Shown: one piece after another, positions 1 to 64,000 of the stretch
Layout of the letters: each line of letters opens with the position of its first letter
Numbering within the stretch: the stretch's first letter is position 1
Assembly (NCBI GenBank): GCA_964035545.1
Contig: OZ037769.1
Span: 14,414,633 to 14,478,632 of the forward strand
Reading direction: 5' to 3'
Source of the DNA: Bugula neritina
Taxonomy: Eukaryota > Animalia > Bryozoa
DNA length: 64,000 nt
The notes under the pieces: model-generated
The model's input: only the letters and a program-made list of their open reading frames with translations
What the model was told of the DNA's origin: nothing
The model's database searches: none
Position numbers and translations under genes: made by a program

Positions 1-131
1 TTGACTGAAGTAATATTTTAAAAAAGGCTATGAAATGTAGCCATCTTTCTGCATTCCTAATATTGGATAGTGTCTTTAGGTTTTGTTAGTAGAATTGACT
101 GTAGCTGTTCTTATATTATTTCTGTACCTAG

Positions 132-3100
132 GTAACTGTAGACAAGGCATTGACTGTACTTATGAGTGCTGTACCTTCACCCAAAGAACCAGCTCCAAAT
201 GATCAAGTGACTTACATCTTCCAGCAATCTGTTCCCATCCCTTGTTATCTGATAGCCATAGCTGTTGGGGATCTCACTTCCAAGTAGGTCCCTTGCTAAA
301 CATTAGCAATTCAGTTGGTATATAATGATTGACTGATATGCACACTAATAACTGTTAGTGGTACTCATACACTAATAACTGTTAGTGATACTCATACACT
401 AACAACTGTTGGTGATACTAATACTCACACTAATGACTTGCTAGTGGTAATCATATTCATACTGTAGTTTCAGAAGATCCTAGTACTTAATTTTAGATAT
501 GCTTTCACTCAGTTTTATTGGCTGATCAACCAGTTCTTGCCTCTCAGGTTTTGATTTTTTACAAAACCCATTGTTTTCTACGTTTATTTAGGTCAAATTT
601 TTCAAGAAAAAATTTCTGGTTTGAACCCATAGTTTTACCTTCCTACTTTAGAGCAAATACTTGGTGCTATTTGCATTAGGCAGCGCGGTTACAAGTTTGG
701 GCACCAAATAGTGCTAAAAATATTCAAGTGGCTGCTAAATTGTTATGCTGATAGTATTTGGATATTTTTGTTCCTATTTTTTTCAGTTGGGTGGTGGCAG
801 TGTTGCTGGTATCTTCGGTACAACTAATAAATTATATATATTGCCAGGGTGAACAGCGCATTCTGCTAACCTTTTGTACCCTATGGAATAATGTTGGCAG
901 TTGATCTATGTCTTCAGACAATTGTTTTAAATAAGAGAGAGAACTATGTGGTTAAATTCATTCATAGTAATACTAATGATACTTGCCTCCACCTGTTCCG
1001 TCTCACAGCAAGCCTTGTCACTCCCAACATGCTTGTTTTAAACACACTGCTTGTCTTGTAGGAAAGTTGGACCAAGAACCACAGTGTGGACTGAACCTGA
1101 AATGATTGATGACGCTGCGTGGGAATTTGAAAAGGTTTGTTTTCTATTTTTTTAGATCGAACTTTGTTCATTTTGTAGGACTTGCTGGTTTTTGAACAAT
1201 TTACTTTTATTTCAGACCGAAGAAATGCTGAAAACCGCTGAGGATCTGTGTGGGCAATACATTTGGGGTATTTATGATATACTTGTGTTACCCCCAACCT
1301 TCCCTTATGGTGGAATGGAAAACCCATGTCTAACTTTTGCTACACCCACACTAGTAGTAAGTGAAAATACCACAATAACTACATATGCTATTCTTCAATA
1401 GTTTATTAATTTTCCTCTTGATATAGATTGCTTTTTTGTCTTAGTAGAAAATAATATAATTTCTCTTGGATCTGTTTTAATATTTTCTTGATATGGATTA
1501 TTTTGAAAGAACCTATTGGCACTTTCAACTGACTACAGATCCATAATGCATTTATTTTGTGTGGAGTTGACAAAGCATGATATCTTCATCTCTCCTTTCT
1601 AAACAGTTTAATGTCTTTATTTGAAAGTTAGACTATAAGATGTCAGTTTTGTTCACTTGTAATTGCTAGGTGGGTGATCGTTCCCTCACCAACGTCATCG
1701 CTCATGAAATAGCTCATAGCTGGACTGGTAATTTGGTTACCAACTTCAACTGGGAGCATTTCTGGTTGAATGAGGGACACACAGTGTTTGTGGAGAGAAA
1801 GATTATTGGTAGACTGCACGGGGAAGATGACCGTCAGTTTGCTATGAACAGTGGCTGGACTGAACTCTCACATACTGTAAGTTCATGCCGTTCGTATTTG
1901 CACTGCAGTCAGTAAGTGGAAGATCTTTGTGTTAATATTATCAAATCTTATATGTTAATACTCCAGGGAGCAGCTGTGGTCTAAGGGTTAAACTTTAGAG
2001 CGTTTCTTAGCAAACTCGAAGTCATGGGTTCGAACCCGAATAACGGCCATTGGTGATGTTAGGAAGAGCATCCAACATAATTGCTCCTGTGCCACGTATG
2101 AATAAGTCCTTAGCCCACTTTAACAAAAGCCCTTTCCACCAGGGGCTTCTCATGACTAAACCTGTGGGAGTTATGCGTTAATATTCCAGCGGAGTATGGA
2201 GGTTTGTACATCATACAGCCTTTAGAGGTTTATTGGTTTACTAAGTTTACAAGTTCTCTCATGAATGTGTGACTATGTCATCTAAGGTGTTGCCTAGTCC
2301 GTGTGAATATGTACATTTCTGAACCTACGTGAACATATCTGTATCTGTGTGGCATGATTAGATTAAAGAGTTTGGCCCCACTAACCCTCTAACCAAACTG
2401 GTCCTGGACCTCACGGATGGAACACACCCCGAGGATTCTTTCTCTACGGTGCCGTATGAGAAGGGGTCTGCCTTTCTCTACACCATCGAGACAGCCCTAG
2501 GGGGAGCAGGTAACTCTGCGGTTGGGCCTGGCAGATTCAAACCATAGCCTGGCATTTAGATGAACCAATATGACAAGACTGAAAATATGTAGCTTTTTTG
2601 CATGTCCCCTAACTTAAACTCCTCCTCATTGGTGGGTTTCGTGGGTTCTCTTGCGATAGAGCTGACCGTTGGGAATAAACCCACTTTGGACTAATCTACT
2701 TTTTTATGTTTCTAGATTAGAAAATTTGGTGAGACTAACCAACTTACTAAGTTAGTAGTTAACCTGTGTGGTGTGTCCCCTGAAGATTCCTTCTCAAAAG
2801 TGCCTTATGAAAAGGGTTCAGCTTTACTTTACACCATTGAGTGTGCTCTTGGTGGCGCAGGTTAGATTCAAAATTTATTTGAAAAAGTCAGTCGTCAGCT
2901 TAAAGTCTCATGTAGCAAGTCAAAAGTCATGTTTCGGAAGATTCCGATTTCAATCTTGTGATAAGTGTTCAGGTTGCACGAGCTATGGTTTGAGTCTACA
3001 CCCAACTTTCATATCCATGTTTGTGAATAATTTGTCTAGAGTTGAATTGTGTGTTGTTACTTTAGTCTCTAAACTATCTTTAGTACAATTGATTTAATTT

Positions 3101-5617
3101 TAAATTTTTACTATTTTAATTTAGTAAGATAGTATGTTTTTACCATATTTTTGCCATAGTCTTGGTTTCACTGGAATTACATTACTATGTACACAGTATG
3201 ACATCACCATGTTCACAGTATGACATCACTATGTACGCAGTGTGACATCACTATGTTCACAGTATGACATCACTATATCCACAGTATGACATCACTATGT
3301 TTACAGTATGACATCACTATGTACAAAGTATGACATCACTATGTTCACAGTATGACATCAGAATACTGATAACAATACTAATAATATTTTCAGCTGTTGT
3401 GGAGCCCTGGCTAAGAGCCTATATTCAGAGGTTTAAATTTAAATCTATCAAAACTGATGAATGGAAGGAGTTCCTGTACTCCTACTTCAGCACCGAGGAA
3501 CAGGTTGGTGAATATTAGCTGTTAGCTGCCTGTGAAACACCTGCTTTTTCAGTATTTTTGTCCCAGATTAACATTTGCTTTTTATGTGGAACCTTTAAAC
3601 TATATGCCTTACATCAAACTTAGAAAATGTAGAAGGAAACACTTGAAAATAGCAGCTTCAAAGCTCTTTAGCATTTGGCTAAGCAAATTGATCAAGAGGA
3701 CCTGAGTATTTTATTTGTTAGAGAACAGCTTTTGGAGTCAGTTTTACCCCAACTCTACTTTCAATTAATCTGTTGAAAAGTGATTGAGAGGTGAGACTGT
3801 GAGGGTTGAGGAGTCTCCGAAACATATAGAACTCAAAATTTATAAGCTTTAACACTATTTGTAGCAAACGGCCCTGAATGGAATAGACTGGGAGGGGTGG
3901 CTCAATACACCAGGGATGCCGGCTAACAAACCAGAGTAAGTTATTAACTTGTCAGTTTATATCTACATAGCTTTTCGACACACTCTCACTATACTACTCG
4001 TCATCAGTTGCAATCTCTTCCTGTTCCATTTTATTCCTTATTTGCTGGTCAACGCACCTCAAATTTTGTAATATCTGCACTGTGGAATAAGTTGCCTAAA
4101 TTTTTAAAGATTATACAGCCACTTGGTAAATTTAAAGCGGAATTGAGGCATCACCTCCACTCTGTTGAGTGATCTGTGGTGCCTTGTATGGTAATGCCAA
4201 CATTGGGCCCGCGTACCACTAGCCATGCTATTTCGCACTGGGCCTCATCATCATTTTCGACAGCTTATTTTGATATACTGTTATTTGTTACTATGTTTCT
4301 TTTCTAATTGCTTGTTCTGCTCTTGTAAATTATCCTAGTTGTAAAAATGATGAAAATAAAACACACACACACACACATTATTCACAGAATATATAACTTA
4401 CATGATGTCGAATATTTTCCAATCAGAGTTTCCGTAATATTTAGTTACGTACTCTTTTGCTGACTTTACTTGATCGTTTTTTCTCAACTTTTACAGCTAT
4501 GACATGACTTTGTTTGAAGCTTGTGAGACACTGTGTAACAGATGGTGGGGTGGTACTGATATCCCCACCACCAGTGCTGAGTTTGACGCTTTCACAGTCA
4601 ATCAGAAGATCGCTTTTCTGGCTGAATTGCTGCTTAAGGTACGTGGGTTGTGATTGGCTGCTGAAGGTACGTGGGTTGTGACTGGCTGCTTTAATCACTA
4701 CTAATCCATTGTTGGAAGTGAAAGAGAAAAAAACATACACCAGGAAAAGAAATTTATTAATAAAAGGCTCTATGGAGCAATAAAACTGTAGCTAGTTGAT
4801 GCGCACAAACCATGAATGGTTGACAGTCGTAAAAAGTTTTACCAAATGTTTTTAACTCTAATAGTCAGAAGGAATATAGAGTTGTCTTTCTTCATAGGAT
4901 GCCATGCCGGTAGAGAGAATCTTACAGATGGGAGATCTGTATGAGTTACCAAAGAGTCACAATGCAGAGATTGTGAGCAGGTGAGTTAGTACACACACAC
5001 ACATTAGTTTCACATGACACATGTATGCTTTCACTAATATAATATATAGTGTTTATGTTATGTATATCTCTTCATACATTTCATCAGATGGTACCAGCTG
5101 TGTCTTAGAGGACGAACTCGCAACCAATTAGATCCCACGTTACTGTTTGTCACCGAAGTCGGTAGGATGAAGTTTGTACGGCCTTTGTACCAGTGAGTAT
5201 AGTAGACTTAGAACTAGATATCTTTTTGTACCGTCTGTCATATTATAGATATGACATTCTATCGCACTGTAGGGAATACTGTCTACACTTCTATAGCTAG
5301 TAGTATATGCAGTATATTCAAATGTTGACGTATTTATAAAGCAAACTTTAGAAGAAGTATGTACATATATAAAGCTGAGTACAGTTACATATACACCCAC
5401 ACACATGCTCGCACACATGTGTATGTCTGCTCTGCAAAGACACGTATATATAGAACACATAAAATAACGAACAAGTACAGTGTATGTCTCTCTTTACAGG
5501 GACATGTATGCATTTGAAGATGTGAGACAGATTGCTATTGATACCTTTGAGACTAATAGACCCAACATGCACCCTCAGACTGCTGCTATGGTAGCAAAAG
5601 ACCTTCACCTTGAATAA
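132..5617 (+). CDS. LTA4H: Leukotriene A4 hydrolase / M1 zinc aminopeptidase, paralogue 1 (first exons lie upstream of the window)
   Basis: GT-AG exons with consistent phases: 132-283, 1062-1134, 1216-1356 (PYGGMENP), 1670-1876 (HEIAH...NEGHT zinc motif), 2362-2509 or 2716-2860 (VPYEKG), 3394-3503, 3865-3935, 4497-4638, 4898-4980, 5088-5192 ([10 protein letters not shown]), 5500-5617 (stop TAA). Confidence 0.93.
342..450. repeat. Short intronic minisatellite (~27 bp unit, 3-4 degenerate copies)
   Basis: Repeated cactaataactgttagtggtactcata-like unit. Confidence 0.7.
1967..2176 (+). mobile_element. tRNA-derived SINE, copy 1
   Basis: A-box-like tggtctaagg and B-box ggttcgaacc; body shared with the copies at 32793 and 39385; flanked by a ~13 bp direct repeat GTTAATA(C/T)TCCAG (1954-1966 / 2177-2189). 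Confidence 0.8.
2716..2860 (+). CDS. LTA4H: Duplicated alternative LTA4H exon (candidate mutually exclusive with 2362-2509)
   Basis: ttctag|ATT...GCAG|gttaga; translates [48 protein letters not shown]; same phases (0 to 1) as 2362-2509. Confidence 0.8.
3184..3360. repeat. 22-bp intronic minisatellite (~8 copies)
   Basis: Unit cagtatgacatcactatgttca; a homologous array sits in the same intron of paralogue 2. Confidence 0.9.
3960..4377 (+). mobile_element. 3' end of a CR1/L2-type LINE (5'-truncated)
   Basis: Translates HYTTRHQ...[42 protein letters not shown], the typical WNxLP..FK..L ORF2 tail, followed by 3' UTR, AATAAA and a (CA)n tail. Confidence 0.7.
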
Positions 5618-6087
5618 ACATACTCCTTCCTGCAGACTGAAGTTCCATGCTATCACTTTACTACATCGCATTGTTTTTGCACTAGTTTAGTCTACGCTCT
5701 ACACCAGTATTCTATATCCTTATATGATATTAAACTTAATTTTTTGTGTAAGACATTTTTTTCAGTAATTGATTTTTTTTCCATTCTGTTGGTTTGGATT
5801 CTTTTACATGGCTAATGTATGCATGTTTATATTTTACAATATTGTGTATAATATTATATTTTCCCTTCCAGAATTGAAAGCATTTCAAACTACACGATTT
5901 AGAATAAATTTTATCATATATCTACAGCAAATAAAATACATAAATAAATTAACATTTATTGTCAATGTCATGCATAATATAGTGTTTCAAATGTTAAAAA
6001 GTGCAGAGAATGAAAACCGAGATATAATGAAACTTTTAACATCACCCATTATAGCCGACATTATGTAATATTTCTATATATATATAT

Positions 6088-6503
6088 TGTAGTGAATTTC
6101 CCAATTCACTATATTATGTGGGTCTACTTATTCAAAGCTACTTCACCAGGTTGCTCACGTTAGATAGAATTTATTATTTACAAAAGATACAATAAATGAA
6201 ACTACCAAACTAATTACACGATTACATAATACAGAGCAATCTATACACAACTACTCTATGCCAAGTCCCAAGCTGCTCTGCCCGGCTAGCTGCCTAGCAT
6301 GCTTCCACTACGCGCAGCTAGCTCCACCTGATACTAATTAGCAGTCATTCCTGATTGGCTAGCATTAGTGGTGCCACTGTCAACTATCAGATGCTGTCGG
6401 CTGGGTAAGATGCTGTCGGCCTCCACAATAACAGGACATAGAGTCGACCCTTTCGATATATCCCTAAGTTAACTAAGTACTTACGGTACTAAAATCCACT
6501 ACA
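6088..6503 (-). mobile_element. Solo-LTR-like element (family differs from the full-length Gypsy)
   Basis: TG...CA ends with ~12 bp imperfect inverted termini (tgtagtgaattt / aaatccactaca); CCAAT and AATAAA on the minus strand; no exact TSD visible. Confidence 0.55.
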
Positions 6504-6980
6504 TTAAGAAGGCTGCATAGGAAACATTATACTATATTACATCAAGAGAAGAAGCCTTATATCATGGACTAGTTATAGTAACTTATCCTTAGTGAAGATA
6601 CTGCTCAGATTAATGAATTTTTCACATTTAAAATTACACAGGCTAGAAAAGAAACAATAACAAAGCAGAAATCTAGCATAGTATTTGGGAAGGAGGAAAA
6701 GTTACATAGATCACATTCAGTAAATGACTTTATGATATTAGCAAACATTCAGATCACGTAAGTTATGTAGAACGGATTGTAAACTCTAATTGGTAGAACA
6801 GCAATTATCAAAATATAAAATAATTTTGGAATAAAAAGGGAGATATAGAGTAAATAAAGTAAATTACTTTAGGATAACAATATAAGTTTATATGATGTGA
6901 ATTCAACTGCAGAATCAGTTAATTTTCAAGATTCCAATTCCCTGTCTATCGACAGACAAGTAGAAAGTAGAACAGATTGT

Positions 6981-9900
6981 TCAGTTTATTTGGTAGAACA
7001 GTACTTTACTTTCATTGAATCTCGGGACTATCAGAGTATTTCCTGTCACGTGCAGATCAAATACATGAGAGTTAGTTCTTATAGCAGCATCTGAGATCTC
7101 TGTCAGCAGTTTACCTGAATATATGAATATATAATATAGATTAGTAAGTATATAATGTAGATTATTAAGTATATAATATAGATGAGTAAGTATATAATAT
7201 AGATGAGTAAGTATATAGTGTAGATTAGTAAGTATATATTCTAACCTGTATTCACATCCAGTATCCAGACTCTGGTGGTTTTACTGTGATTAGTAACAAA
7301 CACTCTCCCTCCGTGGTATGCTACACCTTCGGAGTCGGGTACATCTTGTGATGTCCATTCAACTTTTCCATTTGGAATATTCACTTTAAACACTTTAGAA
7401 GTTTGATAATCAGACACAACAACAGAGAGATTGTCTACGGCACACATTGATACCCAGTTAGGACTGAGTAGAGGACAGTGAATGTGTTTAATTACCTTCC
7501 CTGTAAGAGAGTAAACTGTTAGTCTCTTGTTCTGTCTGTCTGGTATAACAACCTGCTCACTAACAACTGCTAGTTTACTAAAATACCGACTCTTGTAATC
7601 AGTATGAGTCCACCTGGTGATGAGATTCCTTGTCAGATCATGTACTGTGACTGTGTAAGGGATACCATATTCTAAAGTATACAGTCTGTCCTTGTATACA
7701 GCTACACTGAGTACATAGTTACCTACTCCTACAAACTCCCTACTGAGTTGGTTATTATCATCTATTATATCTACTCTACGGCTCTCTATCCCAACATAAG
7801 TGTTTCCCTCATAACTACAGACTGAAGTACAGTAGCTAGACACAGGAACTGTATGCAGGAGAGACAACTGCGTAGGTAGAGTATCAGGAGTTGTCAGTCC
7901 ATATTCCAAGTCTATTGACACATTTTTTGAGGTGACAACTTCTACTTCAACTTCCCTATTCTCATCTACAATGAAGAAACTCATATGAGATTATTAAGAG
8001 ATAAAAATTGCAACTTGACATAAAGAAATGTGTGAATTTTATGACAGAAAAGTACTGAAATGTGAATGTTCTGCAATAGTTTTGTAAACAAATGTGTTTG
8101 ACAGTACATACTTTTATATTTAAGTCGCCCACATTTCTTAGCCAATTCAAGTAATAAGCCTTTAGCCTTACTACTTACTATACTGCTTACTAAAAAAGAA
8201 GCATCTAAGCTGAAAAAGTTTTAAAAAATCAACATTTATTAATATTCGAGTCTAACCTTTGACCTCTAGAGTAGCCATATTTAATAGTTTCAGAGTTGGA
8301 AAGTTCCCTGATAACAACTTCTTAATCTGGTTGATTGTCTCTCCATGTTTGTTTATAATGTCCACCTAAAGATATTGTTATAATTTTCAGATTTAGGGTT
8401 GATGTGCTATCCAGAGAGTCTATTTATCTAGTATAGAACTGCACCAGGCTAAGTCGATAGAACGAGTATATTTTATACACAACTATATATTATAAAAACA
8501 CGATACATTATTTCTAACAAGTTACACATCTAATCTATTTCACACTCTAGCTTCGACTGAGCTAGCAGCGGGAAACTACAATTGCTGCTAACTATCAACT
8601 ACGCTAATTGGCTATCCATTGTTCCGGGTCAATTACGCGACCCTACCTGTTGTGCTGCTGGTAGTTCCACGAACCACCACACCGCCCCCACCAGCAGAAA
8701 GCCATATTTCTGATATATATAAAAAAAAACATTCAATAGTAATTGCATACATCAGTGGACAAAAATAATACATAATATACAGGAAGAGACATAATAATAG
8801 ACAGAGTCATCATAACGATCCGTTGCATACAATTGGCCAGCTGTAGATAGACGAGGAATACTAGCTAGCTGTGGTATTAGACAAGGAATAACCTGTCTAG
8901 CAGTTAAGCATTTGCACGATTTTGGTTCCTCACCAATGTGGAGTTGTGGAGTATTCTGGGTAGCATACTAGAGTCCTTGTTGGGCACGCCGGTGCTTGGC
9001 TTGGCATGTACGCAGTTTCCGTTTCATACGGCATACGGATCCCTTCAGCTGGAAGAGTCCTGTGGTAGTGTTAAGTAGATCTGGCGCCAGCTGGGTGAAC
9101 TCTTCTTGTAATCGTAGGAGGCGTTCTTCTACTGTAGCTAGTCGTACTGGGTCTGGGGACGGTGTCCGTCTGCGGCGTAAGGGTGGACTGGGGGACCTGG
9201 TCCGTCTCTTCGCCGGGGTAGGGGAGATCTCTCCTTCTTCTGGATATGTAGTTTCCTCGGGGGTGTATGTAATTGGAGGGCGGTCAGACACCAGCGGGGA
9301 TTGTTGGCGGGCGTTGTCTAACACACGTTGGAACCCCGAGGATAGAACGGCTAATAGCATGGCCTTCTTTACCAGAGGTCGTATATATGTGAGGAACTCC
9401 GGGTACAGCTTAGCGTCGACCACATAGTTTTCTCCAGGGGAACAGCCCGCCGCTCTGTGTCTGGTGACGGGGTAGGGATACACATCATTGTACCCGCAGG
9501 GGCAGAAGGTCAGTAGGAGATGGGCATTGACGTGTAGTTTAAGGGAGCGGTGAGAGGCGCAATCTTCACCACAGATCTGGCATCTCGTCCGTCCTCTGGA
9601 CCCCCAGGCTGTTTCTATTTCTTCTTCGGTTTGTGGAGACACCCACCGCCAACGGCGGCGTAGTGGCTCAGGCCGGTCACCGCTAGCATAGTCCTCCGGA
9701 TACGGAGCGGGAAGTGTTCTATCCCGTACCCTGGTTGTAGCGGGTCGAGTGTAATCTGAAAAAGTTTCAACAGTGTTAGTACAGTACACTGCTGTGTTGT
9801 CAGCTTGAACAGCTTGGCAACTCCTAATTCAGTTACCTCGTAGAGATTAATGATAGTGAATAGTCAGATAGAACCGTATTGCAATGAGATTATAAAAATC

Positions 9901-12900
9901 TCTAAGTCAAACTGAGTTCTTACTACGGTATTTCACTAACCTATCTCCAGCTCGATTGACTCAGTGAGTCAGAGCTGAGCGATGCAATCTAGTTTCGTAT
10001 TAAGATATAGTTAACTCACCCCACGATCTGTTGTCGTAAGACATACTGAATATGTGAAATGGTTTGAACTACTGCTTAGAAACACGTCTACTCTTGACTG
10101 CATCAGCGTATGAAAAGATCGAGCAACGTGGTTGGGGTGCGTGATTAAGACTTTGTGCACCCGGCGGATGAATTTTGTTTCTATTTCCGCCGATACAAAA
10201 GTTGATATTTCCGTGGTGTTGACAACTCCCACATTTGCTCGATTCTTTTCTCGTACGGTTTTCCCCTAGACTTTCATGTGTGCCGCTTTTAACGCAGTCA
10301 CATACGAAGTCTTTCAAGTATGCGGGGGGTTGCCTCGTACGCTGTCCCCTTTCTAGGGGGGGTGACACGCTTGCCGGTTCGTTAGTAGGGGCCTCTAATG
10401 GCGTCTCTACTTCACCGTCAGCAGTCACCTCTTCTTGTTCTCCGGATGGAGCCCCTCCCTCCGTGGGGGTTTGCACTTCCGGAACCGGCTCGGTTTCTGG
10501 AAGTGATGGAATCAGACTTGGCGGTGGCGGACACGCTTCTGTTAGTAGAAGCTGCCGCTCCTCTCTCACCAAGTTTTCCTCCCGCGGTATGACCACTTCG
10601 TATTCAGGTCCATGCCGCCGTCGCCCGCGCGTTGTTGTCTGCCTTCTGGGCTCTAACAACGGGGGGGCTTCTCCCACTTCGCCGGGGCTAGCCCAATACG
10701 GTTTCAAGCGAGACTCATTCTGGATAGATACCTGTCCTGAGCGCTCGATCTTGTACGTATGATTGGGCATAGCCTCGACGACCACGTAGGGGCCTACGAA
10801 CTTAGGCTTCAGCTTATCAGCCTGTCCGCGGCGCCTACGGTAATTGACCATCCACACCTTATCTCCTCTTTGATAGAGGGGTGGTTCATCGGAATCTTCG
10901 TGCCGCACCTTCCACTGCTGTTGACGCAGGATCTCGTGTGCGGCCTTCATCCGTTCCACTAGTTCACTGGCATACTCGTGGACTGAGTTATCCTGCTCTG
11001 GAACGTGATAGGTGAGATGGTCAGGGACACGAGTCTCTCTCCCGAGCATCAAGAGGTTTGGGGTCTCACCAGTACTGGTGTGTGGGGTGCTACGGTATGC
11101 ACGCATGACTTGCGGCAACACCGTATCCCATTCCTCTTGACCTCGTCCAAGGAGGAGACTCCGGAGCGCATCACCTAGCATCCGGTTGTTGCGCTCCACC
11201 ACCCCGTTACCTTGAGGGTGGTAGGGGGTGGTCCTGCTCTGATTTACTCCCCAGAGGTGGCAAAGGTCGCTCATCAGTTGAGACTGAAATTGAGCGCCTT
11301 GATCAGAGTGTATCTGTTCGGGAAGCCCAAAATAACAGAATACATGTTGGTCTAGTGCCCTGGCCACTGTTGGGGCTGATGCATCTGGGATAGCCAGAGC
11401 ATCCGCCCACCTAGTAAAGTGGTCGGTTAGTACTAGGATCCAATTATTGCCTCTGGGGGTCAGGGGCATGGGTCCGACCAGGTCTACAGCGACTACTTGC
11501 CAGGGCCTGCCAGCATATAGCCTCCGCCGTCCTGCTTCACCAGGGGGGCGGCTATGCTTACTGGCCTGGCAGATCTCACACTGTTTGACTCTGAGCCGGA
11601 CGTCACGCTCCATCTGCGGCCAATACCACCGGAGCCGTAATTTGGACATCACTCGCTTGACCCCTGCGTGGGCCTGCTTGTGAGTATCCCAAATCAACTC
11701 ACGGCGGATGGCTGTGGGGCAGACTACCCTCTTCCTTTCCGGGTGTCTGCCGCTGGCAGCTAGAGAGATGGTTAGCAACCCATCCTGCCCGATCCGCAGC
11801 GAGTCCCAACGCTGACAGTATAGCCGGAACTCGGCGCATCCCTGTCGTAGGCGTTCCTCGCTGGGTCGTCGCCCTTCCCGTTTGGCCCGGTATATGTCTG
11901 CCACGACTCCAGGCAGCTCTTCTTGGAGCTTCTTCAGCTCTCGAACATTACCGGCCAGTACAGGGTTGGCGCGGAGGTTTTGTACATCCTCCGGGGACTC
12001 ATCAACTCTTTGCCTGAGTTGACCTTGATCCCAGTCAAACGGTGCTCCGTGATGAGCCAGCGTCTCCAACTCGCATCGCGGGAGACCTCCATCCCTCCTC
12101 TCGATGTTGAGACACTGTTTGCAACCTCCGTCAGGTCGGCGACTCAACCCATCTGCATTGCTGTGTCTCTTGCCCGGTCGATGTTCGATCCGGTATGAGA
12201 ATTCAGCTAGGATTTCGAGCCACCGGGCGACCTGACTAGAGGGCTCTGCTCTCCTGCACAACCAGATCAGCGAGGCATGATCCGTACGTAGCCGGAACTT
12301 CCTGCCATATAGGTATGGTCTGAAGTGCTTCACTGACTTGATTACTGCCAGCAGCTCCTTGCGGGTAGTGCAGTAATTTCGTTCAGCGGGAGGGAGAGAC
12401 TTGCTGTAGTAGGCTACTACTACTTCTCGGCCTTCCTGCACTTGTGACAGCACAGCGCCAACATTCTGGTCACTGGCGTCCGTGTCTAGGATGTACTCCA
12501 GAGTGGGGTCTGGGTAGGCCAAGATGGGCGCCGTTAGGAGGCAGCCCTTGAGGCGGTCGAACGCTTCTTGTTCGACTGGAGTCCAATGCCACGTCACTCC
12601 CTTTGCGGTAAGCCGGTTTAACGGCTGGGCTATGCCCGCAAAGTCTGGTATGTATTGCCTGTAATACCCTACCAGCCCCAAGAAAGCCCGGAGTCCGGTC
12701 AAGTCTTGAGGGGTGACCCAGTCTTCTACTGCCCGTACCTTTTCGGGATCCGTTGCCACGCCGTTTCGACCGACAACGTGCCCCAGGTACTTGACCTCCG
12801 GCTGCAACAGAGCGCACTTGGAAGGTTTGAGCTTAAGACCGGCACCTCGGAGTCTCTCGAAAACCTCCTGCAGACGACTGACATGTGTCTCGAAGTCTGG

Positions 12901-15900
12901 AGAGATTATGATGACATCATCGAGGTAGACCAGCAGTGTCTTCCAATGGAGTCCGCTAAGGACTTGTTCCATCAGCCTCTGGAAGGTGGCTGGGGCGGAG
13001 GTTAACCCGAAGGGCAGCACCTTCCACTTCCACAAACCGTCCCGTGTGATAAACGCCGCTTTCTCTTGGGCGTCGGGACTCAGAGGAACCTGCCAATAGC
13101 CGCTTAGCAAGTCTAACGTACTGAAGTACTTGCTGCCGGCTAGGGCGTCCAATGACTCGTCAATACGAGGTAGAGGGTAGGCGTCCTGTATGGTTACGCT
13201 ATTGAGTTTGCGGTAGTCCACACAGAACCGCCAACTGCCGTCTTTCTTCCGGACCAGTACGACTGGCGAGCTCCACGCACTATGGGCGGGCTCTATCAGT
13301 CCCCGGTCCAGAAGATCCCGTACTTGTCGGCTAACCTCCTTCTCTTTCTCCGGCCCCAGCCTGCGTGTGGGCTGCCGGACAGGGACTGTCCCTGCAGTCA
13401 GCGGTATTTCGTGTCTGACAATTCCAGTCAGTCCCACGTCATGCTCTCCGCTGCTGAACACATCACCGTAGTCGCGTAGTAACTTGGCCATAGCTTGGCG
13501 CTCTCTGTTACTCGCGCAGCCGCCACTGGCTGTTTCGTATAACTCCCGGAGATGTGTTGGGACTGCCCCTCGTCCCTGAATAGGGTGTCGAGGGAGTGCC
13601 TCTGTCGCATCACCCAGCGACGGGCCTACGTCTCCCTCCTGAACGGAGTGAAAACGGCCCAGCATCGACCCAGCCGGGAGCTTGATAGGCTCGGTGAAGG
13701 GGTTGACGCACTGCACTAAGATCTCCCCTTGCTCAGTCAGCTGATTCAGACTGCTGGCAAGTTGGATCTTTTCGTGCGCGCCTTCAACCACCCCGAGTCC
13801 AGAGATCCGGCTACTATTCACCCTGCAGTGAATGGTAGCCCGGGAGCGGCCTGGTATGGTACGGTTGCGTACCACTTGCACACCTCCCACTAACGGGCAG
13901 CCGAACTTGTCGACGCAGGCGAGTTCCCGCCCGGACATCATCATTGCAGATCTGCTAAAATCTATGTGACATCCGTGCCGTTTAAGGAACGGCATCCCGA
14001 GGATAGCATCCTCCTTGAGCTGACTGACGATGAACGTCTCTTGGATCGTTTGATCGCGGACTCGTCCCGTCAGCTCAATTATACCATAGAAGGGAAGGCA
14101 CGACCCGTCAGCTAGGGTGCCGTATTCCCCTTCGTATGCTTCCATCTCGCCCCTGACCCTAGCACTGAGGGTGTCGAAGAGTTGGCGGCTTAAGAGGTTT
14201 GTGGTACAGCCCGAATCAATGAGAAAAGTAACAGCTTTGCCTTCCAGTTTACCGGGCAAGAAATAGCTGTTCCCATGGGGCTGCACCTGAACTCTCCCTT
14301 CAGGCCTTACTCTCGCAGGGAGTACCTCCCTCGCTTTGGGTCGCGAAGGAGGTCTCTTGGGGCGGTGATAGGTAGGCCTCGGGGGTGCCGAGGCTAGATT
14401 CTCAGCTACCTTTGTGTGCTCCCATCCAGATTCTTGGACTTGTAGCCCTGTGAATCTGTTGTGAAGGGGCATAGAAAAGGCAGCCGCGGGGCGAAGCCCC
14501 TTGCTGGTCCGTCGTGGCTGTTGCCACTGTTGGTTGCCAGTACGCGGTACCCGTCTGGGTGACCTGCGTTTCTTCTTCCCTAGAGATTTCGTCGGCCCGC
14601 GGAAGGTGGGAACATCTGCGGGCCGCGGTAGTTTAACCCCTGATTTAGGAAGGGACAATATCGGCGGAAATGTCCTTGATTTCCGCACTCCCAGCAAAAA
14701 CTGACTGTTTCTCCCTGTGGCGGCGCCGATGGCCGCATGGGCTCAGGGGCGGTACTCACTGGGTTTTGTGGTGTCAGTGTTGCTATCAGCTTGGCTAGCA
14801 TGTTCGTCAGTTGAGTGACTTTTGATGCCGTCGCCAACTGGGACACGGCAGCCGCGGCGGGGGTTTCCTCCCCTTGTCCCGCGGCCGTGTCTGCGCGGTC
14901 TATCTCCACTTGGCGGGAGCTTCCGCGACTTTTATGCATTTGGTTAGCTAGGAGGTAAGCTTCCCCCTCAGTCAGAGCATCTTCAACGGTGGTGACTCCC
15001 CTAGCTAGAAACTGGTGGTGGAGACCCAGATCGTCGACAGATGCTATGAAAGCGTCGAGGGTGTACCTCTCGCGGTTGACTGGGGGCAAGTCGCTGTACG
15101 CGATCTGTGCCAGCTTCATGACCGCGGCGGCATGCTCCCGCAGCGGGGTGCGGGGATCACGCCGCAACCTCTGCAATCGGGCCCTGGCATCTGTAGCAGA
15201 GAGGCCAAAGCGGGCCCGCAGAGAAGCAAAGATATTATCAATGTCTACGCCCAGCCCATAGGGCTTGGCTTTGTCCATCAATGCCATTCTAAGCTTCAAC
15301 AGGGCCACCCTAGGGGGCCACTGAGCGACGTCCATTACGTCGCTAAACTCTTGGATAAATTGTTCCACCTCCTCTTCACCCGTGAAGGTGGGCGCCTTTA
15401 ACCTGTAGCGGTCTTCAGCTAGTTCTCGCGGAACCCTTCGCTCTTCTACTACATGGTTAACAGGCATTGTCTCTACAGCATTGTCTCTACGCTCACCTTC
15501 GATTGCCGGTGGTTGAGTTCCAGCATTTTCAGTCTCCATCTTGGATGCACAATCCCACCGCTGCCACCACTGTTATAATTTTCAGATTTAGGGTTGATGT
15601 GCTATCCAGAGAGTCTATTTATCTAGTATAGAACTGCACCAGGCTAAGTCGATAGAACGAGTATATTTTATACACAACTATACATTATAAAAACACGATA
15701 CATTATTTCTAACAAGTTACACATCTAATCTATTTCACACTCTAGCTTCGACTGAGCTAGCAGCGGGAAACTACAATTGCTGCTAACTATCAACTACGCT
15801 AATTGGCTATCCATTGTTCCGGGTCAATTACGCGACCCTACCTGTTGTGCTGCTGGTAGTTCCACGAACCACCACAATATACACTTTCTTGAAATTAAAC

Positions 15901-18757
15901 AATAAAAATATCAATTCATCAAAGTCAAACGGAACTAAATACTAATATCATGGAACTAGTAAACCACAGACCTGGTGATTGTGTTTATGTCTGGCCTCAA
16001 TCTGAAGTCTATGTCTATTCAGATCAGACAACTTCACTCCAACATCCTGTTCAGTGAGTCTCTCCAACTCTAATTTAGTATTTCTTCTCAATTCTATCAA
16101 CTCTTCTTCCAACTTCTTATACTTCTGTTGAATACTCTCAATCTATAAATAGACTCTACTAGTTTAATTATATCTTGACTTACAAACTAGTGACTACAGT
16201 GATATTCAACTAACATATAACAGTACAGAGTATATAATATGACCTGTTCATCACGTGTTCTGTGGAGTGTCTCTATCATATCTCTAGTCTCACTATCATA
16301 ATCACACAATACTCCAGTCATGTGTTTCAGTAGATCTGAGAGTTTATCTTCTCTGTCCAATATTTTTGATCTCATCTCATCCACCTCTTTAGAGAGTTCA
16401 GTTACCAACTCTTTCAGTGACATCAGTTTATGAGATGAACCTAAAATAGCAAATAGACACCGATGTTCATTTTTTAAGCAAATACATACCATCTGTACAA
16501 TTCTCTATAGAATACATACCATCTGGACAATTCTCTATAGAATACATACTATCTGTACAATTCTCTATAGAACACATACTACCTGTACAATTCTCTATAG
16601 AATACATACTATCTGTACAATTCTCTATAGAATACATACCATCTGGACAATTCTCTATAGAATACATACTATCTGTACAATTCTCTATAGAACACATACT
16701 ACCTGTACAATTCTCTATAGAATACATACTATCTGTACAATTCTCTATAGAATACATACCACCTGTACAATTCCCTATAGAATACATACCATCTGTACAA
16801 TTCTCTATAGAATACATACTATCTGTACAATTCTCTATAGAATACATACTATCTGGACAATTCTCTATAGAATACATACCATCTGGACAATTCTCTATAG
16901 AATACATACTATCTGTACAATTCTCTATAGAATACATACCATCTGGACAATTCTCTATAGAATACATACCATCTGTACAATTCTCTATAGAACACATACT
17001 ATCTGTACAATTCTCTATAGAATACATACTATCTGGACAATTCTCTATAGAATACATACTATCTGTACAATTCTCTATAGAACACATACTATCTGTACAA
17101 TTCTCTATAGAATACATACCATCTGTACAATTCTCTATAGAATACATACCATCTGTACAATTCTCTATAGAACACATACTACCTGTACAATTCTCTATAG
17201 AATACATACCATCTGTATAATTCTCTATAGAATACATACTATCTGTACAATTCTCTATAGAACACATACTACCTGTACAATTCTCTATAGAATACATACT
17301 ATCTGTACAATTCTCTATAGAATACATACTATCTGTACAATTCTCTATAGAATACATACCATCTGGACAATTCTCTATAGAATCCATACTATCTGTACAA
17401 TTCTCTATAGAATACATACTATCTGGACAATTCTCTATAGAATACATACCATCTGGACAATTCTCTATAGAATACATACTACCTGTACAATTCTCTATAG
17501 AACACATACTATCTCGACAATTCTCTATAGAATCCATACTATCTGTACAATTCTCTATAGAATACATACTATCTGTACAATTCTCTATAGAACACATACT
17601 ATCTGTACAATTCTCTATAGAATACATACTATCTGTACAATTCTCTATAGAATACATACTATCTGTACAATTCTCTATAGAATACATACTATCTGTACAA
17701 TTCTCTATAGAATACATACTATCTGTACAATTCTCTATAGAATACATACTATCTGTACAATTCTCTATAGAACACATACTATCTGTACAATTCTCTATAA
17801 AATACATACTATCTGTACAATTCTCTATAGAACACATACTATCTGGACAATTCTCTATAGAATACATACTATCTGTACAATTCTCTATAGAACACATACT
17901 ATCTCGACAATTCTCTATAGAATACATACTATCTGTACAATTCTCTATAGAATACATACCATCTGTACAATTATCCAGGACACTAAGACACTCCACACAG
18001 CCACAAGTTAAACACTTCCTACATCCAAGACTGTATAGTAATTCCGTGTGTTTAGTGCATAGCCTGGGTGCTAGTTTCATAGCCTGCGTTTTGTAGTCAG
18101 TCATGGTGATCATAGGGTGGGCTTCATGCACATCATCATGTGACTGTGTATAATACAGAATTCATACAGTACAGTATAGTACAACCATGATTTCTATTAT
18201 TATATCATATATTGAAAATATTACATTAATCATATTATTATTGAATTGTTTAAAATACTATATATCTGAAATGCCTTAATGTATAACTCACCTCTCTGTG
18301 TTTAGCACAGAGTTTAGTAGAACAGGTTTTACAGTAAATAACAGCTGGCTGATTATTCACTCCTTTCCTGGTACAACTATCACAGTATAGAGATGGACCC
18401 TCTCTGGTGTTGGAGGTAGGAAGAGAGTGAATGTCAACATCAAATACTTCCCTATACAATACAGTAAAGTAGTTACTAACTAATCACAGCATACAATAAA
18501 TCTCGCTCAGTAGAGAATATAACACACAATATAGTAGAACCCACAATGATTAGTAAACAGAACTCAAACTGAGAATATCTCAAAGGAAGGTGATACCTGC
18601 AGAAGGGACATCTCACTATCTTATTGACCTCAAAGTTCCCCAGCAGACATCTTAAGCAGTGTACATGAGAACAAGGTAGAGATCTGGAATCTTCTAAATC
18701 CTCTAGTCTGGTTACACAGAATCCACATTCTACCTGCTCAACTGTAGCTTCAGCCAT
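6981..18757 (-). CDS. TRIM (RBCC) E3 ubiquitin ligase-like protein with C-terminal NHL-like beta-propeller
   Basis: Phase-consistent exons: 18757-18597 (RING CGFC..CSHVHCLRC..CPFC), 18451-18292 (B-box 1), 18143-17960 (B-box 2), 16440-16244 and 16142-15972 (coiled coil), 8365-8257, 7965-7246 (propeller blades such as VVIPDRQNKRLTVY and VVVSDYQTSKVFKV), 7114-6981 (stop TGA). Confidence 0.85.
7127..7238. repeat. 21-bp intronic minisatellite (~5 copies)
   Basis: Unit aatatagattagtaagtatat fills most of the last TRIM intron. Confidence 0.8.
8376..8681 (-). repeat. 3' LTR of Gypsy copy 1
   Basis: Direct repeat of 15571-15876; preceded on the minus strand by purine-rich GGTGGGGGCGG (PPT-like, 8682-8692). 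Confidence 0.95.
8968..9755 (-). CDS. Gypsy ORF3 main exon: C2H2 zinc finger / Arg-Ser-Pro-rich / coiled-coil protein (not env)
   Basis: CQICGEDCASHRSLKLHVNAH, then CPC..H..C, KRRTRSPSPPLRRRRTPSP and heptad-like LATVEERLLRLQEEF..; intact in both copies; preceded by TACTAAC...TTTTTCAG acceptor. Confidence 0.8.
10020..10044 (-). CDS. Candidate ATG-bearing first coding exon of ORF3 (MSYDNRSW)
   Basis: ATG TCT TAC GAC AAC AGA TCG TGG G|GTGAGT, phase 1, joins in frame to 9755; identical in copy 2 (58288-58264). Confidence 0.55.
10069..14637 (-). CDS. pol: Gypsy pol polyprotein (PR-RT-RNaseH-INT), -1 frame relative to gag
   Basis: FLIDSG protease, YLDD RT, DTDASD RNase H, HKQAH..CEIC zinc-binding plus DDE integrase core, GPY module; uninterrupted ORF. 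Confidence 0.97.
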   Translation of the reverse strand, partial: VKLPRPADVPTFRGPTKSLGKKKRRSPRRVPRTGNQQWQQPRRTSKGLRPAAAFSMPLHNRFTGLQVQESGWEHTKVAENLASAPPRPTYHRPKRPPSRPKAREVLPARVRPEGRVQVQPHGNSYFLPGKLEGKAVTFLIDSGCTTNLLSRQLFDTLSARVRGEMEAYEGEYGTLADGSCLPFYGIIELTGRVRDQTIQETFIVSQLKEDAILGMPFLKRHGCHIDFSRSAMMMSGRELACVDKFGCPLVGGVQVVRNRTIPGRSRATIHCRVNSSRISGLGVVEGAHEKIQLASSLNQLTEQGEILVQCVNPFTEPIKLPAGSMLGRFHSVQEGDVGPSLGDATEALPRHPIQGRGAVPTHLRELYETASGGCASNRERQAMAKLLRDYGDVFSSGEHDVGLTGIVRHEIPLTAGTVPVRQPTRRLGPEKEKEVSRQVRDLLDRGLIEPAHSAWSSPVVLVRKKDGSWRFCVDYRKLNSVTIQDAYPLPRIDESLDALAGSKYFSTLDLLSGYWQVPLSPDAQEKAAFITRDGLWKWKVLPFGLTSAPATFQRLMEQVLSGLHWKTLLVYLDDVIIISPDFETHVSRLQEVFERLRGAGLKLKPSKCALLQPEVKYLGHVVGRNGVATDPEKVRAVEDWVTPQDLTGLRAFLGLVGYYRQYIPDFAGIAQPLNRLTAKGVTWHWTPVEQEAFDRLKGCLLTAPILAYPDPTLEYILDTDASDQNVGAVLSQVQEGREVVVAYYSKSLPPAERNYCTTRKELLAVIKSVKHFRPYLYGRKFRLRTDHASLIWLCRRAEPSSQVARWLEILAEFSYRIEHRPGKRHSNADGLSRRPDGGCKQCLNIERRDGGLPRCELETLAHHGAPFDWDQGQLRQRVDESPEDVQNLRANPVLAGNVRELKKLQEELPGVVADIYRAKREGRRPSEERLRQGCAEFRLYCQRWDSLRIGQDGLLTISLAASGRHPERKRVVCPTAIRRELIWDTHKQAHAGVKRVMSKLRLRWYWPQMERDVRLRVKQCEICQASKHSRPPGEAGRRRLYAGRPWQVVAVDLVGPMPLTPRGNNWILVLTDHFTRWADALAIPDASAPTVARALDQHVFCYFGLPEQIHSDQGAQFQSQLMSDLCHLWGVNQSRTTPYHPQGNGVVERNNRMLGDALRSLLLGRGQEEWDTVLPQVMRAYRSTPHTSTGETPNLLMLGRETRVPDHLTYHVPEQDNSVHEYASELVERMKAAHEILRQQQWKVRHEDSDEPPLYQRGDKVWMVNYRRRRGQADKLKPKFVGPYVVVEAMPNHTYKIERSGQVSIQNESRLKPYWASPGEVGEAPPLLEPRRQTTTRGRRRHGPEYEVVIPREENLVREERQLLLTEACPPPPSLIPSLPETEPVPEVQTPTEGGAPSGEQEEVTADGEVETPLEAPTNEPASVSPPLERGQRTRQPPAYLKDFVCDCVKSGTHESLGENRTRKESSKCGSCQHHGNINFCIGGNRNKIHPPGAQSLNHAPQPRCSIFSYADAVKSRRVSKQ
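14576..14637 (-). promoter_or_regulatory. Putative -1 ribosomal frameshift signal
   Basis: G_UUA_AAC in gag frame (14637-14631), 5-nt spacer, 8-bp stem CGGCCCGC/GCGGGCCG, loop UUCCC complementary to downstream GGGAA. Confidence 0.7.
14580..15539 (-). CDS. gag: Gypsy gag with CCHC zinc knuckle
   Basis: 319-aa ORF, APTFTG...VEQFI capsid-like start, CWECGNQGHFRRYC knuckle. Confidence 0.93.
   Translation of the reverse strand: METENAGTQPPAIEGERRDNAVETMPVNHVVEERRVPRELAEDRYRLKAPTFTGEEEVEQFIQEFSDVMDVAQWPPRVALLKLRMALMDKAKPYGLGVDIDNIFASLRARFGLSATDARARLQRLRRDPRTPLREHAAAVMKLAQIAYSDLPPVNRERYTLDAFIASVDDLGLHHQFLARGVTTVEDALTEGEAYLLANQMHKSRGSSRQVEIDRADTAAGQGEETPAAAAVSQLATASKVTQLTNMLAKLIATLTPQNPVSTAPEPMRPSAPPQGETVSFCWECGNQGHFRRYCPFLNQGLNYRGPQMFPPSAGRRNL
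15551..15569 (-). promoter_or_regulatory. Primer binding site complementary to tRNA-Leu
   Basis: Plus strand aatcccaccgctgccacca matches the 3' end plus CCA of eukaryotic tRNA-Leu (AAG type); 1 nt from the 5' LTR. Confidence 0.85.
15571..15876 (-). repeat. 5' LTR of Gypsy copy 1
   Basis: Direct repeat of 8376-8681. Confidence 0.95.
16481..17972 (-). repeat. 30-bp minisatellite, ~50 copies, derived from a TRIM exon/donor junction
   Basis: Minus-strand unit AATTGTACAGAT(G/A)GTATGTATTCTATAGAG; the first unit overlaps the end of the B-box 2 exon. Confidence 0.97.
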
Positions 18758-18840
18758 TGGAAGACACTGAAAACGCAAGCATTGAATACTGAGACTCACT
18801 AGACTAGTGTTAACTAGTTATAAAGGTTTCTACACAGATT

Positions 18841-18891
18841 ACTCACATCTGCATTCTCTGTTGCTATGTTAACATTGCCTCAACTTATATA
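18841..18891 (-). promoter_or_regulatory. Candidate TATA box and short 5' UTR exon of the TRIM gene
   Basis: TATATAAG (18891-18884) about 40 nt upstream of a GAT|GTGAGT donor (18846); acceptor ttttcag at 18767 just before the ATG. Confidence 0.45.
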
Positions 18892-19186
18892 GTGTATAGA
18901 ATAATAACATACAATATAATCGTAATATATTATGCAATAGATTGGGACATTTTTTAGACGGAAAACACTACAAAGGTTTGGTAAATTGTAGTTTCTAAGC
19001 AAAATATTTCATTTTAGTTTTATGTAGTTCATTATTAGCTACAAAGCTTACGCTTGTCATAAAATTTCAACCCACAATTATTTATTATTAATACTATCGT
19101 GACAATAAAGTGAAAAAAATGATGACATTTTTTTCAAATTCAAACAAACTGAAACAGCACACATTTGATTATCTCAAGTTGATTTA

Positions 19187-20000
19187 ATGCTGAATTCCAC
19201 GCACACTGTACCCCAAGAATCGGTCATTGGCCCCAAACTCTTTTTATTGTATATTAACGACCTGCCTGATTGCCTCTCCTGTAATGTTAGTTTATTTGCA
19301 GATGATACCATCATTTTTACATCAGTAAATCACTCAAGTGACTCTGAAAGTTTTCAAAAGGACATAAACAACATATATGAATGGTCTATAAAATGGGGCA
19401 TGAGTTTCAATATTAAAAAGACCCAACTAATGATCTTCTCTAAAAGACCAAATTTCAATGGTACCTACACTCTAGCAGGAGAAAAAGTTAGTGAGGTTGA
19501 AGAGGCCAAATATCTAGGCGTCATTATACAAAATAATCTAATGTTTGACAAACATATAGAGCAAAAAGTTAAAAAGGCCTCTCAGATCCTGGGGTTGATA
19601 AGGCGAACACTATCAAACTCGCCGCGTAAAACAAAATTACTCGCTTTTACTTCTCTATGCCGCCCCATACTTGAGTATGGATGCCAGGTATTTGACCCTT
19701 ACACAAAAACTTATCAATAAAATCGAGGGAGTTCAAAATCTGGCTATCCGATTTATAGGAAACTTAAAAGGCCGTACTGACAGTGTGTCAGAGGCCCGAG
19801 AAAAATTAGGCCTCAGCACTCTGGAAGTTCGTCGTAGGGAGTTGAGAGTGAAGCTCTACAAAAAAAATGGTTGGTAGCCCGACAGAGATTTTCACTAAAT
19901 TCTTGGAAGAGAACACCAATCCTGTAAATACTAATGTAACCACGCGTTTTCAGTCACAGGGATTGGTAACGTCACGCTCTTCAAATCCTGGCCCATTTTA
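19187..20000 (+). mobile_element. 5'-truncated non-LTR retrotransposon (CR1/L2-like RT C-terminal half), frameshifted
   Basis: VPQESVIGPKLFLLYINDLP, LFADD, KYLGV, RPILEYG; frameshift near 19710 continues into KIEGVQNLAIRFI..LEVRR. Confidence 0.85.
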
Positions 20001-20178
20001 TTCGACTTGAAGTCGGTGTTGAACAGACTGCTCACTTTTGCTCCCATTAAGCATCCCTGCCATAGCTTTCTTCTAATAGATCTCTACATCAATACATTTT
20101 ATTTTGCTTTATGCAACTGCTCACTTTTGCTCCTATTGAGCATTCCTACCATTGCTTTTTTTTAATAGACCTCTATAT

Positions 20179-20525
20179 TGTAATGGGATTACGTAGTATA
20201 ATAATGGGGTCGTCCCCTCTTGTATGGCAATACTTATAACTATGTTCTACTATCCAATCAGAGGGACTGGAAGGCAAGGTTCCGTTCAAGTGACTGTTTG
20301 CGGGTTAGCCAGCAGAAACCATGTGTTGTTGAGAGCAAGGATCCGTAGTAGTAACATGTGTTTGTAATTGATCAGTGTTGTATAGTAGTTTGATGTGATG
20401 TTATAAATATTTTTGTCGAATTAAATAAAGGTTATCGTACGCAAGCCAGACTAGTGATTGCTAGTTAAATTGACACTAAATACGCATACAATCCACGCTT
20501 AATAATTGTGCTAAAACTCACAACA
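20179..20525 (+). mobile_element. Solo LTR
   Basis: TGTAA...CAACA; 4-bp TSD ATAT (20175-20178 / 20526-20529); internal CCAAT and AATAAA; host repeat rejoins when the element is removed. Confidence 0.8.
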
Positions 20526-20666
20526 ATATCAATACATTTATTTTGCTTTATACAGACTCCTCACTTTTGTTTCCATTGAGCGTCCCTACCATTGTTTTTT
20601 CTAATAGATCTCTACATCAATACATTTTATTTTCGCTTTATGCAGACTGCTCACTTTTGTTCCCAT

Positions 20667-21141
20667 TGTTATTATCTGGATTTATAAGTATTATAAATAT
20701 GTGTAGTTGTCATCTCTTGTTGTTGCATGTGTGTGGGGTGCACAACTCTAAGTTTGACATTAATATTACTTATAGCGTGGGTGTGGCTTGTGTAAGTGTT
20801 ATAGCTATATAACCTAGTGCAAATGGGAGAATGGAGAGACTTGAGACTGGTTGAAGAACGATTAAGAATATTCATATAGAATGTATGCAACATAATTAGA
20901 ATGTGTTAGAGTAAGTTTGTGAGTGCTAGCTCAGGACCATAGACCGAGGAGCACCACCAGCCAACTACTCTAACCCGGAGTCTCAACTGCACCCCTACCA
21001 GACGGACAGGAGCTGGAGTTACCTCGCAGCCAAGCTATCAACCCGCAACTGCATACCGACCCCGAGCTCACCCCAAGGCCATATTATATATATTATTCGG
21101 TGAGTTTACAATACTCAAAATCAGTAAAACCCACCACAACA
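20667..21141. mobile_element. Solo LTR (another family)
   Basis: TGTT...AACA; 4-bp TSD CCAT (20663-20666 / 21142-21145); host repeat rejoins (cccat|tgagcgtccct). Confidence 0.8.
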
Positions 21142-21379
21142 CCATTGAGCGTCCCTACTATTGCTTTCTTTTAATAGACCACTATATCAATACATTTACT
21201 TTGCTTTATACTTGAAAGAAAACAAAACAAAAAAAATTCTACATCAATACATTTTATTTTGCTTTATACATTAACAAAAAAATTAAAAAAAAAACTCTTT
21301 TTCCATTATAGTAACTCGTTGATCTCTGAGGCTTGCATGATGGTCCTACGGGATCCGCTGCATAATCTACTTCATACAG

Positions 21380-22700
21380 ATACAGACACTGCAAGTGCAA
21401 GTGCAAATGCATAAAGAAATTACAAACACAGTGACTGTGAGCGTGACAGTGAATGTGATACTCATACTCCTACTGATAGCCATAGTCATACTCATAGTGA
21501 TAGTCATTATCATTATGATTATGATTATCATTATGATCAACTTAGTCCTACGGCTACTCCTACACTTAGAGTGAGTTCTAAGCCTGCAAAAACAACACAT
21601 TTTATTCTACTAATGATTGAAATATTACAGTTATACTACTAGTAGTACACTGATGGTGAAGTATAGTATAACTATAAGTATAAGTTCGGTGTAAACTCAA
21701 ACTGAGCGGAACTTGACAAGAAAACAACTTGAAGGAAGTAGCGGATAATTTGTAACAAATGTACGAAATGGGAATAAAAGAAGAGTTAGACTGTTTCTGT
21801 TGACAGGCTACAAAACTCGTTTAAAATACATTATTTGAGGTATTATAGCGTTCCCAGTTAAAGCTTTCGGGCTCAAATATGTCGTATCCTGCTCAAAGTT
21901 AAACATAACCATAATCACTTTATCATAATGATAATGATAAAACTTGTAATTTGATTAATGAAAATGGGCTAATGGCTATTATAAAACTTTAAAATACAGG
22001 TTATTTATTGTAGGTTATTGGCTAAAAGTAGAACACTGGGTATTTAAATTTTTAACAATCACAATGATGCAATATACCTACAAGTACAACCAATAACTAT
22101 AAGTATAACTTATTAACTATAGTATAACTATAAGTATAAGTGAATAACTGAATAAGTAAGACTAAGTACTAGTAGTAACTAATAACAGTAACACTAACAG
22201 TAACTATTAAATTTAGTATTACAATTACTAATACTATTAGTAAATAAGTATTAGATTTGGTATTAATATTACTATTAGTATTACTATTAGTATTAGTATT
22301 AGTAACTATACATAGTAACTTGCTAGACTAAGACTTAGATTAACTCTAAGAGTTAGAATTTCAACTTAGGCTAGCGGTAGCACAGCATTAACTTTAAGTT
22401 TAACTATTCTAAAACTAATATTAATTATTATAAGTATAAGTACTACTACTACTAGTAGCCTACTAGTACTACTAGTCTCTTACTGCTGCTACTACTGCTG
22501 CTGCTGCTACTGCTACTACTACTACTATTACTACTACTCCCACTACTATCACAAAATGAGGTTGACATTGTTTGAGGAACAAATTGTCATTACTGATATT
22601 CATATGGCACATAACGAATAAGCATAAGTAGTGATACTACTACTAGGTCTTGTACTACCAGTAGTAGTACTAGTAGGTAGTTGTGACATAAATATAGCTC
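21380..22700. repeat. Low-complexity simple repeats (ATC/ATG, ACT/AGT, GCT-rich)
   Basis: Runs such as tactactac, gctgctgct, tattagtatt. Confidence 0.7.
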
Positions 22701-25323
22701 TAACTTAAAGTTAATATTGATTTAATACCAAAATCAATATGATAAGATTAAATCTAAATGATTTTAATTGATACTAAGTCTGTTAGTAATGTCGAACGAA
22801 AATAAAATAAAATAAAATAATATATAATTACTGTTATTTACAATAACTTTATAATACCTTTATAACAATAGCTTTAATAATATTTGATAATTTATAAACT
22901 TGTTGGAATATGTGTATATTTATTTATTACTTGAATGCAAATAACCTTTCACTAGATGGTTGATTCAAGGGGAGACAATTAACAATTAGATATTACTTGA
23001 ATAATTTTGCTTTGAAATTAGTGTCTGCAATCCAATAACTGCAGAATAAAAATATAAAGTTATCTCCGCTCGACAAATGTTTATTAATGGTTTGGTTTGG
23101 CAATATTATTTATGTATAAACAATATATGTGGTTCTATGTGTTATTGTGTAATGGTAGCACTCAGGTTATAAATTTCGTGAGACAAATTTAGGACCTGCC
23201 TCTCCGGAAATGAACAAAACTATGGATTTTGCATGCGTTTTAAAATATCTATTTGATAATAATATGGAAACAAAATTATAAGACAAGAAAAATTATTATA
23301 ATAACCAAACCCAAAAGAAATGAAACAAATATATAATATGTATATCCTAGCGACCCTTTGAAATCCCGCTGTGTATAATATACTGGCAACAAAAATTGAT
23401 AAGCCTGTTAAACATAAATTTGGCGTAACTTAATAGATCAAACAATTCTAAGACAGTTCCTCAAACAACCTACGTAACTCAATCAAATTCTTAATTTAAA
23501 AATATTCCTTCAAGTGTAATTTATGCAACTTCAAAGTAGATTTTCAATTCACAAGTACAAGTTATATAGTAATAAAACAAACAATAGATAAAATTAGTAC
23601 ATCACAAGAAAATAAATCAAGTTACTTACAATGAAACTTCTCAGTCCAAAAATTGATTAGGTTTAAATGTAATTGAATTTCTAAATAATTTCGCACAAAA
23701 ATATACTATGGCTCTTCTGATTATTAATTGCTCTTCTTATCGTCGATAATCTATTGCGGCTTCTGAGCTGCCTTTTATAGTCGGGTTGTTTTGGATTTCT
23801 GAGGTTTGGGCGATGAGTCTAACCAGGTAAGTTGCTGGTTGGTCCGCAGGTTCAAGTCCAACAATGTGCTAACTGCTACATGAGGAATTGTTGGTGACAC
23901 CATCCCGGTATTGACCATATCAGGATCTTTAAGACTAATAAGTTATACCAGCATTATTTCTGCCATAACTCATAGCCTAAAATATATGTTTTATAGCAAG
24001 AAAATATATTAATACGTATTAGTTGTTCACGTGTTGATTTTGTAGTTATTAGATTCTACAAGTGAAGTAAAACACCAGGTTATATCAAATTTGTATAATT
24101 CATCAAGTATATAATAAACGTTAAATGTCATCTATATGTTAATATGATTGAATAATCATATACGTCCCGGTTTTATTCATGTTTGTTTACCAATTAATGT
24201 TCATGTAAGACGGGGTTAAAATTTTACAAATCCCAACACGTGAACAAAACATGTATATGAAATTGTCCCTATACCACAACTACTTGTATAATACCATATT
24301 ACTAAACATACTATATCTGCATTATTCAAAGCGCTGTAAATCATACGTTTAGTATATTAATGTTTGAAGCAATTTCCATGTAGTGTCATGACGCTTAGCT
24401 CATTTGCATATTTCAATTTCAGCTGTACTCAAGTTTCAAGTCCATTGCTTTCAGAATATGTATTCCACATTCTTTCTTGAATTTTGTAGATATACAGTGT
24501 AGTCTACATACCGTGACGGAATAGATATAATAATTTATAGTTACTTCAACCTGTCACAGCAGTCATCTCACTGAAAGTTTCAAGGAAGCAGGCAAGCCTC
24601 AGCACCAACGGCAACCATAATTCAGTAAGTTGGAATATCTTAAAGGTATAACTTGTGGAATACAGAAGTAAGAGTTAAGCATATAAAAAAGGAAGAAAGC
24701 CCCATACATCTACAATTATTTACTGTTTCAAGAATAGCATATTTTCCAAGAATTGACTTTCTAGGAACTAAATTATAGTTTACCACCACTATATCAGGTT
24801 ACATTTACTTGGTAAATTGTTTGCCACTCATAGCCTACTCAAATTGTTGACTAAACTATAATCACTACCAGCATATTATTCTCTGTAAATGTATTACATT
24901 ATTGTACAGTATCTACTCTGCATAATACAAAACACTATGTATTCTCTGATCTGACAGTAATAATATCATCACTATGACTATCACTATTTTTCTAAAGAAC
25001 ATCAGCATGGATATTAAAGCGAAGCCATGGAGTGTGACCAGGCTGTAACTAGTTAGTGTGTTAAACATTTTTTATACTCATGCTACATTGGCTTACATGA
25101 GTACATAGTAAATAGTTATATGTAGGTATATGAGCATGTTGTCAATTAAAATAGTCAATCGCCAAGTTATGCAATCATTTATTGATTGGGCTGACAATTA
25201 TTTGGTATTATTTTTGTAATTTTCTGCTATAAGATGTGGATAGCAAGAATATGATAAAACTGTGTAATTTTCAGTGGGAAGCTGCGTACATTATGTGGGA
25301 CTGTGTTCCAGGAACTAGACGCC

Positions 25324-28300
25324 ATGCCAGGTCCCAATGCACTAAGCCCTGGTGATCCCAGCTCCTTCTCCAGACCTGACCAGTGTACTATCACTGATAT
25401 TTCATTGGATGTTAAAATAGATTTTGGTCGTAAAGTTGTTCACGGGACAACTACTTATAAGTGCAAGAAGGTGCTTGCTGGAGCAGATTCACTGGTATAC
25501 AGCTATAATAGCCAACTATCTTGCATTGTGTATAATTCTTTTTAGAAATACATGCAATTATTTTAGTTATTGGTTTAATTTATTTTTCAGTATACATATC
25601 GTGATACTTGCTTTGACATATTTCAAAATTTAAACTAAACTTAAAACAATTTCTTCAATTTATTACATTGCTCTCAATAAACACAATCTCTCTTCTTACT
25701 ATCAGAAAAATTCGTTAACTGATTTTGCATGTTTGTAAAGTAAGATATGAACAGACTACTAAGTTATATGAACTATTATTAGATTCTGGACACAGACCAA
25801 CTAACTATATGCAAAGTCTACTGCAAACAAACCTCTCAGGACCTCCAGTTCTCAGTAGGAGAACCTGTTGGCAAGTTTGGCTCTAAACTTCAAATCACTC
25901 TGCTTACATCATTTCCTGATGATGGGGAGTAAGTCAAGAGCAATCTTCTAAAAATGAATCATGAAAATTGGTGAAAATTAATGTCAGTGTTTTTGCATTT
26001 TCAATTATTTGACAAGGTTTCTTGAATGAAAATATTAGTACTCTTAGATTGACCTTTAATCAACCTTCAACTAGTAGTCAACATGTGAGCAGTTTCCACG
26101 GTACTCTAATGAATTTTATAGAAGCTGGTAATAGTTTAATGTTAAAACCAATATCACCTTAAATTATGTTTTATTTGCTAGTTTCCAGAATTGACTAACT
26201 TCTAACGTTCTGGTCGGTTGTTTGACTAGATTTGAAATATGTGTGGACTATGAGAACTCGCCTGCTGCAACTGGACTACAGTGGATGCCTGCCAATCTGA
26301 CTGCTGGCAAGCGTCAGCCATATTTGTACAGTTTATTCAAATCAATCAATGCTAGAACTGTGTTACCCTGCCAAGATACACCATCTGTTAAACATACCTA
26401 CAGTGCCAGGGTAAGCAACCCTAGTCTAATAACTGTCTTGACTATCCCACAGATTTGAAATTTTAGGAGTTTGTTGTGAATATCGAATACTTGTATTTCA
26501 TTTCTTTTACCAGTAAGACAAGTGATGTTATGATTTTTCCTCATATCAAACTTGTATTTTAGCTCAGTTTAGACTAGTTTTCTTTTTGTAGTCTCTAGCA
26601 TCAATCAGAAGATAATTGGGTTATTCATTCTATCTTAAATTTGAGTATTTCTATCTGACAAATTGAAAAATTATTAAATAGAAAAATACATCAACAGATT
26701 TTGTCAAGAGTAAAAATTCGATTCAGGATGATTTTGATTTTTTTAAAGTCCAGAAAATTATTACAGGGATATGTGCCTGTACTGCTTAAATCTTAAAAAA
26801 AATATTGAAAAAAAATCAAGTTTTTGGAGAACACTATAAAGCATTCTTTCTGCTTTTCTGTGATGAGAATAGTGTTTTTAGATTTTTTGTTAGTAGGAAT
26901 TGACTGTTTTTATGACTATATTGTTTGATTTGTTTCTGTACCTAGGTAACTGTAGACAAGGCATTGACTGTACTTATGAGTGCTGTACCTTCACCCACAG
27001 AACCAACTCCAAATGATCAAGTGACTTACATCTTCCAGCAATCTGTTCCCATCCCTTGTTATCTGATAGCCATAGCTGTTGGAGATTTCACTTCCAAGTA
27101 GGTTCCTTGCTTAACATTAGCAATTCAGTTGGCATTTAGTGATTGACTTCCAAGTAAGTTTATATCTACAGTAATTCAAAGTTAGTGTACATCTTCTTAC
27201 ATATCGCTGTTCCATAAGTATATATCTGTTAGTATAGGTGCAAATTCAAAAATAAGAGCACTTGGAAGTCTAGAAATTATGTATTTTTGGCCAAGAGTTT
27301 TGCTCTGTTCCTGGTACTAACTCATCTAGTTAGTAATGCAGGATATCTCTAATTGGTGGATTTCTCTGTGATAGTAACACTAAACTAGCATGCTTCTTGT
27401 ATGTTTATACCAATAATACTCTAAACATTACCTCCAATAACCATTTAAACAATCTTTTTAATTCTTATACAGTTAGTTGGTCTTTTAATTATTTTGTACC
27501 ATTTTGTCTTAGCCAATGCTGTTTTAACTCTCGATTTTATTATCCTCGGTAGAAAAATTGGGTCACGGACTACTGTATGGGCAGAGTCAGAAATGATCGA
27601 CAGAGCTGCCTGGGAATTTGAAAAGGTTACTATTTCTTCATTTCACATCTCCAGCTTACTTCAATTCCTTTTGCTTGTTATTAATTTTTTAGAATAATTT
27701 TGTTTTTTAATAGGTTTTAGAAAATTATGCTTCTTTCAGGCTGAACAGATGTTGACAACAGCTGAAGAGTTATGTGGTCCGTACATCTGGGGCGTCTACA
27801 ATATACTTGTGCTACCCCCAACCTTTCCTTATGGTGGAATAGAAAACCCGTGTCTAACATTCGCTACACCAACATTAATAGTATGTAAGAAAGTCAAGTT
27901 GACACAATGATAGTGTTGGGTTGCCAGAATATAATGACTTTATTTAACACACTCTATATTTTAATGCCCAACAGTGTAAATGTTGTAACGACTTGTAGTA
28001 ATTAAGATGTCATGACTAACCATTTGTTGTACAGGTGAATCATTCAACATTTCTTAGTGCATCTTTGAATGCCCAACCTTTTGATGTAATCACTCTAAAT
28101 GTCATGTCTGCCCATTTGATATACATGCGACTCATTCAAACTTTCTTATGATTTAGCTGTTGGATGAGTAACTGTAGTAAAACAGTAAGCCAACTCTGTG
28201 CATAGATAAGACCTGACAATGCTCTACTGTGGTGCATATATTTAGTTATGCATTGTCTATATGTTTGTTATCGCCGAGCATATTATCAATCTCAAACTTT

Positions 28301-31300
28301 AAAGATTTCTTCAATTGAACTTTTATCTAATTGTTAACTATCTGCACCATTAGATGTTTCATGTGTTACCAACCGCACGTGTAATTGTTAGGTGGGTGAC
28401 CGTTCCCTCACCACTGTAATTGCTCATGAAATAACTCATAGTTGGACTGGTAATTTGGTTACCAACTTCAACTGGGAACATTTCTGGTTGAATGAAGGGC
28501 ATACGATGTTTGTGGAGAGAAAGATTATTGGTAGACTGCACGGGGAAGATGATCGCCAGTTTGCTATGAACAGTGGCTGGACTGACCTCGCACATACTGT
28601 AAGTTGGTCCTAGTTTTGTGTTTTTATTTATTAATTCGACCTATTGATTTTTGTAACTGGCAATTCTTTTATTGTATGAGATTACTTTTCATGGGAAATG
28701 ATAATTACATTTTTTGCTGTCTTATTGAATAATTTAGAAAATGCTTTTAGCATTTATGAGATTATAACTGAAGATCTTAAATTTGCTAGTATCTCTATCT
28801 AATGAATAATGGCTGTTACTACTATAGAACACACTCTAAAATCTGGAGCAGTTTGTATACTATTTAATTCAGTAACATATTTACCATGTCAAGAGGGCAT
28901 ACATTTACATTTGTTTCCCTGCAACGTCAAGTCTTTAGGTTGTGGAGCCAGCGAAGGTGTCAGTCTGTTATAAAGACTCTGGCATCAGGTAACCAGAAGA
29001 CTGTCTCTGAAAGAAATGCTGCTTTCTTCTAATTACCTTTTCTTCTTTAACAAAATTTATTTTGCTGCTATTCTTTTGGCCAGATAAAAGAATTTGGCCC
29101 CACTAACCCTCTGACCAAACTGGTCCTGGACCTCACGGATGGAACACACCCCGAGGATTCTTTCTCTCTCGTGCCGTATGAGAAGGGATGTGCTTTTCTC
29201 TACACCATTGAGACGGCCCTAGGGGGAGCAGGTAATTGTAAAATGTTGCCTTAGCGGATTGAAGCCATTATTTACACTCTGTAAAGTGGAGATATCATTT
29301 CCTGACTATTTGTTATTTTCCTTGGAGCTCTGCATTTCAATATAGCCGAGTTGAAAACAGGTGCTTGAATTAAGTTAGGTAGGTTAATTAACTGAACTTT
29401 TCATAAATGCGGTAAAAGCACTATTTTATCATGTTATCTTTCTATTGCTGCCATAATATCACTATGTCCTTAATATGAGATCAGTATGTATATCCCAATT
29501 AGGATAAATGCCCTCAGTATGACATCACTATTACCAAAGTATGACATCACTATATCCACAGTATGACATCACTATGTTTACAGTATGACATCACTATGTA
29601 CTCAGTATGACATCACTATGTACACAGTATGACATCACTATTACCAAAGTATGACATCACTATGTACACAGTATGACATCATTGTGTCTACAGTATGACA
29701 TCACTATGTACACAGTATGACATCAGAATACTGATAACAATACTAATAATATTTTCAGATGTTGTGGAGCCCTGGCTAAGAGCCTATATTCAGAAATTTG
29801 AAGGTAAATCTATCAAAACTGATGAATGGAAAGAGTTCCTGTACTCTTACTTCAGTACAGAGGAACAGGTTGGTGCATGTGTTAGCAGGTGTATAGAATA
29901 TCATTGGTCTTTAGCTAGGAAGTATCTTTGATATATATATAGTAAAGTAAATTTTAGGGGCAGATAATAATTGTATTTGAAATTTGCATTAAAGCACACA
30001 GAGCTACTCTTTACTCAGTGCTGAATAGTTTATCAATATTCTTCTATCTTCAACACTATTTGTAGCAAACAGCCCTGAATGGAATAGACTGGGAGGGGTG
30101 GCTCAATACACCAGGGATGCCGGCTAACAAACCAGAGTAAGTTGTACACCTTTTTATAACACACAGTGCTTTGTTCCTTGTGAATAATCTACATGTATCA
30201 GTTTTCAGCTGCACACATTGTATAGAGTTATCTATGTTGTGTACTTCTGAAGTTTTGTATACTATATAGAGTTGTCTGCCCTCCTTTGTTATGTATAATT
30301 CTCTGAAGTTTTATATGCCATATAGAGTTATCTTCTCTCAGTGTTATCATATTATTAACTAAATTTTTATATACTATACAGATTTTTGTGCTCTCACCTA
30401 TGTTGTAGTTTAGCAGCTCTCATAGCATATAAACGGTGACAACATGTTTCTAGAGTAACTGCCACACTTGTCTGAATTGATGTTTATTGTGATTATAAGT
30501 CATGTGAATATCAAAAGTTACCTGCATGTGTGTTCACATTTTATTTGGAGTTGTTTTCTTTTAAAAATGAGCTGTTTCATTAGTTAGCCTCAAAGTGCAT
30601 ACTCCATGCTGTTGCTAAATTACAATTTTTAGTTTTAAAGCGCAATCTGTGATTTGATTTCAATAAAATTATCACTTTTCTTACTGTAATTTTTGAACAA
30701 GCAATTAAAGGGTTGTCTACCCTCTAATAATTTCACAACAAGTCATTTTATTCCCCTTTACAGCTATGACATGACTTTGTTTGAAGCCTGTGAGACATTG
30801 TGTAACAGATGGTGGGGTGGAACTGATATCCCCACCATCATTGCCGAGTTTGAAGCTTTTACGGCCAATCAGAAGATTGCTTTTCTGGCTAAACTGCTGC
30901 TAAAGGTACGCGGGTTGTGATTTGTTGCTTTATTTGTACTTTATAAAATTGTGCTTTCAATTAGTTGAGTTTTGTTGATTTTAGATGGTAGCTGTTAATA
31001 GTTGAATAAATTGAATACTGGCTGTGCACTTACATCATATTATAATACATGCTATTTGTGTTTGATTGAAATATACAGTATTTCTATATACCATATATTT
31101 TAGTATCTAAGGCTTATTGTAGCCTGTAATTATGTGAAACTCTGTAAAGGTATGAATTATGATATAAAATGAATATTTCAGGATGCCATGCCGGTAGAGA
31201 GAATCTTACAGATGGGAGATCTGTATGGGTTACCAAAGAGTAAGAATGCAGAGATCGTGAGCAGGTGAGTTAGTCCACACACACACACATTAGTTTCACA

Positions 31301-32099
31301 TGACACACGTATGTGTGCTCTCACTAGTATAATATATAATGTTTATGTTATGTATATTTCTTCATACATTTCATCAGATGGTACCAGCTGTGTCTTAGAG
31401 GACGAACCCGCAACCAATTAGATCCCACGTTACAGTTTGTCACCGATGTCGGGAGAATGAAGTTTGTACGACCTTTGTATCAGTGAGTATAGTAGACTTA
31501 GAACTAGATATCTTTTTATACCGTCTGTAATATTATAGATATCACATTCTATCGCACTGTAGAGAATGCTGTCTACAGTTTTATAGAAAAACACCACTGC
31601 CTTAACTCAGTCTTTACTTCTTTGTTCATTCCTATCTTTAATTTAAACTTTATAATACTTTTAAGGAGCTGCAAAATAGAACTTTTAGAATACCTATGGG
31701 TTAGTCTGCGGTTTACTCTACAAATATATTCTATGAATCAAAACTGAAAGTATTTCTACCCTCCAATATAGTTTCTCTGTTTGTATGACCATTTAGGATC
31801 AAACTTTCAAAAAGTTGAAAATACCGGATACTTAGGAAATTAACTCTGTAATTTTAAATAGTCTCTTTTGGTACAGAGTAAAATGACATGTATTATTATT
31901 TTGTAAATCTGCCTGCTGTGGTGGGTTATGTCATGCGTATAATATCACACACAAGTACACATTTATATATTTTCTCTGCAGGGACATGTATGCATTTGAA
32001 GATGTGAGACAGATTGCTATTGATACCTTTGAGACCAATAGACCCAACATGCACCCTCAGACTGCTGCTATGGTAGCAAAAGACCTTCACCTTGAGTAA
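25324..32099 (+). CDS. LTA4H: Leukotriene A4 hydrolase-like M1 aminopeptidase, paralogue 2 (complete, divergent substrate pocket)
   Basis: Exons 25324-25494 ([16 protein letters not shown]), 25783-25928, 26230-26410 (PCQDTP), 26946-27097, 27553-27625, 27740-27880 (GGIEN), 28392-28598 (HEITH..E), 29084-29231, 29759-29868, 30066-30136, 30764-30905, 31182-31264, 31378-31482, 31982-32099; phases consistent. Confidence 0.92.
29510..29725. repeat. 22-bp intronic minisatellite (~10 copies)
   Basis: Same cagtatgacatcactatg unit as 3184-3360. Confidence 0.9.
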
Positions 32100-32792
32100 A
32101 CACGCCTTCTCTTTGGCCACCAAGTAGGTGGAGTTAGACATACTCTGCTGTGTTAGCCTTAAACTGTGCTGACGGTATCTATTCTTGGTTTAATGTTTAT
32201 TTTATAGATGGGATGGTAATTTTTGTTCAATTTTTTTATTTCATCAAATCAAAATATTAACAATATTCGAAGTATGACTGATGGTGATGAAGTTTTACCA
32301 TAAATTCGTTGAAAATTTTAAATGTAGAATGAATAAATTAGTACTTACAATTAAAATACATAATATGTTATCAGAAGTATTTTACTGCATTCAAGATACT
32401 TTATACTGTATAGCAACTTACTACGTGTACAACTATTGGATATTGTATATATCTTAGATTATCTTATATATGCTATGATGTATACTCTTTTTTAAAATAA
32501 ACTTTGCTACACATTTTACGTGACTAGCCATTTATTTCACAGCTCCTATTCATCTTGTATTTTAGTGATTTCTCTGTACGGCCATACAACACGTCATCAG
32601 CTGTGTTCCAGTATAACTATTCACTAAGTATAGATTGTTTTTCCAACAGATGTGATGTCAGATTAAGTTCCTTTGTTGGCTACCAGCTGGTTTTCAATTT
32701 TTAAATCAGATGTTCTGAGATGGCAAGAAAGACGAGCTGGTAAGAAGTTACACCCTGTAGGTTTTACAATCAACATAAAACGCAAGGTTTTA

Positions 32793-32985
32793 GGGAGCAG
32801 CCGTGGTCTAGGGGTTAGAGCGTTTGCCTACTAAACACAAAGTCATGGGTTCGAGCCGGACAAAGGTCATTGGTGATGTTAGGGAGAGCATCCAGTCATA
32901 ATTGCTCCTCTGCTGCATTCAATTAAGTTTTTAGCCCGCTTTAGCAAAAATCCTTTCCACTAGGGGTTTCTCACAGCGATAGCGA
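32793..32985 (+). mobile_element. tRNA-derived SINE, copy 2
   Basis: gggagcagccgtggtctaggggttagagcg...ggttcgagcc...ggtgatgttagggagagcatccagtcataattgctcct, aligns with 1967-2176. Confidence 0.8.
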
Positions 32986-33849
32986 CTGTAAACTTGTGTG
33001 GTTTTTTATAAGAAGCTAGGTTTTGCATGTAAAAGGTCAGGTGTTGAAGATATCCAAAAATATGGATCCGATTCTCTAACTACATATCATCTGCACTGGG
33101 CTAGTTTTTACACAATACATTTTCTCCCGGAATTGAGTTTTCATCAGCTCCAACAGATGTCTAACAGAACCAACTTCTTTAATAATTGCTTTGATAAAGT
33201 AAGGTAATTTTTATCTTACAATGCCTAATAAGAAGACTAATAGACACTCTATGTCACTAAGTTGTCAGCTTCATATTGTACCAACACATCAAAAGCTAAA
33301 AAATTCCAAGTGTAAAATTCAATGCAGGTTTAATTGTTGCGAGTATTAATTGCAAATACCATACTCGGTGGTCTGAATGGCGATCACGTGGTGTAATAGA
33401 ATATACGCAGTGCTACATGAGTTTCTCAAGTGCTGATAACAGCTACTTGGACGGGCAATTGTTTTGTGACAATCACTACAAGCTGAAAACAATCAGAGTC
33501 ATCATTGCTATTCAAACTATCCATTGCAGTTTCAAGCACTCTTGTTCTCTTCACCTCATCTGATAGGCTGTATAAATTGACTGCAAGAGGAATGACCTGT
33601 ATTTAATAATTGTTAAAACCAGAGATGCAGGTAATTGGGCTATTTAGCCACGTATCAATATTTTAAACATAGTATATTTTTATTATTGTTTTTATGTGAA
33701 TTCACATGAAAAACTCTTTTTAAGTTTGTCCTTACAAAATAAACCAAACATATTGTCAAATTAACTTTTTCCTAAACCCTGAAAACCTGTTTTGAAAGTC
33801 TCGCACCTGGGCACTCATTGGTTATTGTTGCACTTTATAGTGTTAAATT

Positions 33850-34115
33850 CGGTGTCTGGTAAAAATGGCATCGGTAAAAATGGTACAGGTAATAATGACA
33901 CCGGTAATAAGGGCACAAATGGCAAAGTAGGTAAAAATGGCACATTTTCAATATTGCGGTTGGGGGTGGGGTTGGATGTTTAGAATGGGAGGTTTAGGTT
34001 TGGGAATGAGGGTTTGAGTTTGGGGAGATTTAACTCAGTGTGCCATTTTTTCTTATTTTTTATTTGTGCCATTATTACCTGTGCCATTTTTACTATGCCA
34101 TTTTACCTAAAACCG
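33850..34115. mobile_element. Foldback-type MITE with internally repetitive TIRs
   Basis: Left arm of ~15-bp GGTAAAAATGGCAC subunits; right arm of inverted TGCCATTTTTACC subunits; termini cggtgtctggtaaaa / ttttacctaaaaccg. Confidence 0.75.
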
Positions 34116-34796
34116 TGTAATTCAGTGAGTTATCTCCCTTGTCAAGCAAGCTATTTTTAGTGCTCTATAGACACAGGAATATTTTATGACATCAGCTAGG
34201 AGCCCATGTCATCCTTCCATATGAAAAAGTTCAGTTTATCTCAAAATATTCCAAATCTCAATATTGTTGTGGAAATCCTCGACGATTAATTGTGTGCCAT
34301 ATTTTCCTAAAAATTATAATATAGGTACTTTACTCATTTCACGAAGTTCTAAATTTCATAAATGCTTTATAAATGGCATAGAATGGTTTTTAATACTAAT
34401 TAAAAGCATTTTTGACCGAACTTCTGTACTGCCATTGTATAAAGGCTGACTATCAATATTCCAGTCTATATATACATGTCTCAGCAAAATTGAAAACATA
34501 CATTACAACTTAGCTTTTCAATCTTTGTTACTTGGTGTGTTTATCTTGGAACTGTAGTGTAAGTTGCTATATTTTTATAATCTGAGCGGAACTGCTAGTC
34601 TATGCTCACAGCTGGGGCAGGAACTCAAATTTCTATTTCATTGATAAAAAGTTTGCACACAGACAGCCAATATAACAACTACCTTGAAGCTGATTGGCTG
34701 ATTTCTCACTTAACAAATCTCATGCTGTTAGACTGTTAATTCATTTTATTAGAAACTCTTAGCCTTGGCAGTCTTCTCTACCGACCAGCTGTAACA

Positions 34797-37700
34797 ATGG
34801 GCTTCCATCTATCTTTTGTGTCTCTCTTTACCACCTTCCAGGTTAGTTATATGTTTCACTTATTCTAGTTGTGCTAGTTGTGTAAAGTATTGTTTTCATA
34901 GTACGTTTTGCCCTGTATTGTTTCTTATTTATTTTTGTCTTGCTACAAAACATTTAATCAGCTGTTAATTTGCATATTGTAGCTGCATATTTAGTGCAAC
35001 ATGAATGACATAACGTGCTATATTTACCAATCTAAGACTTACTCTTTATACCCTATTGTATGGCAGTATATAATTATATTACATAGTGTTATATGTTCAT
35101 TGCATTGCATTACTGCTAAATAGTACTACAATATTTACATTAGAAATTATAGTAGCGTCTTATGCTGAATGTCCTATGAGCTGTGGGTAATTTGGTGTGT
35201 GCACAAGTTCAAGTACGTAAATCACTGTAATATAATGTAATGTATTACTACTGCGTGGGGCTCATCACTAATTGATATTCAATATAATATGCATTGCACT
35301 GCAGCAGCAAACAGCGCATTTAGCTGTAGTTCAATGCAGATTTATATACTAAAACTAGGGTGTCTTTGCAACCCTCCCAACTTTTACATCACCATCTTGA
35401 TTGCAGTCAGAAGTATGCTCTTTGTGAATTTGCAGCACATTTTTAGTCCTTTCAAATCCAGGGTCTTTCAACACAAGTTGGTCTTCTTCAGTAACTGGAT
35501 CACATATGTATTGAATTATTAGTTTATTGCCCTAATTGTAGTTCATATTCATAAAACATTATCAAGTGATAAGGCCAATGATGTTTTTTCTCATATCAGT
35601 TTTTCGAACGATGGCAGAATTTTGAGGTAAAATCGGTATATTGGGCATTACGTATGTTCCTGACGTAAGCTGTAATATTCTGCAACTTTATTGATGTGTT
35701 TATTAATACCTGACACCTTTATGGGAGAGGGTGTTCAGCACCCCTCCACAAAACCATTAGTTTGCTTGTAATAAAAGTTATTTTGTTTTTCAGGTCATAA
35801 TGGGTTATACGGATATCTTGCCAATGTTACCAGAAAATATTAGATCTACATTAGTGTTACCAGGTAAACTTCTTTCACTAACTTTGGGTATCACTGGTGA
35901 AGCTTGTTCAGTGATAAGAGTAATAAATATCATTCAGAGATATTTCTGCAGAAAGTAGCACTTACTACTACTAACTGTGTATTATATACACCTATGATAG
36001 TTATGCAATAAGTAAAAAATAATGAAATTAAGAATTAACAGTTACTGCTTCTTCCAGTAAACTTGTATGTATAGACAGCAAGTAATTATGAAAGCTTATC
36101 AGTGTAGTGAGAGTTTTTTCTTTCTTATCTACTGAGAAATGAATTATGTTTTAAACAATAGTGCGTTGTTTTATGTTGATATTAAAGACAGATACAGTAT
36201 TGAGGGATTCAGATTTGATCCAATGTATAAACACCAGTCACTGCTAGATAACACTAATCTACCGCTTGTCCACCCGTAACCTACGCTTCACAACGATAGT
36301 GTGGCACCCAACTGCAACAATAAAACCACGTTTCCATGTCACTGGCGGTTGTTTGATGTCATGGGTCACTGGGTCTAGGTAAACTTGGTGTTTGCTGCAA
36401 CCGAAATGTGAACTGTAGTGGCTGCAGGGGTACTGCACCACCAAACTATTTGCAAAAATTTCGATGAAAAGCAAGCTCAGTTCAACTTTGTGGTGCCTGC
36501 TGAACAAAATTTGTTTTTGAGTCTTCTTTTAGAGCTGAAAGAAGTGCCATCTTTGCAAAATCCTAATATCTAAATGATGATAGCAGTTTTTAGTGAGAAT
36601 TTTTGGTTTTGAAGCTAAAATGGGTTGATTGAAAATATGCTCAGCTGGTTTTATTGAGACATCTTTCTTTGAAGACATGATGCTGGAAATAGCTTGGGTT
36701 CTAACTAATTTATGTGAAGAACATACTTGACAAAGTAATATTAACTAATAAGAAGTTCTATTTTAGTTCTGCAGGCTAATGTAATTAGAGTGGCATTAGC
36801 TCCCCCACGAGCTGCCTCTAATCGCTGCCTAGGGGATAAGTGCAGCTGGTTACACTTCACGTATCTACAGCTACCTGCTATTAGCAGCTGGCTGAATGAC
36901 TTAGAATAGAATGAATACTCGAACCAATTAAAAATATTTTTAAATTTTCGTTTCTTAGCAGCGTGGCGATAAAACAGGCTCAAAGTGACAACTCACTTCC
37001 GATGCAGTGCACAACTTACATAAGATTATATAAGCTGCATTGTTTTACTTTGTAAAGCGATTTTGTCGGAACTGTTTTTGTTCCTCTGGTCTGTCATTCA
37101 CTTAGTTTTGGATACTTTTTATGCGGCCTAAATTATTAGCAATGTCATGAAAAGAGTGTTGCAATTAGATCCGATATCATTTGAAAATTACTCCAAGATC
37201 AACATTGTTTTGTTTTTAAAAGGTTTAATCTATTTTCAATAGCAACGCAACTCAATTTACAGTCTTTTGTTTGCTGTGTGCATCACACAAAACAATCTAA
37301 GCATATTGGAACTCTACTTTCATGCGGTTACTCTGAAGCAATGTTATTTTAAACCAACTTGAGCTATAAACGCACTAATTTTTACAAGTTTATGATGTTG
37401 AAGCAAAATTATTTTTAATAAGTTTTTACTGTCAAAATTAATTTAAAGTTTAAAAGGCTCTTTCAGTGAAATGAAGTTGCAGATGACTTTTTAAAACCTG
37501 TTTTCTAATTTCCTAATGAATAAATTATAATTTCAATATACTTAAAAATGTTATTATTGGATACACTGCTGTGACTGCAAAAAGATAAAGCAAACTCTGC
37601 ATTGTATACAACTGGGATAGTCATTAGATATTTTGAAAAGCTTATCAATAATTGGTTAGAGTTTAAATATGCTGTACAAATATCTAACATATGTATAAGA

Positions 37701-40700
37701 TTATAGTAGAAACTGTAAACTAGATACTGGGTATAAGGTTATCTTAACTGAATATTGTGTTTAAGGCACTACGGGGCTGGGCCATTGTTCAGCTCATCTC
37801 AAACTATGGAAAGACAATAGCTGCAGCTACCCTTACATCTACATAATAGTAATTTAATATTCAAAAGCGAGGCATGCATGTATATCCGCACTTAAGACAA
37901 TGTAGGTAACAGCAGTAGATGCTCTTTATATCATACCTTTAGGCATAATGCATATAATACTTGTTATTGCATTTAGACTAAATTAATCCTAAATCAAATG
38001 TGTAATAATTGTAAGCTACAATGTTATATCATATTATATACTGTAATGTGATATACTAAACAGGTATAAAGTCATGTAAAATAATGCTTATTGCAATATG
38101 AAATTTTATATATTATAAGCTATAAAACTATTTCTGTAAATCATGTAAAGCTCAAATTCATTGTTTTATGATTGTGAAACATTGTAGATATATGCATTTT
38201 GTAGCATCTGTTAAAGTTATGAAGCTATTTTTTGTAGAAGATGGTCTTGTGCGGTTCTACTCAGTGACAAAGAGAGGGGGGCCTATAGAGACACCCGTCT
38301 TGCCATGGCAGCCCAGAAAAACATCAGCTAATAAAAAGTTTTATTTTAACATTGAGTCTGCTGAACGGGGTTTGATCTATCGAGTTAAACTGAAGAAAAA
38401 CCAAAATCTCTTTTCTCGCAAAGTCTCACAGAATCTCCAGAACCAGGATATGAACTGCCTGTTCTCCGGCACTATAGTTGGCGAAGAACAATCCACTGTT
38501 GGCATGAACTTGTGCACCGGAATGGTGAGTCAAGTTTCTTTTTTTATTACCAATATAAAACAGGAAGTTGGGATACTATGTAAAATTTATTACATCAGTT
38601 TAGATTTACAGCATTATCAACCATTATTTGAATCAAGGATTTGACATAAATCGAACTGCTTGTCATTTAATACAGTATTTAAAAGATATTATGTAATTGT
38701 CAACCTGTGAACAAAAAAAAATTAATTTTTTCATGGTTCCGAAATTTTGTGAGTGTATTGTTGTGTAGTTACTAAAATCAAGTCAAGTTGTGATTTATTT
38801 CCCTGTCTTTCTGTAGGCAAGTATTCTCAGTAGAAAAGACGGAGAATTCCTTCTGGAACCTTCCAGCAAGGACGAGCTGCATCGTCACGAGTGGCAGCTC
38901 ACTATGAAGAAGGCGCCAAAAGAAACACTCAGAGTTTCAGAAAAAGGTGATTACAAAATATTACTCTGGTGATTTTTTACTGCAATGTTTAATATTTTGG
39001 AAAGTTTAATCAGTATAAAATGTGACAATTTTCTGCTTTCAAATCTAGAAAAACTTGTCAATTGTTATAAAATCCTACAGATTTCTTTGCTTCTCTATAG
39101 GTTGATCAAGTTTCATGTACTGTTGTGTGCAGTTTGTATATCTGGTAATTTCAGGAGAGGCTGTGGCCGAAGTCTTGGACAGAGTGAAGAGATCAGTTCG
39201 CTCGACCTCTAGAACATCTCAGAAGAGAAACATTGAGATTCTCGTAGTCGCTGATAATGTCATGGTGAAAAAATATGGCACTGAAGAAGCGACCACCTAC
39301 ATACTTACTGTGATGAATATGGTACGTGTAGTGTATGTGCATACTTACTGTAAATGAACATGAAATAACTCATGGAAGTTCATAGTCACCACCCCTGATG
39401 GGAGGGACTTTTTTGTTAAATCGAGCTAAGGGCTTATTCAGATGAGGTACAGGAGTAATTATGACTGGATGCTCTTTCTTAACATCACCAATGGTCTTTA
39501 CTGGGGTTCAAACCCATGACTTAGTGCTTACTAGGCAAACACTCTAACCCCTAGACCACGGCTGCTCTCTCTAATCAATGTAGTAAGTGTGATGTATGTA
39601 CATACTTACTGTAAATTAACCTAACCCAAAGGTAACTGTACTTTAAACCAGCACACAGGTCTGTTTATTGCCCATGATTCACATCTATCTCCCCACATAC
39701 CTTGTATTCAAGGACTTCAAACAAACTAACTGTTTTATTGATGACAGAGTTTACACTTTGTAGTAATATAATTACTATTATTGGTTTATAAATACGACCC
39801 AAAGTTCTCCATTTACACAGTTGGTTTACTTTATTAGACACGGCTTTGCAGAGTTGTTACAATTAGCTTTCCTAAACTATTTAAGGCTATTGCTCCAGTG
39901 TGATTTATCTAATAATATGGTCGTCTGCAACTTTTACTACTTCCTGTCATGTGACAGGCTTTCTGGAACTTTCTTGTAAAGGATTTCTGGTTTATATTCT
40001 GTCATATGAAAATATATTGTTAACTGCTTAGTGTTAAACATCCTATTTTTGAAGGGCATTAAAATAACTTTATTTTGTTTAAATAAAATTCTATTAATTC
40101 AAATTTTTATTAGATAATTACAGCGATGGTTTACACTAATAAACATAGACAAGTGCTATTTTAATTAAAAAATACAAATTCAATTGCAATGCAATACATC
40201 TCAAATTCCATACAATTTCATTACTAGTAGAAATCCTATTAGTTTAGTAACTATATATGCCAGAGTGGTTGGTTTAACAACATCTGGAACCTATTTGCTG
40301 CGTGTGCCTGCACTGTGGACTCTATTCTACTGTAACATAATGCCATCTGTCTAATTTTTTGTGAGCTACATCCTGCAGTGGCAAATAAGTTGAAGCAGTG
40401 GAAATAAATAAGTGCCTGTAAATAGAGACGGAGTTATGTGGCATATATTTATGAGCAAAAATTAAATTAAGGCATTCAATTTTAAATTTCTAATTTTAAA
40501 TTTTTCGTTATTAGATTAAAGTTTATTTTTAGCATCTACTTGCATTCCTGTTAGTTTAGTAGTTCACCCACTGCTAACATGGCTTTGGGCCCTCATTCGA
40601 ACATTTATTTTTATTGCCTAATCGCTAACTATTGTTGCTGAAAAGTCAAATTGTTCCCTGATTTTGTATTCTATTTGTTCACAACTTCTCTTATGCAATT

Positions 40701-43700
40701 TGTTTCAAAATCAGTCATTTGTTTGCTGAACGTAAACCTGCTAAGAATTACGCTGCTAAGTGAATATCAACAGCGTAAAGTCAGCGCCTTAATTGCTGCC
40801 AGTTCTGTGAACTCACTCCTAGTGCTTTTAGCACACTTCGTCCTTCAGCTAAATTACTGCAAGGTGACATAATTATCTTGAATTGGTTTATGAAAGACTT
40901 TAAATAAATCATGTGCAGCTGTAAGTGTTGCAGACTGAAATTCCTTAACAGCATTTCAAGTTATGAAAAGGGTAACAAATTGTGATTTCAATTCCGTTGC
41001 TAATATATAGCATGACTGAAAACTTTGCTTTCAGAGCTGGTTGTTATTTTGTTCTAAATGTATTGTGTCTGCAGCTGTTTTCAGATCTTGTGTGTAGCTG
41101 TATGTCACTTGTGAAACCTACTTCGTAAAATATTCGCCTGTACCATATCTTAATTTACCTGCAACACATCTTAATTTACCTGCAACACATCTTAATTTAC
41201 CTGCAACATATCTTTATTCATACTAATTCACCTGTAACATGCTAGTTTCTTACCAACTCTAGAAAGACCCCTCTGAAGTCCACAGGAGTAACTAACCTAG
41301 TTATAAACCATTCTATGCTCAGGAAAAACTTAAAAACCACAATTTTTCTCTCAAAAAGCTGTGAAATTCACATCTCCAGCATATTTCCTATAGCAATGTT
41401 ACAGGGGAGGGCTCAAAGCATGAGCTATTGTTTGTGTTTGCTAAATATTGTAAAGCTCTGTTGTTTGCACAGGACATTATAGCAACCTGACAAATTTGTG
41501 AATGGATAATTCTTTTCACTTTTTGTTAACAAATTACTTGAAAGTCTTTTAAAATATTCGTTTCTTCTAGCCTACTAACATGGCCTCAAGGTAAACAAAT
41601 TTCAATGGAACGGAAATTTGTGTAACACACAATTTTGTTTAGAATAATTACATAACAGAAAACTTTTGCTGTCAGCATCCCACAAACTTTCTAAAGTTAT
41701 TTAATGCTTTGTTATTTGAACAAATCTATCAGTATTTTTACTTCTGAAGGCCTTTTGTACAGATCATGAATATTCAGCTATTATCTATTTTGTTAAACTC
41801 TTTTGATTAGCACATGATAAACATGGCATAAATAATATCAAGTGTATACTTTTACGGAACTTTGTATATTATAGCAAGGCAGTTTAATTTTATGTATTGT
41901 AGGGAATTTTTTATTACTTTTTAACAGTTAAACTTATATTTGCAGGTGTCAAGTTTGTTTAAAGATAAGAGTTTGTCTGTAGACATCAACATTGTACTGG
42001 CTGGACTCATGTTTCTCAAAGGAAATGAAGTGAGTGCAGCTGTGATGTCATAAGAGTAGGCGGAGCTTGCTTCACTACTCAATTAAGTTGGCAGTTTTTG
42101 ATTTTGTTTTAATTTTAAATTTACTTTGGATTTATAATAAAATTTTAAATTAGTTATTTATTTAATAAAATTTCATTAAATTTAAAAGTGTAGATTTATT
42201 TACAGCTAGCTTTTGCTCTAACTCATCTTCACATTTTTCATGACTCAACATCTTGTGGCTATGATATTATATTATACTATATTTTTTATTTTATATTATA
42301 TTATACTGTATTATATTATACTATATATTATTATATTATATTATACTGTATTATATTATACTATATTATATTATACTATATATTATTATAATATATTATC
42401 TTTCAATATATTATTCTATATATTACATTATATTATTAGACTGGATTCACGATTGGGCACAGGGCCGATGAAACTCTCAACAATTTCTGCAAGTGGCAAG
42501 CATCTCTAAAGGACGAGATACATCATGATCATGCGCTGCTCATGACTGGAGTAGACATCTGTGTGGACAGCGACTCTCCCTGCGATACCATTGGTCAGTC
42601 GAGTCAGCATATTTTAACTTCCTGCATATTGAAAAAATATTTCTAAATAGTAGAGTTGCATTTCCTGTATCGTTTATTTTTTTGATCTGCATATCGGTAA
42701 ATACATTCTAAATAATTATATTTTAAATTTTGTTTGTTGGGTTATGATCTGTCGGTGCCGTTTAGGTTACGCCCCGATTAGAGGAATGTGTAGCTCTACC
42801 AGAAGTTGTACTGTCAATGAAGATCGTGGTCTTGGAGTTGCCTTCACTATTGCCCACGAGATCGGCCACAAGTGAGTCAAACTTTTTTACCTCCAAGCCT
42901 AAAGTTTTTCAAATAATAATCTCATGGTTTTAAGTGTATCTCGATATAGCATTGAGATATTCAATAAGTTTTAAAGTAGTGTTTAAGGTAGAGTTTATCA
43001 CACTATTAATTCACTTGCATTGAAACAATCATCCTAAATATAGATTGAAAATTGCCTCAAAATTCATTTTTTTATCAGTAATTAGCGTTTAACTTTCTAA
43101 TTATTGGTGTTCCCACCGATTGTTTGCCATATTTACTTCTCTGCCCAAGTTCCATAATCACTACGGGCAGGCGGGGTACCCCCTTCCTAACTTAGTGTAA
43201 ACTCAGGCATGCGGTTGTTAATTTACGTGCATCAAATGTTAGGTATTGATATCAGATGGGATAATTTAATATTTCTCACGGAGGGAGAGCTAATTGTAGC
43301 AGTTGGAATCAGGTGCTACAGGCTTTGATTACCGACTATCAATTATATTGAACCATCAACTGATAGAAGCTGTATTTACAAACACCCTGCATGCACCTGA
43401 TCACTTAAATAATTAAATGTAACACATTCTTGTTTGCATACCCTTCGGTTGATAAGATATTCCGAGAGAGAGAGAGATAAACTTCCTTTCTCTTTTTTCA
43501 TTTAACTTCCTATCACTCCTGTATCTTAATATCTTGCAATGCCGTGGTCGTGTTGTTAAGTAGTTTGAAATTCTGGTGTTTCAGAAAATTATCAACTTTG
43601 CTCCTAGTCAACAACTGCATTTAAATTGCTTTTGCAAACATCAAATTTAGTTGTTGAAAAAATTCTATTTATAAAATAGAAATTGTTATTTCACTTAATT

Positions 43701-46700
43701 TGCTCAACTGGGCTGGACCTACTTGAACAATATTTTTGCTAAAACTGCTGTTCATAGAAAACAATAAAGATTCCCAACTAACCTAAAAATTTATAGCTGA
43801 AGAAAAAATAAATTTAAATTAACATTTGATAGTACATGTTATAGTGCGGGTTAGATAGCATTCATTGATTCAAATACTTGTAGTATTTCTAGTCAATATG
43901 TACATATTGAGTACAGAGTCTTGTTTTCAAAATCATTTTTACACGACTTACACGTGACTATCTCTCTTCAGCCAAGGTTTAACCTTCTTGTATATAAACT
44001 AAGAGGAAAGTGGTTGAAGAATAATCAAGGCACTTTGGATTGTTGCCCAGATCAGCGGTGGTTTGCCTCAACAATCGCTGCCTCTTACATCATCGCTGAC
44101 CTAATTACTTTCAGTAGCTCCACTTTTCCAACTTTCATACTGTGAATATAACATGTTTGTAGGTACATAGCAGCAGAAATCTATTGTGTATTACATAATT
44201 ACTTTATGCGTAATCATGTGATGTATAATTCTAGCCTAGGAATGGTGCATGACGGGGCGCCTAACAACTGCACCCGAGAAGGGAGTATAATGGGCTCATC
44301 CCTGGCTACAGATACCGGAACTTTCTTCTGGTCAAAGTGCAATCAGCGGCAGCTCGACAGCTTCTTAGCGTAAGTTCATCTTCGACCAAGATCCTAACTT
44401 TATTGTATTTTTTTTAGCTGCGTGCTTGCTTTGTGTAATTAGTATTAAAAGCTATTTCTTCTATCATGGGCTACCTGCCTTACTGGAAATGAATTTGTTG
44501 GTGGAGCTGAAGCTAGGTTCTCTCAATTGTTGTATATCCTCCCACGTTGGGCAGCTGCCGGGAATTCCTGATGCTGACATCATCAACTTTATTGTTTCCA
44601 TTCTTTTCAACTCTCACTAAGCCGTTCTTTGGTTGTTGAGAAGCGTCTTAACTTCACTGCTTCAAATTTTTTTATTTTTCAATTTTTTGCTCCAAGATCT
44701 TAATTAAACTTTTAATTTTGAGTATGATTCATTTGCTATAAAGTTGCACATAATGGAATTTACTAAAAGAATGAATTATACTGAGCTATGAAATTACTGT
44801 GACTTACAACATAAGTTAACTCATTTCATATACCAACACAAATTACTTAACAAAATCCTCATTTTTTCACATGTTTCAAGGTATGTTAATTGAATTATTA
44901 TTATTCACTCTGCACTCTTGCTCATTTCTGAACTGCTGACCCAAGTATCGTTGCCAAAATGTAACGAGAATATATTATTGTAATGTTGTTGTTTGTTGTA
45001 ATTGGGTGTAGAATGTTTGCTTTGCACTGCTTCAATTATGATACGTCAGCTGGAATTTATTAAATTATCTCAACATTTGCATCTCAGTGCAAAAAACTGT
45101 TACATGCATTAATTGTAATAGGTGCAATGAGCATGCATTACCTGTTGTAAGTGTAAGTCAGTTTGAATGTATGTTAGCTGTGATTTATAGATGCAACTTT
45201 CTCTTAGTTATATATTCAGTAATATCAGAGGTAGGTGCAATAACGGAGAAATTGAGAAAAGCCTGTGTTCTAGGTTAGAAATGTAGGATGAAAAGTTATG
45301 TTCTTGCGAGAATTTCAACCCTCGCCCAAACCAAAGTTTAATAATAAAATTAAAGAACTTAGGCTATCTGAATTTCTCTACTACTGCTTCTAAATGGTTT
45401 ATATGCATTTCAGGTAGTATTCTTACTAGACTCTATACGCAATTTTTTTAATTTTGACAAAATTGAAAAGTTAAAGAAATAAACATTACAGTCACTCATG
45501 TTAAATCTTTGACCACCATTATACGATACGATTGTTCCATCACAGCCTGAGTGCCAACTACACCCTTACCATACGTGTAGCTGCTCTGCGTTGTATTGCA
45601 GGAGTCCCCAGGCTAACTGTTTGCTGGAGGAGGCCCCAGTCAAGTCTGAGATGTACAATATGAGTATCCAAGATCTACCTGGACAAGTGTACAACGCCGA
45701 CCAGCAGTGTAAGCATATCTACGGAGACCATGCCTCCACCTGCCAGTTCCAACTCTCTAATGTGAGTCATTTCTAGCTGTCTAAATTAAGTAAGAGTAGA
45801 TATGTTTTACTTACTTCTAATGTGCTTAGTATACAGGATAATGTTAAACCAGGAGCGTTTTCAGCATGTTTCAACTTATGACACCTAACGTAGCAATGAA
45901 TGGTAATGGGTAATTTTACTTAATTTAGTACGCGCTCCATATCTCTAATTTTTGGTATTTTGTTTCAATTTAGCTGCTAATATATATGGGTTTTTGCCTA
46001 AAACTAATAGCATATCAATAAATACAACTAAATAATTCAAGTTTTTTTTCTAATTTTGCTTTATTTTCTATGTTTTTTCCAATTAATCATACACTACATC
46101 TGGTGTGGTGAGCAAACCTGTGAAATGAGTTCTTCGTACAGGCTGAACTACTTACTAGTTGTTGTATGTTAGTCTCGATGTTCTGTAGAATCAGGAGGCA
46201 GACATATGCAGATACTTATGGTGTTACGTCGGAGGTATGAGGTGTGAAACCAAGTTCCTACCTGCTGCCGAGGGTACACCTTGCGATGATAACAAGGTCA
46301 GCTTCAGTCAGCTTTTCTGTCTGTCTGTTTGTAAACATCTAAACCTTTATTAAATATTATTTAGAGACTAAGTGTGTGTTACAGTGGTGTAGGTACTAAG
46401 TGTGTGTTACAGTGGTGTAGATACTAAGTGTGTGTTACAGTGGTGTAGGTACTAAGTGTGTGTTACAGTGGTGTAGACAAGGGGAATGTATCCCGGTAGA
46501 TAAAGAGACCCCGGAGCCAATAGATGGCGGCTGGGATGAGTGGTCTGATTGGACGGAATGCACTCGGACATGTGGGGGTGGAGTCCAAACTCGTCTTAGA
46601 CTGTGCACCAGCCCAAGGTCAGTTGTTTGTCACACCAACTGCCGGTTTCCATGGTGACAAAATAAACATCTTGTGATGAAGAGCTGGTGTAAAACACACT

Positions 46701-49700
46701 AATACTGGTTGTTGAAATTTAGTAGTTTAAATCTAAGTGCAGAAATAGAGTAATTCAATAGCCTAAGCTTTTAAATTTTCTCACTGAAGTTTGGGTTAAA
46801 TTCTCATGCGAGCATAACTTTTTTACTGCATTTCTCATCTAGAACACAGGCTTTTCTCTACTTCCTTAGTGCTGCACTTTGCTTCTAGTTGAATCTCTAA
46901 TCACACGCTTCTCATACTTTTAGTCCCAAGTACGGAGGGAGATATTGTGCTGGGGAGAACAAGGAGTTTGACAGATGTAACATGGTGGAATGCGAAGATG
47001 GAGAAAAGGCATTCAGAGAACTGCAGTGCAGACAGTATAATGATGAGCCATTCCGTGGCAGGTACTTCAAGTGGTTTCCTGTGGACAACAGGTACTTGTC
47101 AGGTGAGTTGATGTAGGGTGCTTTCTTGTTGAGTAAACTGACAGCTGACAGGTAGGTGAGTTGACAACAGCTGCAGGTGGTTAGATATGTGCCAGAATGT
47201 GTTGGGATGTCTAAGAGAGTAGATTTGTTATCAGCTGACATAAATATAAATCATTTTCAGTAAATAGTTGTGTTGACAATTTTTTGAACTTTTAATAATT
47301 TGAGTAATTGTATAATATGATTATATATTATGTAAAAAGATTACATAATATATAATAGAATGAATTTTTAGTTTATGGTATATAGTGGGTTGTATTTTTA
47401 GTAATAATAGTACGACTAATTATGTAATATGACTACATATTTTATTGTGTTATATTTCATTATAGTATATAGCATAATGAATTTCTAGTATATGTTGTAT
47501 AGTGGGTTGTACTTTTGTTTACAGCTGTCGATAAATGCCAACTGTTCTGCCGACCTGAGAGATACAAGTTCTACTTCCAAATGAACGATCGAGTTATTGA
47601 CGGAACTCGCTGTGATTACGATAGAGACGACATCTGCATAAATGGTAAATGCCAGGTGAGGACAATTTGTGAACAATACAGTATTTTACCTGAACTAATT
47701 TCTCGTTATATGAGTTTCTTACTCGGTCTGTTTGATTTATAAAGAATTCAGTGTGTAGAACTCAGTCTATAGAACTCATGCTAAACGTTGTAGCCTGTGG
47801 GCTGTGACGGTAGACTGTGGTCTGACGCCAAGGAAGATAAATGTGGGGTCTGCAATGGAGACGACTCAACCTGCGAGACTATCAGAGGAATGTTTACGGG
47901 TCACGTGACTCCACAAAGTATGTCGACTTGTGATCATATGATTTGTATTCTTTACTCAAATTAGAATATTCACTTTTTCATCTCTAAACTCTAATCTTTT
48001 CTATGGATTATGTTTTAATTTATAGTTTATTTTACATACATTTAAAGTTTTATTTATTACGTACATTAGTATGTACATTTTGAATTTATTGATTACGTAT
48101 TGATCACTGATTTTTTTACAAATTACGGTGAGTTACATACATTTCATGTTGTATTGTATTACTATATTATAGACCTTAGTATGTTTTTTCAATTTATTGA
48201 TTACTTATTGATTATTGATTATCTTTACAGATTACACCAGTTTCCTGACGATACCAGTTGGGTCGAAAAATATTCAAATCAAAGAGATGAGATCCTCGTC
48301 TAGTTTTATTGCTATAAAGTCACACAGGAAGTACTATCTGAATGGTGATTGGTCGATGAACTGGCCGGGCGATTTCAACTTTGCAGGATCTAAGTTTACT
48401 TATAACCGACTTTACAGCGGACTGGAAACAGTCTACAGCCCGGGACCGACCAATGAGAGTCTAGAAGTACAGGTATGTGTGATGCCCTTTAAACTCAACC
48501 TTTTATTTTTCATTTAACTTTGAGAGTTGTCTTCTACATTACTAAATAGCAGCAAACACACTTTTTAAAAGGAGATATTTGTCTCCAAGAAAAAAAGCTA
48601 ACTGATTATGTTGGTGAAAGCTATAGTCCTCTGTAGCTCTATTTTTTAAAGTTGTGTCAAAATATTAGCCAATTTTTCTCCTATTAGATATGATGCTTAA
48701 CTTTTTGGTATGTTTTCATGTATTTATATTGTATTTAAACACTACTCATACTATAGTATACAGTCATATATACAGTTTGTTTATGACTTGGTATTACAGT
48801 TACTAGCTGTCGGGACCAACCCCGGCGTGCAGTACGAGTACACCGTGCCAATCGACCCTAATCAAGTTCGGTACTCTTGGAAGAGTGAGGCCTCAAAGTG
48901 TAGCGAGGAGTGCGGTGGTGGTTTCGAGGAATTATCCGCCTTCTGCGTGTCTAGTAACGAAGAAGTGGCAGATGACAGCAGGTGCTTGGCAGAGAGGAAG
49001 CCGTTAGTTGGCAGATTTAAATGTAACGTGCAGGCCTGTCCGGCCAGGTGAGTTGTTTATTGGGTTTGTGCTTGGCAACTGATCTTTAGAAGTTTGTTTT
49101 AACAGTTTTCTCTCATCTAGTCACAACAAGTTTTGTTAACGTTTAAGTTTTTTTGCTTGGAAGGTTTTTACTAGACTCTATATTGGGTTGGCTTTGTCAG
49201 AAATTTTTAAATCACAATCTTGAATTAGTACTTCCTATGTTTTGCTACGGCATTTATTTTCTATTGCAATCAACTAGCCTTTCAACTCTGGTTTCTTGTG
49301 AAATATGAATGCAAATAGCACACTTTTTAACTTCACACTTTTATTAAATAATTCAGATGGGTGCCTCAGCAATGGTCCTCCTGCTCAAGAGAGTGTGATG
49401 GAGGGAAGCAGAGGAGAGACATTTACTGTATGCAGAAGACCGATAAGGACGGAGATAAAAGAGTCAAGAACAAATACTGCAGAGGGAAGAGGCCACCTAA
49501 AACTAGAAGATGTAATCTGCAGCCGTGTCAACCTCAGTGGTCCGAGGGAACCTGGTCAGAGGTGGGTTTCTCTGGTAATGCAATGTCGTGTTATTCTATG
49601 TCTCAGTGGTCAGAAGTAATGAATCTCTATGCACAGAATTTAGCACCGCCCTTGAGTCACAATTCTACCCTGTCTTCTGTCACAGCTGTCAAACTCTAGA

Positions 49701-51519
49701 TTGCAGAATGTCTATTTTCTGAACTCAGATCTTTGTGTTAAGCTGTGAATAAATTGTATTCGTTGTTGCCCGAGTGTTGATTGGCTGAGTTCCACTCGTT
49801 GCAAATGATACTTACCAAAATTGTTCATTGATTTATTGAAAAGTTTTGCAAATATCAAGTTATTTAAAGTACATGATTAGAGGTGATATTGTGTGGTGAT
49901 GTAATGCTGCTACTACCATAATGATGGTAATGGTTTGTTTTAGTAGCCTAGTTACGTTATTTGATGTGATTGACTATTATTGCTGTATAAAATTTAATTT
50001 GCAAAAGTGCCAAATAAAATTTTAAATAACACAACAAAGGAAAACAGGCACTGAAAATAATTTCTTTCGGATTCCAAGCTGTCTTTCAGATGTTGTTTGC
50101 TAACTCTAATCGAGTTAATCCATATAGTAGAAAATTGTTTAATAATTTTACCTGTCTTTATTGATTCTTAACACAACCCAACATACTAACCAATTCATTG
50201 TTTATGGTTTTAGTGTTCTACTACTTGTGGGGCTGGAATGCAAAGGCGGGCCGTCTACTGTATGTCCCGCTCTCAGAGAAGTTCAGTCATTAGTGACAGT
50301 GAGTGTGATGCTCAGTCTAAGCCTGCTGTATATAAAAGCTGCAATGTGAGAGATTGTGCTGTAGACTGGTACATCACCGCCTGGTCTCAGGTGAGTCCCC
50401 TTCATGTTTAGTTTTCATTTAGAGTCTTTTAAATTTTTTATATTGACTAACTCACGTTAAAATTTAAAAAAAGCATTCTATTTATTACTACTTTGGTGTC
50501 ATGTTCACTAAAGTTTTTATTTCTTATTAATTTACTCACATTAACATTATTTTCTTTTATAAAATTCAATTTATTACTATGTTGGTGTGTTGAGTTTATT
50601 CAAGCTGGAATTCAAACGCAATATTTATCCAAAGTGGCCCAAACTAATTGCTTCCAGCTAAATTCTGTTGGTGCAATTGCTCTGAGACTTCATTATTCTA
50701 AAATTCTCAGCCTATAGCCTTCAAATGTGTTCCGAGAATGTATATCAAAGAACTCACTGGTTTATTTACTTGTTTAGCACATTTGTCTGTCTGTTATGTA
50801 GTGTTCTACTAGCTGCGGTCTGGGAACTCAAAGTAGACAGGTTGTGTGCGTGGACAGAGAGCCCGGCGCGAGTACCAACAAGGTGGTGGATAGTCAGCTA
50901 TGTGAACATATCGCTAGACCTTCAATTCCGTTGCTTCAGAATTGTCAGCTGACGTCGTGTCCATCATGGCAGACCGGCGTCTGGTCACAGGTATGACTAA
51001 TCTTTTGAGAAATGAAGAAAGCTTTAAATTAATGCAGAACTTTGAGAATATATACATAAATGCGGGTTGAAGTTTTGGCTTCTTAATGCAAGTTTTGTCT
51101 GTATTTCATTTGAAAATTCACAAATATTTGAAAGGCAATTTGAAGGATAAACTTGATGAGTTGATTCATTTCTATGGTTTCAGTGTTCGGCCACTTGTGG
51201 GGAAAGTGAGAGACGTAGAAAGGTGGTCTGTGCTTTACCAGACGGTAGTTTGGTGAACTCCTGCGATTACAACGACAAACCATCTGAGATCCAATCTTGC
51301 CATCAACAAGAATGTCCTACAACTCCTCCGCTCTTATCAACCACTGAAATAGATGGATGGACAACTACAATGACTGAAACTACACTACGGACTACAGAGC
51401 CAACCACCCAGTCCTGTGTAGACAGAAAGTCTTGGTGTCCCTCACTCTCAGTCTATAAATACTACTGCATGAGATCTTATTACAGAGGCGTGTGTTGTCA
51501 TACTTGCAGTCAGGTGTGA
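34797..51519 (+). CDS. ADAMTS: ADAMTS metalloprotease, ADAMTS16/18-like
   Basis: Exons 34797-34841 and 35794-35863 (signal peptide, less certain), 38238-38524, 38817-38946, 39155-39321 (RVKR furin site), 41946-42029, 42440-42593, 42766-42871 and 44235-44369 (HEIGHNLGMVHD), 45602-45761, 46189-46296 ([12 protein letters not shown]), 46469-46617 (TSP1), 46924-47102, 47525-47655, 47794-47917, 48231-48472 (spacer), 48800-49047, 49357-49561, 50214-50390, 50802-50990, 51184-51519 (five C-terminal TSP1 repeats plus PLAC). Confidence 0.9.
39385..39570 (-). mobile_element. tRNA-derived SINE, copy 3 (ADAMTS intron)
   Basis: Reverse complement of the same family: ...atgactggatgctct...aacatcacca...aacccatgac...ctagaccacggctgctc. 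Confidence 0.8.
41146..41240. repeat. 21-bp minisatellite (3-4 copies)
   Basis: Unit catcttaatttacctgcaaca. Confidence 0.8.
42262..42438. repeat. (ATTAT)n-like low-complexity tract
   Basis: Degenerate pentanucleotide repeat abutting the acceptor at 42439. Confidence 0.8.
46367..46476 (+). repeat. 28-bp x4 tandem repeat of an ADAMTS splice acceptor
   Basis: Unit actaagtgtgtgttacag|tggtgtag(gt); CAG ends at 46384, 46412, 46440, 46468. Confidence 0.9.
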
Positions 51520-51529
51520 CTGGATACCA

Positions 51530-51715
51530 CGACTCATAGTTAAGTTAATACGATGACTCATAGCTGACTCAATATGGTGACTCATAGTTGAGTTAGTATG
51601 ATGACTCATAGTTAACTCAATATGGTGACTCATAGTTGAGTTAATACGATGACTCATAGCTTACTCAATATGGTGACTCATAGTTGAGTTAGTATGATGA
51701 CTCATAGTTAACTCG
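51530..51715. repeat. 24-bp x8 minisatellite with alternating A/B units in the ADAMTS 3' UTR
   Basis: gactcatag recurs every 24 nt from 51531 to 51699. Confidence 0.9.
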
Positions 51716-53686
51716 CAGTCGTTAGTGACTCACTAGTCAGATTTGTAATTCAAATGATGTGATTCCATTCGCTTGATGCCAGGAGCCATTGACATTCCGG
51801 TGTGTCTACTCTATTTCTCTGTCTCACAGATTTCAGTCTTCGTATGGACATTGTGCAAAATACTCTTTATATTCCCTTTTCCCTGCAACCTCTTGCATAC
51901 AGTATGTCGCCTTTTTGTTCACCGGGCTTCAGAAAGTGTTTTAAATAAACTCGGACTGTGTTTTCTATTTTATGTTTTAAAGCGGTTCAAATGTGGATCT
52001 TCTATAAAATATATTTTATTGATTGAAATGCACTGAACTACAGTGATAAGTGGTTTTCATCATGGAGTCTTGTGATATGAAGAGAAACACATGCTGTGTG
52101 CGTGTGATAAGCAAGAGAAATTATTCTATGTTTTTACTTATCATATATTTCTATTCCTAAACAGTCACTAAGCTATAATATAATCATGGAAGTTATTCTT
52201 TTTTCCAATTTTGTTCATTATGAAAACATATATGTTTTTATGTTTGTTTGATTCCTCCAAAGTTTTCATGTCAGAGTTCATCAGTTGCATTTTTCCGCTG
52301 TTATATATATAGCTACTTTCAATATCACATCAAAGCCTGATATGTGATAATGTGTACAAAGTCAATATTATGCTCATAGTTAATTTAAAAATACAAAGTT
52401 TACAGTTGAAAATATAATCATGTAAAAAATTAGTACTTGCTTATGATGATATGATATTTACATAGACCCAAATATTTATTTTAATAACAATATGTTGTAC
52501 ATAGTTGACTAGTAGCTTAAATTTATTTATCTAGTCCACTGTGTGTTAGTACTATTATATTATTTTACACCTATAATTTATTGTTATCACAGTTATTACA
52601 AATAATAAATTTTAGTGAAAACTTTATAAAATATTTATTGCAGTGCAACCATTATCAGACAAAGAAAAAAATGTTAGAAAAATTATGACTAGATGTGAAA
52701 AACATCAATGTTTAAATTAAGTATGTAATACGTTGTCATCTATAATGAATACATGCATTATTATCAGTTATAGTGCTAGTCCACTTATTTTAACTGAACA
52801 TAACTTATAAACTAAATCATCTTAAGACAGGAGGGGGGAATGGCACTTCATGTCCATAACTTGATGCCTTTTATTAGTTGAAAAAATTGAAAGAGTGTTA
52901 ATTCTATTACACTATGTCCAGTTATGTGGAAATTGTCATATAATTTAGGAACTTGCCAAAGGGGATGGCTAGCATATTTCAAGCCTGCAACAAATTAGTC
53001 CACAATTGCCATATGTTGGAAAATAAAGCATAAGTAAAATACATAAAACATCATAATTGCTTCCCACTTTAATACAAGCTGTAATGTGCTTTGGTAAAAT
53101 AGGCACAACAAAGGTTATAGATATACAGATATTGAAAAAAAGTGGTGACACCATTCAGCAGGTGATTGTTCTAGTATGCCAAAACATAGGCTGCTGGTAG
53201 CAAGCACTTGCTCTAGCCTGACAGTTTATTACATGCAAATGTACTAAGAATGTCACACTGAATTTTGGTCAATGAACATTTATTTTCACATAAATTTTAT
53301 AATGTGATATGTTTTGTATTTTATTAACTTCATATTTAAGGCATTTATGATTGCTAGGAGTTGTACTCTTTTCCTTGCCATTCCCATGATTTCTGTAATG
53401 ACTCATCATACAAGTTTACAAACTGGAACTCAGGTGGGACCAGAATGGATATTCTTTAAACTTTGTCATAACTATAATATGTATTTTCATAAGACTCATT
53501 GCTAACCTGCTGCCTGGAATGATGCTGCCTTGAACACAAATGTATTTATTTGTGTTCAGAGTACATGTGGAGTTGTCCTGCTTATGTTGTATAACCTGGG
53601 TAGACAAATCCAACAAGTTCTACTAAAACTAGCAAATAAAAAGAGTTGTCAACAGTCAGCCTGACTCTGTTACACAAACTTATATA

Positions 53687-54075
53687 TACACACATGCACA
53701 CACACACACGCACACGCGCACACACACACACACACACGCACACGCACACGCACGCGCACGCACACGCACACGCACACACACACACGCACACACATACACA
53801 TACATACACACACACACACACGCACATACATACACATACATACACATACAAACACATACATACATACACATACATACACATACATACACATACATACACA
53901 TACATACATACACATACATACACATACATACACACATACACATACAAACACATACATACACATACATACACATACATACACATACATACACATACATACA
54001 CATACATACACATACATACACATACATACACATACATACACATACATACACATACATACACATACATACACATAA
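53687..54075. repeat. Compound (CA)n/(CACG)n/(CATACACATA)n microsatellite
   Basis: Directly visible. Confidence 0.95.
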
Positions 54076-54271
54076 ATCTATATACAAATTAGAAAGGGAG
54101 CGAAGATCAGGATTGACATGGCATGGAAAGACACCTTCAGTGCAGGTGTCTTGCACGTCTAGCCATAAGTCTCTCAAGGCTGTTCTCCGAGTCTAGTGCC
54201 TGTGTGATATGAACGCTAATTGCCTCAATTCAATACTAGAAAAGTTGTTGGGATTTATATAGAGGTCCTTG

Positions 54272-54333
54272 AGATCTCGCTTTAAGACATAGATATAATG
54301 GGTTTTGGCATGCGGTTTAAGTGTCCAGCCCAG

Positions 54334-54366
<33 letters not shown>

Positions 54367-54371
54367 ACTAG

Positions 54372-54424
<53 letters not shown>

Positions 54425-54493
54425 GTGTATACTGGGCTGGATGCTTAAACCCCATGCCAAAACCCCTTCTCTATGTCTTAAAGCGAGAAATCT
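54272..54493. repeat. Long inverted repeat (~60-bp arms) around a (TA)n core
   Basis: tctcgctttaagacataga...ggttttggcatg...ccagcccagta / tactgggctgg...catgccaaaacc...tctatgtcttaaagcgaga. Confidence 0.85.
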
Positions 54494-54633
54494 GGCATAT
54501 TTTAAAACATTCTCAATTATCTTTGGGGGGTGGTTTCTTCTTCAGTTTGCATAAAGAGGGTTAAGCTATTTCATTTTTGTTGACCTGTGAGTGGAGTTTC
54601 AATGTGACATTGGAAAGATATAATATAACCATG

Positions 54634-54635
<2 letters not shown>

Positions 54636-54692
<57 letters not shown>

Positions 54693-54721
54693 GTATATAT
54701 ATATATATATATGCATATATA

Positions 54722-54766
<45 letters not shown>

Positions 54767-54791
54767 GTATATATATATATGCATATATATA

Positions 54792-54842
<51 letters not shown>

Positions 54843-54930
54843 GTATATTATATAATATAACCAGTATATAATATATATCCAGCATGTAATATATATATCT
54901 AGTAGATATTATATAGTTGGTATATATAAA
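54636..54930. repeat. (TA)n microsatellite
   Basis: Directly visible. Confidence 0.95.
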
Positions 54931-57210
54931 TTGTGATTGGTCTGTGAAAAACTGGTCTCTAAACAAAGTGCTCACGAGTTTTATAAAAAGATATCAATAA
55001 TTGAATGCTAAAATTTATTAGTTGAAATGAAATATAATCACTGGTTTTGATATCCATCCATTTCAAACTTTTTGCATAGCAGGAGAAAAAGTGTGCTAGT
55101 TGTCAGAGTAATACACGTGATGACTGATGAATCAACAATGTTTTATAAAATGTGAGACAGAATAATTTAAAAAAAACACGTCGTAGAATAATTAAAATTG
55201 ACCATATGAAAGCAGTGCCAATAACATGCATAAGTTTGTCCGACTCTCTTATTCAAAGTACTAATGTACATAATCTGTTACTTTTTTAATAAGTGCAGCT
55301 AATTTGCAATGCTTAGATGATGGTCTTTAGCTGGTGGCGATTGTCTCCCATGTTACATCATATCTTATGCTTTTATCTTCAAGGTATTATATTTGTTTGC
55401 TTAGATTTGAGAAATGTTTGCAGTTACAGTGTTCAATAGTTTTAGCATGGTTATATAACTCTTAGATGTCACATTGAACCTCCTTAACAGCACTCATAGG
55501 TCAATAAAAATTAGGTAACGATCCTCTTTATGCAAATTGAAGTAGTAAAACACCCCCTAAAATAATTATTGAGAATGTTTTAAGATATGCCAGAATTGTA
55601 CCTTTCCAAGAAATAAAGAGCACTTCAATAGTGAAGCACCTATGTACTAAAAAGCCATAGGCAGCAATAGTTACAGGTGTACCGTGAATTATGAGAAGCA
55701 GGCTACCTACCCCAAAACATCAATGGGAATAAGAAAAAGAGCATGGTTTAACTCACACCAAAAGCTCACTGAGGATTAGGCTACGCTTGTATGATTGACT
55801 CAATATATGATCAAAAAAGAAACTTTCAAAACACAGTCTTCCACTTATCTATTTCCTACCTTCTACTAGCACTAAAAAATTGTACAACAGCATATAAGTC
55901 TGATCTACCTGCCTTTTAAATAGAAAAAGGTTTATACCCTGTAATATATCTACCACATCTCAGTAAAATGTTCAAGTACTAACCACACTCATATTATCTT
56001 ATTTTAAACCAATTTTAAAAGCCAGCACTCAAATTATACCAGTTCTTTTAGCGTTATAAGGATCAACTTTTAAATTAAGTAATTGAAAATGCTATTCTTT
56101 AAATGCTAAAGAGCACAAAGATACAGCTACTACTATGAATGTGTGGGCGCCAAAAATTTATTCATGCAAAAATTAGCTTAATGAAATTAAAAAGAAGTTT
56201 TAAATTTTTCGCTACTCTATTATATTTGTAGCAGTAAAACAAATACTACAGAAATTTAAGAAGTGATTATATATATGACAAATTATTTTATATTTATTAT
56301 AGATAAAATAAATGAAAAAAAATTATCTGAACTTATAAAAAAATTGTTGCAATGCATCAAAAATATATTAGAACATGTCTCGCCTAGACAATAAGTTTGA
56401 TAAGCAGAGAATAATTGCCCAAAACTGATAGCAGCATATTTAATCAAGCTGCCTTTTAGGCTAAACGCAGATAATTGTAAATGGAGCTGGAAAATATTAT
56501 TTGTTGATTGTTGTACAATAAATATTTGACCTAATTCCAGCATACGTATGCAGGACAACTATTTACTTCAAATGAATGAAGAGCTCTCAAGACGTAACCA
56601 GTGCAGCTGGTTATACTGTTATAATTTTCAAATTTAGGGTTGATGTGCTATCCAGAGAGTCTATTTATTTACTATAGAACTGCACCAGGATAAGTCGAGT
56701 GAACGAGTATATTTTACACACAATTATACATTATAAAAACGATACATTATTTCCTAACAAGTTACACATCTAATCTATTTCACACTCTAGCTTCGACTGA
56801 GTTAGCAGCGGGAAACTACAATTGCTGCTAACTATCAACTACGCTAATTGGTTATCCATTGTTCCGGGTCAATACCGCGACCCTACATGTTGTGCTGCTA
56901 GTAGTTCCACGAACCACCACACCGCCCCCACCAGCAGAAAGCCATCTTTCTGATATATATATAAAAAAAAACATTCATTGGTAACCGCATACATCAGTGG
57001 ACAAAATAATACATAATATACAGGAAGAGACATAATAATAGACAGAATCATTATAACGATCCGTTGCATACAATTGGCCAGCTGTAGATAGACAAGGAAT
57101 ACTAGCTAGCTGTGGTGTTAGACAGGGGATAACCTGTTAAGCAGTCAAACATTTACATGACATCTTGGCTTCTCCCAAGAGGCGGAGTTGGAGTACTCCG
57201 GGTAGTCTAA

Positions 57211-57998
57211 CTAGAGTCCTTGTTGGGCACGCCGGTGCTTGGCTTGGCATGTACACAGTTTCCGTTTCATACGGCATACGGATCCTTTTAGCTGGAAGAG
57301 TCCTGTTGTAGTGTTAAGTAGATCTGGTGCCAGCTGGGTGAACTCTTCTTGTAATCGTAGGAGGCGTTCTTCTACTGTGGCTAGGCGTACTGGGTCTGGG
57401 GACGGTGTCCGTCTGCGGCGCAAGGGTGGACTGGGGGACCTGGTTCGTCTCTTCGTCGGGGTAGGGGAGATCTCTCCTTCTTCTGGATATGTAGTTTCTT
57501 CGGGGGTGTATGTAATTTGAGGGCGGTCAGACACCAACGGGGATTGTTGGCGGGCGTTGTCTAACACACGTTGGAACCCCGAGGACAGAACGGCTAATAG
57601 CATGGCCTTCTTCACCAGAGGTCGTATAAGTGTGAGGAACTCCGGGTATAGCTTAGCGTCGACCACGTAGTTTTCTCCAGGGAAACAGCCCGCCGCTCGG
57701 TGTCTGGTGACGGGGTAGGGATACACATCATTGTACCCGCAGGGGCAGAATGTTAGTAGGAGATGAGCATTGACGTGTAGTTTAAGGGAGCGGTGAGAGG
57801 CGCAATCTTCACCACAGATCTGGCATCTCGTCCGTCCTCTGAACCCCCAGGCCGTTTCTATTTCTTTCTCTGTTTGTGGAGACACCCACCGCGAACGGCG
57901 GCGTAGTGGCTCAGGTCGGTCACCACTAGCATACTCCTCCGGATACGGAGCGGGAAGTGTTCTATCCCGTACCCTGGTTGTAGCGGGTCGAGTGTAAT
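57211..57998 (-). CDS. Gypsy ORF3 main exon, copy 2 (intact)
   Basis: Same length and zinc-finger Cys/His ligands as 8968-9755; TTTTTCAG acceptor retained at 57999. Confidence 0.75.
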
Positions 57999-58312
57999 CT
58001 GAAAAAGTTTCAACAGTTTTAATACAGTACACTGCTGTGTTGTCAGCTTGAACAGCTTGGCAACTCCTAATTCAGTTACCTCGTAGAGATTAATGGTAGT
58101 GAATAGTCAGATAGAACACGTATTGCAATGAGATTATAAAAATCTCTAAGTCAAACTGAGTTCTTACTACGGTATTTCACTAACCTATCTCCAGCTCGAT
58201 TGACTCAGTGAGTCAGAGCTGAGCGATGCAATCTAGTTTCGTATTAAGATATAGTTAACTCACCCCACGATCTGTTGTCGTAAGACATACTGAATGTGTG
58301 AAATGGTTTGAA

Positions 58313-61300
58313 CTACTGCTTAGAAACACGTCTACTCCTGACTGCATCAGCGTATGAAAAGATCGAGCAACGTGGTTGGGGTGCGTGATCAAGACTTTGT
58401 GCACCCGACGGATGAATTTTGTTTCTATTTCCGCCGATACAAAAGTTGATATTTCCGTGGTGTTGACAACTCCCACATTTGCTCGATTCTTTTCTCGTAC
58501 GGTTTTCCCCTAGACTTTCATGTGTGCCGCTTTTAACGCAGTCACATACGAAGTCCTTCAAGTATGCGGGGGGTTGCCTCGTACGCTGTCCCCTTTCTAG
58601 GGGGGGTGACACGCTTGCCGGTTCGTTAGTAGGGGCCTCTAATGGTGTCTCTACTTCACCGTCAGCGGTCACTTCTTCTTGTTCTCCGGATGGAGCCCCT
58701 CCCTCCGTGGGGGTTTGCACTTCCGGAACCGGCTCGGTTTCTGGAAGTGATGGAATTAGACTTGGCGGTGGCGGACACGCTTCTGTTGACAAAAGCTGCC
58801 GCTCCTCCCTCACCATGTTTTCTTCCCGCGGTATGACCACTTCGTATTCAGGTCCATGCCGCCGTCGCCCGCGCGTTGTTGTTTGCCTCCTGGGCTCTAA
58901 CAACGGGGGGGGGGGGGGGCTTCTCCCACTCCGCCGGGGCTAGCCCAATACAGTTTCAAGCGAGACTCATTCTGGATAGACACCTGTCCTGAGCGCTCAA
59001 TCTTGTACGTATGATTGGGCATAGCCTCGACGACCACGTAGGGGCCTACAAACTTAGGCTTCAGCTTATCAGCCTGTCCGCGGCGCCTACGGTAATTGAC
59101 CATCCACACCTTATCTCCCCTTTGATAGAGAGGGGGTTCATCGGAATCTTCGTGCCGCACCATCCACTGCTGTTGGCGCAGTATATCGTGTGCGGCCTTC
59201 ATCCGTTCCACTAGTTCACTGGCATACTCGTGGACTGAGTTATCTTGCTCTGGAACGTGATAGGTGAGATGGTCAGGGACACGAGTCTCTCTCCCGAGCA
59301 TCAAGAGGTTTGGGGTCTCACCAGTACTGGTGTGTGGGGTGCTACGGTATGCACGCATGACTTGGGGCAACACCGTATCCCATTCCTCTTGACCTCGTCC
59401 AAGGAGGAGACTCCGGAGTGCATCACCTAGCATCCGGTTGTTGCGCTCCACCACCCCGTTACCTTGAGGGTGGTAGGGGGTGGTCCTGCTCTGATTTACT
59501 CCCCAGAGGCGGCAAAGGTCGCTCATCAGTTGAGACTGGAATTGAGCGCCTTGATCAGAGTGTATCTGTTCAGGGAGCCCAAAATAACAGAATACATGTT
59601 GGTCTAGTGCCCTGGCCACTGTTGGGGCTGATGCATCTGGGATAGCCAGAGCATCCGCCCACCTAGTAAAGTGGTCGGTTAGTACTAGGATCCAATTATT
59701 GCCTCTGGGGGTCAGGGGCATGGGTCCGACCAGGTCTACAGCGACTACTTGCCAGGGCCTACCAGCGTATAGCCTCCGCCGTCCTGCTTCACCAGGGGGG
59801 CGGCTATGCTTACTGGCCTGGCAGATCTCACACTGTTTGACTCTGAGCCGGACATCACGCTCCATTTGTGGCCAATACCACCGAAGTCGTAATTTGGACA
59901 TCACTCGCTTGACCCCTGCGTGGGCCTGCTTGTGAGTATCCCAAATCAACTCACGGCGGATGGCTGTGGGGCAGACTACCCTCTTCCTTTCCGGGTATCT
60001 GCCGCTGGCAGCTAGAGAGATGGTTAGCAACCCATCCTGCCCGATCCGCAGCGAGTCTCAACGCTGACAGTATAGCCGGAACTCGGCGCATCCCTGTCGT
60101 ATGCGTTCCTCGCTGGGTCGTCGCCCTTCCCTTTTGGCCCGGTATATGTCTGCCACGACTCCAGGCAGCTCTTCTTGGAGCTTCTTCAGCTCTCGAACAT
60201 TACCGGCCAGTACAGGGTTGGCGCGGAGGTTTTGTACATCCTCCGGGGACTCATCAACTCTTTGCCTGAGTTGACCTTGATCCCAGTCAAACGGTGCTCC
60301 GTGATGAGTCAGCGTCTCCAACTCGCATCGCGGGGGACCTCCATCCCTCCTCTCGATGTTGAGACACTGTTAACAACCTCCGTCAGGTCGGCGACTCAAC
60401 CCATCCGCATTGCTGTGTCTCTTGCCCGGTCGATGTTCGATCCGGTATGAGAATTCAGCTAGGATTTCGAGCCACCGGGCGACCTGACTAGAGGGCTCTG
60501 CTCTCCTGCACAACCAGATCAGCGAGGCATGATCCGTACGCAGCCGGAACTTCCTGCCATATAGGTATGGTCTGAAGTGCTTCACTGACTTGATTACTGC
60601 CAGCAGCTCCTTGCGGGTAGTGCAGTAATTTCGTTCAGCGGGTGAGAGAGACTTGCTGTAGTAGGCTACTACTACCTCTCGGCCTTCCTGCACTTGTGAC
60701 AGCACAGCGCCAACATTTTGGTCACTGGCGTCCGTGTCTAGGATGTACTCCAGAGTGGGGTCTGGGTAGGCCAAGATGGGCGCCGTTAGTAGGCAGCCCT
60801 TGAGGCGGTCGAACGCTTCTTGCTCGACTGGAGTCCACTGCCACGTCACTCCCTTTGCGGTGAGCCGGTTTAACGGCTGGGCTATGCCCGCAAAGTCTGG
60901 TATGTATTGCCTGTAATACCCTACCAGCCCCAAGAAAGCCCGGAGTCCGGTCAAGTCTTGGGGGGTGACCCAGTCTTCTACTGCCCGTACCTTTTCGGGA
61001 TCCGTTGCCACGCCGTTTCGACCGACGACGTGCCCCAGATACTTGACCTCCGGCTGCAATAGAGCGCACTTGGAAGGTTTGAGCTTAAGACCGGCACCTC
61101 GGAGTCTCTCGAAAACCTCCTGCAGACAACTGACATGTGTCTCGAAGTCTGGAGAGATTACGATGACATCATCGAGGTAGACCAGCAGTGTCTTCCAATG
61201 GAGTCCGCTAAGGACTTGTTCCATCAGCCTCTGGAAGGTGGCTGGGGCGGAGGTTAACCCGAAGGGCAGCACCTTCCACTTCCACAAACCGTCCCGTGTG

Positions 61301-62888
61301 ATAAACGCCGCTTTCTCTTGGGCGTCGGGACTCAGAGGAACCTGCCAATAGCCGCTTAGCAAGTCTAACGTACTGAAGTACTTGCTGCCGGCTAGGGCGT
61401 CCAATGACTCGTCAATACCAGGTAGAGGGTAGGCGTCCTGTATGGTTACGCTATTGAGTTTGCGGTAGTCCACACAGAACCGCCAACTACCGTCTTTCTT
61501 CCGGACCAGTACGACTGGCGAGCTCCACGCACTATGGGCGGGCTCTATCAGTCCCCGGTCCAGAAGATCCCGTACTTGTCGGCTAACCTCCTTCTCTTTC
61601 TCCGGCCCCAGCCTGCGTGTGGGCTGCCGGACAGGGACTGTCCCTGCAGTCAGCGGTATTTCGTGTCTGACAATTCCAGTCAGTCCCACGTCATGCTCTC
61701 CGCTGCTGAACACATCACCGTAGTCGCGTAGTAACTTAGCCATAGCTTGGCGTTCTCTGTTACTCGCGCAGCCGCCACTGGCTGTTTCGTACAACTCCCG
61801 GAGATGTGTTGGGACTGCCCCCCGTCCCTGAATAGGGCACTGAGGGGGTGCCTCCGTTGCATCACCCAGCGACGGGCCTACGTCTCCCTCCTGAACAGAG
61901 TGAAAACGGCCCAGCATCGACCCAGCCGGGAGCTTGATAGGCTCGGTAAAGGGGTTGACACACTGCACTAAGATCTCCCCTTGCTCAGTCAGCTGATTCA
62001 GACTGCTGGCAAGTTGGCAAGTGGCGCGCCTTCAACCACCCCGAGTCCAGAGATCCGGCTACTATTCACCCTGCAGTGAATGGTAGCCCGGGAGCGGCCT
62101 GGTATGATACGGTTGCGTACCACTTGCACACCTCCCACTAAAGGGCGGCCGAACTTGTCGATGCAGGCGAGTTCCCGCCCGGACATCATCATTGCAGATC
62201 TGCTAAAATCTATGTGACATCCGTGCCGTTTAAGGAACGGCATCCCGAGGATAGCATCCTCCTTGAGCTGACTGACGATGAACGTCTCTTGGATCGTTTG
62301 ATCACGGACTCGTCCCGTCAGCTCAATTATACCATAGAAGGGAAGGCACGACCCGTCAGCGAGGGTGCCGTATTCCCCTTCGTATGCTTCCATCTCGCCC
62401 CTGACCCTAGTACTGAGGGTGTCAAAGAGTTGGCGGCTTAAGAGGTTTGTGGTACAGCCCGAATCAATGAGGAAAGTAACAGCTTTGCCTTCCAGTTTAC
62501 CGGGCAAGAAATAGCTGTTCCCATGGGGCTGCGCCTGAACTCTCCCTTCAGGCCTTACTCTCGCAGGGAGTACCTCCCTCGCTTTGGGTCGCGAAGGAGG
62601 TCTCTTAGGGCGGTGGTAGGTAGGCCTCGGGGGTGCCGAGGCTAGATTCTCAGCTACCTTTGTGGGCTCCCATCCAGATTCTTGGACTTGTAGCCCTGTG
62701 AATCTGTTGTGAAGGGGCATAGAAAAGGCAGCTGCGGGGCGAAGCCCCTTGCTGGTCCGTCGTGGCTGTTGCCACTGTTGGTTGCCAGTACGCGGTACCC
62801 GTCTGGGTGACCTGCGTTTCTTCTTCCCTGGAGGTTTCATCGTCGGCCCGCGGAAGGTGGGAACATCTGCGGGCCGCGGTAGTTTAAC
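58313..62888 (-). pseudogene. pol: Disrupted pol of Gypsy copy 2
   Basis: Frameshifting indel near 62015-62025, stop at 60370, TGG>TGA at 60058, poly-G expansion frameshift at ~58904-58919. Confidence 0.9.
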
Positions 62889-63790
62889 CCCTGATTTAGG
62901 AAGGGACAATATCGGCGGAAATGTCCTTGATTTCCGCACTCCCAGCAAAAACTGACTGTTTCTCCCTGTGGCGGCGCCGATGGCCGCATGGGCTCAGGGG
63001 CGGTACTCACTGGGTTTTGTGGTATCAGTGTTGCTATCAGCTTGGCTAGCATGTCCGTCAGTTGAGTGACTTTTGATGCCGTCGCCAACTGGGACACGGC
63101 AGCCGCGGCGGGGGTTTCCTCCCCTTGTCCCGCGGCCGTCTCTGCGCGGTCTATCTCCACTTGGCGGGAGCTTCCGCGACTTTTATGCATTTGATTAGCT
63201 AGGAGGTAAGCTTCCCCCTCAGTCAGAGCATCTTCAACGGTGGTGACTCCCCTAGCTAAAAACTGGTGGTGGAGACCCAGATCGTCGACAGATGCTATGA
63301 AAGCGTCGAGGGTGTACCTCTCGCGGTTGACTGGGGGCAAGTCGCTGTACGCGATCTGTGCCAGCTTCATGACCGCGGCGGCATGCTCCCGCAGCGGGGT
63401 GCGGGGATCACGCCGCAACCTCTGCAATCGGGCCCTGGCATCTGTAGCAGAGAGGCCAAAGCGGGCCCGCAGAGAAGCAAAGATATTATCAATGTCTACG
63501 CCCAGCCCATAGGGCTTGGCTTTGTCCATCAATGCCATTCTAAGCTTCAGCAAGGCCACCCTAGGGGGCCACTGAGCGACGTCCATTACGTCGCTAAACT
63601 CTTGGATAAATTGTTCCACCTCCTTTTCACCCGTGAAGGTGGGCGCCTTTAACCTGTAGCGGTCCTCAGCTAGTTCTCGCGGAACCCTTCGCTCTTCTAC
63701 TACATGGTTAACAGGCATTGTCTCTACAGCATTGTCTCTACGCTCACCTTCGATTGCCGGTGGTTGAGTTCCAGCATTTTCAGTCTCCAT
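62837..63790 (-). CDS. gag: Gypsy gag, copy 2
   Basis: 317-aa ORF near-identical to 14580-15539. Confidence 0.9.
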   Translation of the reverse strand: METENAGTQPPAIEGERRDNAVETMPVNHVVEERRVPRELAEDRYRLKAPTFTGEKEVEQFIQEFSDVMDVAQWPPRVALLKLRMALMDKAKPYGLGVDIDNIFASLRARFGLSATDARARLQRLRRDPRTPLREHAAAVMKLAQIAYSDLPPVNRERYTLDAFIASVDDLGLHHQFLARGVTTVEDALTEGEAYLLANQMHKSRGSSRQVEIDRAETAAGQGEETPAAAAVSQLATASKVTQLTDMLAKLIATLIPQNPVSTAPEPMRPSAPPQGETVSFCWECGNQGHFRRYCPFLNQGLNYRGPQMFPPSAGRR

Positions 63791-64000
63791 CTTGGATGCA
63801 CTATCCCACCGCTGCCACCACTGTTATAATTTTCAGATTTAGGGTTGATGTGCTATCCAGAGAGTCTATTTATTTACTATAGAACTGCACCAGGATAAGT
63901 CGAGTGAACGAGTATATTTTACACACAATTATACATTATAAAAACGATACATTATTTCCAAACAAGTTACACATCTAATCTATTTCACACTCTAGCTTCG

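Follow-up and report, generated by a model that had tools for sequence, protein, structure and literature searches.

The window analysed here, a stretch of 64,000 nucleotides from Bugula neritina (contig OZ037769.1), holds a Ty3/Gypsy element on the minus strand and a second copy of it that reaches past the window edge. In the order of the element, its features are as follows.

Copy 1 of the element: 7.5 kb, minus strand, LTR-gag-pol-third ORF-LTR
15571..15876, minus strand: 5' LTR of copy 1, 306 bp, TG...CA ends, one mismatch to the 3' LTR
15552..15570, minus strand: primer-binding site, assigned from the sequence
14580..15539, minus strand: gag with a C-terminal CCHC knuckle (zf-CCHC E 0.14; 100 homologues)
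15497..15539, minus strand: coding exon 1 (predicted) of the third gene, made of gag codons 1-14 and one further base, followed by the donor GT at 15496
10069..14742, minus strand: pol with PR-RT-RH-INT in Pfam domain order, in another frame than gag and overlapping it
9756..10068, minus strand: spacer, forming the AT-rich 3' end of the predicted intron (acceptor AG 9757-9756)
8968..9755, minus strand: third-gene main exon, encoding aa 25-286 of the open frame (pN/pS 0.15)
9274..9681, minus strand: zinc-binding domain of two fingers, flanked by helices and a strand (aa 50-185; model pLDDT 94.8, pTM 0.87)
9151..9210, minus strand: basic Ser-Pro tract (aa 207-225), subfamily-specific, a possible nuclear localisation signal
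8974..9141, minus strand: C-terminal heptad helix and basic tail (helix 233-285 in the model)
8376..8681, minus strand: 3' LTR of copy 1, 306 bp, with a G-rich tract just before it
56615..64000, minus strand: copy 2 of the element, 96.8% identical to copy 1 and extending past the window edge

Copy 1 shows the features of the Metaviridae, including two TG...CA LTRs, a target-site duplication (ATAT, 4 bp), a primer-binding site and gag followed by PR-RT-RH-INT. Its pol frame of 1557 codons encodes protease, RT, RNase H and integrase, which is the Gypsy order (Pfam). This copy is young and seems intact. The pol of copy 2 carries two frame-shifting indels, near 62023 and 58919, and the divergence between the copies is uneven, ranging from 1 to 23 differences per 250 nt. 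The primer-binding site, which we take to be of the tRNA-Leu type, is found identical or nearly identical in the related loci L002, L004, L008, L010 and L013. Since no chromodomain family matched P0003 or P0001 at E≤1 in Pfam, membership of the chromoviruses was ruled out. Gag and pol share 163 nt, read in different frames, and a pattern search of 14560-14760 revealed no slippery heptamer of the classical X-XXY-YYZ type.

Between the pol stop (10069) and the 3' LTR, on the sense strand of the element, lies a third open frame of 286 codons from stop to stop (8968-9828), which recurs intact and 96% identical in copy 2 (57211-58071). The first-pass annotation had placed an ORF of ~270 aa in this slot of both copies and described in it a C2H2 finger, a CPC-x12-H-x4-C module, a basic SP tract and a C-terminal heptad helix. 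The open frame is real and intact and all four parts were located in it. Finger 1 (C83-x2-C86-x12-H99-x3-H103) is a regular C2H2 finger, finger 2 has the form C109-P-C111-x12-H124-x4-C129, and in the C-terminal helix 12 of 15 a/d positions are hydrophobic. However, the first ATG of the frame is at codon 157, i.e. behind the zinc fingers, and therefore the frame cannot be read as a free-standing ORF from a start of its own. The Arg-Ser-Pro tract, put forward earlier as a defining feature, did not hold up as such: by pattern it occurs in one of 53 close relatives, it is absent from nearly all of them in the alignment, and judged from these sequences it is confined to the closest subfamily and is not a feature of the family. 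An SR-like splicing regulator with a conserved Arg-Ser-rich domain was also considered, and ruled out on the same count of one in 53.

The third ORF is under purifying selection, like pol. The two copies in the window differ in it by 10 non-synonymous and 23 synonymous changes (pN/pS 0.15, Fisher P 8e-8), compared with ratios of 0.17 for pol and 0.21 for gag. The protein search gave 57 homologues at E≤0.001, one almost identical and the others down to 44% identity. In agreement with the earlier claim of a non-env gene, the highest 19-residue Kyte-Doolittle mean is 1.24 and no transmembrane stretch is present, while 4 of 53 close relatives reach 1.6; no env family in Pfam matched the third ORF or the family members. 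An errantivirus or other env-bearing element was ruled out for lack of a transmembrane anchor and of an env family match. The first-pass annotation had itself named an env fragment, a recent neutral capture and a dN/dS near 1 as outcomes that would speak against its reading, and none of these was observed. Related domains do occur in bryozoan gene models, as might be expected of a host exon caught recently by the element. Nevertheless, with the selection just described, the depth of the homologues, the same slot occupied in elements whose integrases are 50-59% identical, and neither a transmembrane stretch nor an env match, a neutral passenger or env remnant is extremely improbable.

As to expression, the sequence signals make it very probable that the third gene is produced by splicing from gag to ORF3. 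The predicted donor (15496) ranks first among 427 GT sites of the element, as scored by a rough matrix. The acceptor reads TTTTCAG, with a branch-like TACTAAC at 9781-9775, and at 9755 the GC content steps from 0.37-0.40 to 0.56. Donor and acceptor are in frame, so that 43+788 nt would encode a predicted product of 276 aa. The host has spliceosomal introns, and the acceptor of one aminopeptidase exon in the window (TTTCAG) resembles that of the element. Both sites have left a footprint in relatives. Of 101 gag proteins, 51 extend far enough at the N-terminus; 48 of these carry Gly, Ser or Arg, codable as nGT, at the donor codon. The Glu that follows is present in all 51 and is better kept than any other column among the first 45 residues, where the sequence is otherwise variable. 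On the acceptor side, all 20 ORF3 relatives caught by a pattern, which selects for the exon start and not for the residue preceding it, carry Ser or Leu followed by Asp or Gly, the combination that YAG demands.

A naturally joined form was found once among 178 family proteins. P0031 is a 261-aa ORF on a 5.3-kb contig, its first 14 residues are identical to the gag start of P0116, and it runs from the gag start straight into the ORF3 exon at the predicted point. Since a spliced RNA would retain the primer-binding site and both ends, P0031 is likely a reverse-transcribed spliced RNA, although a DNA deletion at the same point may have produced the join instead. Other observations count against the splice: the branch-like heptamer is altered at two positions in copy 2, the acceptor has a low score for pyrimidine content, and none of five related loci with a 5' end has a strong donor near the gag start. 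The 15497-9755 joint was absent among the joints listed for two public runs, for which contigs only were used. In run X1 (RNA library, small share) one contig of 219 nt lies inside ORF3 and leaves the acceptor uncovered, and run X2, which covers all 30 bins, does not have the predicted joint among those listed; neither listing is a sign that the joint is lacking.

Alternatively, the third gene could be read from an internal promoter or a mini-exon in the spacer and not from the gag exon. The spacer offers a candidate of 25 nt (ATG 10044, donor 10019) that is in the same phase as the gag exon, has a donor ranking fourth of 427 and is kept in both copies; moreover, the spacer differs at only 4 of 312 nt and holds two AP-1-like sites. 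However, the sole natural joined form found uses the gag exon and the gag donor footprint is conserved, while the patchy divergence of the copies means that the low difference count of the spacer may reflect recombination. We consider this route improbable as a replacement for the gag exon; it concerns expression only and is compatible with the gag join.

The spacer has further peculiarities. Its part between pol and ORF3 (9829-10068) contains the element's only two TGA(C/G)TCA sites, arranged as an inverted pair. A possible micro-exon of 26 nt (acceptor near 10045, donor 10019) would shift the frame if included after the gag exon. With 240-nt windows and 30 shuffles each, RNA folding at z≤-2 was seen in 20 of 24 windows within the predicted intron (9637-15396) and in 1 of 7 elsewhere, the latter being the LTRs, leader, ORF3 exon and 3' UTR. 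A Rev-response-like RNA element in the spacer (z -3.1) was dropped as a candidate, 21 of 31 element windows reaching z≤-2, and the spacer RNA had no Rfam match.

A profile search of 1.84 billion representatives identified 121 matches to the two-finger domain. Taking the protein and profile searches together, including the query, 82 of 171 proteins carry the full motif W-x-S/T-x2-T ... C-x2-C-x12-H-x3-H-x5-C-x-C-G-x12-H ... [VI]-D. C86, H99, H103, C109 and C111 are invariant in the alignment of 69 sequences, partly due to the choice of rows. Finger 2 generally follows CxC-x12-H-x3..11-C/H, its fourth ligand being Cys in 69 and His in 23 of 93 domains, and a hydrophobic link of 5 residues connects it to finger 1. 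The helix of finger 1 is basic, with Arg or Lys prevailing at two positions (74 and 71 of 93 domains), while its position 6 is Val, Leu or Ile in 75 of 93, unlike a canonical base-reading finger. The domain modelled from the 69-row alignment folds into an N-terminal helix, the two fingers, a strand and three helices. This core of ~130 aa is followed by a disordered linker and a heptad helix of 55 residues; L230-Q241 is conserved in at least 90% of 54 sequences, and such a helix also ends the distant members inspected by eye.

The domain has no catalogued counterpart in the collections searched. In Pfam, 8 of 69 members gave sub-threshold or generic C2H2 matches only, and the zf-C2H2 match in the window (E 0.13) was below the cut-off. 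The Foldseek and structure-model check suggested by the first-pass annotation gave no match at E≤0.001 in the PDB or the viral library. By structure comparison no chain reached Z≥5 among 48,161, nor among a further set of 183, and the Atlas returned generic C2H2 or unnamed clusters only. The best structural matches are DNA-binding C2H2 pairs, and weak ones (Z 3.7, rmsd 3.2, 51 aligned). As in the tandem pairs of ZNF217, Kaiso and SALL4, finger 1 is a regular C2H2 finger; however, the match covers ~50 of 136 residues at Z≤3.7, and repeated regular fingers with canonical linkers are absent. The CxCG start of finger 2 presumably resembles that of IDD and ASCIZ fingers, a likeness that stayed below threshold in all comparisons (PF22992 E 0.073 in 1 of 33 members; 5b3h E 2.1; Atlas TM ≤0.23). 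Neither group has a counterpart of the N-terminal Trp-helix or of the C-terminal strand and helices.

The domain is tied to retrotransposons and lies after the integrase across the lineage. A scan with the integrase only, in line with a check proposed by the first-pass annotation, gave 19 loci, 9 ending less than 800 nt after the match and 10 with at least 1.5 kb downstream. Eight of these ten have integrases at least 50% (50-54%) identical to that of the window, and seven of the eight carry the domain downstream on the same strand (iE 2e-21 to 9e-11). L016 and L017, with integrases 37% and 43% identical and 6.1 and 2.7 kb downstream, had no domain match. The seven loci represent three families. 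In L006/L007/L009/L015 the domain is encoded by a separate ORF with its own ATG, likewise under constraint (pN/pS 0.10, P 3e-7, and 0.42, P 0.09, for two pairs), while in L002 and in L010/L012 the module is in frame with pol. A further locus, L008 (1125-7628), has a pol frame of 2168 codons whose end encodes a variant finger pair (C2H2 plus CxxC-H-H), followed by a terminal helix; this pair occupies the same slot and is not matched by the domain profile. In P0282 a distant copy of the domain ends an ORF that encodes RNase H and integrase, the latter 59% identical to that of the window.

These in-frame fusions to the end of Pol in several related families, like the gag-derived first exon, had been overlooked by the first-pass annotation. 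Fused and separate states are interleaved on the integrase tree of the fetched loci, a quick tree with weak support. The fused forms keep open linkers of about 20 to 280 residues and, by eye, an internal Met with an acidic stretch resembling the start of the separate ORF3; the module comes after the motif with which Pol terminates in unfused families. No longer fused protein was found among those of 971-2770 residues in a weak search, P0282 showing that such forms exist. The close family was represented at no locus in the metagenome or viral contigs scanned.

Among 30 family proteins looked up, all five organism-named clusters come from Watersipora subatra or Bugula neritina, and all are gene models. 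In the domain tree, a quick tree of 128 columns in which 28 of 63 forks are open, element-borne copies stand on both sides with bryozoan gene models among them, and therefore the link between element and domain is old. P0176 and P0275 (XP_067940964.1, XP_067940963.1; Watersipora subatra) contain the domain twice, end in a coiled helix and group with the window's side of the tree (SH-aLRT 92), which makes them a candidate for a domesticated copy. P0278 and P0279 (EB796_000764, EB796_000763), neighbours in Bugula neritina, and P0226 of Watersipora share, by eye, an N-terminal Tyr-rich segment in addition to the two-finger domain and look like a host gene family.

We propose, with somewhat less than even confidence, that the spliced third gene provides a nuclear, dimerising zinc-finger regulator which promotes the element's own expression. 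In the spliced RNA the exon at 9755 would follow directly on gag codons 1-14, and the resulting 276-aa protein would be nuclear, dimerise through its C-terminal helix and bind the DNA or RNA of the element with its two zinc fingers, this binding promoting expression of the element. That the protein acts in the nucleus on the element's own copies, either as LTR transactivator or anti-silencing factor or as export factor for unspliced RNA, is to our mind an evenly balanced question, judged from anatomy. A trans-acting regulator is put first because fingers, linker and coiled coil are arranged as in a transcription factor, because the module is separable from the integrase and because fused forms seem to keep an internal start. 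The basic helix of finger 1, the heptad helix and the weak structural likeness to DNA-binding C2H2 pairs are in favour of this reading, while the mostly Val, Leu or Ile residue at position 6 of the finger-1 helix stands against it. A pure transactivator is further at odds with the in-frame Pol fusion in three families (L002, L010/L012, P0282) and in the variant L008.

Since the module is fused to Pol in related families, it might instead be an integration tether which, like a chromodomain, carries the integration complex to chosen chromatin, either fused to Pol or as a separate spliced partner. The position in frame after the integrase in L002, L010, L012 and P0282, the variant pair in L008 and the open linkers kept between the two all suit such a tether, which accounts for the Pol fusions better than a transactivator does. 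However, the module is expressed separately in two places of the integrase tree (quick, weak support), fused forms seem to keep the internal start, and the module stands outside the Pol-ending motif of unfused families, so we regard a tether as rather unlikely. We think no better of the chances of an antagonist of host defence, in which fingers and coiled coil would bind or decoy a host silencing factor, possibly the host proteins with the same domain. The non-canonical recognition helix fits this idea, as do the gene models of bryozoans that contain this domain and a common N-terminal segment, two of them adjacent in Bugula neritina, and the weak resemblance of finger 2 to the IDD/ASCIZ CxCG motif. 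However, that resemblance is below every threshold, and between the copies the gene changes at the slow rate of pol, showing no hint of an arms race over this distance.

A full-text literature search revealed no description of this third gene; Repbase, Dfam and GyDB may hold such elements, annotated or not. It represents a real family of accessory genes in animal Gypsy elements, apparently one not described before, and the earlier impression of an ORF outside the described families thus agrees with the literature, Pfam and fold searches. Non-env third ORFs of LTR retrotransposons are already known, and it is the zinc-finger/coiled-coil type that is not placed in a catalogued family. According to the available text of one study, insect errantiviruses (gypsy/gypsy clade, idefix subclade) likewise have a third gene between pol and 3' LTR, with its main exon spliced to a gag exon as is predicted here, the env of the idefix subclade being spliced from within gag (PMC12992720). 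In contrast to that env, the window protein is of a soluble zinc-finger type, has no signal peptide-like or transmembrane stretch and matches no env. Bdelloid rotifer LTR retrotransposons encode non-env ORF3s of the DEDDy exonuclease, GDSL esterase, coiled-coil and TM types, which are described there as metazoan and selected, like the window gene, and as made from spliced messages, as is predicted for it, but belong to other protein families, and the term 'zinc finger' does not occur in the main text (PMC5408684). Plant elements (Grande gene23, Retand, RIRE2) have conserved additional ORFs between pol and 3' LTR, one of them nuclear and with a proposed regulatory role; these are reported as antisense with their own promoter (PMC7264820), whereas the genes of the window family are sense, probably gag-spliced or else Pol-fused, and animal. 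The bryozoan elements treated in the available text of PMC13524379 carry a gB-type env, and 'zinc finger' is not mentioned in that text.

Two other systems can be compared. The chromodomain at the integrase C-terminus of chromoviruses directs targeting. Its place as a chromatin-binding module after the integrase has a putative counterpart in the Pol-fused relatives, but the window family has zinc fingers and a coiled coil in place of a chromodomain, often as a separate gene. Tat, Rev, Rex and Tas are small basic proteins made from spliced RNA and encoded 3' of pol, and complex retroviruses are marked by accessory regulators made in this way. The window gene is predicted to be likewise small, basic, spliced and 3' of pol, but it has no match to these proteins in sequence or structure and belongs to an env-less Ty3/Gypsy element. 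What stands of the 'complex' retrotransposon proposed by the first-pass annotation is a selected non-env third gene, likely spliced and laid out like a transcription factor; the Arg-Ser-Pro tract is not part of it. More speculatively, and at rather less than our confidence in the regulator itself, an env-less animal Ty3/Gypsy lineage could be 'complex' in the retroviral sense, with a zinc-finger/coiled-coil transcription or export factor of its own that toggles in evolution between two forms, one Pol-fused and moving with the integration complex, the other gag-spliced and trans-acting, with spliced RNA copied back to the genome and the domain exchanged with bryozoan host genes.

The non-env third genes found in print are enzymes, membrane proteins or antisense genes. 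A conserved gene resembling a transcription factor in a metazoan Gypsy lineage, occurring both fused and separate, is a means to study self-activation, escape from silencing or target choice of retrotransposons. A defined protein is available for this, together with a predicted junction and an element that is young and apparently intact; in addition, an uncatalogued zinc-binding domain common to elements and bryozoan genes is named.

In the surroundings of copy 1, a 30-bp unit is repeated in ~50 tandem copies at 16481-17972, 600 bp upstream of the 5' LTR, and an NHL/beta-propeller-like open frame (7241-7990; PQQ_2 E 6e-5, NHL E 0.008) adjoins the insertion. Exons of what we take to be an M1-family aminopeptidase with leukotriene A4 hydrolase-like motifs lie at 1156-1915 and at about 27700-31600, duplicated ~26.5 kb apart.
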